Assembly: GCA_003326205.1 (NCBI GenBank)
Contig: LWTK01000058.1
Span: forward strand, 2,476 to 66,475
DNA length: 64,000 nucleotides
Source of the DNA: Nostoc sp. ATCC 43529
GTDB lineage: Bacteria > Cyanobacteriota > Cyanobacteriia > Cyanobacteriales > Nostocaceae
Reading direction: 5' to 3'
Shown here one piece after another: positions 1 to 64,000 of the stretch. The notes beneath the pieces were generated by a model. That model was not told where the DNA came from, did not search any database, and was given only the letters and a program-made list of their open reading frames with translations. The translations under genes and the position numbers were made by a program. The stretch's first letter is position 1, and each line of letters begins with the position of its first letter.

Positions 1-165
1 ACAGCTGCCAGTTAGTTTCTTGGCTGCATCTTTGAAGGTAGATTTTATGGTGTCGGTAAGCATGAACCCTGTGATTCCAATTCTAGAAATTCAGAGCAAA
101 CGCGGGCAGATCCGCGCCTCCTATTCTTCTAGAATGACTGGTATTTTATTTTCTTGCAAGCCCCT
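1..165 (-). mobile_element. End of an ISAzo13-like insertion sequence, with the first 21 codons of its transposase (63->1), running off the window edge
   Basis: The minus strand from 63 reads MLTDTIKSTFKDAAKKLTGSC, which I recognise as the N-terminus of cyanobacterial ISAzo13-family transposases. Nramp homology stops abruptly at ~165, where AGGGGCTTGCAAGAAAATAAAAT begins. Confidence 0.65.
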
Positions 166-1248
166 AATTGTAATCAACGCTGGAATGATAGCAAGCAGAC
201 GGGTAACTAAACGCCGTAACCAGGATGGAAGGCGAAATTGTAAAAAGCCTTCCATGACAATCTGCCCAGCCAGGGTTGCAGTTAGTGTCGAACTTTGCCC
301 AGAAGCAAGTAAGGCAATCCCAAAGATGGCGCTAGCAGCACTAACGCCTAATAATGGTGAAAGCAGTTTGTAAGCTTCTTGAATTTCTGCTACATTTTGA
401 TTCCCAGAAAAATGAAATGTGGCGGCAGACACAATTAAAATGGCTGAGTTGATAAATAGTGCCAACGATAGAGCAAAAGTTGAATCAATTGTACCAAACT
501 TAATCGCTTCCCATTTTTTTTCAGTATTAGGTTGCCAATCACGAGTTTGCACAATAGAGGAGTGTAAATATAAGTTGTGAGGCATTACTGTTGCGCCTAA
601 AATGCCAATGGCAATGTAGAGCATTTCTGGGTTTTGTAAAATTTCTTTTTTAGGCAGATATCCTAACAAAATTCCGCCCATATCAGGTCGGGAGAAGAGA
701 ATTTCCGCTGTAAAACAGATGCCTACGGTTGCTACCAGCATTATTACCAAAGCTTCTGTATAGCGAAAGCCTTTACTTTGCAGGAATAGCAATACCAAGA
801 CATCCAGCGCAGTGATGCACACACCCCATAGCAAGGGAATACCGAATAAAAGTTGCAGGGCGATCGCACTTCCCAGTAATTCTGCCAAGTCACAAGCTGC
901 GATCGCAATCTCACACAGTACCCACAAACAAAAGCTCACCCTTGGATTGAAATAGTCTCGACAAGCCTGTGCCAAATCTCGTCCTGTGGCAACACCTAAA
1001 CGCACACATAGCGATTGCAGTAATATTGCCATCAGGTTCGACAGCAGAATTACTGTCAACAGGGTATAGCCAAACTTAGACCCCCCAGCGATATCTGTTG
1101 CCCAGTTGCCAGGGTCCATATATCCGACTGAAACCAGATACCCTGGCCCTGCATAAGCCAACATCTTGGGCCAAAAGCTCTTACTGTTGGGAATTTTAAT
1201 ACTGCGGTGAACTTCAGGGAGACTGGGGCGCTTTTCGGGGCGAGTCAT
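121..1248 (-). pseudogene. mntH: Nramp/MntH divalent metal transporter, 3'-truncated by the IS
   Basis: DPGN and MPHNLYLH signature motifs are present. It is 375 aa and ends LAIIPALITI-RGLQENKIPVILEE*, where the last 14 aa come from IS sequence. The final TM helices of Nramp proteins are missing. Confidence 0.88.
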
Positions 1249-1400
1249 TTATTTTCTAGGGAAATTCTTTCATATTCTTTTCATAATGTCAGAAAATCTG
1301 GACTAAACATCAATCTGTAGTGGCAAAATTTTTCCTTCCTTGCGGGGAAGTTGCAATTTAAGCTCTAGTAGGTTCCCTAGCCTTCGGATTCTGCTCAGGC

Positions 1401-1700
1401 TCAATCCCTACTAATATTAATTGTCCTATCTAAGTTCTGGTCATACCACGATACTGGGTCTTCCAATGGTTCAAGATGGGTAAGGACATAGGTTTCTGGC
1501 AGCGATCGCATAATCGTTAGCTCTATCTCCTCACACAGTGCATGATGACCATGACCACTCTCCTGGCACTAAGACGTGGAATGAGACAAATCTACGCGCC
1601 CCTGCTACTCGCGTTCTTAGGGCATGGAATTGAATACTCTGCTTTTCATAAGTAGCAAAGATATCCATATTTTTTGCTTTGCCAGCTGGAAGCGATCGCT
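1401..1700 (-). pseudogene. Relic of the C-terminal (dimerisation) domain of a FieF-like cation diffusion facilitator
   Basis: The minus strand reads MDIFATYEKQSIQFHALRTRVAGARRFVSFHVLVPGEWS, then after a frameshift GHHALCEEIELTIMRSLPETYVLTHLEPLEDPVSW...*. There is no TM domain upstream. Confidence 0.7.
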
Positions 1701-1841
1701 ACTCTCATCCCGCAGATCATGATAAGTCACATTCTCTACGTCACCGTACTTTGCTAATTAGTTGCCATTAAAACCAGTGATGGTAATAAATTATACTAAA
1801 ATGTTTTAAGTAAAAACGCCAAAATTCAAGTTTTATACACT

Positions 1842-1972
1842 AGCCCTTTCAAAGTGACCAACGAAGATATGTGTTTCAGTGCTACCATCTTGAATCCTCT
1901 GCTCAGATTTTGCGCTTTTTGAAGGTTGAAATCACTAACCTTTGTTCCAAATTTCATCACCTTGAAAGGGCT
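1842..1972. repeat. ~130-bp MITE-like element with terminal inverted repeats
   Basis: AGCCCTTTCAAAGTGA (1842-1857) pairs with TCACCTTGAAAGGGCT (1957-1972) at 15/16 positions. The interior is non-coding. Confidence 0.55.
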
Positions 1973-2039
1973 GGTTTTCTACACTCATCAGCGCTATATG
2001 CTTGGTAAGTATTTTTATATACGCCATTGTTGGTTCATT

Positions 2040-2453
2040 TCACTCATCTAAATGTTCTGCCAAAGAGGAATATAAATTGATGATGTGATTGTCAGCCAAG
2101 CTGTAATAAACATTTTTACCTTCTCGACGATAACTGACTAAACGCATCGCTTTTAATAATCGCAATTGATGAGAAACAGCTGATTCCGTCATTTTCATCA
2201 ATGCAGCTAAATCACAAACACATAATTCTTGGGAGGCCAAAGCTGATATCAGCCGCAGACGATTCGGATCTCCAAGTATTCCAAAGACTTCTGCCATTTG
2301 TTTTGCCTTGTCTATAGACAAGATTTGTGTTTGAATTGACCGCACATTATCCAGATGCACCAAATGGGTATCACACTTTGGTACGCCTGCATTTTGAAGC
2401 AATACCAACTCTTCTTCGCTTTGGCGCTTGTTCATGGCATTAAGTATAGGCAA
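2040..2453 (-). CDS. aztR: SmtB/ArsR-family metal-sensing repressor (AztR/ZiaR/BxmR-like)
   Basis: N-terminal CDTHLVH, ELCVCDL helix, SHQLRLL HTH and C-terminal DNH...HLDE. It is divergent from the P1B ATPase. Confidence 0.85.
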   Translation of the reverse strand: MPILNAMNKRQSEEELVLLQNAGVPKCDTHLVHLDNVRSIQTQILSIDKAKQMAEVFGILGDPNRLRLISALASQELCVCDLAALMKMTESAVSHQLRLLKAMRLVSYRREGKNVYYSLADNHIINLYSSLAEHLDE

Positions 2454-2492
2454 TGGTTATCACTTTCAATTTTAACTAAAATTAAAGTATTG

Positions 2493-2518
2493 TACAGTTG
2501 AACATCTATTCAATTGTT
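2493..2518. promoter_or_regulatory. SmtB/AztR-type operator (TGAA-N6-TTCA core inverted repeat)
   Basis: TACAGTTGAACATCTATTCAATTGTT lies between the divergent repressor and ATPase and matches the known SmtB-family box architecture. Confidence 0.75.
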
Positions 2519-2564
2519 GTATTAGAATATTGGCAGTTAACTTTTTTGCCTTGGTTGTAATGCC

Positions 2565-5039
2565 ATGACTCAAACTCCTTCTCTCAAAAGCCAAACTTTG
2601 CAAATTGGTGGTATGGACTGCGGAAGCTGCGCCAAGACGATTGAAGTCGGTTTGCAGCAGTTAAATGGTGTTACAGAAGTAAAAGTAAACTTTACGACAG
2701 GCAAAGCCAGGATTTCCTATAACCCAGAAGTCTTGAGTGAAAAGACTATCTATGACCAAATTAGAAGTTTGGGTTATGCGGTTGAACAGAGTCATGACCA
2801 TAACGTCGATGTAACTCCTGTGAAAATGCTACAACTACAAATCGGCGGGATGGATTGTGGCAGCTGTGCCAAGACGATTGAGGCTGGGGTGCAGAAGATA
2901 ATAGGCGTAAAACAAGCATCGGTCAGCTTTGCCAGCGAACGATTGCAAGTATCCTATGACCCGCAACTGGTAAATGAGACGGCAATTTATGATCGGATTA
3001 AAAGTTTGGGTTATACAGTTGAGGAGGGTGTTGAGGCAAGTTCCCATCATCATACTGATTCTTGCGATGGCGAAACGCCCGCCGTAAGCGATCGTGAGTA
3101 CGAACACCAACACGAAAAGCCAATAAACAAGCCAAAACAAAAGTCAGACCTGGCAAGCTGGAGATTCTGGATTGAAAATCGCCGGGGGCAGAGTGTCATA
3201 CTTGCAGGTATAGGCTTAGTTTTGGGCTTAATTTCTCAAAATCTAGCGCTACCTATTTGGGTAGCACGGGCTTTCTATGGCATCGGCATAGTAATTACTG
3301 GCTATCCGATCGCACGGGCTGGTTTATTTGAATTGCGCTTGCGCCGCGCCGATATGAATCTGCTGATGACGATTTCGGTGATTGGGGCTGTAATTTTAGG
3401 GGACTGGTTTGAAGGGGCGCTAGTCGTCTTTTTGTTCACTTTTGGTACAACACTGCAAGTTTTCACCTTTGGTCGCACTCGCAATGCCATTCGCTCCCTG
3501 ATGGATTTGACTCCGCCCACTGCTACCGTCAAGCGGAATGGTCAGGAGGTGACAGTTTCCGTCGAAAGTATTCAGCTAGGTGAAACTTTGACAATTCGAC
3601 CAGGAGGGCGTGTGGCGTTGGATGGTGTAGTTGTTTCTGGCGCAAGCGCCATCGATCAGTCTCCAATTACAGGAGAATCAATTCCAGAAGATAAAGCTCC
3701 AGGTGATAATGTCTTTGCTGGGACACTGAATCAGACAGGCTTTTTAGAAGTCAAAGTTACTCACACTGCTAGCGATACAACTGTTGCCAAAATTATTAAT
3801 CTTGTGGAACAAGCTCAAGAAAGCCGCGCACCCTCGCAGCAGTGGGTGGATAAGTTTGCAGAGGTTTACACACCGATAGTCATTTTAGCAGCGATCGCCA
3901 TTGCTTTAATACCACCGTTGGCATTTGCTCAATCGTTCAACGTCTGGCTTTACCGGGCATTGGTGATGTTAGTAATAGCCTGCCCCTGTGCTTTAGTAAT
4001 TTCTACTCCTGTCTCGATTGTTAGCGCCATTGGTGCAGCAACTCGTAAGGGCGTTTTGTTCAAAGGGGGTAATGCGCTGGAAACGGCTGGACGTTTGACT
4101 ACTTTTGCTTTTGATAAAACTGGTACGATTACGCAAGGACTACCCGTTGTACAGAAGGTTTATGACCTTGGCAAGGTAAGCGCAAACATGGTATTACTGA
4201 TTGCAGCTTCAGTTGAGCAACAGTCTGAGCATCCCCTCTCCAAGGCAATTGTAGCCAAGGCTCACGATCAAGGGATGGAGTTAGAAACACCTATTAACTT
4301 TACTGCACTACCTGGGAAAGGGATTCAGGCGAACTTTAAGGAGCAGTTATACTTCATAGGCAATCAACGGTTGTTTTTAGACCAAGGTATTCGCTTATCT
4401 GGTGAAGCTGAATATTTGTTAGCTTCTATTGAACAACTCGGTCAAATTCCGGTGCTGGTAGGAACAAATGAAGGGTTATTAGGAGCGATCGCACTTTCTG
4501 ATGGTATTCGCTTGGAAGCGACGGAAGCCCTGCGACAGTTGAAGCGGGTTGGATTAAAGCGATTAGTAATGCTAACGGGCGATCGTACTGCCGTTGCTAA
4601 ACAGATTGCCCAGCAAGTTGGAATTACAGAGTACCGGGCAGAACTGCTACCAAAAGATAAACTTGAAGAAATTCAACTTCTGCGTCAAACAGGAGTAGTA
4701 GGTATGGTTGGAGATGGTATTAACGATGCTCCTGCGCTTGCTGCTGCGGATATTAGTTTTGCAGTTGGTGGAATAGATATTGCTCTGGAGACAGCAGATG
4801 TCGTGATCGTAGGAAGTGACCTGAGACGACTTGCTTATGCAGTAGAACTAAGCCGTCGCACTGTATCTGTAATTAAACAGAATGTTGTCTTTTCTTTAGT
4901 AACAAAAGGTTTATTTCTGCTATTAGGAACCTTTGGGTTTGTTGGGTTAGCTGTAGCTGTTTTAGCAGATACAGGGACTTCCTTATTAGTTACTGCAAAT
5001 GGAATGCGGCTATTTAGAACCAAGGCTGTCAAGGATTAA
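2565..5039 (+). CDS. aztA: P1B-type Zn/Cd/Pb-translocating ATPase with two N-terminal metal-binding domains
   Basis: Two GMDCGSC motifs, His-rich linker, TGES, CPC (ACPCAL), DKTGT, GDGIND. Confidence 0.9.
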   Translation: MTQTPSLKSQTLQIGGMDCGSCAKTIEVGLQQLNGVTEVKVNFTTGKARISYNPEVLSEKTIYDQIRSLGYAVEQSHDHNVDVTPVKMLQLQIGGMDCGSCAKTIEAGVQKIIGVKQASVSFASERLQVSYDPQLVNETAIYDRIKSLGYTVEEGVEASSHHHTDSCDGETPAVSDREYEHQHEKPINKPKQKSDLASWRFWIENRRGQSVILAGIGLVLGLISQNLALPIWVARAFYGIGIVITGYPIARAGLFELRLRRADMNLLMTISVIGAVILGDWFEGALVVFLFTFGTTLQVFTFGRTRNAIRSLMDLTPPTATVKRNGQEVTVSVESIQLGETLTIRPGGRVALDGVVVSGASAIDQSPITGESIPEDKAPGDNVFAGTLNQTGFLEVKVTHTASDTTVAKIINLVEQAQESRAPSQQWVDKFAEVYTPIVILAAIAIALIPPLAFAQSFNVWLYRALVMLVIACPCALVISTPVSIVSAIGAATRKGVLFKGGNALETAGRLTTFAFDKTGTITQGLPVVQKVYDLGKVSANMVLLIAASVEQQSEHPLSKAIVAKAHDQGMELETPINFTALPGKGIQANFKEQLYFIGNQRLFLDQGIRLSGEAEYLLASIEQLGQIPVLVGTNEGLLGAIALSDGIRLEATEALRQLKRVGLKRLVMLTGDRTAVAKQIAQQVGITEYRAELLPKDKLEEIQLLRQTGVVGMVGDGINDAPALAAADISFAVGGIDIALETADVVIVGSDLRRLAYAVELSRRTVSVIKQNVVFSLVTKGLFLLLGTFGFVGLAVAVLADTGTSLLVTANGMRLFRTKAVKD

Positions 5040-5364
5040 TATTAGCGGGCGATGCTGCAAAGCAGCCGCTACGCGAACGCCATAATTAAAGATACAGCAG
5101 TTTTCGTGTGCATGAAGTACAAATTTACAGGTTGTGAGGCAGGAGGCAGAAAGTTTGTATATTTGATTTTGAGTCCTGCATTTATACTTCACCTACTTGC
5201 AAACTGCTGTATATCTATTGCTGAGTCAGATTAGGTGACATACCCAATATGCACAGACAGTAAAACTTTTAGTAGCTTTAAATTGTCTTAGATATCCCAT
5301 TTTTTACTTTTAAAATATGTTCCATTTCTTCAAATTTCCTCAACTTTCGCATTAGAGGCGTTGA

Positions 5365-6057
5365 ATGCAAAAAAAAATAATTATGAATTTCACTAACCAA
5401 AAATTGGGACATTACCACTATCCCTACACTAAAGCTGTAGAGAGTACACAAAACTTAGAGTTACTTTGGGTTATTTTAGGGCTGCGAAGTAGCCTATTCC
5501 TAATAGAATTAGGAGTTGGACTTTGGGATAGTAGTTTGTCACTTTTAGCAGGTTCGGGACACCTATTTTCTGATGTAGTGACTTTGGGATTGACAGTGTT
5601 AGTAGTCTGGTTAACAGAGCGTCAATCTTCGGGTGAAACGAATTTTAAGTACCAGCAAATAGAAGCTTGGGTAGGATTACTAAATGGGGTGAGTTTAGTA
5701 ACTTTAGCTGGTTTCATTGCTTTAGAAGCTGTGGAACGTCTTCAAAATCCTCAACCTGTATCAGGCTTACCCATGCTGGCTGTAGCTACCTTGAGCATAG
5801 TAATTAACGGCTTAACTATCCAACCATTGCACAAACATAGTCATCATAATTTGAATCTGCGGGGAGTTTTCTTACATGGGATTGCTGATGCTGGCAGTTC
5901 TATCGGTGTAATTTTGGCTGCTGGTTGTGTTTATTTTTTTAATTGGCTATGGGCAGATGCAGTAGCTAGTTTACTGGTTGCCTTGTTTTTGAGCATCAGT
6001 GCTATTTCTCTAATTAAAGATAGTCTGAGGCAGTTTCAACTTACTTGCAAGCTATGA
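5365..6057 (+). CDS. Cation diffusion facilitator (CzcD-like), lacking the cytosolic C-terminal domain
   Basis: HLFSD (TM2) and HGIAD (TM5) HxxxD metal sites, a HSHH loop and six hydrophobic segments in 230 aa. Confidence 0.8.
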   Translation: MQKKIIMNFTNQKLGHYHYPYTKAVESTQNLELLWVILGLRSSLFLIELGVGLWDSSLSLLAGSGHLFSDVVTLGLTVLVVWLTERQSSGETNFKYQQIEAWVGLLNGVSLVTLAGFIALEAVERLQNPQPVSGLPMLAVATLSIVINGLTIQPLHKHSHHNLNLRGVFLHGIADAGSSIGVILAAGCVYFFNWLWADAVASLLVALFLSISAISLIKDSLRQFQLTCKL

Positions 6058-6141
6058 CGTTCGCTTCAGTTTGACACCTTGTCTCTTGACAGAAGCGATC
6101 GCCATAGTTAAGAATTCGACTACCAGCTGCCATGCACCACA

Positions 6142-6759
6142 ATGTCACACCAATCAAAGATTAATATAAGCTTGATGGGAGCGGTATTTCTGTCACTGCT
6201 CGTCACCCCAGTGTTAGCACATAACATTCAACTATCGGGGGATGTGGCTGGTACTTGGCACGTTGAACCAAATCACAGTCCCAAAGCAGGAGAAACAGCG
6301 AGAGTCTGGATTGCACTTACCCGCAAGGGAGGTAAAATCTTGCCAGTGTCGGAGGCGAATTGCCAAATGGCTGTCTACTCTCAACCTCGTAAACAGAAAG
6401 ATTCGCCTGTGCTACAGCCTACGGTGCAAGCGATTTCAGTTGAGAGATATCAAGGTATTCCTGGTGCAGATGTTGTTTTTCCTAAAACAGGAGCTTATCA
6501 GTTAGAGTTAGGTTGCACTCCCAAAGTCGAAAGTAATTTTAAACCCTTCCAGATGCAGTATGAGGTAGTAGTAGCTAGTGGTGTAGCAGCATCGACACCA
6601 GCACCAGTTACAAGTTATCAAAAAACTGAGCAAGAATTACCATCCAGTCAGTCAACCAAGTCTGGAAATCAATGGTTTCCTGGAGCTATGGCGCTCGGTG
6701 TCATGATTGCAGGTTTGGGAACCTTTTGGTGGATGAAGCAAAGGACGAAAGTCAAATAA
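6142..6759 (+). CDS. Exported, C-terminally membrane-anchored hypothetical protein; candidate metal-binding protein
   Basis: Signal peptide ending VLA|HN, a beta-rich middle, a Ser/Thr/Pro linker and a C-terminal TM helix followed by KQRTKVK. Confidence 0.6.
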   Translation: MSHQSKINISLMGAVFLSLLVTPVLAHNIQLSGDVAGTWHVEPNHSPKAGETARVWIALTRKGGKILPVSEANCQMAVYSQPRKQKDSPVLQPTVQAISVERYQGIPGADVVFPKTGAYQLELGCTPKVESNFKPFQMQYEVVVASGVAASTPAPVTSYQKTEQELPSSQSTKSGNQWFPGAMALGVMIAGLGTFWWMKQRTKVK

Positions 6760-6788
6760 CTACTACAAACTTTCAAAATTAAGGAGCA

Positions 6789-7829
6789 TCAGCCAGCTAG
6801 ATAGCTACGTGAGTTAACCCCATATCTTCGTAGAAGTGTGAGAGCTTGTTGTTCCACTTGTCGCACTCGTTCCCGACAAATGCCCATACGTTGACTAATC
6901 TGTACCAGGGTAAGTTCGTGTCCACCTGCTAAACCAAAGCGCAAGATTAATACTTCCTTTTGCTGGGGAGTCAGCTTTGCTAATAGGTTGTGAATGTCTT
7001 GATAGAGTAATTCCCGCTCGGCGTAGCGTTCGGGAGATATTCCATCATCCTCCAGCATATCCTGCAATTGAGTATCCTGCTCAGGCCCAATTCCCATATC
7101 TAAGGAAACAGGTTGACGAGCAAACTGCAAACATTCTCGAATCTGACTGGGTTCCAGATTAAGCGCTTGGGCGATTTCAGTCACGTCGGCAGTGTGACCA
7201 AGCTTTTGAGATAACTCTCGTTGAACACGCTTAATTTTGTTCAGCTTCTCAGCGATGTGAATGGGTAAACGAATGGTGCGGGATTGTTGTGCGATCGCTC
7301 GTGTAATTCCCTGACGAATCCACCAGTAAGCATAAGTAGAAAACTTGTATCCAAGAGTTGGATCAAATTTCTCTACCCCTCGTTCTAGCCCCAATGTACC
7401 TTCTTGAATTAAGTCTAGAAACTCAATATTGCGTTTCTGGTATTTTTTAGCAATAGATACCACTAGCCGCAGATTAGCCTGAATCATCTTCTGTTTGGCA
7501 ATTTGTCCTTGACTTAGTTGTTGCAGCAGCACATTTTCTTTCAATTGCATCTTGTCAGCCCATTCTTGCAGAGTAGGTTCACGCTGTAATTTTTCAGATA
7601 CTTCTTCCTTCGCAGTAATAATTGCCATCATTTGCTGAACTTGTTTAGCAAAAAAAATTTCTTGCTCATGGGTTAACAGAGGTATACGTCCAATTTGATG
7701 AAGATAGATACGCACTATATCTGCTGTAGATGAAAAATCGTTATTCTTGCTCTTAAGTTTAGTTACTTGGGATGCTGAATTAGGCATGAATAGGTTAGCC
7801 TCCATTGAATCAATATTGAATAAATTCAA
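6789..7829 (-). CDS. Group-2 sigma-70 factor (SigB-like); probable start ATG at 7787
   Basis: Region 1.2 YLHQIGRIPLL, region 2 ANLRLVVSIAKKY / DLIQEG / STYAYWWIRQGITRAI, region 4 RERVRQVE. There is no region 1.1. Confidence 0.9.
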   Translation of the reverse strand: MNLFNIDSMEANLFMPNSASQVTKLKSKNNDFSSTADIVRIYLHQIGRIPLLTHEQEIFFAKQVQQMMAIITAKEEVSEKLQREPTLQEWADKMQLKENVLLQQLSQGQIAKQKMIQANLRLVVSIAKKYQKRNIEFLDLIQEGTLGLERGVEKFDPTLGYKFSTYAYWWIRQGITRAIAQQSRTIRLPIHIAEKLNKIKRVQRELSQKLGHTADVTEIAQALNLEPSQIRECLQFARQPVSLDMGIGPEQDTQLQDMLEDDGISPERYAERELLYQDIHNLLAKLTPQQKEVLILRFGLAGGHELTLVQISQRMGICRERVRQVEQQALTLLRRYGVNSRSYLAG

Positions 7830-8103
7830 AAGTTTAAAAAATTATAAATAAACATAAATTAATGAGATGAGAAATATTCTAAGATTCCTCACCAGATCCA
7901 TCTGAAGCACCTTCTATTGACGGTTTACTAAATTTATTAAAGTTTGAAAAATTGTAAAGTTGCTCATTAAACAAGAGACATAGTTATCAAAGCTTTTAAT
8001 ATTGTTAATTTTTACAAATCAGAAGGAGGGGGAATATTTTTGACAGTTGATTGTTTTAGAAGGTGAAAACTATAAAATTCACATTTCATTCCTATCGCCC
8101 AAA

Positions 8104-11100
8104 TCAATTTTCCAACACAGATCCTACTACCTTCCCATTTTCCACAACAGCCGCACTTCGCTTAGGTAACAAAAACCTACCAAACTTAGAATATAAAGCA
8201 GGTAAAACCAGCAAAGTTAACGCCGTAGAAGTAAACAACCCACCTAACACTACAATCGAAAGAGGTTGCAAAATTTCCTTCCCTGGCCCCACTGAAATTA
8301 TCAACGGAACTAAACCCAAAGCTGAAGTTAAAGATGTCATCAAAATAGCGTTGAGTCGTTCCATTGATCCAGCAATTAATACTTCTTTTAAAGACATCCC
8401 TAACGCAACTTTTGTGGTGTAATTATCTACTAATAATAATCCGTTTCGAGTAGCCACACCAAACAAAGTTACAAACCCTACCAATGAGGCTACAGAAACA
8501 ACTCCACCTGTAAAAGCTACCGCAATTACTCCACCCACTAATGCAATGGGCAAGTTAATCATAATCATTGCTGTTGAAGCGATTGATTTCACAGAAAGAT
8601 ACATTAGTACTGTAATCACAACAAAGGAAATAGCACCGAAAACCAGAATATTTTGTGAAGCTCGTTCTTCTGCTTCAAATTGACCTCCATATTGGATAAA
8701 ATAACCTGAAGGAAGTTGCACTTGTGCCTTAACTTTATTTTGAATATCTGTCACTACAGAGCGCAAATCTCTACCTTTAGCATTAGCAGACACCACAATT
8801 AAACGCGAAACATTTTCCCGATTGATAGTATTAGGCCCAGTGCCATAGGCAACCGTAGCAACTTTAGCTAAGGGAATTTTATTACCATCAGGGGTATCAA
8901 CTAACAAATTCTCAATTGTTTGTAGATTTTTGCGATACTGTGGTTGCAACCACACAACCAAATCAAAGCTTTGTTGCTTCTCTAAAACTTGAGAGACTAC
9001 TCTTCCATTGAGCGCAGTTTCAATAATATTAGATAATTGTCCAATAGTTAAACCGTAGCGAGATGCAGCAACACGGTCAAACTTAATTTGAATTTGTTCA
9101 ATAGGAATTTGTGGTTCGAGTTGTAAATCTACAATTCCCGGAATAGATTTTATTGCGTCTTCAACTTGCTTTCCAAGCTTGCGAAGTTCTTCCAAGTCGG
9201 AACCAAAAATTTTGACCGCGATTTGACTCCTGACCCCAGACAAAATTTCATCAATACGGTGAGCAATAAATCCACCAATATTGGATGCAGCCCCTGGTAT
9301 TTTGTTAAACTCTTCCCGCAACCATTCTACGGTAGCTCCGCGATTTTTCATTCCTTTGTCACTCAACCCAATATCAAGGTGAGCCAAATTCACAGGTGCA
9401 GCATCCGGATCATTGGGGGCGCGTCCGGCGCGTAATTGAATATACTTTAATCTAGGGTCGTCTTTGAGTTTATCTTCCAAAGCAAAAGCAGCACTATTGG
9501 TAGCTTCTAAAGATGTACCTGGGTAAAGTGCTAAAGTATTTACCAAAGTTGTTTCTTGGAATTCAGGTAAAAATGCTCGTCCTAAAGTTGGGAAAATTAT
9601 AATTGCTGCTATCATTCCCGCCGCAGCCACAGTAATAACAATTACCGAATTTCTGATAGCAAAATCGAGAAAAAGGTAATAAATCCTTTTACAAACTCTT
9701 GGTACAAAGGGTTCCCTGACTGACATTTTATTGTGAGGTAATAAAATTGCACATAAAGCCGGACTTACAAGCAGCGCTTCTAAGCTAGAAACTACAACTA
9801 CCACCAGATAACTAAGACCCATCGGGCCAAAAATCCGACCTTCCACACCAGCAAGGGCAAATATTGGAGAAAAGACGACAATAGTAATTAAAGTTGCCCC
9901 AATCAGAGATTCCTGGACTTCCTGTACTCCTTCAAAAACAATTTCCAGTACTGGACTAGGGTTGGGAGAGTATTTATTTTGTCGTAATAAACGAAAAACA
10001 TTTTCTGCATAGACAATGGCATCATCGATCGCTGTACCAATGGCGATCGCTAATCCTCCCAAAGTCATTGTATTCAGCCCCAAGCCCAAAAAAGATAATA
10101 CTTGCAATGAAAATATAAAGGTCAGGGCAAAATTCAACAGCACAACTCCAAGAGTCCGCCAATTCATTAAAAAAGGGATGAGGATAACTGCTGCAATGAT
10201 ACTACCTTCCACCAAGGCTGACCTGACATTTTCCACCGAAGTATCGATATAATCTGCTTGGCGGAAGGTTTGATTTACTTTAATTTCTTTCGGTAAACCT
10301 GCTTTTAGCTCAGATATTGCGGCTTCAATAGCGCGGGTGACGGTGGGAGTATCAGCTAGGGGTTGTTTATTCACCATCACCACAACAGCATCTTTCCCAT
10401 TTAAACTACCATCGCCGATTTTCACAGCACCACCAATTTGCACTTGGGCGACATCTCCCAGGCGGACGGGCGTTCCTTGACGGGCGACAATGACAGATTG
10501 TTGAAGATCATCAAGGGATTCAATCCGCCCAATTCCCCGAATTAAAGTTTGTTTATCAGGAGTAGTTAAAAAGCCACCAGGAGCATTGACATTTGCCGCC
10601 TGTACAGCTTCACTTACCTGTTGTAAAGATACATTAAAAGCTTGTAGTTTGTTGAGGTCTACTAACACTTGATACTGACGCACATCACCGCCATACACAA
10701 GTACTTGACTGACACCGGGAACTGCTAAAAGGCGATTCGTCACTTGCCAATCAACAATTCTGCGGACTTCCATGAGGTCGATTTTAGTGGCAGATTGATT
10801 ATTGCCTTCTCCTTCCACAGTCAAGGCGTACTTTAATACAGTACCGATGGGAGAGCTAGTGGGAGCAATTCGTGGGGTTTCGACTCCTTCTGGTAGCTTG
10901 CTTACGGCTTGTTGCAGTCGTTCTTGTATCAACTGGCGGGCTTGAAAGATATCTGTTCCCCAGCCAAAAACAACTCTGACTACAGAAAGTCCGGCTGAAG
11001 AAGAGGAACGAACGGTAGTTAAGCCTGGAGTTCCATTAATGGCACTTTCAATTGGTAATGTCACCAAAGATTCGATTTCTTCTGGCGCTAGTCCAGGGGC

Positions 11101-11259
11101 TGCTGTCTCAATTTCGACTTGGGGAGGTGCAAAGGCTGGAAAAACATCCAGCGGCATTTTGGGAATGGTATTAAAGATGATGACTAATGTGGAAATGAGC
11201 GCAGCAATTACTATAAGCCAGCGTCGAGAAATTACCCATCTAGCAACTGTACTAATCAT
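8104..11259 (-). CDS. Heavy-metal efflux RND permease (CzcA/CusA family)
   Basis: 1051 aa; MPLDVFPAFAPPQV, GTAIDDAIV, ERLNAILMT, GGLFTST. Confidence 0.9.
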   Translation of the reverse strand: MISTVARWVISRRWLIVIAALISTLVIIFNTIPKMPLDVFPAFAPPQVEIETAAPGLAPEEIESLVTLPIESAINGTPGLTTVRSSSSAGLSVVRVVFGWGTDIFQARQLIQERLQQAVSKLPEGVETPRIAPTSSPIGTVLKYALTVEGEGNNQSATKIDLMEVRRIVDWQVTNRLLAVPGVSQVLVYGGDVRQYQVLVDLNKLQAFNVSLQQVSEAVQAANVNAPGGFLTTPDKQTLIRGIGRIESLDDLQQSVIVARQGTPVRLGDVAQVQIGGAVKIGDGSLNGKDAVVVMVNKQPLADTPTVTRAIEAAISELKAGLPKEIKVNQTFRQADYIDTSVENVRSALVEGSIIAAVILIPFLMNWRTLGVVLLNFALTFIFSLQVLSFLGLGLNTMTLGGLAIAIGTAIDDAIVYAENVFRLLRQNKYSPNPSPVLEIVFEGVQEVQESLIGATLITIVVFSPIFALAGVEGRIFGPMGLSYLVVVVVSSLEALLVSPALCAILLPHNKMSVREPFVPRVCKRIYYLFLDFAIRNSVIVITVAAAGMIAAIIIFPTLGRAFLPEFQETTLVNTLALYPGTSLEATNSAAFALEDKLKDDPRLKYIQLRAGRAPNDPDAAPVNLAHLDIGLSDKGMKNRGATVEWLREEFNKIPGAASNIGGFIAHRIDEILSGVRSQIAVKIFGSDLEELRKLGKQVEDAIKSIPGIVDLQLEPQIPIEQIQIKFDRVAASRYGLTIGQLSNIIETALNGRVVSQVLEKQQSFDLVVWLQPQYRKNLQTIENLLVDTPDGNKIPLAKVATVAYGTGPNTINRENVSRLIVVSANAKGRDLRSVVTDIQNKVKAQVQLPSGYFIQYGGQFEAEERASQNILVFGAISFVVITVLMYLSVKSIASTAMIMINLPIALVGGVIAVAFTGGVVSVASLVGFVTLFGVATRNGLLLVDNYTTKVALGMSLKEVLIAGSMERLNAILMTSLTSALGLVPLIISVGPGKEILQPLSIVVLGGLFTSTALTLLVLPALYSKFGRFLLPKRSAAVVENGKVVGSVLEN

Positions 11260-11546
11260 TTGGTTTTTGGTTAAGAAATGACGAAAGGTTTATTTATTCG
11301 TGATAAACGAGTAAGTAAATTTAAATATTAGGTGTGGCTGTTGCTAGCATTAAGCCCCAAATCAGCCCAAAGCGAACTATTCCTAAATAGGATATGAACA
11401 AACTACATTCTTATACTCTTTACGTCTGGAGCGTGAGATTTATAAACTGTCTGTTCACAATCTAAATAGTCTTGCTGTAGGTTGGTTTGATGTTAGAAAA
11501 TTTAACAGAACCAAACTTCAGGTATTATCTGCAACTTCGCTAATCA

Positions 11547-13244
11547 CTAACCACCATCTGAATGTCGAGGACGATCATGCTCCTCAAGATTTTTATCAGA
11601 AGTAGACAGGGTTGGTTGCTTGTGGTTGTCGAGATAAACCTCTGTTTCATAATTGAACCCGTCGTACTCTAAATTACCTGCTGGTACTAAACGGGTACGA
11701 CGATTAGACCAGAAAGCACCTCCCATGAAAGCAGCTACTACAAGTGCTACTCCTCCACCTGCTGTTAACCACAAAGGTAGTGGGAAACTGTTAGTTTTAA
11801 CTTCAGTTTCTTCTGCATGAGAACCACTTTCTTCGTTGTGTTCTTCTTCTGGTTTACTATCACCCCGCAATGATTGAGCGTAAAGTTGGGGTGCACGTTG
11901 GGTGACGATCGCATCTCCCTCAAACAAACCCGTCTTCACTTCAACCATGTCCCCAGAGGTTTGACCCAAGGTCACTTCCGCAGATTGGAAAGCATTCCCA
12001 TTTTGGACGTAGACCATTTTTTTCCCATTCGCATCGACTACAGCCGAGCTAGGAACCGCCAAAATAGGTGCGGATGATTGGTTTGTTAGTACCTCCAATT
12101 CCGCAAACATTCCAGGTTTGAGTTGTCCGCCTGGGTTATTTACTTCAGCTTGTACTGAGACAACCCGTGTTTCCCCTTGTACTACCGCACCAATCTGTGT
12201 AATCTTTCCAGAAAAGGTACGGTCTGGTAAGCTAGCAACTTTTAGACTTACTCTTTGACCTACTTTTACTTTGTCTAAATCTTTTTCATAAATATTGGCT
12301 GTGGCAAAAACCCGACTATCATTGACAATAGTCATGAGTGTGCCACCTGCATCATTAAAAGTTTGACCAAGGGTAACTTGGCGATCGGCAACTTTACCGG
12401 AGATGGGAGCAGTCACTGTTACCAATCCTTTGGCATTGGGACGGTTCCCTATTTGTTGTAGTCTAGTATTATAAGCAGAATCACTAAGACGTAAACGCTC
12501 TTGTGCTACTTGAACAGCAGACTGAGCGCGTTTCATTTGGGCTTCGCTTTCAATGATATCTCGTCTGCTGTTAGCTGAGGTGAGTTTGGCTTTTGCTTCC
12601 GCTAATTGTGTTTGAGATTCGAGCGCGTTGCGACGTGGTAAAGCGCCTTCATTAGCTAACTGTAAATCCTTATTATATTTTTCTTCAGCAAACGCTACCT
12701 GGCTTTGTGCTTGGGCAATGTCGGCGTTAGATATTTGTAAATACCTTTGATAATTTTGTTGAGCTAATCTGGAATCGGCTTGCGCTTGCTGCAAAGAAGC
12801 TATAGCTTCCGCTCGTTTTTCTTGGGAACTAACCCGTAACTCCACCAAGTCAGGACTGGTAACAACGGCAAGGGGTTGACCTTTTTTGACTACAGCACCG
12901 GGTTCCACCAACAATTCAACCACTTTTGCCCCTGTAATTGGGGTATTCACTTCCACTTTTTGGCTAGGTAAGGTTTCAATTTGTCCAGTACTTTTAATAC
13001 CCAAAGCCAGCTGTTGCCGTTTCACTGGTTCGACTTTAATTCCTAGCCTCTGGGCGGTTTCGGCATCAACTTCGACAGAACCACTTGCTTCGCTTCCACC
13101 ACCCTGAAATGAACTTCCACCGGTATGATCGTGTCCAGCACCAGCTAATACAGCCGTGGGAGTTGTCAGTAATAAAAGGCTCAGGAGTGTGCCGGAAACA
13201 CAACGAATTACTGTAGGTGGTTGGAGACTGTTAGAGATTCCCAT
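11547..13244 (-). CDS. RND periplasmic adaptor (CzcB/CusB-like membrane fusion protein)
   Basis: Signal/anchor followed by GAGHDH, a coiled-coil hairpin, VTAPISG and LKPGMFA. It is directly upstream of the permease. Confidence 0.87.
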   Translation of the reverse strand: MGISNSLQPPTVIRCVSGTLLSLLLLTTPTAVLAGAGHDHTGGSSFQGGGSEASGSVEVDAETAQRLGIKVEPVKRQQLALGIKSTGQIETLPSQKVEVNTPITGAKVVELLVEPGAVVKKGQPLAVVTSPDLVELRVSSQEKRAEAIASLQQAQADSRLAQQNYQRYLQISNADIAQAQSQVAFAEEKYNKDLQLANEGALPRRNALESQTQLAEAKAKLTSANSRRDIIESEAQMKRAQSAVQVAQERLRLSDSAYNTRLQQIGNRPNAKGLVTVTAPISGKVADRQVTLGQTFNDAGGTLMTIVNDSRVFATANIYEKDLDKVKVGQRVSLKVASLPDRTFSGKITQIGAVVQGETRVVSVQAEVNNPGGQLKPGMFAELEVLTNQSSAPILAVPSSAVVDANGKKMVYVQNGNAFQSAEVTLGQTSGDMVEVKTGLFEGDAIVTQRAPQLYAQSLRGDSKPEEEHNEESGSHAEETEVKTNSFPLPLWLTAGGGVALVVAAFMGGAFWSNRRTRLVPAGNLEYDGFNYETEVYLDNHKQPTLSTSDKNLEEHDRPRHSDGG

Positions 13245-13640
13245 CGCTATTTTGTGTCCTTGAGTTACTATGGTCTGGATTTGTGCTTAGACGTTGGTTG
13301 ACTTTTTAAGCGGGATTTCGAGAACTGCTTTTGGCAAGCAAGCGGTTTCACTCTTGTAATTTGTTCACGAAGCCAACTTAACCACTTAACTTAATAGTTT
13401 TTCACATAGATATGAAATTGGGATGAAATTAGGACAAGAGATTAGCAATGAAGCTCACCCACTAACTTGCAATGCTAATCCAGAAATATCCCCAACAACC
13501 ACTCCACCAAGTATTTCTGTCACCAAACCACGAGCCGAAAAACTCCTGAAGCGATCGCAATACCCATCAACACTGGAAAAGCAACGAGAAATACGACAAA
13601 AAACGCTATTATATCTTTGCTCAAAGAGCATTTGTAGTAT

Positions 13641-13896
13641 TTAATACTTTAAATTACCTCTTAGGATTTCTCGTAAATCTACTTCTACAGGATGCCCAAA
13701 CCCCTTAGGTGTAGGTAGAAGAGGCTTGAGAATTAACCATTCAGCATCGCTTAAATCGCTTGGGTAGGGTTTGCGATACGGATTCTCAATTGTAGGTAGA
13801 CGGCTCATCGACAACAACATAACTACACTCGATTTAGCCTATAACCTTAGTCAAGGCAGATTTAGTTCTCTTTAGATTTTGTTTACGAATCAGCTC
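13641..13896 (-). mobile_element. Truncated IS5-family element (one end plus 55 codons of transposase, 13808->13641)
   Basis: The minus strand reads MSRLPTIENPYRKPYPSDLSDAEWLILKPLLPTPKGFGHPVEVDLREIL and then loses homology. YPSDLSDAEW is the IS5 transposase N-terminal signature. The element appears to start with GAG right after the TAA of the acetyltransferase. Confidence 0.75.
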
Positions 13897-14541
13897 TTAT
13901 AACTCGATTTTTCTTATTACTTTAGCCGGGACACCGTATGCCAGGACACCATCAACTAGATCATTGACGACAACCGCACCAGCTCCAATCAGCGTATTTC
14001 TACCTATCCGCACATTGTTTATGACTGTCGCTCCAATTCCTACCCAAGTTCCACTTCCCACAGTTACTCTTCCTCCTAAATGAACACCTGGGGAAATATG
14101 AACTCCATCTTCTATTACGCACTCATGGTCAACACTCGCACAACTATTAATAATCACATTTTGACCAATCTTTGCTTGAGAATTAACTATTGCTCCTGCT
14201 GCTATGACGGCTCCCGCTCCTATAGATACATCAGCAGCAATTGTTGCTTTTGGATGGATAGCATTTGCTAAAGTAAAACCTTTTATCTCAACTAATTGAG
14301 ATAAATTTAATCGTGCCTGACAATTACCAAATCCAAAAATTATGTACTTAATGCTTTTATTATAAATATCTAATTGTTCCTGTCCCCCAAGAATTGGCGC
14401 TCCGCAAAATTTTTCGCCACGACGCTGTGGATTCAGATCGTCAATAAAGCCGACAATTTCATAGTTTTCTTGTAATCGGATTATATCTGCCACTACTAAG
14501 GCATGTCCCGAAGCACCCCATACCAACAATTTTGGAAGCAT
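13897..14541 (-). CDS. Hexapeptide-repeat acetyltransferase (NeuD/PglD-like)
   Basis: N-terminal LLVWGASGHA Rossmann-like motif, repeated [IV]GxxxxIGxxAVV hexapeptides, GVPAKVI C-terminus. Confidence 0.85.
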   Translation of the reverse strand: MLPKLLVWGASGHALVVADIIRLQENYEIVGFIDDLNPQRRGEKFCGAPILGGQEQLDIYNKSIKYIIFGFGNCQARLNLSQLVEIKGFTLANAIHPKATIAADVSIGAGAVIAAGAIVNSQAKIGQNVIINSCASVDHECVIEDGVHISPGVHLGGRVTVGSGTWVGIGATVINNVRIGRNTLIGAGAVVVNDLVDGVLAYGVPAKVIRKIEL

Positions 14542-14718
14542 AAAGGTTTATCTAAATAGTTAAGTCTCTTGTCTGTGGAAAACTGTAAATTAGAAATAGG
14601 GAGCGATCGCACCTACGCAAACATCTATAACCCATACACCATAGTAGTTTGTCTAGTGCGATCGCTCCTGTATTTGGAATTTCATCATTCAATTCGGCAA
14701 CGCCATTTTTGCACTGAA

Positions 14719-16044
14719 TTATTGACGTTGCAGTGCGAAAATAAGTACCAGAATTTCACTCACAATTCCCGCAATCATTCCATAGGCTGCTGAAGTAGCT
14801 CCACTATGTCCAGTGAAAATGAGACTTCCACATACTATCAAGGTGAGGGCAGCCGCAATTAACGTTGCCAGATTAATGAACCAGTTCTTTGCGCGGTGAA
14901 TCAAAAGCCCTTGAAATGTATTTTGGAGTGCAAGGAGGAGGGGTAAACACGAAAGCACTTGTATGACTGGAATTGCTGCTTCTACAAGAGATGGATTATC
15001 ACCAAAAAACTGGCGAAGCAGCGAGAATCCTTGGCTGGTAAACCCTAGAAAAAGTGGTATCGAGGTAAAACCCAAACCGACAAGAACTACGAAAGTAGCA
15101 AGTGTCTGCTTTGAAGTCTCTTCATAAGAGGAAATTACTACTTGCTGAACCATTCGTGTACCGTTGGCAATAGAAAGAACCAGTCCCCAGGCAGCAGGCC
15201 ATACAGCAAGAGCAAGACTACCATCGAATGAGCGAGCAACGAAACTCAAGAGTATTGCCCTCGCACCCCAGATTAGCAGCATTGTTGAGGCAAGGGGAAG
15301 ATAGTAAAATGTGACACCTTGAAAGGTTTTAGGAAGCTTCTTAATATCCTGGTGTGTCTGCTGGTCAAGAATAGTGGCAATACTAAGACGCGAACAGAAC
15401 CATGTGACTAGCATTGCTTCAATAAGTATTGCTCCCATCATAGTAATACCCGCAAGCACTGCCCCATCACTTTTAAGATTCACTCCTATTGCCAAGGCTA
15501 CAATTACCCAAGTAAATCGTGCAACACTTGCCCATCCTACAGGAACACTTTTTCGAGCGCGGATCAGAAGCCCTTGAAAGAATCGTCGCCAAGCAATGAC
15601 GAACGGCCACAGGAACATCAAAAGAAAGGGAGTTCTGCCTCGTGTGGCGATGAAAGAACTGACTCCAAATACATCAATAAGAAGCCAGTTATATAGAGGT
15701 TCCCAGGTGAGTACCAGAAAGATCCCACTGAGGGAGAGTCCTGCAATCATTGTAAACTGCCAAAGCGCCCGCCGAGACGCGTTATAATTCCCCAGTGCGG
15801 TTGAGGCATGAAGGATCATAATAATGGGGCTTTCCAGAAATACAGCAACTGCCTTGACGACACCTACTCCTGCTAAGGTTTCTTGAGGGAATGCAAGGCG
15901 ACTGAGTGCTGCTGTCTGAAGCGGATCGCCAAGAGTCATGGCTACATCGGACAGAGAAAGAGGGATAAATTGGGTGAGTAGCGTCAGGAGCGATCGCTCT
16001 TGAAGTGCGTTCTTACCTTCCTCAAGCTGGGGTGGGGTATTCAT
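14719..16044 (-). CDS. MATE-like (ANKH-related) multi-pass exporter
   Basis: 441 aa with ~12 hydrophobic segments in two halves; FIPLSLSD...FLESPIIMILHASTAL and WPFVIAWRRFFQGLLIR. Confidence 0.65.
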   Translation of the reverse strand: MNTPPQLEEGKNALQERSLLTLLTQFIPLSLSDVAMTLGDPLQTAALSRLAFPQETLAGVGVVKAVAVFLESPIIMILHASTALGNYNASRRALWQFTMIAGLSLSGIFLVLTWEPLYNWLLIDVFGVSSFIATRGRTPFLLMFLWPFVIAWRRFFQGLLIRARKSVPVGWASVARFTWVIVALAIGVNLKSDGAVLAGITMMGAILIEAMLVTWFCSRLSIATILDQQTHQDIKKLPKTFQGVTFYYLPLASTMLLIWGARAILLSFVARSFDGSLALAVWPAAWGLVLSIANGTRMVQQVVISSYEETSKQTLATFVVLVGLGFTSIPLFLGFTSQGFSLLRQFFGDNPSLVEAAIPVIQVLSCLPLLLALQNTFQGLLIHRAKNWFINLATLIAAALTLIVCGSLIFTGHSGATSAAYGMIAGIVSEILVLIFALQRQ

Positions 16045-16073
16045 GAAATTTTTTAATGCTATCCGATGAGATA

Positions 16074-17177
16074 CTAAAAATACACGGGACTCAGTGAGGC
16101 GATCGCCTGATCAAGATGCTCTCCTTCGATCAGTGCAAACCCATGATGGTCAAGCCAATTGGCATCATATACAGTTTCAAGATAGCGATCGCCTCTATCG
16201 GGGTTGATCATGAGAATACGTGCATCGGGGCCAAGCTCACGCGCCAGATGCAAACCACCAGCCACAATTGCCCCAGTTGACGCACCCAGAAGTAATCCCT
16301 CACGACGTGCAAGTGCATGGCACACCGAGTAGGCGATCGCTTCAGGCACTACATAAGCACGACTTAGGAGCGAGAGATCGAGATTAGGTGGAAAAAATGA
16401 TAACCCAATACCTGTCATCTTGTATGGTTTTGCTGGTGTTCCCATAATCACTGACCCCTCCACATCGACACCAACAACTTGCAGTCCAGGAAACCGGGGT
16501 AAAAGATAGCGGGCAATTCCCATTATCTGCCCCGCAGTGCTAACACCAACCACCACAGCATCGAGGTCAGAAGGAAAGTGAGCTTCAATCTCACGCGCCG
16601 TGTAGTATGAATGTGCCTCAAGATTTAGAGGATTTAAGTGCTGACACGGATACCAAGCATGAGGAATAGTTGCTGCAAGCTCTTTCGCCCGTTTCATTCG
16701 TGCCTTTTGCATCGAGCCTGATTCGTCTGCTTCGTGAAGAGGTACATCCACAAGTTCTGCACCGTATGCTGCAAGCATTCCCCGAAACGGTGGAGCAGTT
16801 TTTGCATCAACTACAATAATGACTCGATATCCTCGTGCCGCTCCCACCATTGCCAGCCCAACGCCAAAATTGCCTGAACTTGACTCGATAATCGTACCTC
16901 CAGGTGTAAGAAGTCCCTCTTCCTCCGCACGCGTAACGAGGTAAACCGCATTTTTCTCCTTAATTGATCCTCCAGGATTGCAGCTCTCAAGCTTTAATAA
17001 ACATTCTGATTCAAGACATACACGAGAGATGTTTCCCAGCCGTACAATCGGTACATTTCCCAGTGCTTGGGTAACATCTACAGAGCCAATCTTTTTGTAT
17101 CTATTACGATTGTTACATTCAGAGCTAGAAAAGTTCTTGAACGATGAAGATTGGGTGAGATAATTCATATTTAACAT
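16074..17177 (-). CDS. PLP-dependent cysteine-synthase-family enzyme, most like SbnA
   Basis: NPGGSIK (PLP lysine), IESSSGNFG, VDAK, VSTAGQIMG, VDVEGSVI, GASTG, PDRGDRYLETVY. Confidence 0.8.
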   Translation of the reverse strand: MLNMNYLTQSSSFKNFSSSECNNRNRYKKIGSVDVTQALGNVPIVRLGNISRVCLESECLLKLESCNPGGSIKEKNAVYLVTRAEEEGLLTPGGTIIESSSGNFGVGLAMVGAARGYRVIIVVDAKTAPPFRGMLAAYGAELVDVPLHEADESGSMQKARMKRAKELAATIPHAWYPCQHLNPLNLEAHSYYTAREIEAHFPSDLDAVVVGVSTAGQIMGIARYLLPRFPGLQVVGVDVEGSVIMGTPAKPYKMTGIGLSFFPPNLDLSLLSRAYVVPEAIAYSVCHALARREGLLLGASTGAIVAGGLHLARELGPDARILMINPDRGDRYLETVYDANWLDHHGFALIEGEHLDQAIASLSPVYF

Positions 17178-17792
17178 CTACTAAAAGAATGAGTAATTTG
17201 GCAAAATTACCGTAAGTACTGCTTCATGAACTCGCTCACTCAATAAGGCTTATTTTCTGTTATGCTTACAGCCTAATTTTAGTGAGATTGCAAATAAAGA
17301 GGATGTTGTGTATAGCTCTATTGCAATGTCTAATTACATCAGCCACCGTCGTTATTTGTAAATTGGCTTTTGTGCTGTAGCAAATGGTGTGTCAGAATGA
17401 CAAAATATCACTCTTAGGGAGGAATTTATGTTTAATAAAGTCATTCATTCAAGCCTATTACAAAAAATATAAGTTCTATTCATAGTTGAGTAGAACTTAT
17501 ATTTCTATGTTGAACGCTGACGATGAAAACAGGATGAAATTTTAAACAAAATCTTAATTTTTTTTCAAACAGCAGTAGTTATGATATGGTTTATACCGCT
17601 AAAAAACTGTTTAGTACCACTGCCACTTTCGATGTACAAAATTGTGAGGTGCAGACAGGTCATAGTCTAAACTCTATTTGGTACAGTGATTTGATACAAC
17701 ACAGCAAGGGTCTGAGACTCCTAAATTTTAGACGATTCAATTAGGGTGATAAAAATATTAAACCTGGGTCATTAAGTTCTTAATGTAACTTT

Positions 17793-18086
17793 CTACTCTA
17801 CTGCCCATTTCACTCTTTTTGCAAGTAACAATGATAAGGTTAGTGCCAGCATCCCCAGCGATGCAATTCCGAGATGAACCAAATGGTAAAAAGGCCACTG
17901 ATAACGAAGGTCAGCCCAGTTACTTGGAGCATTAACTGGAGTCCAGGTATCAATTTGCTGATTAATCGGTTGAATAAATAATGCCCAGATAAGCCACATC
18001 AGAATCATGCAAACTAACCCAACTAAGGTGAGCCAGAAAGACTTTCGCTGACGGCGAATCAAAATGGTCTGCATACGGGTTAGCAA
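17793..18086 (-). pseudogene. C-terminal fragment of a DUF1772/anthrone-oxygenase-like membrane protein
   Basis: IQPINQQIDTWTPVNAPSNWADLRYQW...HLVH resembles the DUF1772 C-terminal half. The N-terminal TM helices are absent. Confidence 0.55.
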
Positions 18087-18351
18087 TACTATTGCTTCTG
18101 CATCTACACCAGAGGTGAAACCAGCCCAAGCTCAACCAAATGAGGATAGAGTTGTAGAGTTTACCGCTCCCGAAGCCCAACTAGAGCAGGGTAGGGCTGT
18201 AGAGTTAGCCTATGCCCGTATCCAAGAGTTTCCTGAGTTAGAATTCACTCATGAAGAGAGTGAAACTTCCATAGCTTTATTTGGCTGCGATTGCCCACCC
18301 TGCTTAAATGCTCTACGTCAGATGCGGGGTTTGCCTGGTTTAGCAAGCTAG
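18064..18351 (+). CDS. Small acidic protein or C-terminal fragment ending in FGCDCPPCLNALRQMRG
   Basis: ORF track; CxCxxC motif near the C-terminus. The 5' end overlaps the DUF1772 relic, so it is probably 5'-truncated. Confidence 0.5.
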   Translation: MVCIRVSNTIASASTPEVKPAQAQPNEDRVVEFTAPEAQLEQGRAVELAYARIQEFPELEFTHEESETSIALFGCDCPPCLNALRQMRGLPGLAS

Positions 18352-18549
18352 TACATTGAAAGGGACAGCAATACTTAAATTTTAATTTTTTTGGCTTTGA
18401 GTTTAAGTTTTTGCACCATTAGCTGATTGAGTTGGAGCAGGCTGTTGAGTCAGTACAGTCCAAATAAAAAAAGTTTTATCCGATTAACTTACCAATTTCA
18501 TTTAATTTCTGCTCCAAGATTTCTTGTAAAGATTGAAGTTGTTCACGAC

Positions 18550-18654
18550 TATAGGACTCCTATTTGATTTTTGAACAACTAAACTCCTTAGAAGCTTGAG
18601 ATACAAAGCTTTCTTGCTCAGTATACTGAGCAAGATTCAAGTAGGATTCCTATA
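18550..18654. repeat. 105-bp MITE, copy 1
   Basis: Bounded by TATA at both ends. The termini ATAGGACTCCTA / TAGGATTCCTAT are inverted repeats. It has an internal perfect 22-bp palindrome CTTGCTCAGTATACTGAGCAAG and a second copy at 32279-32383. Confidence 0.8.
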
Positions 18655-19344
18655 GCATTAGCTAAAGTTATCTCAGATAATCCACTACTGATTTATTGAA
18701 TAATTACTTTTACTTCTTTCGATTCAGATTGTTCTGATGTTAAATACTTAGCTTTAATACCCTTAATTAAATTACGTGTCTCAGGTAGAGTTAAACTTTC
18801 TTAGAATAAGGGTTTACCCAAACTTTGAAAATATTGAAAATTAGTTTTTATAAAGTTATTGATTTTATTAACAAATATGTAGCCATCCGTATTTTAAGCA
18901 AACTGTATGAAATTTATTACTAATTTATATATCAACGAATGTTGGTTAAATATTGAATTTTTGTTGATTTGCTTTTTGAGATAGAGCTTACATAATAGAA
19001 CCAATCTATGTAAAAGAGAGTAGTCAGATTTCATTGAATAATGAGTATTTATTTGCTTCCTTATATAGCTAATTATCAGGGCAAGTATATGAGCATTTTA
19101 GAATTGATACAGATATTAAATTTTTTGCATAAGTATATTTATGATTATTTATTCTGGAAGTATTCATAGAATGATGTAGCCATTTTATGTGGTTTGCAGA
19201 TACCTATATAACCAATTAGTCTCATCGTTAAAGCTTGCTTATACTAAACGTATTTCAATTATTACAAATGATTTTTTATGAAAAATAAGGTTTAAAAGTT
19301 TCGATTTACATCAACAAAGTGTATTTGCGTTGTAGAGGATTGCT

Positions 19345-20262
19345 ATGTCTCAAAATAGAACCAATAAGGGTAATAAAGTCATGTCTGATGATAATACAAC
19401 CAATAGTAATAATAGTAAACCTCAAAAGCGGCTAATAATTGTCACAGGTGATAAAGGTGGCGTGGGAAAAAGCACCTTTGCACGGGCGCTGTTTCAACTG
19501 TACATTAATAAAAATTTACCTTGTGTTACTTATGAAGCTGACTTAAGAAATCCTCAGTTAGAAAGATATTTCAAAAAAGACTACCGACCAATAATACGTT
19601 ACATTGATATTTTCCATAGAGGTGGTGCTGACGATTTATTAATTAATTTAGATGAGAGTGATTGTCCTATTACGCTATTAGACTTACCAGCACAATCTGG
19701 AGGTTTCTTTGAAAGTTATGTCAAAGAACTTTCATTTTTTGAAGTGCTTAAAACCGATATTAATTGTCAAGTTACGATGGTTTCAGTGATTAGTAGGGTT
19801 CTTGATTCCATAAATGTTCTAGAAAAACTGCGTGAACTTTGTAAAGATCAAGTAGATTATATTGTCGTCAAGAACTTATTTCATGGTGAAGAAGAAAAAT
19901 TTGAGCGATATAATGACGCTTTTCTACGTCAAAATATGCTTGCAGAAGGTCTAGTAGAACTTGTGATGCCAGATTTATTCTACAAATCCTACGACTTTAT
20001 TGACCGCCATGCTCTGACATTTAATGAAGGTCAGACTCATAAAGGAACAAATATTGTGATTAAGTCGAGAATTAAATCTTGGCTTGCTGAGTTTGAAGCG
20101 CAAATCAAGCCAGCATTTAATTTATTTGGTTTTGATATACAACCAGATGATTGTTACTATCCAGCAGTTGTTGAAAAGTCTAAAGAGCTTAGAGAAAATG
20201 AAGAAAAAGAAAAAGCTAAAAATCAAGATTCAAATTTACAATCTGAAAATATAGCTGCTTAA
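19345..20262 (+). CDS. MinD/ParA-superfamily ATPase, TraL/MobD-like
   Basis: VTGDKGGVGKST deviant Walker A, YEADLRN, LLDLPAQ, YIVVKNLFHG. Confidence 0.7.
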   Translation: MSQNRTNKGNKVMSDDNTTNSNNSKPQKRLIIVTGDKGGVGKSTFARALFQLYINKNLPCVTYEADLRNPQLERYFKKDYRPIIRYIDIFHRGGADDLLINLDESDCPITLLDLPAQSGGFFESYVKELSFFEVLKTDINCQVTMVSVISRVLDSINVLEKLRELCKDQVDYIVVKNLFHGEEEKFERYNDAFLRQNMLAEGLVELVMPDLFYKSYDFIDRHALTFNEGQTHKGTNIVIKSRIKSWLAEFEAQIKPAFNLFGFDIQPDDCYYPAVVEKSKELRENEEKEKAKNQDSNLQSENIAA

Positions 20263-20285
20263 TTTAGTAGTTTGCTTAGTTTATT

Positions 20286-21092
20286 ATGTTTAGAAAGCGT
20301 TTTGTGATTACATCGGGTGATGCTCGTGTAGGTAAGTCCACAGCTTCTAGGCTCTTACTAGAGTTGTACTTGAAAAATAAACTCAATGTGCGTGTTTTCT
20401 ACCACGGGCATCGCAATAAGCTATCGATGTATCAAACACAACGCTTTGAGATAAACCATTTGGGATTCTCTAGAGGTGATTCTGATAGGTTATTACTCGA
20501 CTTAGAAATGTTTCCGAAAATTGAAGTGATTTTGACTGATATGCCAGGTCAAAACCTCCGAGAATTCAAGTTTTTTGAGAGGGATGTTTCACTGATAGAA
20601 AACCTTAATTGTCTGGGATATCGTGTTACTTTCTTGCACCCGATATCACACCGTAAAGACTGTGTTGAAGATTATCTTCAGGATTTATATCAGCATTTTG
20701 GTAGTCAGGTTGATTATGCTGTTATCCAAAATCATTACTTTGGCAAGCAATTTAGACACTATGAGGGGAGTCAATTCCAAGCTGATATTAAAAAATTAAA
20801 CGGCTTGGAACTAGTTTTAGGTGGATTGCATAATGACTTTTACCAGTTGCTTGAGGATGCTAGTTTACCTTATACTCAACTGATTGAAACTAACTCTCCT
20901 CTTAATACTATTCAGCGTTCGATAGTATTCAACTGGATGGAGAATTTTCATAACTCTATTGTTTCTAATGGAATAGCTTCTAATTATCTAGGGTTGAGTA
21001 TCAACTGTGCAGAATTAGTTTCTCCGGGTGTAAGTAAACAAAGTCCTTCCAATCTTGATGTAACTGAAGATGTTGAATCTGAGAAATGGTAA
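20286..21092 (+). CDS. Second TraL/MobD-like paralog with a degenerate Walker A
   Basis: ITSGDARVGKST lacks the signature Lys-Gly-Gly; LTDMPGQ and YAVIQNHYFG parallel the upstream paralog. Confidence 0.62.
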   Translation: MFRKRFVITSGDARVGKSTASRLLLELYLKNKLNVRVFYHGHRNKLSMYQTQRFEINHLGFSRGDSDRLLLDLEMFPKIEVILTDMPGQNLREFKFFERDVSLIENLNCLGYRVTFLHPISHRKDCVEDYLQDLYQHFGSQVDYAVIQNHYFGKQFRHYEGSQFQADIKKLNGLELVLGGLHNDFYQLLEDASLPYTQLIETNSPLNTIQRSIVFNWMENFHNSIVSNGIASNYLGLSINCAELVSPGVSKQSPSNLDVTEDVESEKW

Positions 21093-21147
21093 GTATTTGC
21101 TTTACCAAATTAACCGTGAGATTTAAAATTGACTATTTAAACAACCT

Positions 21148-21768
21148 ATGACCAATATTGCAAAAGTTGTTGAAAAAGTTGTTGCAGAATATTCTGAAGA
21201 AAAAAAAGCAGAGGTTACTGATTGGATACTTAAATTGGGTATTCGGCCTGATGACCCCTTGTTTAACCTATATGCGGAACTGGGTACAACTCAGTTTGCG
21301 TTGCAGCAGCTACCAGGTAGGCTTGACTCCCTTGTGGTGGGTTGGACTGACATGGTAGACGATAAGCTTAATAGTGCTTCTAAGGTGGCTATACACCAAC
21401 AAAAAAGTGCGATCGCAGAAGCGGCGAAGGATTTAGTTAAGATGACTAAGCAAGCTGGTGGGATTTTGCCTCACTTCGGTGTAAGTAATTGGCGATTGGC
21501 ACAAGTGGCCGGGGTATTGGGTTTTGTACTGGCTTTAGGCGCTGCAATTGGTGTTTTTACATACAAGACTATCGCTGGAAGTGTAACTTTTCAGCAGGCG
21601 GCTTCTGGATCTGCCATCTTACAATCTGAAGATAAAAAGCTTCTAGATTGGGCTAAATCCAATGAAGGTAAGATAGCACGTAGTATTTATGTTAGAAACG
21701 CCGCCATCATTAAAACTTGCCGCCAGCAGAAAAAGTATTCAGGTGGCTGCATAATTGCAGTTGATTAA
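21148..21768 (+). CDS. DUF6753-like membrane protein (TraM/MobE position)
   Basis: LGIRPDDPLF motif, a coiled-coil region and one TM helix. It follows the TraL-like pair. Confidence 0.55.
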   Translation: MTNIAKVVEKVVAEYSEEKKAEVTDWILKLGIRPDDPLFNLYAELGTTQFALQQLPGRLDSLVVGWTDMVDDKLNSASKVAIHQQKSAIAEAAKDLVKMTKQAGGILPHFGVSNWRLAQVAGVLGFVLALGAAIGVFTYKTIAGSVTFQQAASGSAILQSEDKKLLDWAKSNEGKIARSIYVRNAAIIKTCRQQKKYSGGCIIAVD

Positions 21769-21772
21769 TTTT

Positions 21773-22561
21773 TTAGGCAACCCAGCCTTTGTATCCCTTA
21801 TTACTCGTTTTAGCTGTATCTTTTTGACTTTTTTGGTTTGTTTTGACTCTTGTGTGGGTTTCTTGAGTAACTTCTTCTTCGATTTTCATGTCTGTAAAGC
21901 TGAGGATTCCCAGGCGGATTGCTTCGCGGATAGCGTTTAACCTATCTTTGACTCCTAGCTTTATAAATGAATTATGTAGATATGACCTTACTGTACCTTC
22001 TGAAACATACATGACATTGGCAATTTCATTATTTTTCATGCCTCCGGCAGCTAATTGAAGAACTGTGATTTCTTTATTAGAGAAATCACTTAGCAAATCT
22101 AGTGCATTTCTATCGGGTGTGTCATTTGACCTGAGACTATCAATCAGAATACGATTAATAGTTGGGTCAATCCATGATTCATTATTGTACGCAGCCATTA
22201 CTGCTTCAACGAATCTTTCTCCTACTTCTTCTCTAACGCTATTTTTAGCGTAGTAGCAGTCTGCGCCATTACTAATTGCTGCGTTAATGGTATCTCGGCT
22301 GCTATTTGCAGTCATAACCACAATTCTAATTGATGCGTGTTTGGATTTAATTGTGCTTATTACATCAATGCCATCGATATCCGGTAAATCAATATTTATG
22401 ATTACGATATCTGGCTTTTCTTTGTCAACAATTTCTATTCCTTGTTTTCCGTATTTGGCAACGCCACAGACTTGGATTGCACCAGTTTCAGATAATATTG
22501 TTGCCGCGCCAATCCTAGATATGTTCTCATTTTCAATGATGACAACATTAATAGGTTTCAT
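21773..22561 (-). CDS. NarL/LuxR-type response regulator with an atypical receiver
   Basis: Receiver fold plus C-terminal FSNKEITVLQLAAGGMKNNEIA...SEGTVRSYL HTH. The phospho-acceptor position reads N (PDIVIINIDLP). Confidence 0.85.
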   Translation of the reverse strand: MKPINVVIIENENISRIGAATILSETGAIQVCGVAKYGKQGIEIVDKEKPDIVIINIDLPDIDGIDVISTIKSKHASIRIVVMTANSSRDTINAAISNGADCYYAKNSVREEVGERFVEAVMAAYNNESWIDPTINRILIDSLRSNDTPDRNALDLLSDFSNKEITVLQLAAGGMKNNEIANVMYVSEGTVRSYLHNSFIKLGVKDRLNAIREAIRLGILSFTDMKIEEEVTQETHTRVKTNQKSQKDTAKTSNKGYKGWVA

Positions 22562-22819
22562 ATTATATGCTTTTTTGGTTTGGTATTGTCCCTGATAATA
22601 ATACTTATAGCACTTAGCTTTTTTAGAATTTTTAATCTTTACAATTACTATAAAATAATTAGCTTATTTAAAATCTTTATTATTATTTGTAAAAATTTTA
22701 CAAAGTAATTGGGTGGTTTATATAGTTTTCATTAAGCAATCTATTTACTAGATGATTTTATTTATCAGTACTGGTTTTAATAGTTATTAGCGAATTGATG
22801 GAGGAATAAATAATTTTTT

Positions 22820-23065
22820 ATGAAGAGCGATAAAATTTTAGGATGGATAGAAACGATTGTTGTTTGGTCTTTAATGGGGATGCTATGTTTGGTCGGGTTA
22901 GGCAGATTGCCTGTTAACCCGACGAGTTTGTTTGACTTTACTGCGTCTTTTTACTATTTTGCTGTTGTGGTTGTTATTTGTCCAAAGACTCCACTGAGTT
23001 TTAATAAAAAGCTGATTTTTGGATTTATAGCTTTTATGTATGGTGTGTGGTTTGGGTTGATTTAA
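22820..23065 (+). CDS. Small membrane hypothetical protein
   Basis: 81 aa with three hydrophobic segments; GGAGG RBS-like sequence upstream. Confidence 0.5.
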   Translation: MKSDKILGWIETIVVWSLMGMLCLVGLGRLPVNPTSLFDFTASFYYFAVVVVICPKTPLSFNKKLIFGFIAFMYGVWFGLI

Positions 23066-23832
23066 TCTAGCTCTTTAGCAGAATCCTGGTTTTTGAATTT
23101 TTTTTGACTCTGTTCACGGCGTGCTTGTTGCTCATTGAACAGAGTCTTGAAACGTTGAAATTCCTCTTTGGTGAGATTATTAATGGTGATAGAGTACTCT
23201 TCTGAGTTATTGTCACAAGATGCCAAGAGTACTTCTCGACTTTGTTCGGAATCAGGCCAATTTCTATCAAGGCTAAGAGTTTGCGAATCTTCTTCTAATT
23301 TTAGACTTGCGGTATATTCTTCACTTTCATAAATAATACCTTGTGTCTCTTTATCTGATTTTCCCAATATATCTAAGCGGTCTAAAATTATAGGAATAAC
23401 AAACTGTCTAATTTGAAAATCTGCGGTAAGAGATTGTACTTTGTCTTCTGGAGTTTCTTCTACTGGTTTGCCATTATTGTCGTCATTTTTAGTTGTGAGA
23501 TTTTTTAGAATCTCTGGTTCAATTGTATTTTCTTTAGACTGGTTTACTTCGGGTTGTAAAGATAGTTTTTGACTAACTGAATTAACAGAAATGATAGGTT
23601 CAATTTCTGTCGAGCTTAACTTTACTTCCTCTTGCGCTATTTCACTGATTCTATTCATTTCTGAATTTAAGTTTAACACAGCCTGTTTTCGTTCCTCAGC
23701 AGTTGGAGGCTTTTTTGCAGATTCTTCAAATTTATCATCAGGGATGTTAAGCTGTTTGATCAATTCTCTGAGGAGACTGGCTTGCATAGCCGGAGTTAAA
23801 CCTTCTACTGGAAGTTCGATTAGTTCTTTCAT
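23062..23832 (-). CDS. Hypothetical protein, likely co-transcribed with the giant ORF
   Basis: 256-aa ORF starting 8 bp after the stop of 23840..31714. Confidence 0.65.
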   Translation of the reverse strand: MKELIELPVEGLTPAMQASLLRELIKQLNIPDDKFEESAKKPPTAEERKQAVLNLNSEMNRISEIAQEEVKLSSTEIEPIISVNSVSQKLSLQPEVNQSKENTIEPEILKNLTTKNDDNNGKPVEETPEDKVQSLTADFQIRQFVIPIILDRLDILGKSDKETQGIIYESEEYTASLKLEEDSQTLSLDRNWPDSEQSREVLLASCDNNSEEYSITINNLTKEEFQRFKTLFNEQQARREQSQKKFKNQDSAKELD

Positions 23833-23839
23833 GCTAAAA

Positions 23840-26800
23840 TTACCTCTCCACTAAATCTTTTTTGACATTTTTGAGAGCATTATCGATACGGGAATTCATG
23901 AGTTGAAAGTCCTGTAATGTTTCATCACTAATGTTACTTACTTGGGTTCTTCCTTCTTTGACATATAATAATATGTTGTCATTTTTATCTTTAACTAAGT
24001 AAATTTTGTCTTGAACTTTTGTAGCAATTTGGTATTTTTCTGTTTGTACTGACATAATGCCATTGATATCTTCCTGTCCAATGATTTTAACTAAACTTTG
24101 GGAAAGACTGGTCATTTCATTAATTTTTTCTAGCTCCTTAATATCTTGCTCCATTGCCTTAAAAGCGTTCTCAAGACTGATATTTTCTTTGATGTATAAA
24201 TCAGTTACCTCCTGAATTCTATTGAGATATGTTTCTGATTTACCGAGCTTTTCAGCTGCTACATACCAGTCTTGAAGATTTTGCACTGTATTAGCTTTCA
24301 TCCGCTCGATAATGCTATCCATCGCTCCAAACTGCTGTATTCTGGGTTGAGAAGGTGATGCAAGTGCTTGGTCAATATTTGGTTGTTGGCTTTGTTGTGG
24401 AGATAAAATGCTCTTGTCATTAGTAATAAATGGGTTATGTGATACTTGTGTATTGGAAGAAATAGTGTTGATATTAATTTTGATATTTTCTATAGGATTA
24501 AATACAGCGTATCCTTGGGAAGTTTGTTCTACTTTGTAGCCTTTTTCTTGAAGATAATTTTCAACTAATTGATCAGTTCCTTGTGCGTTTCCGACTATGA
24601 AAGAGCTTTTGGCTTCTATTGCCTTATTAAGTAACCGTTTGTAATGATTTTCAAAAGTTTGGGCGATTTGCTCGCTTGTCACTCCGCGCCACGGGCCAGA
24701 TCCGGATACCATAATGATGTCGTCTTTTGAGTAATTTCCAGTGTTGGCGCGTTCTCCCCATGCTTGCTCGTAATTCCGAGTGCTTGAAGGTGTTTCGGGG
24801 GGCGCAGCTGATTTACCGATAAACTGGGTAGCTATTTGTGCCATCGCAATATCTTTTTTCATGTGTTCAGCGACGGCGGCGTTTATCGGTTCGAGTTGGG
24901 ATAGTGGATTTGTCAGCGGGCGATCAGTCTGTTCGGACTTTTCCTGCTGGGTTTGTACTGTAGTTTGTTGTGACTTTTCAACTACATTGATATATGCTTC
25001 GCTGAGGGCTTGAATAAATGCGGATTCTTTACCTTTACCTTCCCACCTTTTATCCTGGGCGTTAGTTATGTTGGTGAGGCAGTGCGTTGTGGAGGACAGT
25101 CGCGTGGGCGGGTTTCCCGACTTGAGCCAACTGTCCGTTGGGGTTCCCCCCGTTGTAGCAACTGCCGTACAGTTTTCCAGCCACTCAGTTCCTCCGCGTT
25201 TAGCGATCGCCTCAGTTAGCCGCGGGTGTTGTTCGAGTTTAGCCTGAAGCACTTCTACCATTAGCTTGTATTCATCAGCCGATGGATGCAACTGCTTTTG
25301 GTGGTTAAATGCGTGTTCGGCGGATGCGTATGCTACTCCTTCAGGTTTTTGGACATGGTTCTCTACTCCATACTGTCCGGCGGGAGCTTCTGGATTATTA
25401 TTGACTGAAACTTGGTAATCGTTTTGTAGCTTGCCTTGTTCTTTTGCGAGTGCAGTAGCAAGACTGAGTGCTACTCCAAGCCCATCTTTGGAGTCAGGAC
25501 TGATATTTACTGGAGTTGCAGGTTGTTTTTGAATGGCTGGGAATGGAACAACTTTGCCATTGACATAATCCCCTAGCGGCTCCATGAATAAGCCATATAG
25601 CTGACTCTTACTCGCCTGGGTTTGGGTAAGTTCTTTCGGTGAATGCTTTTCCCATTTCGCCCACGCTTGCTGGTAACTTGGATCTTGAATCATTTCGGGG
25701 GTAATTTTGTATTGCTTACCCACCCGGAAAGCAACTTGCTCGCCGTTTTTACCTTGAGCGATCGCAATATCTCCCTCTTTGACACCATAAGTTTTGTGGT
25801 AGTCTACACCTCGGGTAGTGTGTATTCTACCGTGTCCCCGCATGGCATCGATAGTTGTATCAGCTGGTACTTTGGAAGGTTCGCCGTGCAGATGCAGCGA
25901 ATAAACCATTGGTACTGGTTTTCCAGATATAGTCGGGTTGTCTGGAATCTCAGGGTTAGCAGCGCGTGCGGCAGTGGAATTCCCGATGGCGATAATTTCT
26001 TCTACAGTTGGTTGGTTTAAAGGGTGTGAGGGTATGTTTCGGGTGGCTTCTCTGAGGCTGGTATAACTGCGCTCTACTTTAATTTCTCCCCCAGGTGTCC
26101 ACTCGTTAGTTTTGATGGTGAGGTCGCTGTTGCTTTGGACTATCGCACGAGGAGGTTGGTTTGAGGCGAGGAAGTTCTCAAATTTTTGGCGAACGCTGTT
26201 TTCTCTGCCCAGGTCATTTTTAATTGACCAGATGTTGATAGACCATCTGCCAGCCTCAGTATTGAGGGCAGCGTGTTCGTTCTTGCAGTTAAAGCGCGTT
26301 ACAGTACCGGACTCAAGTTTAAACTCTTGGTATTGTGCGTCCTGATTCTCCTCCCTAGTCCATGCCATTCGTTCCTTAGCGGCGCGATATCCCCAATCAG
26401 AATTTCCGATATTAATGCTGCGGGCTTCCGTTGTGGCATAGGAGTCATCGCGGTGGTAGTTGATGCCAGTGCCGGGGTTCTCGGAGTAAGTGACCAGCAC
26501 AATATCAGCATCAGGATATACTTGCTTGACAAGTTCCATTAACTTGTCGTCTTGTATCCCTGGCTTGAAGTCTTTATCCTTCAAATCCCATTTTGCACCG
26601 ACCCATGCGACTTGTCTTAGTAGTGCGTAGTTGGATTTATCGTTTTCAAGTATAGGTTTGAGGTGGGTTTCAAGGTGCGATCGCAATTGTTCTACTTTTT
26701 CCTCGCTTATCTTACCCAATATTTCGACAGCTTTGGTTTGATCGGCTTGACGCGAGTTTGGTAGTAATATTGCTTGGTTTTTAGTTTCTATTTTCGTTTT

Positions 26801-29800
26801 TTTTGATACTTGTACTTCAACTGAGTTTTGATAAATTTGTGAAATTCCTGCAACTGTGGCATTAATACCTGATTGAATGTTAGTTATATTCTTTTCTGGT
26901 ACAGCTTTTGCAGGAATAATTAGTACTGGAGAATCTTCTTGATTAAGCTCTCTGGGACGGTTAGGTAGTGCTTGTAGAGCTTTTTTGTACTCACTATTTT
27001 CTGGAATTTGGTTTAATTCTAAACGACTACCTTCAGTCGCAATTTTTTGATTTAACTCTGCACTAAGCTGTTCATAGTGGTAAAATCCCTCAACTTCACC
27101 GATATTAATCGGTTCTCCAAGTAAACTATTTAATTCTTCGTTTATTTTTTCACTAATCTCATTTTTATTAAAAATAAATGTAGCTGTGTTACTCTCAATA
27201 AAATAATGATTTTCAGTAGATTTTGATTCTAGCCAAGTAGTTACAGCGATCGCGTCTTGTGCGGGAACAACTAATCCGAGAGCTTCTTTAGTTTCTATCT
27301 GCGATCCATCTGGAGAACTATATTGTTGGTTTGGGTTATAAAAATATACAGTTTGTTCTGGAATAATTGGAGTGGGTTGTGATGATGTATTTGCACTCTT
27401 GATATTACCACCAGCCCGGTCAATAAATGTTTGTTTTAATTCGCCACTCATGGTACTTTCATCGAGTACGAATACACTCATACCTTTTTTGGCTTCTAAC
27501 CGAGCTTGTGATCCGGTAAGCTGTTCGTATGATACTCCTACTTTTTCTAGATACTTTTTAGTTTTGTCGGCTATATTTTCGTCAACTGCTAATCCTAAAA
27601 GCCCTACTAATTTTTGTTCTTTATCTTGGAATATGATTGTAGGACGTTCATTAATTTTACCGAGTATTTGGTTACGTTTTTCTTGCTGTTCGTTTCTGAC
27701 AGACTTCTCATTACTGATAAGCTGACTGCGCTTAACCCATTTGTCGGGATACTCTACTGTTTCTGGATTAATAGTTATTTTACAGGTACTTTCATTACTG
27801 GTAATCTGTACAGGGATAGTAGTTCGTTGTTGGTTTAAGCGAATAATACCCGTATCAATTAGTTTTTGTACAGTGCTACTTTCTTTCCTTTGCCACTGTC
27901 TTTGTACATTCTCTCTATTTAACTCGGTTTCAAGGCGTTCACTATGCTGACCAATAATACCGAGTGATTGATCGCCAATTTTAGCAATATAAACGTGCTT
28001 TTTATCAAATGCCCGAACTAAAGTTTCTTTAAATGCTTGGTTGCTAATCTCCTGTTTTTTGTACTTTGGATTAGTAATATTAATTCGTAAAAAGTTTCCC
28101 TTAGATGTCTCTGCTATTGCATAGGCATTTTGTCCGGTGATGATGGTTTGAATTTTAAGCTGTAACTGTTGCCCATTACCGGGTTTTTCTGCTAGCCAAC
28201 CTTCAGCAATACCCTCTTTAATTGATTCCTTATCAATGTTGCCTAATTTCTCAGGTTTATTACCATTTTGAAGATAAATGCTATAGTCTTCCCGAATAAG
28301 GTCAACCTTTTCGATTGTTAACATTACAGGCTCATTATTGAACCTTTGGGAATTTCCAAACTTATTAACTTCACCTACTTTAAAGGTAAGTTCTGGAAGT
28401 CCGGGTACTTTGGTTGTAATAGAGGTGGTATATACTTCACCTTTTTCAACGCTGGCAATAGCAACACTACCAATTGGTAGTCTGGCGTTACTTTGTTCTA
28501 TATTTCCAAATGTTTCGTAATTACCTTCCTGGTTCTGGAGTTCAATGACACTTTTTCCATCTTCAGCTAGATTAAATCGAATATTTTGAGGTTTATTTTC
28601 ATGAAATAATTCACTACTCCTGTCGAAGCCAGTGATACTAAACTCGTTAAATCTGAGTGTGTCTAACTGACTGATAATCTCTTCAGAAAAGGCAGCAAAG
28701 GCGAAATTAGAAACTTTCTTTTGGTAATCGCTACTTTTATCACTACTACTCTCACGAGTAGTTGATACTGCCCAGGTAGCAGCTGCCATTGCTAGCTTTT
28801 GTCCTTCTGGAATTGAATTGTAAAATTCTTCTGCTATCTGGTAGGCTTTTTGGTAAAGAAGTTTAATTTGACCTTCGCTTAGTTCAGCTTGGAAGGCTAT
28901 TCTGTTAGACGTTACTTCCTGTCCAAGTCCAATTCCTATCTCTTCGGCTTTATTTTCTTGCTCCTTAGCAAGTGTTCCTAATGCCCTAAACTTGGGTTTG
29001 TTGTTCTCAGTTTCATCGTTAATTTGGGCATAAACTAGATATTTATGTGGGCGGTTACTGTTGCGCTTGTCTTCAGATATTTCTGATAGCTTGATTGTAA
29101 TTTTATTAGCTTTCCAGATAAATTCGTTGTCATACTGTAAAAGGTTAGTTACACTTACTTGATTGCCGTTAGCAAGGGTAATATTTGCAGACGGCCCTTT
29201 TTCAGTTTCTCTTTGTCTAGATAGCTGACTCGCTTGGTTAAAGGATTTGTCGAATTCTTTTTTGACAAGAGTAGCTATTAATCGCTGTTCGTTAGAAAAC
29301 TCGACACCTTTAAATAAAGCTTGAAATTGGGCGATTTCACGCGATTCGAGACGAGCTTTTTCAAAATACTGGTTGGTTTGAGCAATTAGTAATTCAACAG
29401 GCGAGTATCCCGTGGGTTGAATTGTATTGTCAATATAAACGTCTTTCTTCTTATCCTTAATATAGTTAACCTCCCGGTGGAGAATCCGATTGTTGTTGCG
29501 GATAATTTCCATTTCGGGTTTTTTGGCACTTTTGAAGAGGTCAACTGCAATTTGGTTTTGAAATGCTGCCTCGGCAATCATTTCGCGGTATATCTTGATG
29601 TTAGTATTCATTGCCACCAGTGCATTGACCTGGTTTAGGGATTCTTGCTGAACAGTTTTGATAAACTCTTCCATGTAACCGCGATACTTGGTCGGAATCT
29701 CCTTCCCTTCAATACCCTTGGATTTTGCCCAGGCTTCTGTTTTAAATAAATCTTCGTAGTGTTTGGCTACCTGCTGTACGTACTCAATTTGGTCTTTTTC

Positions 29801-31714
29801 ACTACCAAAGTTTTTCAGGATAGTAATTTCTGACTCTAACGCCTCAATTGAGGTCAGGTGATTGTTGATAACACCGACACTAATGCCATCGCTCATGTGG
29901 ATGGCGATTTCTTCAAATTCCGGCTGACTGCCATCTTCCTGGTAAAAAGATTGTTTTTTGAGTTTAACAGTTGGATCGTAAGCGTTTTCAGGCAGGTTGC
30001 GCTCCCTTGCCTCGGCAGTGAGGTTTGGATACCTGCTTGCCCGCTCAAAGCCAATACAATCACCATCGTAGTCGCGTGCTTGACGCTCTTGTTCGGACTC
30101 TTGAGGAAGAATTTCTAGCTCGTAACCAGCCGATTGTAGTTCTGAAATATACTGATTAAATTTGTTGGTAAACTCGATTTTGTCTTTAGTTTCGAGCTTG
30201 CCGATGTTTTTATATAAGTAATTTTCAATACCTTCTAATTGAATATTTTTACTTTGGGCTTCGGGTAGGGCAGATTTAATTTGCTCGTTTAGACGGTTAT
30301 AAATGCGATCGCTTGTTTCGTCTGAGACAGCGATCGCACCCGCGAGAGGTTGACCATCAGGCCCAAGGATGTCTTCTACAATTTTGTTAGTTGAGACGCA
30401 CAGACCATTTGAGTTGAGGAAAGGGGAGCGGAAGTTGAGAACTTCTTCCCCATCTTGATAATGCGGGATGGAGATTTCCCCATTTTGTAGGTCTTTAGAG
30501 GGAATCACCATTGCCCGCTCAAATGTGAGCGTCTTGCCGATGGCGATTTCTTTCCACTCGTTTTGAACGAACCGGGCCAGTTCGCGCTGTACTTTCTCAG
30601 TTTCGAGAAGTTGACCTTCTCCTTGCAGATCAGCTTTGATGAGTTTGTAAATAAATGAATCAGTAGCAATGCGATCGCCTACGGCGGGCGCTCCTGCGCC
30701 ATCGCGCAAAAGTTCTAAATCTTCTGCTACTGTTGGATCTTCTGCTGCTTGTTCTTCTAGTGTGGTTGCTTGTTCTTCAAGAAAAGCTTTCCGCTTCTCG
30801 TACTTTTCGCAGTAAAGTTGTGCAAGTTGCCGGGGGTCGTCCTGTACAACATTCAGCTTTTTGGCTTCAAGTTCTAGCTGTTCGGTAAAGTCTTTCAGCC
30901 CGTTAGGGAATGAAGCGAGTAACTGCGAGATAGCTGTTTTACCGAGTTCAGATTGTGATTTTTCACCTAGCCAGATATTTTGCCTGTACAGTCCAGGTTG
31001 AATTTGGGGCTTGCTTGGCCCATTAGGGTTGTCTTTATCAGTTCCCTTGAATGCAGATAAGGGAAGAATTAAGTCAATTCTAGTTGAGTTCTTGGGATCT
31101 GAATAATTGAGAATTTGGTCAAGGTTTGCAGGGCGTAGTGTACCTTTGCCAAAGCGGTATTTATTATCATCTCCGTCTTGGTCAGTCCAACCGAAGCGGT
31201 GTTGAATTACTCGATATTTATCACCTTTTTGATGCTTAGTTAATTCGTAATATAGGTCTGTGGATATTTGCCCGTAACAGTCTCCTGTTAGCTGATATGC
31301 TTGGTCATTACTAATAACGCCGCCATTCTCACCATTATTATCATCGACAATTAGAATATTTAACTCTTTCTTGACAGCATTTTGACATGAACCAAGAAAG
31401 ATAGACCCGTAAGCACCTCTATCTTTGTTATCAGGGCATAATTGTCTAATTGTATCTAGACATTCTTCTGGCCCATATAACAACCGAGTTTTTGATGATA
31501 ATAATAATTTATGACCTTCAGGATGATTAATTAATTGTTCCACAGTAGACTTTTCGTCTATATGCCCAAACGAAAAGTTTACCCCAGGAAAGAAATGTTC
31601 TAGTAAGGTATTATTAAGTTCTTCCTTTAACAGCGAATCTGGATTATTTGTATTACCATCTGTATGAATCCATTGATTTAATCTAGTGTCAAAATGTTTA
31701 GCTTGAATTGTCAT
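23840..31714 (-). CDS. 2624-aa multidomain protein: two-barrel (RdRP/YonO-like) RNA polymerase + AlkB-like 2OG-Fe(II) dioxygenase + ASCH-like + NADAR-like + SLOG-like domains
   Basis: Polymerase motifs GDCYGQIS (aa144-151), QHRFG (171), GKGTL (189), ILPLSAFKG, RSP (429) and DYDGD (548-552). Dioxygenase motifs H1754-x-D1756...H1814...R1823. Then GHGRIHTTR..KEGD; SAEHAF..MVEVLQAKLEQHPRL..DKRWEG; IMVSGS..FIVGNAQGTDQL. Confidence 0.75.
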   Translation of the reverse strand: MTIQAKHFDTRLNQWIHTDGNTNNPDSLLKEELNNTLLEHFFPGVNFSFGHIDEKSTVEQLINHPEGHKLLLSSKTRLLYGPEECLDTIRQLCPDNKDRGAYGSIFLGSCQNAVKKELNILIVDDNNGENGGVISNDQAYQLTGDCYGQISTDLYYELTKHQKGDKYRVIQHRFGWTDQDGDDNKYRFGKGTLRPANLDQILNYSDPKNSTRIDLILPLSAFKGTDKDNPNGPSKPQIQPGLYRQNIWLGEKSQSELGKTAISQLLASFPNGLKDFTEQLELEAKKLNVVQDDPRQLAQLYCEKYEKRKAFLEEQATTLEEQAAEDPTVAEDLELLRDGAGAPAVGDRIATDSFIYKLIKADLQGEGQLLETEKVQRELARFVQNEWKEIAIGKTLTFERAMVIPSKDLQNGEISIPHYQDGEEVLNFRSPFLNSNGLCVSTNKIVEDILGPDGQPLAGAIAVSDETSDRIYNRLNEQIKSALPEAQSKNIQLEGIENYLYKNIGKLETKDKIEFTNKFNQYISELQSAGYELEILPQESEQERQARDYDGDCIGFERASRYPNLTAEARERNLPENAYDPTVKLKKQSFYQEDGSQPEFEEIAIHMSDGISVGVINNHLTSIEALESEITILKNFGSEKDQIEYVQQVAKHYEDLFKTEAWAKSKGIEGKEIPTKYRGYMEEFIKTVQQESLNQVNALVAMNTNIKIYREMIAEAAFQNQIAVDLFKSAKKPEMEIIRNNNRILHREVNYIKDKKKDVYIDNTIQPTGYSPVELLIAQTNQYFEKARLESREIAQFQALFKGVEFSNEQRLIATLVKKEFDKSFNQASQLSRQRETEKGPSANITLANGNQVSVTNLLQYDNEFIWKANKITIKLSEISEDKRNSNRPHKYLVYAQINDETENNKPKFRALGTLAKEQENKAEEIGIGLGQEVTSNRIAFQAELSEGQIKLLYQKAYQIAEEFYNSIPEGQKLAMAAATWAVSTTRESSSDKSSDYQKKVSNFAFAAFSEEIISQLDTLRFNEFSITGFDRSSELFHENKPQNIRFNLAEDGKSVIELQNQEGNYETFGNIEQSNARLPIGSVAIASVEKGEVYTTSITTKVPGLPELTFKVGEVNKFGNSQRFNNEPVMLTIEKVDLIREDYSIYLQNGNKPEKLGNIDKESIKEGIAEGWLAEKPGNGQQLQLKIQTIITGQNAYAIAETSKGNFLRINITNPKYKKQEISNQAFKETLVRAFDKKHVYIAKIGDQSLGIIGQHSERLETELNRENVQRQWQRKESSTVQKLIDTGIIRLNQQRTTIPVQITSNESTCKITINPETVEYPDKWVKRSQLISNEKSVRNEQQEKRNQILGKINERPTIIFQDKEQKLVGLLGLAVDENIADKTKKYLEKVGVSYEQLTGSQARLEAKKGMSVFVLDESTMSGELKQTFIDRAGGNIKSANTSSQPTPIIPEQTVYFYNPNQQYSSPDGSQIETKEALGLVVPAQDAIAVTTWLESKSTENHYFIESNTATFIFNKNEISEKINEELNSLLGEPINIGEVEGFYHYEQLSAELNQKIATEGSRLELNQIPENSEYKKALQALPNRPRELNQEDSPVLIIPAKAVPEKNITNIQSGINATVAGISQIYQNSVEVQVSKKTKIETKNQAILLPNSRQADQTKAVEILGKISEEKVEQLRSHLETHLKPILENDKSNYALLRQVAWVGAKWDLKDKDFKPGIQDDKLMELVKQVYPDADIVLVTYSENPGTGINYHRDDSYATTEARSINIGNSDWGYRAAKERMAWTREENQDAQYQEFKLESGTVTRFNCKNEHAALNTEAGRWSINIWSIKNDLGRENSVRQKFENFLASNQPPRAIVQSNSDLTIKTNEWTPGGEIKVERSYTSLREATRNIPSHPLNQPTVEEIIAIGNSTAARAANPEIPDNPTISGKPVPMVYSLHLHGEPSKVPADTTIDAMRGHGRIHTTRGVDYHKTYGVKEGDIAIAQGKNGEQVAFRVGKQYKITPEMIQDPSYQQAWAKWEKHSPKELTQTQASKSQLYGLFMEPLGDYVNGKVVPFPAIQKQPATPVNISPDSKDGLGVALSLATALAKEQGKLQNDYQVSVNNNPEAPAGQYGVENHVQKPEGVAYASAEHAFNHQKQLHPSADEYKLMVEVLQAKLEQHPRLTEAIAKRGGTEWLENCTAVATTGGTPTDSWLKSGNPPTRLSSTTHCLTNITNAQDKRWEGKGKESAFIQALSEAYINVVEKSQQTTVQTQQEKSEQTDRPLTNPLSQLEPINAAVAEHMKKDIAMAQIATQFIGKSAAPPETPSSTRNYEQAWGERANTGNYSKDDIIMVSGSGPWRGVTSEQIAQTFENHYKRLLNKAIEAKSSFIVGNAQGTDQLVENYLQEKGYKVEQTSQGYAVFNPIENIKININTISSNTQVSHNPFITNDKSILSPQQSQQPNIDQALASPSQPRIQQFGAMDSIIERMKANTVQNLQDWYVAAEKLGKSETYLNRIQEVTDLYIKENISLENAFKAMEQDIKELEKINEMTSLSQSLVKIIGQEDINGIMSVQTEKYQIATKVQDKIYLVKDKNDNILLYVKEGRTQVSNISDETLQDFQLMNSRIDNALKNVKKDLVER
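25076..25169. repeat. Nested small dispersed repeats inserted in frame in the NADAR-like domain
   Basis: On the minus strand, ACGGCAGTTGCTACAACGGGGGGAACCCC...CAACGCACTGCCTC encloses a related unit (GACAGTTGGCTCAAGTCGGGAAACCCGCCCACGCGACTGTC). The segment is GC-rich against an AT-rich background. Confidence 0.65.
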
Positions 31715-32278
31715 ATATTAACAATTAAACTTATAAAATTAAATATAAATTTTTACTTTTTGGCACTAAAATACCCTTAAAGCTTGATTTTACTTTCTCT
31801 ATCTTGGTAATTTATTAAACAATTTTCTAATTTCCACTTGCAAAATAAATATAGTTTTTTATACACCAAAATATAGCTATTACTTAGAAGATAGCTTTTA
31901 AAGATATAATTCAGCGTGATCTCAAAATTTAAGTATGAAAAAAATATACAAACTTCTCAATTATTTCTTGCTTAATGCTAAATCAGTAGTAACATTCTTA
32001 ATGTTTGCCATTGTGCTGATGTTTGTAGTTTGAGAGAGAAAGCTAAATTAGCATGGCAGCAACTTGATAATTTTATGCCTCCCTAATTTTTTACTCTCCT
32101 GTAGTTTTTCAATTTTGAGTGTGTTTTTGGTTCTAGCTATTATTTTTATTTAAAATAACTAGAACAAAGTGGATTACTCTCTGTGACTGAATTGGGCATC
32201 ACTGTAGTTGGGTCGCAGTAGTACAGTGACACCTATATGGAGATCAAACTCATAAAGGAGAATTTAATTTTGTTTATA

Positions 32279-32383
32279 TATAAGACTCCTATTTGATTTT
32301 TGAACAATCGAGCTGCCTAGAAGCTTGACATACAAAGCTTGACTTCTCAGTATACTGAGCAAGATTCAAGTAGGATTCCTATA
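32279..32383. repeat. 105-bp MITE, copy 2
   Basis: Same length, orientation and TATA boundaries as 18550-18654, with scattered substitutions. Confidence 0.8.
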
Positions 32384-32499
32384 TAAAATAGATAATTTTG
32401 TATAGTGTTGTAGACGTTCTGCGTAATATTTAGCTTTAAGTTGGTTCTCTAACTCTTCCAATTTAGATGATTTTATAGGTTCTAAACCTAAATAATTAT

Positions 32500-32709
32500 G
32501 ATACGCCTCATTAGCTTCATTAAGAACACTATGAGATTAATATGATGTTTCGTTTTTAACCATAAACTCTATCAAGCTTTCTATAGTGTCACCCTGCCAA
32601 GAGTCTGAAATCTTCCTCTTTTAGTCGATGTGGCATCACTCCATAAATCACCAAAGGGTGCATCTTGATTTTTAAATTGTTTGAGCCATTCTCTAAAACT
32701 TATGGTCAT
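32500..32709 (-). pseudogene. Possible frameshifted YozE/SAM-like small gene
   Basis: MTISFREWLKQFKNQDAPFGDLWSDA, continuing in another frame as DSWQGDTIESLIEFM. Confidence 0.3.
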
Positions 32710-32880
32710 TTTTCATTTCCCCCTAGTCGGTTGTTAGCCTGTTGGTATACCTATCAGAGCGATTCGCTCGTAACCATCACAGCCTACTGGTAGGTAAAGC
32801 AGCTTTACAAATAATCCTGTATTTCAGTATCTATATTTTGTGGCAGTAATGAAGTAAATTTTCCCATTTTGCTGGTTTTA

Positions 32881-33558
32881 TTAGCCGATGGATATAATTT
32901 CATCGGTGTTTAAAACTTCAACTGTTGCGTTTGGACTGTTCATATCTGTGGTTTGTTCGAGTAGGCGTGTTGCTTCCTCAAGCAATGCGCTTGCGTTGTG
33001 AAGCAGTGTTCGCACTTGGGTTAACTTGTTCCGCCGTTCGATACCAAGTTGTGCTTCTATATACCGTGCATCATGCTGATGGCTGAGGTGAATTACCCGT
33101 ACTTCTTGTTCTTTCTCTGAAGGTGCAAACATTGCGTTTTCGGCGGTTAGTTTATAGTACGAGTACGTACCACTCGGTCGTTTGACATTGTAGATGTGGA
33201 GTTCGCAACCAGGTGGCGCGATGTACTGTCCGTCGAAGTTGGTAAGTCCAGTACGAATATTATTTAATGTGGTGGCGATCGCCTCAATTGCGGGGATAAC
33301 ACTTAACGATTCTGGTGATTGCGGGCAACCGCGCCTCATCAGCATCATGATAGCGGCAGAACGACGGGTCAGGCGAATTTGTTCTTGATACTGGCGCATT
33401 TGTTCTTCCCGAATACGAACAAGTTCAAGTTCTTCATCGGGGCTTAGTTGAACCGCACTCCCACAGGTTTTGTAATTTAAGCAGTCGCCAGAGTCTATGC
33501 CTGGGTATTGCATCATACTGGCACAGTCAAATCCAAGTCCGCATTTTTTCTTGGGCAT
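32881..33558 (-). CDS. Hypothetical protein with a Cys-rich N-terminus
   Basis: 225-aa ORF; C-x5-C...C-x5-C N-terminus and a coiled-coil C-terminus. Confidence 0.65.
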   Translation of the reverse strand: MPKKKCGLGFDCASMMQYPGIDSGDCLNYKTCGSAVQLSPDEELELVRIREEQMRQYQEQIRLTRRSAAIMMLMRRGCPQSPESLSVIPAIEAIATTLNNIRTGLTNFDGQYIAPPGCELHIYNVKRPSGTYSYYKLTAENAMFAPSEKEQEVRVIHLSHQHDARYIEAQLGIERRNKLTQVRTLLHNASALLEEATRLLEQTTDMNSPNATVEVLNTDEIISIG

Positions 33559-33703
33559 AGGTTACATCCTTTTATTCTAGTTACTTTTATAATTTAATAT
33601 AGCTAGAACTAGGTACAGTTATTTCCTATGGGGTTATGGGCAAGATAAACGATATTAGGTTTAAGATTATTCTTATAAGTTTAAATTTTTCTCATCAATA
33701 GGC

Positions 33704-34072
33704 TCAAATAGCTATCATACAAACTTCTTGATGTCCGGCAACTGCTTGTTCCCAAGTTGAATATCTCCAGAATTTACCACTATATTCACCTCCAAAAACC
33801 ATAGTTTCAAAAAGCTGTGGTTCTTGATTAGGAAAATTAGAATAATCCTTTCCTAAAAAGATGGTAGATACTCTTCCCCACGAAAAAGTATCTAAAGCTA
33901 CTTGTATATTGTTCTCATTTTTCCGCCAATCAGACCATTGCTCAAGACTGCCGGGCTTAATAGGTTGTTTATTTTCATCTAATATATAAAGCTCATCGAG
34001 TAGATCCATGTAATTTATAAAATTTTGTGTCATAAGATAATCATCGGACAAACTTATGTGTATTGTGTACAT
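33704..34072 (-). CDS. Small hypothetical protein of a phage/plasmid-type family
   Basis: VSTIFLG...FETMVFGG...RYSTWEQAVAGH motif, which I recall from phage hypotheticals. Confidence 0.55.
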   Translation of the reverse strand: MYTIHISLSDDYLMTQNFINYMDLLDELYILDENKQPIKPGSLEQWSDWRKNENNIQVALDTFSWGRVSTIFLGKDYSNFPNQEPQLFETMVFGGEYSGKFWRYSTWEQAVAGHQEVCMIAI

Positions 34073-34308
34073 TTTTTCACCTCAGTCTTCGTACGCGACG
34101 TAAGGGTAATGTATCGCCTGGGCAACTGTCTTTATTGTGAGAGTTATGTTGTCAAAATTATATTTTAGCAGATATTGCAGAACTGCAAAAATACAAAATA
34201 ATGTAAAATTGTTATGTTACTTTCAACATTTATGACAAAACAAGAGTTATGTCACAAGAAAGTAAAATTATAGAATTAGCTAACTAATTTTGAAACAAAA
34301 TCTAACTT

Positions 34309-34644
34309 TTGATTATGTGCATAGATGAAACGATAGCATCTGATATTAAAGAAGCTGTAGCTAGAGTCTCTTGCTATTTAGATGATTTTGGCAGTCATAT
34401 TAGCCACTTAGATTTTTCAATTGAAAATTTAGAAGATTTAAAAGAAGAATTTGCAGAAGGAACTGATAAAGATTCAATCGATACTTATTTGTACATTGCA
34501 TTATTCCGAATAAAATCTACTAAAAATCGACTAGAAGAAGATATTAAAATTATTAAAAGTTACTTAACTTATTTTATTGAATCCTCTAGTAAAATGCCTG
34601 AATTTACTTACGATTATGAAAAAAATGAAATCAAAAATAGATAA
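34309..34644 (+). CDS. Acidic helical hypothetical protein
   Basis: 111-aa ORF in very AT-rich DNA. Confidence 0.5.
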   Translation: MIMCIDETIASDIKEAVARVSCYLDDFGSHISHLDFSIENLEDLKEEFAEGTDKDSIDTYLYIALFRIKSTKNRLEEDIKIIKSYLTYFIESSSKMPEFTYDYEKNEIKNR

Positions 34645-34691
34645 AAATCAGTTTAAGGAAATTCTTCTTCATAAAAGATATAATAAAAGTT

Positions 34692-34946
34692 ATGCCTAAA
34701 AAAGATGTCTGGGTAGTATTTGGTCACTTTCTAGATTTAAATTACTATTATGTATCAAATACTGAATGGACTTTTGAAATAGAAGAAGCTTGCTTATTTA
34801 AAACCAAGGAATTAGCCGAAAGCACAATAGGTAGGCTAAAAACTTATGAGAAAAAGAATCTAGACTTTCATGGAATCAACCCAGATAGCTTGTCTGTTGA
34901 ACGCACCTGGCTTGAAGTTAGTGAATTTCTGCATTTTACGGTTTAA
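34692..34946 (+). CDS. Hypothetical protein
   Basis: 84-aa ORF co-oriented with 34309..34644. Confidence 0.45.
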   Translation: MPKKDVWVVFGHFLDLNYYYVSNTEWTFEIEEACLFKTKELAESTIGRLKTYEKKNLDFHGINPDSLSVERTWLEVSEFLHFTV

Positions 34947-35209
34947 TTCATCTCTAACAAATACGAGCGCAAAAAGTTGTACTTTTGATGCTAAGACACC
35001 AATAGACAAAACAATTTTTTATGCCCCACAAATCCACAAATAGCTGCCCCAAAATTCACATCCAGCTAGACAAAGAACCCGGATTGCTAAACGAAATTTT
35101 TAAAACCTAAACTGTTTAGTTTGCACTTGGTGACAACTTCGCCAACAGTGTCTTTGCCAGTCCTACCCCTAATTTTGAGTAGATTAAACTCTCTCTATCT
35201 ACAGATTTA

Positions 35210-36742
35210 CTATTGCTCAATACCTCTTTGCGATCGCGAAGCGCTGCTGCGAAGCGCAGATCGCGATTTATTCATTAACGCTTGTTGGGTAAAGAAACGC
35301 AAACTTTCAATCTGCTCAATTTCGTTTGTTGTTAGTCGAGTTGGTATCTCTTCGTACCAGGTTCTCTGACTGTAGCAGATTTGCATCACAGGAGTATTAT
35401 CCCCATGACGGTAAACACTCAGAGTATTGTTATCTAAGCTGGCACTCAACTCCCGTCCTTTGATACGGAAGTTATTGGTAACAAGCATATAGTCAGTAAT
35501 TATAAAAGGCAGATGTTTGAGAGTAGAAGGCAGAAGGGTAACAGAAGCAGGAATAAGGGAAGATTGCTCTTCCAGGATTTGTTGAGTAGTAAGACCGTTT
35601 TCTTCTGAAATATCCTGTTGTGGGTTCTGTTTCTTTGGATGCGGCTGAACTTTTTTCTTGGTCTTATTTGCTTCCGAAGTGGGGTTATATTCTAATTTTG
35701 GTTGTATTATCGAAATCTCACTGGGATAATTACTGTTTAGTGTATATATAGTAACAAATTTTTTAGAGTTACTATCGGTATCACCATTACTATCACTTAT
35801 ACTGCTATTAGTAGGTTTATCACTATATAAGTAATCAATGTTACTTAAAATTATACTATTTATGCGAGCAATTGCTTTGGCTTTAGCTTGTTGAATTACT
35901 TCTTTATCTTTATCTGGGTCGTACATGATTCCATATTCAGACCGCAGTTTGTTCCAGCTATAAGGTTTGTATACTTGATAACCAGCAATTTTTACATCAT
36001 TATGAGTGTAGGTAAAGCCTAGTAGTTCTTCCCCCTGCATCTTAGGCAATACTCCAATGTTATTTTCTTCCAGGCGTTGAATAAACGTAGAGACGGTGGG
36101 ACTATCCTTAATGGCTTCTCCTATTGCTTGGCGAATAATTTCCTTACTTGTTGGGGTTTTGTGCTTACTGTTGACTGCTCTAATACTTTTTGATCGGTTG
36201 GGACTGGTGAGTGTAATTATTCCGTACTCTTGCTCTAACCTAGAGGCGACGGCTTCATTTGTTGTCGGTGTTACTTCCAATCCTAGTACCGCCGCGATGC
36301 GTCTAGTTGAGACTTGGGAGTTGAAATAATCATAGGAATCATTAACTAAGCTGCCATCTAACCGAATCCGGGAGGTGATTATATGCAGGTGTTCGTGGTT
36401 GCGATCGTGGTGGCGTACTGCAACGAACTGACTGGTAGCTGCTACAGATGATTCTTCCTTGGGCAAGTATCCCATATCTTTGAGATATTCTCTTGCTACA
36501 TAACTGTACTGACTGTTGGATAAATGCTCGTGGTAGTTTGGGCGGTGTGCGATTGAGATGATGAGGTGCGCGCACTGCCGTTTAACTGCTTTGTTGGTGT
36601 ACTTGATGGTGAGAAACTGCTGGTTAAATTCATCTGGCTTTGTTCCCATCATATTAGTATCGACAATCGCAGCATCATCTTTCCCCAAGACATACTTGAG
36701 CGTGTCGAGAAAATTCGGTTTTTTATAAATGACGGGAATCAA
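35210..36742 (-). CDS. MOB-P-type relaxase (MobA/VirD2-like)
   Basis: LKYVL (motif I Tyr), HLIISI (motif II), RHHDRNHEHLHIITSRI (HUH motif III). Confidence 0.9.
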   Translation of the reverse strand: MIPVIYKKPNFLDTLKYVLGKDDAAIVDTNMMGTKPDEFNQQFLTIKYTNKAVKRQCAHLIISIAHRPNYHEHLSNSQYSYVAREYLKDMGYLPKEESSVAATSQFVAVRHHDRNHEHLHIITSRIRLDGSLVNDSYDYFNSQVSTRRIAAVLGLEVTPTTNEAVASRLEQEYGIITLTSPNRSKSIRAVNSKHKTPTSKEIIRQAIGEAIKDSPTVSTFIQRLEENNIGVLPKMQGEELLGFTYTHNDVKIAGYQVYKPYSWNKLRSEYGIMYDPDKDKEVIQQAKAKAIARINSIILSNIDYLYSDKPTNSSISDSNGDTDSNSKKFVTIYTLNSNYPSEISIIQPKLEYNPTSEANKTKKKVQPHPKKQNPQQDISEENGLTTQQILEEQSSLIPASVTLLPSTLKHLPFIITDYMLVTNNFRIKGRELSASLDNNTLSVYRHGDNTPVMQICYSQRTWYEEIPTRLTTNEIEQIESLRFFTQQALMNKSRSALRSSASRSQRGIEQ

Positions 36743-36783
36743 ATTGAGGGAGTTTAAAGTGGATATATAGAACCTGTAATGCC

Positions 36784-37218
36784 TTATTTATTTTGGCTTG
36801 AGGGTGATTTGTCTGGAACGTCTAGGTTAAATGCAGCAGCTATGGTCTGATCTACGAGTGCGATCGCATTATTGACAGTATCCAAAATTTGCTGGTTGTT
36901 TGTTTCCTTTGCTAAGTGAGATAACATCATCAGTTCGCTTTTGAGGTTTCCAGCAGTAGCGCGGATAGTTATCAAGTCGACAGATGGTTTTGCCGTTAGT
37001 ACCCGCCTTAACCCACAGGAACGTAAATATTCAGATGCAGTTACCCCTGTGGCGATCGCTTTTTCCTCAATGGTAGTTTTCTCTTGCTCAAAGAGGTATA
37101 CCTTGATGGATTTGGTTCGCTTTATGGAGTTACTTACCATACCTTGTTTTACTATGGGACTGAGTGGCATAGTTAGAGACTGCACTGAGGGAGTTGGGGA
37201 TAACCGGAAATCTGACAA
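36784..37218 (-). CDS. mobC: MobC relaxosome accessory protein (ribbon-helix-helix)
   Basis: SIKVYLFEQEKTTIEEKA...SEYLRSCGL; immediately upstream of the relaxase. The real start may be the internal MVSNS. Confidence 0.75.
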   Translation of the reverse strand: MSDFRLSPTPSVQSLTMPLSPIVKQGMVSNSIKRTKSIKVYLFEQEKTTIEEKAIATGVTASEYLRSCGLRRVLTAKPSVDLITIRATAGNLKSELMMLSHLAKETNNQQILDTVNNAIALVDQTIAAAFNLDVPDKSPSSQNK

Positions 37219-37562
37219 CAGTGTATGGTCTCAATTGCGGACAATATTGCTGCTACTTTTGGTATAAACTATACTTGATTTAGATGCCGCCAGTGAGAGT
37301 ACTGTAACTTGTGATAATACAAGGTAATATCTTATGGTTCGTCTTGTAACTGACACTGAAGCCGTAAACCTTGTTTTTAATGATGCAATTGTTGGGTTGT
37401 AGAGATTGTATGGCTATGTCGCCAGCGTGCGAACCGACAGGTCGGCGCTTCTCTGCCAGACGCTCCGCGAACGCTATTGCGTAGTAGGTACTATCCATAA
37501 TCGTGGATTCAATTACACGTAATTACAACTGTTTATAGGTATTATTTTTAATCTATTTATTT

Positions 37563-37686
37563 AGGGACTTCCAAATAAAAAAATATACAACTTTTCTTGT
37601 GGGGTGGGCGTCTCGCCCGCCCGTGGAAAGGGGCGGACAAGATGTCCATCCCACAGGAGTGGATAATTTATTTCTTGGTAATCCCT
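37563..37686. repeat. ~125-bp MITE/REP-like element
   Basis: Imperfect terminal IRs AGGGACTTCCAAATAAAAAAAT / ATTTATTTCTTGGTAATCCCT, with internal GC-rich inverted units GTGGGGTGGGCGTCTCGCCCGCCC / GGGCGGACAAGATGTCCATCCCAC. Confidence 0.7.
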
Positions 37687-38139
37687 TATCAAACAGTAAA
37701 TATACGACAAAAGTAGTATTTTGTGCTACAAAATAAGATGATTGGTATTAAAGAACTGTCAATTAATCTAGTTTATTGATAATAACTTTAGTGATAAAAT
37801 GACCCTACTAAACATACCTTGTTTTAGTTAGAGGACTGTACGGCGACAGCAATGGTCTGTAGTGGAATGCGACTAAAGTAAATGCTTGTGCAGAGCGGAT
37901 TGTGGGGTTCTATCCTAAGTTGATTAACTTCTACGTAATGCTGAAATAATTGGGTTAATTTGCCCTCAGAATACCTCAACTATGGGGATTGTTAGAGTTT
38001 ATTTTTAAGTTAATTATTTATTTTGATTGACAAAAATCAAACCCAATTTCACTTAATTGGGGTAATTAGCGTGTGAATTGGGGTAGTTAGGAGTAAATAC
38101 GGGGGTGAGTTCTCCCATCGTATGGTTAAAGTATGAGTA

Positions 38140-38772
38140 TTGACAAATAGCTTACTGAGAAGCTTGATTTGCACGTTATATAGAAGAGAAGTTATGGCAA
38201 GAGCGAGTAAGCCAGCTGATTCGGTTGAGTTGGCGCGTATCATGCGGAATAAAGATATGGAGGACGGTATAGTAATTAGCTATCTCCAGTCAAAGAAGCG
38301 AGGGCAAACTGAGTTAGTATGTGAGGCGCTGCGGGCGTATTACCTACCGTTTGCGCTATCTGCTGCGGGGGTATGTGGTGTTGAATTGCAGTCAGCCCTC
38401 CATGATGCGATCGCGCAACTTGAAGTTCAGATCATTAAGATGAAACGGACGTTTGGGATGGAGGGGTTGCCCCAGATAGTTCTTGTTAATCCTCATAGTG
38501 GAGTTTTCTCGCAAGGTGCAACTGGGTTACAACCAACAGTTGGAACTAATGGCGTGGAAATAACTCCTATTTCAGCTAATTCGGTTCCCCCTTCAGTTTC
38601 TTTTTTTGATTCCACTGGGCCAAGTCCTGTGTCGTTAACTGTTGAGACAGAACCAGTCGGATCAAATGTTGTGGGAGAAGATTCCGAAGATGATGGGTTC
38701 TTTAATGATGATGAGGATGACCCAATTGCTAAGGCAGAAATAGAAGTTGATGCGGGATTTCGTCTGGAGTGA
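38140..38772 (+). CDS. Hypothetical protein, candidate ParR-like DNA-binding adaptor
   Basis: N-terminal ELVCEALRAYYLP helix pair and a long acidic, disordered tail (DSEDDGFFNDDEDD). It is co-oriented with the ParM gene. Confidence 0.5.
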   Translation: MTNSLLRSLICTLYRREVMARASKPADSVELARIMRNKDMEDGIVISYLQSKKRGQTELVCEALRAYYLPFALSAAGVCGVELQSALHDAIAQLEVQIIKMKRTFGMEGLPQIVLVNPHSGVFSQGATGLQPTVGTNGVEITPISANSVPPSVSFFDSTGPSPVSLTVETEPVGSNVVGEDSEDDGFFNDDEDDPIAKAEIEVDAGFRLE

Positions 38773-39078
38773 GGGGATTATGAGGATATGGGTGGTTAGG
38801 TGTTGGAGAAAAGCATACTCTCTGCCTTTGCTTGTGATACTTGCGTAAGTCCTGCCCTTGTCCTGTTTGTCGTTGTGGGCAATATCTCCTGAAGTGCGAT
38901 CGCCTGGCGCTGTTGTTAGGAGGTGCTTTTCACCTCTCCACTGGGCGCAGCTAACTGTTGAGGGAGTATAAGTTATAGTACAAGCGACTTGTTGGAATAG
39001 AGCATCGAACCGAAGATTCGCGCACGAATCAGGCAAAGGTTTTTAGCCTACCTAATTTCTTTCATGTAAGTGCCGATG

Positions 39079-39672
39079 TCAATTCTCTATATTCGCATCA
39101 ATCAGAACTGAGAGCGCACTTTGAGCAAACGTTGCTCCGTTGGCTGACTGTTCGATTGTTGCCATTAAGCTGGCTCCTCCAATCAGCAGAAGGTACTGTT
39201 GTGAAAAGAATTCTGGATTTTTGACACCAGCCTCAGCTGCCAAGCGCACAATAATTTGTCGAATCGACTCACGTAATTCTACTGAAACTTGATGTGCTTT
39301 ATGAGAGGCATCGGCAATTTCTAAAACAGCATTGATGAACGGACAACCGCGAAAATTGGGACTTGAGTACCACTCACGCAACACATCAAACGTTGCTAGT
39401 AAACGTTCTTTGGGTGTAATGCCTCGCTCTGACACTGCATCCTCAAACCAGCGTAACCACTGAACAGCGCGATATTTCATCACTTCCTCGATTAACAGGT
39501 CTTTAGACGGAAACCAACGGTAAAGTGTGCGTTTAGCAACACCTGATACTGCAATGACTTCATTAATGCCGACATGCTGAATTCCCTTCTGATAAAAGAG
39601 TTCAGAAGCCGTTTCTAGGATTTGTTGTCGAGCGTGGCTTGATTGGGCAGTCATAGTTGGATGAGTAGACAA
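39079..39672 (-). CDS. TetR-family repressor (NemR/ComR-like)
   Basis: ILETASELFYQKG...SGVAKRTLYRWFPSKDLL HTH; GCPF motif. Confidence 0.9.
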   Translation of the reverse strand: MSTHPTMTAQSSHARQQILETASELFYQKGIQHVGINEVIAVSGVAKRTLYRWFPSKDLLIEEVMKYRAVQWLRWFEDAVSERGITPKERLLATFDVLREWYSSPNFRGCPFINAVLEIADASHKAHQVSVELRESIRQIIVRLAAEAGVKNPEFFSQQYLLLIGGASLMATIEQSANGATFAQSALSVLIDANIEN

Positions 39673-39707
39673 TATTGTCTCCTTTTAAATACAATAGCAC
39701 CAACTTC

Positions 39708-39729
39708 AAGTAGACAAGCTTGTCTACTT
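39708..39729. promoter_or_regulatory. TetR operator palindrome
   Basis: Perfect 22-bp palindrome AAGTAGACAAGCTTGTCTACTT, with a second copy AGACAATATTGTCT at 39667-39680. It resembles the TAGAC-N6-GTCTA NemR-type box. Confidence 0.75.
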
Positions 39730-39754
39730 AAGCGCATATTTAAGGCAACAACTG

Positions 39755-40327
39755 ATGAAATTTACTATTCACACGATTGATACCGCACCTCAAGACTCTA
39801 AAGCGGCATTAGTTCACGCACAACAAACGTTTGGGTTTATTCCAAATTTAGAGGGAGTTTTCGCCCAAGCACCTGCATTACTTAAAGGTTCGATGGCACT
39901 ATGGGATTTGTTTGCTACGACAAGTTTCAGCCCAATTGAACAGCAAATCATTTATTTAACAGTGAATTATGAACACGAGTGTCACTACTGCATGGCAGCC
40001 CATTCCGGCTTGGCAAAGATGATGGGTATGAAGAGTGAAGATATTCAAGCGTTACGTGATGGCATCCCACTCCAAGATTCAAAATTACAAGCACTACGTC
40101 ATTTTACACAACGAATGATTCAAGCACGGGGTTGGGTTGAAGATAGTGAAATTGAGGAATTTTTAGCAGATGGTTATGGTAAACAGCAAGTGCTAGAAGT
40201 CATTCTGGGCATAGCAATTAAAGTGATGCACAACTACACAAATCACATTGCTAAAACGCCCCTTGATAAACCATTTCAGCCATACATTTGGTCAAAGCCT
40301 TTGGTCGAGGGCATCAACAGTATTTGA
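39755..40327 (+). CDS. Carboxymuconolactone decarboxylase / AhpD-like peroxidase
   Basis: GFIPNL, ECHYCMAAH (CxxC) and NYTNH motifs. Confidence 0.85.
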   Translation: MKFTIHTIDTAPQDSKAALVHAQQTFGFIPNLEGVFAQAPALLKGSMALWDLFATTSFSPIEQQIIYLTVNYEHECHYCMAAHSGLAKMMGMKSEDIQALRDGIPLQDSKLQALRHFTQRMIQARGWVEDSEIEEFLADGYGKQQVLEVILGIAIKVMHNYTNHIAKTPLDKPFQPYIWSKPLVEGINSI

Positions 40328-40997
40328 CCGAACTGGAAAGGCGATCGCATTCTAGTTTTAGAGGTGCGATCGCCTGGAATAATCACTTCATATATCTCAT
40401 CTGTAAAAGCTACAATCAAAAATTTGACAGCAAAGCAAATGTGTAATTGACCCCATCTGACATACCTTGTTATTGCCCAAGACTCCACAATAACGATACT
40501 TTTTACTGGGGTAATTGCGGGGATGGTTGAGGTAATACGGGGTGTAATGATGACAATCACATTGTTTGAATTACAGCCAAAAAGCTAATTTTGTTTAATA
40601 ATTCAACTTTTAGTTGATACAGAATTTGGGTGTGATTGGGGTAATTTAGTCATGATCTAGGAGGTGATTTGACAGTGAATATTAAAGCAGTTTTTAGTAC
40701 ATTAGTGTAGTTAGAATCTACGGTTTGGATTTGGTATTAGTGCTATGGAGGTACTTCAGTTAGCCCCGTGGCAATTTGAACTTGGTTGCTAGCAGTTTGC
40801 AGTGGACTCCCTACTCAACTCCATTGAGTATGAATGCTGTAGCACCATCGAAGAACATCGCCGTAATAGTTTTTTCTCTACGCACTTTCTATGTAAAAAA
40901 GCTGTTAAACCCTGTAAAGAAAGTGTTTTGCACCACAGTATTTTTCCCATTTCGGTTAAATTGGGAACGATAGTAAAAGGTAATAAAAGATAAAGAT

Positions 40998-42233
40998 ATG
41001 CCCAAAACTAAGGAGAAAACAGACGTAAAAAAGGTAGTAATTACGATTGACATGGGTGCAAGTAAAACCAAGGCGATCGCTCAGGAGTATCCAGAGGGAA
41101 AGCCTGTTGTTTTACTTTTCGACTCAGAAGTAGCAGATGTTGCTAAAGCTTCGATTGAGAGCGTTCAACAAGAAGGTAGTCCTGAATCTCGTATTTGGGT
41201 AGGAATAGGTGATGAGTACTGCGCCTTGGGAGAGCTTGCCCGTCGTCGATTTGGGGGTATATCGCAACTGAAGGAGCTAAAGTACGAACTGGCAGTCCCT
41301 AAAATTTGTGGTGCATTTTGGCTGGCTAAGGAGAAGTTGAACCTGGGTAATGATGTTGCAGCTTACTTGAGCATCCTGCTGCCGCCCGGTGAAATGCAAG
41401 ACAAAGAACAGTTACAAGTGCGGTTGAAAGATGCGTTTCGAGGATTTGATACACCAGCAGGTAAGATGCGGGTAAAAATGCTTCGTTATGATGCAGCTTC
41501 TGAGGGTAGTGGGATATTTTTTCACCGTAGGCGATCGCTTGGCAATAATATGCCTGCTTCTATGTATGTGATGCTTGGTTATCGCAACGCAAGTATTTTC
41601 ACCTTTCGCAGTGGTTCAATTGGTACGGGAATAACCAGTAATTTTGGTATGTCTTGGCTGATGAATAATTTTACTTCCAAGACATCGGGACTAAGCCCTG
41701 ATAATCCCAATATTATCGAGGTGTTGGTAGAAGCTGGGGTTAGTTGTGACTCCCAGGTGATGCAGAAACTCTCACGCAAGCGCAAAGGTGATGAAATTCA
41801 ACTTGATGGCGAATTGATGTCCAAGGCTTTATTGCTTGCTAGAGATGAATATTGGCGTGCGATCGTCAGATGGTTGCGCTCGAAGATGGATGATGATATT
41901 GAAGAACTGGTGTTTTGCGGAGGGACTGCGGATTATATTCGTCCAGAAATAGACGCTTACTTCCAGAAAGAGGGGATTAAGGTATCTTGGCACGGTAATA
42001 TTTTTATACCTGATGAGATATCTTCCGGTATTGGCAATCGGATGGCGGATGTCTGGGCGCTCTACCAATATATGATTATTCAGTTTGATGAGTTGACTGG
42101 TTATACCCGCTCTGAGGTTGTACTGCTAACTAAATCCGCTGAAGGTAGTACAGATGAAGAAGTTAAACGTAAGTATAATTTTACGCCTTGTGAGCGACCT
42201 AGTACCTTTATTGCTGTGAACGAGAATGTTTGA
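40998..42233 (+). CDS. ParM/StbA-family actin-like ATPase (1)
   Basis: IDMGASKTK (phosphate 1), LLPPGE, MLGYRN (phosphate 2), FCGGTA (adenosine). Confidence 0.8.
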   Translation: MPKTKEKTDVKKVVITIDMGASKTKAIAQEYPEGKPVVLLFDSEVADVAKASIESVQQEGSPESRIWVGIGDEYCALGELARRRFGGISQLKELKYELAVPKICGAFWLAKEKLNLGNDVAAYLSILLPPGEMQDKEQLQVRLKDAFRGFDTPAGKMRVKMLRYDAASEGSGIFFHRRRSLGNNMPASMYVMLGYRNASIFTFRSGSIGTGITSNFGMSWLMNNFTSKTSGLSPDNPNIIEVLVEAGVSCDSQVMQKLSRKRKGDEIQLDGELMSKALLLARDEYWRAIVRWLRSKMDDDIEELVFCGGTADYIRPEIDAYFQKEGIKVSWHGNIFIPDEISSGIGNRMADVWALYQYMIIQFDELTGYTRSEVVLLTKSAEGSTDEEVKRKYNFTPCERPSTFIAVNENV

Positions 42234-42249
42234 TTAGCTCAGAAAAAGT

Positions 42250-42278
42250 AGTGTAGTTACAAGGACTGCAACTACACT
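42250..42278 (+). terminator. Stem-loop downstream of ParM(1)
   Basis: AGTGTAGTTACA-aggac-TGCAACTACACT, 11/12 paired. Confidence 0.5.
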
Positions 42279-42880
42279 TCTGGGATGCTTTTTACGTAAC
42301 TTCTCAATAACCACTGCATGAATGAGCCGATTACTCGTGGTTAGGTGAGAATAGCTAGTTCTAGGGGGATTGAAAATAATTCCTTGTTGGCAGCGCCCCT
42401 TTCTATAATGACATCAGGTAGATAGACAGTATTGTTATCCCGCTTCAATCGAGTACACTTTGAACAAAGACTGTTGTTCAGCGTAGAATCTTCATGGCAA
42501 GGTGGTTATATTATGTCAACAGAAGATTTTTCTTCTCAATAAGCTCAAAAAAGTCGCATTAATAGCTGCTGGTTGACACAGCTTTAAAGGTTGAAATCAC
42601 ATTAGAATTATGCCGTTGGTTTTTATACTCAATAACCAGCTTGCACAAAGGCAATAATGCTTTCCTACGGAACTATTAGATTGAGCAAGTGCTGAGTGAA
42701 TATCTCTTGGACGGGGTATATTTCTTTTTGTGTACAATTCCACAATAGGCAATCTGTGTAGCTAGGTCGATATTACTTGCAGTCAACCTCTGTGTTGATA
42801 GCAATCCTTGTTAGAGAAATCAGAAAAATGATATAACATTATCTCAAAATTCTTCGCCCAAACTGATATAACGTTATCTC

Positions 42881-43729
42881 ATGACTGGGAGTCGGAAATA
42901 TAGTAATCAAGAAAGAGAAAAATTTATGCCTGCCAATTTGACCCTTTCGATTGAGACAAACGCTGGAGGAGTGGCGAAAAGTACTATTTCATACAATCTT
43001 GCGTATGAATTGGGTGTTCGTGGCTATTCAGTGGCACTATTAGACATCGATCCTAACGAATCATTGACATTATTTTGCGGATTAGGAGAATTTAAAACTC
43101 AGGGAACAATGGCTAATGTTTACCATCCAGACTTCAATGGGAACTGGCCTTTAGTTACAGCTTGGCAAGGTAAGATTGACAAAATTCAAGTTTGTAAAGG
43201 CGGAAAAGAATTACACGAAACAATTCGGGAAGTTTCAAAGGATCTGCGTGGAGCTTATACTCTTGCAGATCGGTTGAGTGATTATCCCTTATCTCACGAT
43301 TTTGTAATTATCGATTGTCCTGCAACATTGGAGCCTTTACCACTGACTGCTCTTGCAGCTTCTAGCCACGTGTTAATTCCAATTCAACCTGAATACAAGG
43401 CTTCTCAAAGTGCTGCGGCGATGATTGAGTGGTACTATTTCAACTGCAAGCGGCTGAGATTGAAACCGACTCCAAAAATATTAGGTATAGTTCCTACTCG
43501 TTGGAAAAGTGATTGGGGAGCGCATAGAAGTATTGTCGAGGAACTTCCCCTAGTCTGTAAAAATTTGGGAATTCAGTATTTTAGCCCAATTCGAGAATCA
43601 GCTGATATTCTTAATGCTTCTGGTAGAGGGCTACCTCTGGGAATTTACAGACCAGGTAAAGAGGCAAGAGGAGATTTTCTGCCAATTGTTGATGCACTAG
43701 TTCAAGAACTTAAGCTAATAAGAGGTTGA
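42881..43729 (+). CDS. parA: Plasmid partition ATPase ParA
   Basis: NAGGVAKST Walker A, LLDIDPN, IIDCP, PIRES. Confidence 0.88.
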   Translation: MTGSRKYSNQEREKFMPANLTLSIETNAGGVAKSTISYNLAYELGVRGYSVALLDIDPNESLTLFCGLGEFKTQGTMANVYHPDFNGNWPLVTAWQGKIDKIQVCKGGKELHETIREVSKDLRGAYTLADRLSDYPLSHDFVIIDCPATLEPLPLTALAASSHVLIPIQPEYKASQSAAAMIEWYYFNCKRLRLKPTPKILGIVPTRWKSDWGAHRSIVEELPLVCKNLGIQYFSPIRESADILNASGRGLPLGIYRPGKEARGDFLPIVDALVQELKLIRG

Positions 43730-43732
43730 TCG

Positions 43733-44884
43733 ATGACAAAATTAAACAAACCGAGTGTACTTGGAATGTTTGCTTCTGCTGCTGATTCTCAACAGGTATT
43801 TGAGCTTGAAGAACGAGTAGAAGATTTACAGGCAGAGATTACAAGATTAAAAGATGAACAAGCACAGGGAAAGCTCGCTGAAGAAGAACGTACAGTCCTC
43901 AATCAAACTATTGAAGACCTACGAGAACATTTGAAAGCATCTGGAATTTTTAAAATTCACTATAGTGAAATAAAACCCAATCCGAAACAAGCAAGGCAAA
44001 CATTTACTTCGGATAGTATTCGGAGTATGGCTGTTTCAATTAGAGAGGAAGGGCAACAACAGCCGATTATCTTACTACCGGGAAATCTCATTTTTGATGG
44101 AGAACGGAGATGGAGATCAGTTGCAGAAGAGTTACAGCCAGAAATTGAAACGCTTGATGCAGTGATGCTTCAGAAAGTTCTTTCTGAAGAGGAATTACAT
44201 GCACGCACTTTATTAACTAGTCTTCACCGAGAAAGCTTGAATGAGCTAGATTTAGCCGAAGGTTTGATTCAACAGGCTAAGTTAGCTTTGGAATTTGAAC
44301 AGGAAGAAGTAGTTAGAGCGCTTAGGAGAGCAATAGCTAGATTAAACGCAAAAAAGCTTTTGCCCCAATTAACTGAATTGGTTATTTTAACTAGAAAAGA
44401 GCAGTCAGAAGGCATTAAAGCATTTAATTTAGACGAAATAGAACAAAGTATTCTTCTGTTATTACTACGTTTTCAACAAAATCCAGCATCAGTAGATGCA
44501 AATGTCTTTCCTTGCTTACGGCTTTCAGAAGACTTAAAAACTGCGATTAGACAATCAGGACTTGGTGCAAACCATGCCCGTTCACTCCAAAAACTAAATT
44601 CTAAAAATTTAAAAATTGAGGAAACTAAAGCTCTTAAAATCCGACAAGATGCTACATCACAAGTTTTGCAAGAAAGGCTAACAGTCGCTCAAACTCGTTT
44701 TCTAGTTGCCCAAACTATTGCTGAACATGCTCCTGAAACAAAACCTAAACCAAGTCACCAAATCAGTTCTCTAATTCGAGATGTCTCAGCAACTAAAGTC
44801 GAAGATATCCAGCAAGAGCAACTGAGAGATTTATTGGCTGTATTAGAAGCTAAGGCAAAAGAGATTCGGAAAAAGTTGGACTAA
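43733..44884 (+). CDS. parB: ParB/Spo0J partition protein
   Basis: NPKQARQTF, GQQQPI, IFDGERRWR, RESLNELD; 3 bp after parA. Confidence 0.88.
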   Translation: MTKLNKPSVLGMFASAADSQQVFELEERVEDLQAEITRLKDEQAQGKLAEEERTVLNQTIEDLREHLKASGIFKIHYSEIKPNPKQARQTFTSDSIRSMAVSIREEGQQQPIILLPGNLIFDGERRWRSVAEELQPEIETLDAVMLQKVLSEEELHARTLLTSLHRESLNELDLAEGLIQQAKLALEFEQEEVVRALRRAIARLNAKKLLPQLTELVILTRKEQSEGIKAFNLDEIEQSILLLLLRFQQNPASVDANVFPCLRLSEDLKTAIRQSGLGANHARSLQKLNSKNLKIEETKALKIRQDATSQVLQERLTVAQTRFLVAQTIAEHAPETKPKPSHQISSLIRDVSATKVEDIQQEQLRDLLAVLEAKAKEIRKKLD

Positions 44885-45293
44885 TACTATCTCGTCCGAC
44901 TTAGTTCCCTGAATCGGAGATGTCCATGTAATCTGTGAGTGCCTATCTAAACTACCCAAATGGCTTTCGCCTGAATCCCGCAGAGTCAAACCAGAATTAT
45001 CAGCGGAACGGTTTCAGCATGTGAGATTTCTAGACTGCGACAAAGCAGTGATCCGAATTATATTTGAGTGCTGGTACTGCCAACAGGAGATACTTTGTGA
45101 GTTTACGGGTGAGCCTGTAGTTGGAGAATATAATGGACGGACTTCAATCATCCAAGTTAAAGTTCAATGCCCCAACTCTGAGTAAACTGCTATTAGAGTG
45201 AGTACGGGAGAAGTGCTTTCTACAATAGCGATTCCTTCTCCTTGGACATAAATAAGTTTTCAAGAAACCAAATAATCTTTAATCTGGTCTTGC

Positions 45294-45687
45294 TCACCTC
45301 GTAAAGCTTTCATTCCTTGTCCATGAGCAGAGCGTACCTTGGAATGACTCCTCTTCAATCAGATCCAGAAATTCCAGGTTACTCCAGCGACATTTTTTAG
45401 CTACCGCAACCACTAATCGGAGGTTGGCGGTAATCATTTTTTGTTTAGCCAGCTGACCAAGCTTTTGGATTTGGGTTAACTGTGCTTCTGTTTTATTTAC
45501 CTCGGTAGCTAGTTCAGCCCTAGTTGGGGAACGCTCTAGTCGTTGCACTTGAGAATCGTTTTGCTTATCAAGTTTTGCATTGACCTTACAAGTCTTGTGT
45601 AGATAATCTTTTACTCTGGCAATAGCCTTGGAAAGCTACGATTTCTCGTAGGTAAATTCCAACTGTATCAGATATAGGGCTAGACAT
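45294..45687 (-). pseudogene. Degraded group-2 sigma factor fragment
   Basis: MSSPISDTVGIYLREI, then frameshifts and stops, then AKQKMITANLRLVVAVAKK...FLDLIEE. Regions 2.3-4 are missing. Confidence 0.75.
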
Positions 45688-45950
45688 CTTGCGGGAAGCT
45701 AATTTAATAACAAAGACATTGACAGGAGATTATAAATCAAATAGTCAACCATTTTAGAGGGTGTAGGGAACCAATGTTTTGAAACGCGGGATTGAAGCAA
45801 GGACGCTTTGTATTTCGTTCTATGCGTCTCGAAAGAAATATTTTTTTAAGTTGGCTTAGATCCACAACTAAAGTTTTTTATTCCTTTTTCTCTATTTTTT
45901 TGTAAGTTAATTTCTACTGCGTTGATAGAAAAGATTTCAAAAATTGCTAA

Positions 45951-46095
45951 TGGGGGCTATATGGGGGCTATATGTACCCCAAAGATAGACTAGAGCTTTT
46001 AGGGAAATTTGACACCCATGTGGGTATTATCTGGGGGCTATATGGGGTACAAAGTGTCGTCCAAGCAAATGTACCCCACTTAGCCCCCAAGGGGT
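45951..46095. repeat. Iteron/centromere-like repeat cluster upstream of ParM(2)
   Basis: TGGGGGCTATAT three times (45951, 45962, 46032), inverted TAGCCCCCA (46081), and GTACCCC / GGGGTAC copies (45974, 46044, 46071). Confidence 0.6.
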
Positions 46096-46235
46096 TATGA
46101 TAAGCTCTTGAGGTTAGAGAGGGAAGGGGCAGAGTTCTGGAGAAAAACTCATAGCAAGTTATTCTTCTCTCCCCTGCTTTCCTGCTCCCCTAGATAATCT
46201 GAACAGATAACTTTCAAAAATCAAAACGTATTGAC

Positions 46236-47183
46236 TTGATCCCTATGTCAAACATTCACGCCTTGCAAAAAATTTTTCCTGCTGGGTTTGATAACGGTTA
46301 CGGAAGCCTAAAACTTTTAGTCGATGGCTTTGAAGTAGTTCGTGTCCCCAGCTATATTTCCACAGCCGACATGGAAGATGTACCAGGGAGGGTAGTTTTT
46401 AATGGTAGTGCTTACACTGTCGGGGAATCAGCTTTCCGTACAGGTTATCATTTTGACCGGAACACGGATAACAATGAAAACAAAGTCAATAATGCGTTGT
46501 TGACATTATTCGGTGCGTTGGCACATCTGTCACACCGTAAGGCTTGGCACTTAAAATTAGTTGTCAGCTTACATGATGTTGGTCTGGCTGACGAATTGCA
46601 AAAAGTACTAAGTGGAGAATATCAGCCGATACTTGCTGGTAAACAATCAGAGGTGAAAGTAGAAGTGCTAAAAGTCGTTCTAGAGGGGATGGGTGCATTG
46701 TTTGGGCATCAACTACCCAAAAAATTAACAATTTTAGACTTTGGCAATGGAACGACTCTGTATTCTCGTTACAACCAGGGGAAGCGAGAAGTTCACTCTG
46801 CGTACCCCATCGGTGTAGAAGTTCTCATCGATGATATTTCCCAAAAAATGAAACATTTGAATGGCGGAAAAATTGGGGATGCTTCCAAAATCCGATTTTG
46901 TCTGGAAATGGGACATACCAAGTACAGCCGTGACATCGATATTAAAGATATATATAGTGCTTGTTTGAAAGATTGGTATGAAAAATATTTGAAGAAAGTG
47001 GTGAATTTGACACTTGATGCCAAGCATCAAGGGGATGAAATCTGGGCGATAGGTGGAGGCTGCCTCTTACCAGGATTTAAAAAGTTGTTAGAAAAGAATG
47101 GCTTCAAAATCCTGGACAATCCAGTGGAAGCTAATGTCTTTGGGCTTCTAGAAATGGCAAAAACCATTACGAGCAAGAATTAA
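46236..47183 (+). CDS. ParM/StbA-family actin-like ATPase (2)
   Basis: GFDNGYGSLK, VLEGMG, LDFGNGTT, AIGGG. Confidence 0.82.
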   Translation: MIPMSNIHALQKIFPAGFDNGYGSLKLLVDGFEVVRVPSYISTADMEDVPGRVVFNGSAYTVGESAFRTGYHFDRNTDNNENKVNNALLTLFGALAHLSHRKAWHLKLVVSLHDVGLADELQKVLSGEYQPILAGKQSEVKVEVLKVVLEGMGALFGHQLPKKLTILDFGNGTTLYSRYNQGKREVHSAYPIGVEVLIDDISQKMKHLNGGKIGDASKIRFCLEMGHTKYSRDIDIKDIYSACLKDWYEKYLKKVVNLTLDAKHQGDEIWAIGGGCLLPGFKKLLEKNGFKILDNPVEANVFGLLEMAKTITSKN

Positions 47184-47214
47184 CCAAACACATCTGGAAA
47201 GTGAAGTTATAACA

Positions 47215-47505
47215 ATGACAGATAAACAAGACTTAGCTCCGGTAAAAATTCGGCTCAAAGAAAACTACCGAGAACGCATATTTGCAGAATCCCAACAACT
47301 AGGTAAAAGTTACCTGGAGACGCTTTATTTTATCATTGATTGCTATTTTGTTTTCATCAAGGCTGGATTAGCCACACAACAAGTAGCTTTCACGCCGCTT
47401 ACTACTAACGAAAACAGACTCCAGCAGCCAATTCCCCAGCCATCTACAGACCAAAAACTAGAAGATCCTGATGGCGAAACATTCAGTCTTGATTTTGAAT
47501 TATAA
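47215..47505 (+). CDS. Small protein downstream of ParM(2), candidate ParR adaptor
   Basis: 96 aa; VKIRLKENYRERI RHH-like start and an acidic tail; 31 bp after ParM(2). Confidence 0.5.
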   Translation: MTDKQDLAPVKIRLKENYRERIFAESQQLGKSYLETLYFIIDCYFVFIKAGLATQQVAFTPLTTNENRLQQPIPQPSTDQKLEDPDGETFSLDFEL

Positions 47506-47734
47506 CCGTCAGATGAAGTTGACAACGGTAATTCCCAACTCGTGGGGTAATTATGTTAAAAAAGTTTTAAATTTAGCTCTTGTGTAAGTATTTCAGTATT
47601 TATGTACTATATAAGATGAGTTGATGTCAGCGATTCTACCAAACAGTAGATTTTTATTCTGGATTTCTATAAAAAAATAATGCCAGTACTAACAAGTAAG
47701 CCTGTATGTACTAGCATTATTCAGTTAATTGGGT

Positions 47735-48154
47735 CTAGAACGGAGGTTCTTGATCTAGGTCTTCATCTGTCGAAGTAACGTTATCTTCGAGTAGTTCTTT
47801 GGCAAAATCGGGAGTTTCAGGCGAGTGAGGGGTTTTACTAACCTGGGTGAGTTCGTTGATGGGTTGTGCTGACATAAAGTTTCTGATTACGAATGTGGCA
47901 ATCTTTTCTTTGTAATCACCCCTGTTATCAACTAGCAAATCGAGATATCCTTCTGCTGTGCCGTGTACGCCTTCCCCCTGTTCGTTAATAACGACGGCGG
48001 GTGCGCCCTTGGAACGGAATGGCATCTCGTCAGCAACTACTCCTTCCTTGGAACGGTAGTAGAATTCGGCGATCCCAAAGGCAATCAAGGAACCTTCTTT
48101 GTCGTGGGTAATGTTCACTGACTTAAGATTGATAGTTGCAGTATTATGAATCAT
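47735..48154 (-). CDS. Hypothetical protein, possible divergent SSB/OB-fold
   Basis: Beta-rich 139 aa ending DEDLDQEPPF, an SSB-like acidic tail; directly downstream of ssb. Confidence 0.5.
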   Translation of the reverse strand: MIHNTATINLKSVNITHDKEGSLIAFGIAEFYYRSKEGVVADEMPFRSKGAPAVVINEQGEGVHGTAEGYLDLLVDNRGDYKEKIATFVIRNFMSAQPINELTQVSKTPHSPETPDFAKELLEDNVTSTDEDLDQEPPF

Positions 48155-48226
48155 GTTCGTTTTATTTGTAGATTGATTAGATGGTTTATCGCCTACGATT
48201 TATAGTCATAGGCGATTTGTAATTTC

Positions 48227-48610
48227 CTAAAAATTTGCGTTAGCTACAGTCTGTGTTTCGTTTGGTGCAGAAGTGGATGTAGATTCTTCCTTACGGGGTG
48301 AACCTAACAATTCAATAGCGTTGATTGTAATTACGGGTTTTTGCCGCATAGTGCCAGAATTTTTATCTGCCCAACGATCAAATCCAAACTCGCCAGTAAT
48401 TGCAATTTGGGTTCCTTTACGAACGTAATTTCCAATCACTTCTGCTTGATTTCCCCAGGCTACTAAATCAAACCAAAGGGCTTGTTCACTTCTGTAGGGT
48501 GGTCTGACTGCAATAGATATTGAAGCCTTAACTGCGCCAGACTCGAAATATTTGAGTTCTGGTTCTTGTCCGCATCTGCCAACCAGCATGACTTTGTTGA
48601 TATAGTTCAT
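48227..48610 (-). CDS. ssb: Single-stranded DNA-binding protein
   Basis: INKVMLVGRCGQEPELKYFESG, WFDLVAWG, YVRKGTQIAITG. Confidence 0.92.
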   Translation of the reverse strand: MNYINKVMLVGRCGQEPELKYFESGAVKASISIAVRPPYRSEQALWFDLVAWGNQAEVIGNYVRKGTQIAITGEFGFDRWADKNSGTMRQKPVITINAIELLGSPRKEESTSTSAPNETQTVANANF

Positions 48611-48847
48611 AACGCGAGAATTTATATATTTCTCTTATTGCTGCGTCAGCATTAGTTCTTTCAGGATTTATTGTTTTGACGAGTTATTTTATTTAAACCA
48701 CATTCTTTTTTATTCATACTTATAAGTTATTTTTTGTCCTTGTTTCTCGTAAAGTTGTGGTTTTTACTAGGGAACGACAAGTTACCCTGTGCTATGGTGG
48801 TATCGCAATTAATGTGGTCTGTATCTAAAAATTATAAGTAATGACTT

Positions 48848-50026
48848 ATGCCTGAATATCTTCTCCTGAAGCGAGTAAGTATTTGTAAGCTGATGCTTTT
48901 GGCTTTGATGTGGATACAGTCGGATGAGGATAGCCAAAACCAGCTGACTTCTGGCTACTCATCTTCTTTGCGGGTAGAAAATCTTACCTGGTTAGGAGAA
49001 ACATCTGTTGGAGAAGATGTAGAGCATTTTTGTGATGTTTCAAATACAACTAGGATAGGCGTTTGGGGAGAAATTCTAGAACTAAAGTTAGTAGATTTAA
49101 TTGCTGATTTACCGACTTGTTTGCACGATGCGTCATGGTTTGCCCTACTGGCAACTACCATGATGCTAGTGGATAAGGAATTAGACCGAGTATGCATGCA
49201 TCCACAAGATGAGTATTTTGCCCGGACTATCGCGCTTGAAATTTTAGCAGATTTGGGTGATTCTTACTTAGCCAAAGGTCATCCTTATTTAGATTTTCCT
49301 CTATCGTTAGAAGACGCTAAATCATTACTGCCAGTTAATAGAAAGCAAGAGCTAAAAATCGAATTAGATAAATTTATTATTGATACTTATGAAGACGATT
49401 TTGAGGATCAATCTCCAGAGATTAGTGAGTTTTCACCTATCTATTTACAAGAGATTTTAAAAGAGTTTTTTACTGAATCTGATTGGCAGGGTGATATCAA
49501 TCAAGAGGCTGTTGCCCAACTGCAACAGAAGTATGGTTCGCAGTATTCAGAAGGTGCGTTTTCTGCTGAAACTGAGGGACACGAACGTTGGGGGAAAACG
49601 CTTGTTTTTCTAAAACAGTTTATAGGCCTGGATTCCAGCTTTATCGAAAGCCAGAGCGATTTATTCCTTGATGATGAATCTCAGGCGGCTGATTTACCTG
49701 ATTACTTCCGTATCAAGTCTCATTTAGAACGTTGGCAAGATAGAACAGTTGTCTTGTCCCGGTTGGTTCATACTTTGGTTTATTTCATGCTGGTAGGGCA
49801 AAATTATCATCCCAGTCATCTGCAAGATTTGATGGCTATTCCAGCTTCTTCACGGGCGATATCCAGCTTACAAGCTTGTTTGGGTGTAGCTGCTTACAGA
49901 AGTGGTTATTACATGGCTGCTTCAAATATTCCTGAATCAGAAGTTGGGCGCAACTGGCTTTTAGAAAAAGCTTTCCCTAGTCTGCGTGATTTTTATCAAA
50001 CAGGTCGGTTAAATGGGAAGCAATAA
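48848..50026 (+). CDS. Acidic helical hypothetical protein
   Basis: 392-aa ORF; no motif recognised. Confidence 0.6.
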   Translation: MPEYLLLKRVSICKLMLLALMWIQSDEDSQNQLTSGYSSSLRVENLTWLGETSVGEDVEHFCDVSNTTRIGVWGEILELKLVDLIADLPTCLHDASWFALLATTMMLVDKELDRVCMHPQDEYFARTIALEILADLGDSYLAKGHPYLDFPLSLEDAKSLLPVNRKQELKIELDKFIIDTYEDDFEDQSPEISEFSPIYLQEILKEFFTESDWQGDINQEAVAQLQQKYGSQYSEGAFSAETEGHERWGKTLVFLKQFIGLDSSFIESQSDLFLDDESQAADLPDYFRIKSHLERWQDRTVVLSRLVHTLVYFMLVGQNYHPSHLQDLMAIPASSRAISSLQACLGVAAYRSGYYMAASNIPESEVGRNWLLEKAFPSLRDFYQTGRLNGKQ

Positions 50027-50037
50027 TTAATATTTTA

Positions 50038-50766
50038 TTGTTGGTTTACAAATACAAATTTATATTTATGAATAAATACTTATTTATAGGATTGTTACTC
50101 TTACTCGTTGGATGTTCATCTCCAGAAAAAGAAGATAAAGTCTCGGCTATAGAATCAAATTCTTCACCTACCCCATCATTATCCTCAGCTAATGTTAATA
50201 ATGCTACGCCATCGCTAAATCCAGAAGTGTTGCCTGATTTATCGAATAAAGAGAAGCTTGGAGAAGTTAATGCAGAGAACGACTTAATTGACTTGTTCTA
50301 TTTTGATGGTAATGGTGTGAAAGTGAGTTTGACTGTAGCAGCTGATAAAGGTTGTTTTGTCTACGTGCGGCCCAGTACTCCAGACCGAGTTGGCGAGGTT
50401 GAAATTGAGTCATTACGGCGCGAGAAACTGGGTCTGTGGCGTTCGTATAATACTCAGCGACTTCTAACTCAACCTGCTGGCAATAAACTAAAGGTTTATT
50501 CATCAAGTGAGGAACTTTCTTCTACTTATGAAAATCCTGCCATATCACAAGAAATGCTTGTAGCAGTGAAGGAATTGAAAGAGCGTGAAAAATCGTTTAA
50601 ATTACTTTTACGTCAGGACTTGAGAGCTAGTGATTCAGCAAGACGAATTTATGTCAATCAGTGTCAGAAATTAGGTAATTTTTATTATAAAGAAGAACTA
50701 CCTCCTCTCACAGACAAGGAGAGGAAGGACTTTGAAAAGAGTGTTGAAAAAAGGACTGAAAATTAA
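50038..50766 (+). CDS. Hypothetical lipoprotein (probable start at MNKYLF)
   Basis: MNKYLFIGLLLLLVG|CSS lipobox followed by a Ser/Pro linker. Confidence 0.65.
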   Translation: MLVYKYKFIFMNKYLFIGLLLLLVGCSSPEKEDKVSAIESNSSPTPSLSSANVNNATPSLNPEVLPDLSNKEKLGEVNAENDLIDLFYFDGNGVKVSLTVAADKGCFVYVRPSTPDRVGEVEIESLRREKLGLWRSYNTQRLLTQPAGNKLKVYSSSEELSSTYENPAISQEMLVAVKELKEREKSFKLLLRQDLRASDSARRIYVNQCQKLGNFYYKEELPPLTDKERKDFEKSVEKRTEN

Positions 50767-51441
50767 TTATGAGAACAGTGATAATTGCTCCATCTGAATA
50801 TTACTTTCAGTTGTAGTTGCTTTAACAGGGTGTTTGTTCTTATTCGACAACCTTTTACCCCAACCTTCTTTCACCGCGTGTTTGACTATACGGGAACGGA
50901 TATCAGCAGCTAGGGTTTCATAATCAGAGCGGATTTTGTCATACTGAATTGGGGTTGTACCAATTTTCTCCCACAGTTTATCGTATTTGAAATTCTCAAA
51001 AGGTCTGTGCCTTACCAGGGCATCATAACTTGCCCAGAGGTAAACATCCGTCCATTCAGATGAAAGCGGCACTTCAAAAGCAATTGGCATCATAAGTGCA
51101 ACAACTTCGCTACTAGAGGCGAGTTTACCTACTTTTCCCTTGTCTATCTCTTCTAGCGCTGCATCTAATCTATCGACTGCGATCGCTTTTCCTACCCAGG
51201 ATGGAATTGACTGTTGCCAGCCGTTTTGCTGAGTTACAATTGGCCCGACGATGTATTGAACAATTTCACGACTTGCTCCTGCTAGATCGAGTAGACTGGC
51301 TGTTACAGCTTTGTTAATCCCTTGGCTGGTTAGTAGCTGAAGCATCTTTCTAGTGCTAGGAGTAAGAATTTCGCTAGCTTTTTGGCTTTTGCTGTTACGG
51401 ATGCTTTCTTCGACATCGAATAAGCTTTGCTGCTGGTTCAT
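50767..51441 (-). CDS. Hypothetical protein with beta-clamp-binding-like motifs at both ends
   Basis: Starts MNQQQSLFD and ends EQLSLFS; lies downstream of holB on the same strand. Confidence 0.7.
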   Translation of the reverse strand: MNQQQSLFDVEESIRNSKSQKASEILTPSTRKMLQLLTSQGINKAVTASLLDLAGASREIVQYIVGPIVTQQNGWQQSIPSWVGKAIAVDRLDAALEEIDKGKVGKLASSSEVVALMMPIAFEVPLSSEWTDVYLWASYDALVRHRPFENFKYDKLWEKIGTTPIQYDKIRSDYETLAADIRSRIVKHAVKEGWGKRLSNKNKHPVKATTTESNIQMEQLSLFS

Positions 51442-51462
51442 ATTCTTTATGTGTAAATAAAT

Positions 51463-51494
51463 ACTGCCAGCTAGAAATAGTTCTAACTGGCAGT
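51463..51494. terminator. Stem-loop between holB and 50767..51441
   Basis: ACTGCCAGCTAGAA-atag-TTCTAACTGGCAGT, 13/14 paired. Confidence 0.5.
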
Positions 51495-51519
51495 GCTTTT
51501 TGATAATGGGTGTGTTTTG

Positions 51520-52368
51520 CTATGGCAGAAGTAGGTTATCCCAAACGCTTCTAGGAGTAACGTGATGCAGCAATTGCTTCCTTGCTTGAGTAAATTTAGC
51601 TAGCAATTGAGTGTTTTTTAATTTCTGCCACCAGTCGTGTTGCAGGTAGGTAAGCAGCCATAATTGTGTCTCATGATTCCAGCTTGAGATGGAGTTACTC
51701 AAACTGAGTGCGTTGAGAATATCGTCAGGAGGCACTTCCAGTTGACTTGTGATTTCTTTTGAGATGGAAGCTAACATTGTGATGTTGGCGATCGCTTGAC
51801 CAGGACTGCCTGAACTCATAGCTAGTATTTTTTCTGTTACCTCGATTTGTTGGTCTTTCAGAACAGAAATAACCTCCTCATCAGTTAACCTTTGGAAAGG
51901 TATGATTTGACACCTACTCTTGATAGTGGGTAATAGCTTTTGAGGATAGGACGAGATCAGGATAAATGTTCCAGTTTTCGGTTCTTCCAGCGTCTTGAGA
52001 AGTTTGTTGGCGGCGGTAGGGTTGAGCATATCTGCTTCGTGGATAATCACCACCTTTTGCTTGGCCTTGACTGCACTAGTTGAAAGAAATTCAATTACCT
52101 CGCGCACCTGTTCTACTCGAATAGCAGGTATACCTTTCTGCTGGGAGGTGTTTTCGGGATGGGTTGGTTTGATTTGTAAGATGTCTAGATGGTTATTTTC
52201 TCCTGCGATCTCAGTGGCGATCGCCAGAGCAGTTTTTCCTTTCCCCACTCCCTCAATTTGACTGCTAAATAGGTATGCAGGAGCAATTTTATTCTGTTCG
52301 ATTGCTTCAGTCAGGAGAAGTTTGGCGGTATGCTGTCCGGTGATTTCTGTAAATGGGTTGTTTTTCAT
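51520..52368 (-). CDS. holB: DNA polymerase III clamp loader delta' subunit
   Basis: IAPAYLF, GVGKGKTA, IRVEQVRE, AANKLLKTLEEP, LLPTIKSRCQ. Confidence 0.88.
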   Translation of the reverse strand: MKNNPFTEITGQHTAKLLLTEAIEQNKIAPAYLFSSQIEGVGKGKTALAIATEIAGENNHLDILQIKPTHPENTSQQKGIPAIRVEQVREVIEFLSTSAVKAKQKVVIIHEADMLNPTAANKLLKTLEEPKTGTFILISSYPQKLLPTIKSRCQIIPFQRLTDEEVISVLKDQQIEVTEKILAMSSGSPGQAIANITMLASISKEITSQLEVPPDDILNALSLSNSISSWNHETQLWLLTYLQHDWWQKLKNTQLLAKFTQARKQLLHHVTPRSVWDNLLLP

Positions 52369-53324
52369 ATCGTAGAAATTTCAGCAATTCGACTGGTTAG
52401 GTTGTCAACTCCGCTTTTGAGTTCGGCTTCGAGTTGTACAAGTAAAGTAAGGCTGTTTTTAAGCTTTTGAACGCCTACAAACTTGACTTCATCTTTGAGG
52501 TAATACAATCTTTTGGGATTTTTCAGTTCTGCTATTTCTACAATCTTAGTATCAGATAATTTAGTTTCTATCCCAGCTTTGGTTATTAACCAAGTGCGGA
52601 AAATAGAGGTAAGTGTTGCTACTATTTTGAGCGGATGTTCATTATTATCTAGTAGTTTAGATACTTGCAATATTGCTAAAATGGGATGGTTTCTTAACAT
52701 AGCAATGGTAAGCTTTATATAGTCAGTATTATGATTCCCAACGAGCTGTTTTACTTCCTCAATAGAGATTATTTTTCCACTTGTATAAACAGCAAGTTTA
52801 GCGAATTCGCTATTGGCTCGTGCAGCGTTATTCCCAATTGCTTCAGCTAGGTAATCAGTGACATCTGGTGTGAGTTTAACTTGATGGATGGCTGCATACT
52901 TTCCTATCAAGTTAACTATCCCCTTTTTATCCCAACTAGGGACGAGGGTAAACTCTTCTTGTTGGGCATATTTTAGGATAGTTTTTACTACTGTTCTGCG
53001 CGAATCTGGCTTTTTGTTACCAGTAATTAGAAGAATATTGCTTGACGGTATTCGGGAAAGTTGATTTTCAAGTTCTTGGTTATTATCTTCATTTGATAAG
53101 CTTCCAATTAGAGAGTCGCTGTCTGTATGAATAATTTTGTTACCTTCTCCAAAGGGCAAAGTCATAACCTCGGTAAAGACTTTGGTAGCAATATTTTTCT
53201 CATTTCCAGATAGCTTAACGTAATTGAAAGCTCTCCATTGTGCATGAACATTTTGATTCACTAAATAATCAATTCTTTGATTGAGTGAGTAGCTATCTTC
53301 GCCGTAGTATAGGTATACAGTCAT
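52365..53324 (-). CDS. holA: DNA polymerase III clamp loader delta subunit
   Basis: VYLYYGEDSY, MTLPFGEG, KKPDSR, SEFAKLAVY, EHPLKIVATL; 4-bp overlap with holB. Confidence 0.85.
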   Translation of the reverse strand: MTVYLYYGEDSYSLNQRIDYLVNQNVHAQWRAFNYVKLSGNEKNIATKVFTEVMTLPFGEGNKIIHTDSDSLIGSLSNEDNNQELENQLSRIPSSNILLITGNKKPDSRRTVVKTILKYAQQEEFTLVPSWDKKGIVNLIGKYAAIHQVKLTPDVTDYLAEAIGNNAARANSEFAKLAVYTSGKIISIEEVKQLVGNHNTDYIKLTIAMLRNHPILAILQVSKLLDNNEHPLKIVATLTSIFRTWLITKAGIETKLSDTKIVEIAELKNPKRLYYLKDEVKFVGVQKLKNSLTLLVQLEAELKSGVDNLTSRIAEISTI

Positions 53325-53468
53325 GATAGATTAGATAAACATTTATTTATCAGGCGTTAGTCGTAAGCGGTGGTTTAAAAAAAGAAGAGTTAGTGTTAAC
53401 TCTTTCTATATCCTTAGTGTTTGTTATATAGCCGCTAGCAAAATATAGCGATCAGCAAATCCTTACAC

Positions 53469-54251
53469 TTAATTTTGTATTGGCTGTACTGACTTATGAT
53501 TTGAGACTTTCTCAACAGTATTTTCTACTGGTTGAGTACCCAAATATTTCCGCCAATAATCCAATTGTTGGAGATACTCTACGACTCCACTAGAACCAGT
53601 TACCTCATATAGCGCAATAGCTGTTTCCCACTCCTTTAAGCTAGCTTTTTTCTTGGAAAGAATTTTGACTATAGCTCCTGGAAGTTTAGTCTCTTTACCA
53701 GTATCTAAATTTAGGTGTGATAACCTTTCTAGTAATAGTTCTTCTTCTGATAAAGGAACACCACCATCTTCGATGTTTATAGTATGAAGTTGGGCACTAA
53801 TTCCTGATAGAGGAAGAGTATGCTGAATTAATTTTTTAACTTTCTTGGTTTTAGTATTCCTCCTTTTTGCTTTAACGATAACTGGGTTGTTTGGGTCTGC
53901 AACTTCGTAACACTGGGGAAGTTCTAGAGAAAGTTGACCTGTTAAGTGCCATGATGCAGTTCGTTTTTCTGGCGGGGTGATCCGGTACGAGAACTCAGCT
54001 GTTTTTCTTGCATCGCCAAATTTCCTTAATTTGACCCGCATCTTGTAGCTGATAATTCCTTGAATGTAGGTTTTTGGGTCTAATATTACTGGGTTTGTAT
54101 TTTCCCACCACTCAATTTCAACAACGCGATCGCCATCTAATTCATAGATATTTCTAACTCTGGCATTAGGATGAGATGCAAGGAATGAGTTCACCCAAGC
54201 CCTTTGTTTTTTATTAAGCCTGGGCTTGCGATATGAGGATTTATTTTTCAT
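53469..54251 (-). CDS. Basic hypothetical protein
   Basis: 260-aa Lys/Arg-rich ORF inside the replication cluster. Confidence 0.6.
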   Translation of the reverse strand: MKNKSSYRKPRLNKKQRAWVNSFLASHPNARVRNIYELDGDRVVEIEWWENTNPVILDPKTYIQGIISYKMRVKLRKFGDARKTAEFSYRITPPEKRTASWHLTGQLSLELPQCYEVADPNNPVIVKAKRRNTKTKKVKKLIQHTLPLSGISAQLHTINIEDGGVPLSEEELLLERLSHLNLDTGKETKLPGAIVKILSKKKASLKEWETAIALYEVTGSSGVVEYLQQLDYWRKYLGTQPVENTVEKVSNHKSVQPIQN

Positions 54252-54523
54252 TAGTTACTTTTCCAATTTAAGAATGACATCTCCATTAATACATCAATAA
54301 ATTAACGAACTTAATCAGTTAATTAATGACTGATACTGTTTTTACTAATTTGACTTTTAGCGATAATTTTTTGTTTGTATGAAGGACTGAAAATAGTTTA
54401 ACGAAAGCCGATTTTCTTGTAGGTATTTGTCATTATTTACCAATTGTTGATAATTCATGAATTTAAAAAAAGACTTGATATTTATTATTTTCATTGGTTA
54501 CGTTAAATATCAAGTTTGTTCAT

Positions 54524-56356
54524 CTAGAAAAGGGATAACTGACGTTTATTACCTTCTAGTATTTCAGGAGCGGCTATTTTGAGGATTTCTTCTCGCCTTT
54601 TTTCGATTAGGTCAAGATAGTATTGACGTGAATAGCTCTCATTTGTGCTGATATTAGTAATACCTCTGATTCCGTAATAGTAAATTACTACATCACCAGG
54701 CTTTCCTAATTTAAGAAGTTCTTTTTCCCCAACACGAATTTTGCGAGTAATGCAGAGTTTTTCTATCGGGTATTTTCCTGATAAAATCTGCGATTTTACT
54801 TCTCTGAAATATTCCTCTGCCGTAGATTGGTTTTGGATTAAGTAGGTTAGATATTCAACAGGGAATTCTTTCTCTAGCCTTGAGCGAGAACGGTTTCTCC
54901 AACTACCTTTGGGGATAATTCTGTTATCTTTCAGCCATAACAGATAGTTCTTAGTTCCCCTTTGCGGAATAAACATTGCATTGGCAATAAACTCTAATTT
55001 GACGGTTATCCCTTTGGGTAATTGAGACTGAAGTGTGGCATATACTTTTTCTGGGTTTGGATGAGTAAAGAACACCCCGTCAGTATCAACTTCTACAGGG
55101 GTTGCACCAGCTTGATTGATTACCTCAATCATGAATTGTAGGATGCGCCGACCGTAAGCTGTTACTAAGGCGGCTGCTTCCATATCGTTGAAGGCGAGTT
55201 CCGATGTTCCGAAGAACCCAAACTGAGAATTAGCTAAAACTTTGGTGGATTCTCTTTTTTCCTTGGCAACAATGTCTCCGGTGCTGGCAATTTGTTCCAA
55301 CCTTGATTTCTCATTTACCAAATATTGCAAGATGCTCAAGCCGATTCGCTTTGTATCCTTACGAGAGACAATTCCTTTCGACAATATGGTTTTGGGGTAC
55401 ATAGAACTGATATCGATGTATCCAACCTTTTTATATAGTCCTGGAATAGAGTAGGCTATTCCCCCTTGGAATTTATACTTACGGTCGGGTTTGGGTTTGT
55501 ATCCTGGATAGTGATGCGAGAATATTTGCTTCCACTTGGTGCCGTTACCAGCGAGGGCTAACTGCTGGAGGTTCATTCCCGGTACAACCAGTGCTTCATA
55601 GTGGTATGAGGGTACAAGTCTGTTAGCTATGAATTGCGTATCTTCCAAGTCGTAAATAAGATAATCCTTGATTTTCTGCCATCTCCTACTACCAGAACCG
55701 GCTTTCCAGCAGGCGAGAATTTCTTCATAGGGGAGAACCAGTCGCGCTTGCTTACGCAATCCCATTTCCAGTACCACCTGTTTAAGCGATCGCCCGTTAG
55801 TAAGTTCCTTGGCGACAAAATCCCACCTGAGAACGCAGATAAAGATATCTACGTGCAGGCAGTTGCGGATGAATACCTCCCGAATTTCCAGTGGTTCGCC
55901 GCGTACTTGGGCAGTTCGGATAGTGCGCTTCTTAGATGCAATTCTAAATGGATGAGGAATGCCGTGTAACTCGCAGCGGGTGATGAGAAACGGTAGGTCA
56001 AATTCTGTTCCATTGTAGGTGTAAATTACTTCTGGTTTGCTTGCTTCTATGTGTTTGAAAAACTCCAGGAGGATTTTGCTTTCGGCTTGATCCATAAAAA
56101 TGGCAATCTCTCCTATCTCCCTCATACAGCCAATTGCATAGATACGATTTTCTCTTGGATTTATCCCTGCCGTCTCAATATCGACTACCAGAGTTTTGAG
56201 CGTTCCGTAGGTCGGAATATTTACTGTGGGGTGCCACTCAGGTATTGGGGTAGTATCTGACCAGAATATGTCGAGTCTTTCCTCATCAACGATAATCTTA
56301 TTACCAGATTTGCTAATAAAATCTCGGTGGTTGTAATTCATAATCTCCAAAATCAA
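54524..56356 (-). CDS. Family-B DNA polymerase with 3'-5' exonuclease and a C-terminal beta-clamp motif
   Basis: Exo I VDIETAG, Exo II YNGTEFDLPFL, Exo III YLIYDLEDT; Pol motifs DISSMYP, KVLANSQFG, VDTDG; ends RQLSLF*. Confidence 0.88.
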   Translation of the reverse strand: MILEIMNYNHRDFISKSGNKIIVDEERLDIFWSDTTPIPEWHPTVNIPTYGTLKTLVVDIETAGINPRENRIYAIGCMREIGEIAIFMDQAESKILLEFFKHIEASKPEVIYTYNGTEFDLPFLITRCELHGIPHPFRIASKKRTIRTAQVRGEPLEIREVFIRNCLHVDIFICVLRWDFVAKELTNGRSLKQVVLEMGLRKQARLVLPYEEILACWKAGSGSRRWQKIKDYLIYDLEDTQFIANRLVPSYHYEALVVPGMNLQQLALAGNGTKWKQIFSHHYPGYKPKPDRKYKFQGGIAYSIPGLYKKVGYIDISSMYPKTILSKGIVSRKDTKRIGLSILQYLVNEKSRLEQIASTGDIVAKEKRESTKVLANSQFGFFGTSELAFNDMEAAALVTAYGRRILQFMIEVINQAGATPVEVDTDGVFFTHPNPEKVYATLQSQLPKGITVKLEFIANAMFIPQRGTKNYLLWLKDNRIIPKGSWRNRSRSRLEKEFPVEYLTYLIQNQSTAEEYFREVKSQILSGKYPIEKLCITRKIRVGEKELLKLGKPGDVVIYYYGIRGITNISTNESYSRQYYLDLIEKRREEILKIAAPEILEGNKRQLSLF

Positions 56357-56376
56357 TTATTGTTTTTTGGCATAAA

Positions 56377-56517
56377 TCAGCATTTTTTACCTTTGATAAT
56401 GCATGATTCGCCAAAACATTTGGAGCATCGCGGTAATTCATCAATATACGTATCGAAATCTGCGATCGCTGCTGGTAATTCAAGTCCTGTACGAAGGCTA
56501 ATTGCTGCAACTGGCAT
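56377..56517 (-). CDS. Possible 46-aa Cys-rich microprotein, not in the ORF track
   Basis: MPVAAISLRTGLELPAAIADFDTYIDELPRCSKCFGESCIIKGKKC*, ending just upstream of polB. Confidence 0.3.
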   Translation of the reverse strand: MPVAAISLRTGLELPAAIADFDTYIDELPRCSKCFGESCIIKGKKC

Positions 56518-56764
56518 AATTTTAATCGGATACTTCTAAAATGCCAGTTGTTAAATTTTGTTGTGGTATTACTTGATATCTTAATTTTTTGCTTCCCAGT
56601 CAGGATAGTCTTTATTAATATTGAGGCTTACTGCACAAGGTAGATATTGCTGTAGATGAAAGTGTATTATATTTAATGTAGTTTTTGAATAAGCCTGAAA
56701 AAATCTTTCCCCAAAGTTTTTATTGGGGAAAGTAAGTGCTTTTACAAAGTGACGAACATTTGAA

Positions 56765-58126
56765 TTAGGCAGTTTGTAATTGAGACTTCATCTGAAGCTC
56801 TTGTACCAGTTGTACCCACGCAGGTGCTTTTTTACCTTTAATGGGAGTAACATTGTTCCAATGCCTTTCGAGTTCAGATTGAGATAAATGTGGGAGTTGT
56901 TCTTTACCCCAATTGATAGCATCTTGGATTGTTTTCCAATTAGTCCAAGGTTGTTTTTCTTCTTTGATATTGGTTAACTCAATGAGTGTCGCTTCCAACC
57001 AAAGTTTAGCTGCCTCCGAGTCACGCATTAACTGTTGTCTTGACATTAACAGGGCAATACTTGCCTGAATCTGGGTTAGTTCCCACATCTGAGAAATAGT
57101 AACGAGTTCCTGCCAAGTGTCTTCCTCCAGTTGAGTAATTTGTCTATTATCAGGAGCAGTTTTAGCCACTAGCAGGTCTTTGAGAAACCCAGTTAAACTT
57201 GAGTATATGACGAATGGGTTTTTGCCATACTCAATTAAGTCTTGGAGGATTTGTAAGTTAGTTGTTACGTCTCCTTTAGCAAGGTTTTCTGTTAGGGTAA
57301 GTAGGTCATGTTCGGGAACGACACCTGATAATTCCCAAACCCAATTTGGTGTGATTTCATCTACTCCCAGGTTGCTCAATTGATCGAGCAATACAAGACA
57401 GTTGCGAATAAAACCTCCACAAGACTTGACGATCGCCCAAATACCAGGTGCGTTAATGTTGATGTTTTCATTCTGGGCAACTTTTGATAAATACTGAACA
57501 AGTGTTTCTAGTCCTACTCTCCTAAAATCAAACTTTTGACAGCGCGAGATGATAGTTTCAGGAACCTTGTGTATTTCAGTTGTGCAGAAGATGAAAACTA
57601 CATGACGGGGTGGATTTTCAATTGTCTTGAGGAGTGCTTGCCACGATTGACTGCTCAGGGCATGACATTCATCAATAATGAAAATTTTGTATCTTCCCTC
57701 AACTGCTGCAAACTGGGTAGTGGAAATTAACTCGCGGATTGTTTCTACCCCGCTATTGCTGGCAGCATCTAACTCAGTTACATCCAGTGAAGAAGAGGCT
57801 GTAATTCCCTTGCATGAATTGCATTCTCCGCAGGGCTTGGTTGTTGGCTCATCGGTTAACTGACAGTTAAGGGATTTAGCCATGATGCGGGCGGTGCTAG
57901 TCTTGCCTGTGCCTTTGGGGCCGTTAAATAGGTAGGCGGGTGCAATCTTCTGGAGTGCGATCGCCGTCCCTTGCGCGTCTCCTTTAGGAGAAGGCGGGCG
58001 TTTAGCGATCGCGGAGTCACTCCCTACTGGGAGTATCGCATTTATGAGAGTGCGGACGATATGTTCTTGCCCGATTACTTCACTAAGGGTCTGGGGACGG
58101 TATTTGAGATGTAGTGGTTGGTACAT
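56765..58126 (-). CDS. dnaX: DNA polymerase III gamma/tau clamp-loader ATPase
   Basis: LKYRPQTL, GPKGTGKTS, the PCGECNSC zinc module, ELDAASN, IIDECH, ETIISRCQ. Confidence 0.92.
   Translation of the reverse strand: MYQPLHLKYRPQTLSEVIGQEHIVRTLINAILPVGSDSAIAKRPPSPKGDAQGTAIALQKIAPAYLFNGPKGTGKTSTARIMAKSLNCQLTDEPTTKPCGECNSCKGITASSSLDVTELDAASNSGVETIRELISTTQFAAVEGRYKIFIIDECHALSSQSWQALLKTIENPPRHVVFIFCTTEIHKVPETIISRCQKFDFRRVGLETLVQYLSKVAQNENININAPGIWAIVKSCGGFIRNCLVLLDQLSNLGVDEITPNWVWELSGVVPEHDLLTLTENLAKGDVTTNLQILQDLIEYGKNPFVIYSSLTGFLKDLLVAKTAPDNRQITQLEEDTWQELVTISQMWELTQIQASIALLMSRQQLMRDSEAAKLWLEATLIELTNIKEEKQPWTNWKTIQDAINWGKEQLPHLSQSELERHWNNVTPIKGKKAPAWVQLVQELQMKSQLQTA
57957..58039. repeat. 75-bp in-frame insertion at a HIP1 site inside dnaX
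   Basis: NAI-[LPVGSDSAIAKRPPSPKGDAQGTAI]-ALQK. Two GCGATCGC copies plus a split ATCGC; internal hairpins ACTCCC..GGGAGT and TCTCCT..AGGAGA. Confidence 0.75.
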
Positions 58127-58192
58127 AATTTCGATGATAAACGAGTGTTTTATTTACTTCCTACCAGTGTGGTTGGTAGGAAGTTTGATTTT

Positions 58193-59569
58193 TTAGGCAG
58201 TCGCCGCTTCTTTTTTCGTTCGTGGCGATCGTGAGGTTGACTTCCCTTTGTTAGTATCTTTCGCTACTACCGTTGGCGTTTCTATTTGAGGAGTTTCACT
58301 ATCGTCTGTTGCCTGTGCCACATTTGCTACTTCTTCAGTACTAGACTCAGTTTGAGTGCTAACTTCTGTTACTTCTTCAGTACCAGGCTCACTTTGAGTG
58401 CTGACTTTCGCCTTTGTACTTTGGCTATTTACCTTTCCAAACCCCTGCTTGATTTCCACAGGCATTACCAGATACAACTGATTGAGCAGCCCTCCCATCG
58501 GGCAGACAATGACTGGTTGCGTGGGTTTGTTGCACCGCACCACGATTTCATCGGTACTGATATGCTTTAATCCTTCGATAAGGTAGTCGATGTTTAATCC
58601 AATACTGATGTTTTCTGAATTACTAGTTACCGATTTCATCAGTACCGAGTCAACTGCATCCCCAATATCAGTAGCTTCGGTGTATAGTGTTGCTTGTGTA
58701 GCTTCCAATTCCCAGAGGATTTTGACAACCTTTTGCTTGCGTTCGGCTAGATAACTTACCCGCTTCAGCGCGCTCTCAAATCCCTTGCGCTCTAATGTAA
58801 ATTCATACTCAAACGACCGGGGAATCAAGCTATTGATTTTGGGATATTCTCCCTCCAGAAGCCGGGAAATGAGCTTTGTATTGGGAAGGCTAAACTCGAT
58901 AGTTCTATCTGATAGAAGAATATTGCACACGCTCGTATCGGCGCTTTGAGAGAGAATTTTGTTTAACTCGCCAAGTGACTTACCTGGAACGGTGAAGTCG
59001 ATTGGGTCAGAATATTCGCTATCGAGTGTTCCTGTTACTAGCGCTAATTTGTGACTATTTGTACTAGCAGCTTGCCACTTGTTGGTATCAATTTTGAAGT
59101 TGACACCAGTTAAAACCAACTTTGTTTCGTCGCTGCTGGCGCAATAGAGCGTCCCTTCAAGTGCAGCTTGGAGTTTCTTGGCACTTAAGTTTATCTCTGT
59201 TGGATTTTCTGCCTTTGGAAGTGTTGGGAACTCGTCAGATTTTCCGCCAATTAGTCGGCACTTACCGCTATTGTGAGTAATTATGCAGGCTTGATTTTCT
59301 ACTTCTAGGGTAATTTCGCCTTTAACATTACTAACAGTATCAGTTAGTAGTTTGGCAGGGAGTGCTACCTGACCTGAAATTTCGACATTAGCGGTGGTTG
59401 TAGTGTGAATTGTGAGGTTAAGGTTTGTACCTGTTGCTGATACTATCCCGTCTTCATCTGCAATCAGTAAGATATTTCCTAAAATTGGGTCAGTGGGTTT
59501 AGGACTGATTGCGAGGTAAGCAGTTTCTAGAATTTCTGCGAGTTTAGATTGTTCAATGGTTAGTTTCAT
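58193..59569 (-). CDS. dnaN: DNA polymerase III beta sliding clamp with a long C-terminal tail
   Basis: SATGTNL, ASTNSHKLA, SRLLEGEYP, IGLNIDYL, YLVMPV; then ~85 low-complexity residues. Confidence 0.92.
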   Translation of the reverse strand: MKLTIEQSKLAEILETAYLAISPKPTDPILGNILLIADEDGIVSATGTNLNLTIHTTTTANVEISGQVALPAKLLTDTVSNVKGEITLEVENQACIITHNSGKCRLIGGKSDEFPTLPKAENPTEINLSAKKLQAALEGTLYCASSDETKLVLTGVNFKIDTNKWQAASTNSHKLALVTGTLDSEYSDPIDFTVPGKSLGELNKILSQSADTSVCNILLSDRTIEFSLPNTKLISRLLEGEYPKINSLIPRSFEYEFTLERKGFESALKRVSYLAERKQKVVKILWELEATQATLYTEATDIGDAVDSVLMKSVTSNSENISIGLNIDYLIEGLKHISTDEIVVRCNKPTQPVIVCPMGGLLNQLYLVMPVEIKQGFGKVNSQSTKAKVSTQSEPGTEEVTEVSTQTESSTEEVANVAQATDDSETPQIETPTVVAKDTNKGKSTSRSPRTKKEAATA

Positions 59570-59649
59570 TTGTTACTTGGTTTTTAGTGGATGATTTCTT
59601 AACGGGCGCTATTTATAGCACCCTTTTTGCTTAGATGAGGTAGTTTGTT

Positions 59650-60642
59650 TTAGTAAGGCAGTTGTTCCATCTCAGTACTGTATGCTGTATAATCATGACC
59701 TCCTGTACTAGGAGGAAGTGCTGCTATTGGCATATCGGCTGCACCTATGAGGCGGTTATGTTCTGCTACAACGGTTGATGTTTTACCGATGCGGTGAGAG
59801 AATTCGGGATTTGCCTGCATCGTTGTTTGGATATGGATTTCTTTGGACTCTGAGAAGAATTCTAGAAAATCGCTTCCATCCGGGTTTGGTGATTTGTAAG
59901 AAGTGACAACTGCTACCCAAGATTTATCTCTTTGGTTAACTGCTTCTTTCGGTTCAAGGGATGGTGTGAAGGTAGGTTGAAATGCACCAAGGCGATGAAA
60001 CTCTGCACGTTTTTCAGCGACAGTTGTATCAGTAAATCGGGCGAATGCAACCTCTAGTTCGCGTTGGAACTGTTTGTAAGCCTCGCCAAATTTTGATGAT
60101 GCAACGCCTTTGATTGACAAGACAATTGGTACTGAGTGCAGGTTGTTATTATTTTCATCGACAAGTTGCAACAAGTAGAATCGTCTCAATACTGCGGCAT
60201 CTTTGCCGAGTGCTTGGTACATTTCGTACCCATCAGGTGATTCGTACACTCCCACAATTTTGCCATCATCGCGCTGTTCAATATATCTGGGAGAAATATC
60301 AAGAATGTGCATTCTGGGCGATTGCAACAACACTCCCATTTCTGGCGTACCACTGGAGAAGGTGTGCTTGTGTGTAGGTTCTTGTCCTTGCCAGTTAATT
60401 CCTGCTAAATACTTATCTTTTATAAACAACCCAACTTTTTCTGCTTCCATGTGGTTGATGACTTGGCAGATGCAGATATTGCTAATCGGCGCATTGTACT
60501 CAGGATTTGCAAATTTAGAAATAGCTGATTTACGCTTTTGTATGTTTGCCCCATTCTGAACGGTTTGTTGAGGAGGTTCTAACTCGGACGCTGCGCTTTC
60601 TTCAATAGCAGAATTAGTAGGCTTTGTTTGATTTCTTGCCAT
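59650..60642 (-). CDS. DUF5895-like hypothetical protein
   Basis: GVLLQSPRM, RRFYLLQLVDENN..LH..PIVLSIKG, FQPTF motifs recalled from this cyanobacterial family. Confidence 0.55.
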   Translation of the reverse strand: MARNQTKPTNSAIEESAASELEPPQQTVQNGANIQKRKSAISKFANPEYNAPISNICICQVINHMEAEKVGLFIKDKYLAGINWQGQEPTHKHTFSSGTPEMGVLLQSPRMHILDISPRYIEQRDDGKIVGVYESPDGYEMYQALGKDAAVLRRFYLLQLVDENNNNLHSVPIVLSIKGVASSKFGEAYKQFQRELEVAFARFTDTTVAEKRAEFHRLGAFQPTFTPSLEPKEAVNQRDKSWVAVVTSYKSPNPDGSDFLEFFSESKEIHIQTTMQANPEFSHRIGKTSTVVAEHNRLIGAADMPIAALPPSTGGHDYTAYSTEMEQLPY

Positions 60643-60773
60643 AATTTTAATTAATTGAAATCAATCTTTAATGCGTCAAGCAAAAAGCCGTTGTAAAAAA
60701 TAAAAGTCGTCTGTTATAAAGACGACTTGAAAGATTTATTAATTTTTCACTATTTAGATACAGTTTTCATCAT

Positions 60774-61121
60774 TTAAACTTTAGAACCTTTAATCGAGAA
60801 AACCTCGCAATCGCTTGTGGAGGTAAACCCTCTCGCAGTGCTGTTCTCAATGCACTCTTTCTTGAATTCGGTAAAGTTGTTCATGTAAGTGTCTTCCTGA
60901 ATAATTCCAGTTTTGGTGTTTAAAAGTGTCTGATAGATTTGCTGAAGATTGATGATGATTTGTTTAAGAACAGATGTATTTTCAGTTGTGAAAGTCAGTG
61001 ACACAGATGTTGTGCTTGAATTGTGAATTGCAACTGTTTGTTCTTCAGGTGCGCCATAAGTTGTTATGTGACTATCTTTACCAGGAATAAATCTGTAGGA
61101 AGCAATAGTTTCAATTGCCAT
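60774..61121 (-). CDS. Hypothetical protein
   Basis: 115-aa ORF in the minus-strand run. Confidence 0.5.
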   Translation of the reverse strand: MAIETIASYRFIPGKDSHITTYGAPEEQTVAIHNSSTTSVSLTFTTENTSVLKQIIINLQQIYQTLLNTKTGIIQEDTYMNNFTEFKKECIENSTARGFTSTSDCEVFSIKGSKV

Positions 61122-61123
61122 AT

Positions 61124-61342
61124 TTATCTCCTTGTTCGTTGGGGTTTAATTTCAAGCATTTTATTAGTAAGTTTGGTGACATTACTGACTTTCCAACCAG
61201 CAAGCTTACACTTAGTAACTGCTAGTTCTAATTCTTGCTGTGTAAGGATTTTGTATCTCGCATAGTTTCCGAATTTAGGGAAAATGTACGTGACATACCT
61301 AGTTTCATCAATTTGGCAGTACGCCATACGTTTGTGGTACAC
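61124..61342 (-). CDS. Hypothetical protein
   Basis: 72 aa; its start overlaps the stop of the methyltransferase. Confidence 0.55.
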   Translation of the reverse strand: MYHKRMAYCQIDETRYVTYIFPKFGNYARYKILTQQELELAVTKCKLAGWKVSNVTKLTNKMLEIKPQRTRR

Positions 61343-62394
61343 TATGGTTTAATTATTTTGATGATTCTGGTGGCTACATTTGTAGGGTTATTTGAACTCA
61401 AAAAGGCATCTTTATCTACCAACTCGACATAGCTCTTATTGCTCTGTAGCCACTCTTTGAAGCTTTGATACTTCCGGTTGAAGAAAACCGATTCAGGGAC
61501 GACTGAAACTAATACACCACCTGATATAATTAACTTCCAAGCTTGATAGATATGTTCGACAAGTTCGCAAAATGGAGGATTCATGATACAGGCATTGTAT
61601 AAATGACTGGGGTTAAACTCCAGAAAGTTTTTCCCTACGAGATTAAATCCTTTGAGTTCTAGAATTTGTCGTAGGTTGTAATTCACTTCAACTACCTCTA
61701 GTTGGACATTGGAGTAGGTTTTAGTGATATATTCAGCAATATTTCCGCTACCAGCGCTCGGCTCTAAAATTCGCCAATTTGGTTCAATATCTGCCAGTTG
61801 AATAAGCCGTTGACAGACTGGTTTGGGAGTAGGAAAGAAATCTCCAGATTTCATGCCAATGATTTCTAACTCAAGCTTATTAAGTTGTTGCTTGGTAGTA
61901 TCAATTGCTTCAGGTTTTACTATCTGTTGAATTTCTGTTATTGCTGATATGATTTCGCCTGATGTATTTAACCCGGCGCGACTGAGAGATTTTACCCAGT
62001 CTTGGTAATATTCGCCTTCTAGTATTTCTTGGACTTTCTGGCTAATTTCTCCACTTTGAGAAATCCTAAATAGCACTTCCACCTGTGATTTACGAGATAT
62101 ACCGCGTAGTATTGGTGGGATATTTCCTATTTCCCACATTTGTGCGATCGCAAATAACCAAGACTGGATAATCTCAAGTTCAATTCCTTCTTGGATTATC
62201 CCTTGAGCTATAGTTTTACGGCGCTTGGTTGCCCTTTGATTCCCAATAGTAGGATTTTTCTTTTGGTCAATTCTTGACTGCATTGAGGCAGCTAGTTTGC
62301 GGAGAGCTTCTGCTTTTTCTAAGTTAGGAATATTGAAAATATCTAGTGATGAGTTATCCTCGTTGTAGGACAGATTTAGTAGAGATAGTTGCAT
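61342..62394 (-). CDS. Class I SAM-dependent (N6-adenine-type) DNA methyltransferase
   Basis: DFFPTP, ILEPSAGSGNIA (motif I), CIMNPPF (motif IV); starts MQLSLL. Confidence 0.8.
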   Translation of the reverse strand: MQLSLLNLSYNEDNSSLDIFNIPNLEKAEALRKLAASMQSRIDQKKNPTIGNQRATKRRKTIAQGIIQEGIELEIIQSWLFAIAQMWEIGNIPPILRGISRKSQVEVLFRISQSGEISQKVQEILEGEYYQDWVKSLSRAGLNTSGEIISAITEIQQIVKPEAIDTTKQQLNKLELEIIGMKSGDFFPTPKPVCQRLIQLADIEPNWRILEPSAGSGNIAEYITKTYSNVQLEVVEVNYNLRQILELKGFNLVGKNFLEFNPSHLYNACIMNPPFCELVEHIYQAWKLIISGGVLVSVVPESVFFNRKYQSFKEWLQSNKSYVELVDKDAFLSSNNPTNVATRIIKIIKP

Positions 62395-62704
62395 TGCTAG
62401 ATTCCTTTAAATCTTTAACGGCGCATTTAAGAATTAGGGAGGTTGGTACATTCCAAGTTTTTACCTCCCATTCAGTAGCTAATCGTTCGGAGTGACGGAT
62501 CACTGCACTACTACATTTGTTTTTTCTTACAAGCCAATCTCTAAATTTTTCGGCTTGTTCTTTGTTATCGAACCCGAAATAGCTGGTTTTCCGGTTTCCC
62601 AAGGGATCAGTAATAGTTGCTACCCGACGTGAGAGAATATTGAGCGTCCAACCACCGTTAGAAGTGAGTTCGATTTTAGTGATATTTAATTCTGTTGGAT
62701 TCAT
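62354..62704 (-). CDS. Hypothetical protein
   Basis: 116-aa ORF overlapping its neighbours in operon fashion. Confidence 0.55.
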   Translation of the reverse strand: MNPTELNITKIELTSNGGWTLNILSRRVATITDPLGNRKTSYFGFDNKEQAEKFRDWLVRKNKCSSAVIRHSERLATEWEVKTWNVPTSLILKCAVKDLKESSNATISTKSVLQRG

Positions 62705-63384
62705 AATTCCACTTCAGGAATTGCTGCTAAATATTCCGTAGTTGATATTTCTCTTGCCAGCCATTTATCATGTGCTTCTTGAGGAGTTATTTTATCGGCT
62801 AAATGTTTCTTTTTATTGTTGTCTCCTATAAAAGGAGCCAGTGTTTCTTCTAACCGTTCTTTGAAAGCCAAATGTTTTTTATCAGAGTAACTAAACTGGT
62901 AGATACTATCAGTATTTATGAACAAGTAAACTAGGCTTATTTGTTCTAATGGCATTCCAGTTCGTTCGTGAAGGAGAAATAATCTCAATTGGGTTTGCCA
63001 CTTGCTCTCAAGAATTTCAAATTTAAGAGGTTTTTGAATTGTCCAGTCAAACCCAACTACTTGATTTTCACCATAGATAATAAGGTCACACTCGCTATAG
63101 AGAAGGATATCGTGATATAAATATTGAATTTGAGCGCTCCATTGTTTGTTTCCAAGGATGTTTATAAAAGGTTTTACCTTATCAACCCAGTTATTAATTT
63201 GGGGATATTCCTTTAAGAAAGGTTCGACTGGTAGCCCTAACCCAATTTGTTGCATGACGAGGTGAAACTGACCTCCAGCAACTTCGGATTCACTTTTTAC
63301 AGTGAGATTAGAATAATTTTTCGTCGATAAACACTCTGGATGATGTTCGGCTAACTCAAGTGTTTTGTGATTGAATCGATTCAT
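62701..63384 (-). CDS. PD-(D/E)XK-nuclease-like protein, possibly inactive
   Basis: ECDLII...GFDWT...QLRLFL pattern; the expected catalytic Lys is Thr. Confidence 0.5.
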   Translation of the reverse strand: MNRFNHKTLELAEHHPECLSTKNYSNLTVKSESEVAGGQFHLVMQQIGLGLPVEPFLKEYPQINNWVDKVKPFINILGNKQWSAQIQYLYHDILLYSECDLIIYGENQVVGFDWTIQKPLKFEILESKWQTQLRLFLLHERTGMPLEQISLVYLFINTDSIYQFSYSDKKHLAFKERLEETLAPFIGDNNKKKHLADKITPQEAHDKWLAREISTTEYLAAIPEVEL

Positions 63385-63446
63385 AAAAATCTATCCCAAA
63401 TTTGATTTTTGGGATAAATATGCGTGAGCTAGTTGTGGTGATTTGT

Positions 63447-64000
63447 CTACGGCATATAGTATTTTTTCAGATTGTCGATACTTGTGTATAAACTTCGGGT
63501 TGACATTGCTTTGAGGTCAAAATAACTGACAAACTTTTTCAACCCTCCCGTAAGGGTTAATTCTAGTAAGTACTGGGCTGCGATCGCACTCGTCATTTTA
63601 TTGACAAATAGCGACTGATAATTTCGTGCTTGAATTTCTGCACATGAGAGGTTATTGTCTGTGATCTCTTCCAGTTGAGGAACTAACAATTCCGGGTGAA
63701 CCAGCGCCGGAGAGGGAAGATGCAACCAGAATTTAGGTTTGTCTGGGTTATTGGCAGCTTGAACTATATCAAAATTAGAGTGCGTTCCAACTACTACTTG
63801 GCCGGAGTGGTTGCTGTTTCCACAATCCAGCCAAAATAGCGATGCTGGCTCATTTGCACTGTTCAGTTTGAGAACTGAGTGAATTTTGCTCCTGGCGGCG
63901 CTGTTATCCACACAACCAATAATTACTGTTAGGGTGTTCCATGAATTGGTGGTGTGAATCATATCTTCTTCAAACCAGTCGCAAATGGCTGTAATCTCAA
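63447..64000 (-). CDS. ThiF/E1-like adenylyltransferase (PRTRC-type), 5' part outside the window
   Basis: IIGCVDNSAAR, WLDCGN..SGQV, LPSP..HPELL, SCAE, QSLFVN. The frame stays open to the window edge (EITAICDWFEED-MIHT). Confidence 0.82.
   Translation of the reverse strand, partial: EITAICDWFEEDMIHTTNSWNTLTVIIGCVDNSAARSKIHSVLKLNSANEPASLFWLDCGNSNHSGQVVVGTHSNFDIVQAANNPDKPKFWLHLPSPALVHPELLVPQLEEITDNNLSCAEIQARNYQSLFVNKMTSAIAAQYLLELTLTGGLKKFVSYFDLKAMSTRSLYTSIDNLKKYYMP

Follow-up and report, generated by a model that had tools for sequence, protein, structure and literature searches.

Results

A replication module on a conjugative Nostocales plasmid

The DNA analysed here (hereafter the window, 64 kb in its entirety) comes from a large conjugative plasmid of the Nostocales, of the pCC7120beta / pC052_E type, and includes a plasmid-borne replication module consisting of genes for SSB, delta-prime, delta, DnaX, a beta clamp and a B-family polymerase. 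In the model strain Nostoc PCC 7120, the same genes are found on its pCC7120beta plasmid. The genes and peptides considered below, with the evidence for each in brackets, are:

48227..48610, minus strand: plasmid SSB (Pfam SSB and NCBIfam ssb)
50767..51441, minus strand: p224, a 224-aa protein of an undescribed family (no family match; AF2 model)
50773-50787, minus strand: C-terminal motif QLSLF of p224, residues 219-223, followed by one Ser, the protein ending ...MEQLSLFS (conservation and AF2)
51418-51432, minus strand: N-terminal motif QQSLF of p224, residues 4-8 (orthologue conservation)
51520..52368, minus strand: clamp-loader delta-prime subunit (Pfam DNA_pol3_delta2)
52365..53324, minus strand: clamp-loader delta subunit HolA (Pfam DNA_pol3_delta and delta_C)
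53469..54251, minus strand: p260, an uncharacterised protein (no family match; conserved context)
53808..53825, minus strand: second internal peptide of p260, QHTLPL, residues 143-148, candidate only (conservation)
53919..53936, minus strand: internal hexamer-like peptide of p260, QLSLEL, residues 106-111, candidate only (conservation)
54524..56341, minus strand: PolB, a family B DNA polymerase of 605 aa (Pfam DNA_pol_B_exo1, RNase_H_2 and DNA_pol_B)
54527-54541, minus strand: C-terminal motif QLSLF of PolB, its final five residues, the protein ending ...NKRQLSLF (translation and homologue conservation)
56765..58126, minus strand: DnaX (gamma/tau) clamp-loader ATPase (Pfam DNA_pol3_delta2, AAA and DNA_pol3_gamma3)
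58193..59569, minus strand: plasmid beta sliding clamp DnaN, 458 aa (Pfam DNA_pol3_beta, beta_2 and beta_3)
61342..62394, minus strand: SAM-dependent methyltransferase-like protein, 350 aa (motifs, PHROGs and RefSeq names)
62377-62391, minus strand: N-terminal motif QLSLL of the methyltransferase, residues 2-6, the protein starting MQLSLLNLS (conservation)

A complete set of clamp and clamp-loader genes adjoins the motif-bearing genes, p224 being encoded by the last gene of the clamp-loader operon in this plasmid type. The domain architecture of DnaN, DnaX, HolA and HolB was above the Pfam cut-offs in all four cases. DnaN is composed of three clamp domains and a tail of ca. 85 aa; its residues 1-370 align to solved clamps, and its segments TNSHKLAL, YPKINSLIP and LVMP, which we take to be those lining the peptide cleft in solved clamps, are similar to their counterparts in the B. 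subtilis clamp.

The length given for PolB assumes the ATG start of RefSeq; the longest ORF begins at a TTG at 56356. Homologues of this protein carry the annotation 3'-5' exonuclease or DNA polymerase, matches to DNA_pol_B_exo1 (1.6e-12) and DNA_pol_B (4.1e-8) were above the Pfam cut-offs, and a DTDG is invariant in the alignment. NCBIfam Pol II equivalog scores were far under the cut-off, so that the protein, although a PolB, is not orthologous to E. coli Pol II. Its closest relatives are the PolBs of cyanobacterial plasmids and of cyanophages, a kinship described previously (PMC4916379); those of cyanophages do not carry the C-terminal motif.

Terminal peptides in three proteins of the window

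The first-pass annotation had reported terminal QLSLF-like peptides in PolB, at both ends of p224 and in the methyltransferase, and all four were found where it had placed them, on the minus strand. The exact sequence QLSLF was found at just two places in all six reading frames of the 64 kb, the C-termini of PolB and p224. When the 129 ORFs of 60 aa or more were scanned with a wider clamp-binding pattern, Q[LMVIQHF][STDGN]L[FL], four matches were obtained, all of them in PolB, p224 and the methyltransferase and all within the first 12 or the last 8 residues of the protein. Shuffling the residues 2000 times gave on average 0.094 terminal matches and at most 2. A chance origin of the four terminal motifs is excluded. 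Neither are the motifs copies of a repeated DNA element, since the codons used differ at each of the four sites. Elsewhere in the window there were no additional terminal motifs of the pentamer or hexamer type and none associated with alternative starts. A QLELF encoded in frame shortly before the p224 start (51475-51489) was rejected as a third motif of this protein, as no start codon precedes it; it is a by-product of a strong 14-bp RNA hairpin.

The beta-clamp consensus is QL(S/D)LF, with Leu tolerated at the last position (PMC11139829), and the comparison with it also allowed the hexamer QLxLxL. QLSLF of PolB, the C-terminal QLSLF of p224 and QLSLL of the methyltransferase all match this consensus, and the N-terminal QQSLF of p224 is off it at position 2, where Leu is missing (QxSLF). 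Conservation in orthologues had been proposed at the outset as a sequence-level test of the motifs, and it was strongly borne out for PolB, the methyltransferase and both ends of p224: among homologues of the three proteins the motifs are kept while their flanks vary. Counted family-wide, the three main motifs were enriched 50- to 180-fold over expectation and the N-terminal motif of p224 about 19-fold.

In PolB, QL[ST]LF is retained at the extreme C-terminus down to ca. 40% identity, the preceding ca. 10 residues being variable, and the motif was present in 54 of 81 long homologues (0.3 expected). Sequence comparison of this variable adjacent linker suggests disorder around the motif.

For p224, no sequence match was found in Pfam, PHROG, NCBIfam or PDB, and Foldseek found no fold match in PDB or BFVD. 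The family comprises 296 representatives. An AF2 model built from 58 diverse sequences (pLDDT 91, pTM 0.84; a shallow alignment of 14 sequences had given pLDDT 43) predicts an all-alpha core spanning residues 7-191 and a disordered C-terminal tether, residues 192-224, with a tail of pLDDT 55-61 lacking secondary structure. Across 14 orthologues the residues EQLSL never vary and the final F is replaced only once, by L, next to a variable linker. Among 58 distant members, 90% or more keep Q219, and the C-terminal motif occurred in 58 of 148 family representatives, against 0.66 expected. The N-terminus reads MNQQQSLFDVEE; in it Q4, S6, L7 and F8 are invariant among orthologues down to 61% identity, and the motif occurred in 20 of the 148 representatives (1.0 expected). 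It abuts a helix predicted at residues 7-25 and is for this reason less certain as a free peptide.

The methyltransferase and its N-terminus

The translation of the methyltransferase-like protein contains motif I, EPSAGSG, and motif IV, NPPF, in agreement with the pattern of amino (N6-adenine/N4-cytosine) DNA methyltransferases (motif I xxGxG, motif IV (D/N/S)PP(Y/F)). NPPF is also found in some RNA and protein methyltransferases. The C-terminal domain matched phage and plasmid 'DNA methyltransferase' PHROGs with values from 1e-52 to 1e-6, the profiles representing very long phage or plasmid proteins of 1400-3400 positions. The sole Pfam match was MTS, at 16.1 bits and below its cut-off of 23, and there was no match of note in NCBIfam or PDB. 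Some homologues match PF02384 (N6_Mtase), and RefSeq names are SAM-dependent DNA methyltransferase or type I RM subunit M. The enzyme appears to be an orphan, no nuclease-like gene being annotated among its immediate neighbours. Relatives in plasmid backbones adjoin ArdC anti-restriction genes, and one homologue has an ArdC-N match (PF08401).

QLSLL is present in all plasmid orthologues, those at 62-63% identity having MQLSLF. The motif is retained to ca. 34% identity and becomes MQLSLF or QLSIFD in distant homologues; N-termini of the type M(x0-5)QLS[LI]F were found in 51 of 70 members of the 330-375 aa subfamily, against 0.7 expected. As in PolB, a variable linker adjacent to the motif suggests local disorder by sequence comparison. 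Over its first 13 codons the gene overlaps its upstream neighbour p116. The p116 tail in this overlap varies in length and sequence, whereas ATG, frame and motif of the methyltransferase are kept, and substitutions in the motif region are synonymous in the methyltransferase frame and non-synonymous in that of p116; as judged from these substitutions, it is the frame of the methyltransferase that is under selection in the overlap. An AAGGA is positioned 8-12 nt ahead of the ATG. Some database entries begin at an internal Met, giving forms of 313 aa. Short-form methyltransferases in the related plasmids L027 and L090 have no motif of their own, and clamp docking would therefore not be universal for this type of enzyme.

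p260 and tagged proteins in related clusters

No match to p260 was found in Pfam, PHROG, NCBIfam or PDB. Its gene follows the polymerase gene in clusters of both the PolB and the PolA type, and orthologues are present in relatives L001-L036 and L087. Around the first internal peptide GQL[SA][LI]x[LI], which fits QLxLxL, is kept in 11 orthologues down to 30% identity; around the second, Q-x-[TKN]-L-P-L is kept in 10 of the 11, after a variable basic linker. The hexamer pattern was discarded as statistical support for p260, with 5 matches in the window for 3.8 expected, and because of this lack of enrichment the two peptides are candidates by virtue of their conservation only.

Delta-prime has no terminal motif in the window. 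Its N-terminal NPFTEITGQ was considered as a clamp motif and rejected, being instead an RPxxFxxxxGQ box, which we take to be the canonical box of DnaX-family ATPases. In relatives L027, L030, L032, L037, L045 and L087, delta-prime carries N-terminal extensions with QLDLL, QLNLL or QLSLL. TGT/DpdA-like enzymes in related clusters end in QISLF or QLVL[DN]I, there being no TGT-like gene in the window, and a 155-aa protein of a related cluster ends in NQLTLF. In relatives, p260 may possibly belong to the shared clamp-docking set.

Discussion

Peptide-mediated recruitment to the clamp is textbook knowledge: clamp-binding motifs are short linear peptides that enter a hydrophobic cleft of the DNA-loaded clamp dimer. 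The terminal QLSLF-type peptides described here are probably beta-clamp-binding motifs, through which PolB, the methyltransferase and p224 would dock on the clamp in the roles proposed below. Of the network of clamp partners put forward in the first-pass annotation, the shared docking set is well supported by conservation, by the match to the consensus and by its extension to delta-prime and TGT-like proteins in relatives; from these sequences we infer clamp binding itself, the identity of the clamp, DNA as the substrate of methylation, timing at the fork and bivalent binding by p224.

The C-terminal QLSLF would make PolB processive, as QLGLF does for E. coli Pol II. Both are B-family enzymes with exonuclease and polymerase domains and a clamp pentapeptide at the extreme C-terminus, QLGLF in Pol II (PMC11139829) and QLSLF in the plasmid enzyme, and both have a bacterial-type clamp and clamp loader as partners, which for Pol II are the beta clamp and the gamma complex. 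By contrast to Pol II, the plasmid PolB is shorter and is encoded inside a dedicated clamp/clamp-loader operon, and whereas Pol II is a repair enzyme, PolB is possibly the main replicase of the plasmid.

The N-terminal MQLSLL would hold the orphan methyltransferase on clamps left behind on new DNA, so that nascent plasmid DNA, including the complementary strand made after conjugative entry, could be modified during synthesis. Restriction systems are common in Nostocales, and methylation timed by replication may shield the plasmid from them. The terminal tags thus suggest that DNA methylation may be tied to replication. The closest functional analogue is the eukaryotic Dnmt1, which has a PCNA-binding peptide (PIP box) in its N-terminal region and methylates newly replicated DNA (PMC9690074). 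There is no homology between the two: Dnmt1 is a C5-cytosine enzyme that uses PCNA and a PIP box, whereas the plasmid enzyme is amino-methyltransferase-like with NPPF and would use beta and a QLSLF motif, the bacterial case being a prediction. In its catalytic domain and its setting of plasmid establishment, the methyltransferase resembles the ArdC-associated orphan methyltransferases and polyvalent anti-restriction proteins; it differs from these in being a stand-alone protein of 350 aa marked by an N-terminal peptide of the clamp-binding type. No description of a clamp-binding tag on ArdC-associated methyltransferases, and no report of any clamp-binding bacterial methyltransferase, was found in the literature; in a 2024 review of bacterial clamp partners methylation is absent, the word 'methyl' not occurring (PMC11139829).

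p224 would be a clamp-docked accessory protein with its C-terminal motif on a flexible tether of ca. 27 residues, and, with a further motif at the N-terminus, a single molecule might be able to fill both clefts of a clamp dimer. A precedent for N-terminal motifs, as in the methyltransferase, p224 and the delta-prime proteins of relatives, is Hda, the protein of the regulatory inactivation of DnaA, whose clamp-binding QLSLPL sits in a disordered N-terminus (PMC11139829) and resembles the QxTLPL motif of p260. Unlike Hda, an AAA+ protein, p224 has an all-alpha domain with no AAA+ signature or other Pfam match. It lies outside the Hda-type regulators, as no AAA+ DnaA-like domain follows its N-terminal motif.

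The same peptides might bind a clamp for another purpose, the capture of the host chromosomal clamp or competition for it, which we consider unlikely. The plasmid could borrow components of the host replisome during establishment, or p224 could be a bivalent blocker or regulator of the clamp, comparable to SocB-like and phage inhibitors or to Hda-like control of initiation. The motif is a generic bacterial consensus and p224 carries two; in addition, a p224-family member (L083) lies on the contig of a conjugative element among ArdC, ParB, Toprim primase and T4SS genes, and motif-bearing relatives of the methyltransferase lie in plasmid backbones beside ParAB, ArdC or Prim-Pol; a clamp gene is visible in neither setting. 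However, the contigs concerned are short, p224 closes the clamp-loader operon in this plasmid type, and among 23 PLSDB plasmids that encode a p224-family protein, tblastn located dnaN on at least 21. With this last result, the argument that p224- and methyltransferase-bearing plasmids lack a clamp of their own and hence target that of the host was withdrawn for p224. The co-occurrence of p224 and dnaN points to the plasmid clamp, although phylogeny confounds it, and the motif is a generic one.

It is very improbable that the peptides are a docking tag for some other plasmid-specific hub, such as a clamp-loader subunit, DUF5895 or a T4SS coupling or export factor. Other conserved tips, ...PPF/IPF in p139 and ...[ED]LPY in DUF5895, indicate that terminal peptide codes are used in the module, but the peptides agree exactly with the beta-clamp consensus, that of PolB is placed as in E. 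coli Pol II, and the motif is kept in homologues beyond the plasmid family, where the putative hubs are not evident. Least credible of all is coincidence or an artefact of start or ORF calling, for instance a methyltransferase starting at Met38 with MQLSLL never made, which the 313-aa entries and the p116 overlap might suggest and against which stand the shuffle statistics and family-wide enrichment, the conserved ATG, frame and motif beside a changing p116 tail, the upstream AAGGA and the improvement of the motif in distant homologues.

Docking on the beta clamp being the preferred reading, a broader and more tentative proposal, to which we give somewhat less than even weight, is that mobile elements couple DNA-modifying anti-restriction enzymes (methyltransferases of ca. 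350 aa and TGT/DpdA-like enzymes) to the replisome through clamp peptides, and that p224 represents a new bivalent clamp-binding family with an unrecognised fold. The subfamily of orphan methyltransferases of ca. 350 aa is widespread, being found in cyanobacterial plasmids and in at least one gammaproteobacterial MAG. If the tags work as proposed, the clamp interactome would gain two uncharacterised families, p224 and p260, and a plasmid-encoded PolB/beta/DnaX replisome. In a host rich in restriction systems, such tags would reveal the means by which a conjugative plasmid coordinates its protective methylation with DNA synthesis, and this would parallel, in bacteria, replication-coupled maintenance methylation. 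Modification of incoming or nascent plasmid DNA would accompany its synthesis, in a bacterial counterpart of Dnmt1-PCNA.

Replication module of the plasmid

The region at 47.7–63.4 kb of the window is 96% identical to plasmid pC052_E of Nostoc sp. C052 and has counterparts, at 88% identity over about 70% of the region, in a family of large Nostocales plasmids to which pCC7120beta of Nostoc PCC 7120 belongs. Of 12 matching plasmid records, 11 are typed as conjugative. A compact replication module occupies the minus strand of this region, directly downstream of genes for ParA, ParB and an actin-like partition protein.

Genes of the replication module (window coordinates, strand, product)
48227-48610, -, SSB
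50767-51441, -, p224 (224 aa, no known family)
51520-52368, -, delta-prime
52365-53324, -, delta
53469-54251, -, p260 (260 aa, no known family)
54524-56341, -, family B DNA polymerase (PolB)
56765-58126, -, DnaX
58193-59569, -, beta clamp DnaN
59650-60642, -, DUF5895 protein
61342-62394, -, SAM-dependent methyltransferase-like protein (350 aa)

In the annotation of pC052_E, the module is followed by a ubiquitin-like conjugation operon (ThiF-like E1, JAB/MPN peptidase and prokaryotic E2), which corresponds to window positions 63447-63962 (-) and continues past the window end; this set also accompanies Anabaena-type clusters (L030). Elsewhere in the window, an ORF of 2624 aa was observed at 23840-31714 (-).

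Predicted terminal clamp-binding peptides

The first-pass annotation had proposed that several neighbours at 50767-62394 form a network based on QLSLF-like clamp-binding peptides. Each terminal peptide it listed was found at the given coordinates: NKRQLSLF in PolB, MQLSLLNLSY in the methyltransferase-like protein, IQMEQLSLFS at the C-terminus of p224 and MNQQQSLFDVEE at its N-terminus. They agree with the beta-clamp consensus in the literature, QL(S/D)LF, in which Leu at the last position is supported and positions 2 and 3 are tolerant, and an N-terminal location has a precedent in Hda (PMC11139829). In all six reading frames of the 64 kb, exact QLSLF was found just two times, in each case as a gene C-terminus (PolB and p224). 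When the 129 ORFs of 60 aa or more were searched with the pattern Q[LMVIQHF][STDGN]L[FL], four matches were obtained, all terminal and all in PolB, the methyltransferase-like protein and p224, versus a mean of 0.094 terminal matches, and a maximum of two, in 2000 within-protein shuffles. Motif scans of the first 44 kb of the window revealed no terminal clamp-binding-like peptide. A repeated DNA element as the source of the motifs was ruled out because the codons differ among the four sites. A fifth, in-frame candidate, QLELF just 5' of the p224 start, was discarded, as it is encoded by a hairpin and lies in no ORF with a start codon.

Conservation of the peptides

Conservation in orthologues, on which the first-pass annotation had staked its proposal, was observed for both ends of p224, the C-terminus of PolB and the N-terminus of the methyltransferase-like protein. 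Motif counts across each family were compared with the expectation from shuffled sequences.

PolB contains family B exonuclease and polymerase domains and is not an orthologue of E. coli Pol II. Behind a variable linker, its C-terminal end keeps QL[ST]LF down to about 40% identity, and the motif is present in 54 of 81 homologues (0.3 expected). Related cyanophage polymerases lack the C-terminal motif; their kinship with PolB was noted earlier, in purely phylogenetic terms (PMC4916379).

All plasmid orthologues of the methyltransferase-like protein (WP_044520234 in pCC7120beta) begin MQLSLL, and those at 62–63% identity begin MQLSLF, followed by divergent residues. An N-terminus of the form M(x0-5)QLS[LI]F(D) is kept down to about 34% identity in a subfamily of about 350 aa that includes proteins of Gloeothece and of one gammaproteobacterial MAG; the motif was found in 51 of 70 methyltransferases of 330–375 aa (0.7 expected). 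The first 13 codons of the gene overlap, in a different frame, the final 41 nt of the gene before it, which encodes the 116-aa protein p116 (62354-62394, -). Across orthologues, substitutions in the overlap are silent for the methyltransferase but change residues of p116, whose tail differs in length and sequence, apparently as a consequence of the conserved MQLSL[LF] codons. This argues that selection acts on the MQLSL[LF] peptide. Database forms of 313 aa starting at Met38 are most simply explained as start-site miscalls.

The protein has methyltransferase motifs I (EPSAGSG) and IV (NPPF), and no close solved structure was found for it. Since its C-terminal domain matches methyltransferase modules of very long phage or plasmid proteins (PHROGs, 1e-52) but none of the curated Pfam or NCBIfam DNA-methyltransferase models scored above threshold, DNA is its likely, though inferred, substrate. 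Relatives adjoin ParAB, Prim-Pol and ArdC in plasmid backbones, and one homologue has an ArdC-N match. The short methyltransferases of related plasmids have no motif of their own, so the predicted clamp docking belongs to the subfamily of about 350 aa, not to the enzyme type as a whole.

The p224 family (296 representative clusters) is undescribed, and p224 has no match in Pfam, PHROG, NCBIfam or PDB. The orthologue in pCC7120beta is WP_010993904. Residues Q4, S6, L7 and F8 are invariant across 14 orthologues with identities as low as 61%, as are E218 to L222 (EQLSL), with F223 replaced by Leu in one; the approximately 20 residues preceding the C-terminal motif vary freely. Family-wide, the motif was found in 58 of 148 members at the C-terminus (0.66 expected) and in 20 of 148 at the N-terminus (1.0 expected). 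An AlphaFold2 model from a 58-sequence alignment (pLDDT 91, pTM 0.84) comprises an all-alpha core (7-191) and a disordered tail (192-224, pLDDT 55-61) ending in the motif. A Foldseek search with this model retrieved nothing similar from PDB or BFVD (best E-value about 1, TM-score about 0.17).

The p224 gene lies directly after or near that for delta-prime in the pCC7120beta/pC052_E plasmid type and in a cluster with a family A polymerase (L087). In other cyanobacterial plasmids it comes first in a trio with a short methyltransferase and PolA, and one family member sits among ArdC, ParB, Toprim primase and T4SS genes on a conjugative, non-cyanobacterial-looking element. Between delta-prime and p224, a 14-bp perfect hairpin (51463-51494, -; -22 kcal/mol, z = -7.5) precedes a U-rich stretch; it resembles a terminator or attenuator, and the level of p224 may therefore differ from that of the clamp loader.

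Other proteins with terminal or clamp-binding-like peptides

Sequence comparison with related loci indicates that the motif network extends past the proteins initially named. At six more distant clusters (L027, L029, L030, L032, L037 and L045) and at L087, delta-prime has an N-terminal extension of about 40 residues beginning MKQLDLL, MNQLNLL or MNNQLSLL; p224 was not found within the 10 kb flanks of those six. A 155-aa protein of Anabaena-type clusters ends NQLTLF. A TGT/DpdA-like protein adjoining the Goleter cluster ends RQISLF, and a TGT-like fusion with DUF6884 in pCC7120beta and pC052_E, whose gene is located outside the window, ends QLVLNI or QLVLDI, a hexamer form as in E. coli Pol IV. 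The TGT/DpdA-like protein could be a second clamp-docked DNA-modifying enzyme.

TGT/DpdA-like proteins in related loci
L097 (pCC7120beta), 3007-4425
L099 (pC052_E), 1507-2925
L027, 17945-18973

In p260, a variable basic linker lies between two conserved internal motifs, GQLSLxL and QxTLPL. As the hexamer pattern shows no enrichment across the window, p260 is only a candidate clamp-binding protein. At L087 (Scytonema hofmannii PCC 7110 contig KQ976355.1, 848-8678), PolB is replaced by a 697-aa family A polymerase with the N-terminus ...YQFSLML, and p260, delta, delta-prime (N-terminal QLSLL) and p224 are retained, which argues that the polymerase is exchangeable while the tagged accessories stay.

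Other terminal peptides were observed in the module. Beside SSB, a 139-aa protein, p139 (47735-48154, -), ends in an acidic stretch and ...EPPF (...IPF or ...DIPF in relatives). Such an acidic stretch and tip normally belong to SSB itself; the plasmid SSB has instead a conserved ...ANANF ending, and the function of the SSB tail may be divided between both proteins. The C-terminal tip of the DUF5895 protein, [ED]-L-P-Y (NPPY in one relative), is conserved and may be a further docking peptide; Oscillatoria and N. edaphicum plasmids have a long poly-acidic tail in its place. The DUF5895 gene is close to a p224-family gene in three plasmid types.

The clamp

The plasmid clamp retains the segments TNSHKLAL, YPKINSLIP and LVMP, which we take to be those lining the peptide cleft in solved clamps. 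The presence of dnaN on at least 21 of 23 PLSDB plasmids with a p224-family gene, versus 452 of 72,556 plasmids overall, a figure confounded by shared ancestry, favours the plasmid clamp as the target. The motif is generic, however, which speaks for binding to the host clamp being possible.

Directly after the cleft-closing LVMP strand, DnaN carries a C-terminal extension of about 85 residues (residues ~371-458; 58193-58459, -), consisting of a variable acidic Ser/Thr-rich stretch and a conserved basic tip, ...SRSPRTKKEAATA (in relatives the AT-hook-like ...KPRGRKKKVAAA). Nearly all plasmid orthologues have the extension; that of L034 lacks it. In PLSDB, dnaN is frequent on large plasmids of cyanobacteria. 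The genes belong to several divergent lineages, and some encode proteins extended at the N-terminus (484 aa in pNPM2 of Nostoc N6, adjoining dnaX and holA); Oscillatoria nigro-viridis PCC 7112 has dnaN on three different plasmids.

Discussion

The simplest reading is that of a plasmid replisome in which a shared tag would bring the partners to DNA-loaded clamps. PolB would be docked for processive synthesis, in the manner of Pol II, and the methyltransferase would modify DNA during its synthesis. As an accessory factor, p224 has a 27-residue tether and a second motif that could, from the inferred geometry, occupy both clefts of one clamp dimer.

The closest functional analogue of a clamp-docked methyltransferase is eukaryotic Dnmt1 bound to PCNA (PMC9690074); here, docking is predicted from sequence. 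A 2024 review of beta-clamp partners makes no mention of methylation, the word 'methyl' being absent (PMC11139829), and full-text literature searches found neither a bacterial methyltransferase-clamp interaction nor clamp-binding motifs described on conjugative-plasmid proteins of this kind. Docking of this kind is an established principle. What appears to be new is the plasmid-borne PolB/beta/DnaX setting and the set of partners, which comprises an orphan methyltransferase subfamily, TGT-like enzymes and the families of p224 and p260.

Nostocales have multiple restriction activities that limit conjugation, so that protective methylation coupled to replication would be of evident selective value. 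Such methylation would be useful especially during complementary-strand synthesis after transfer.
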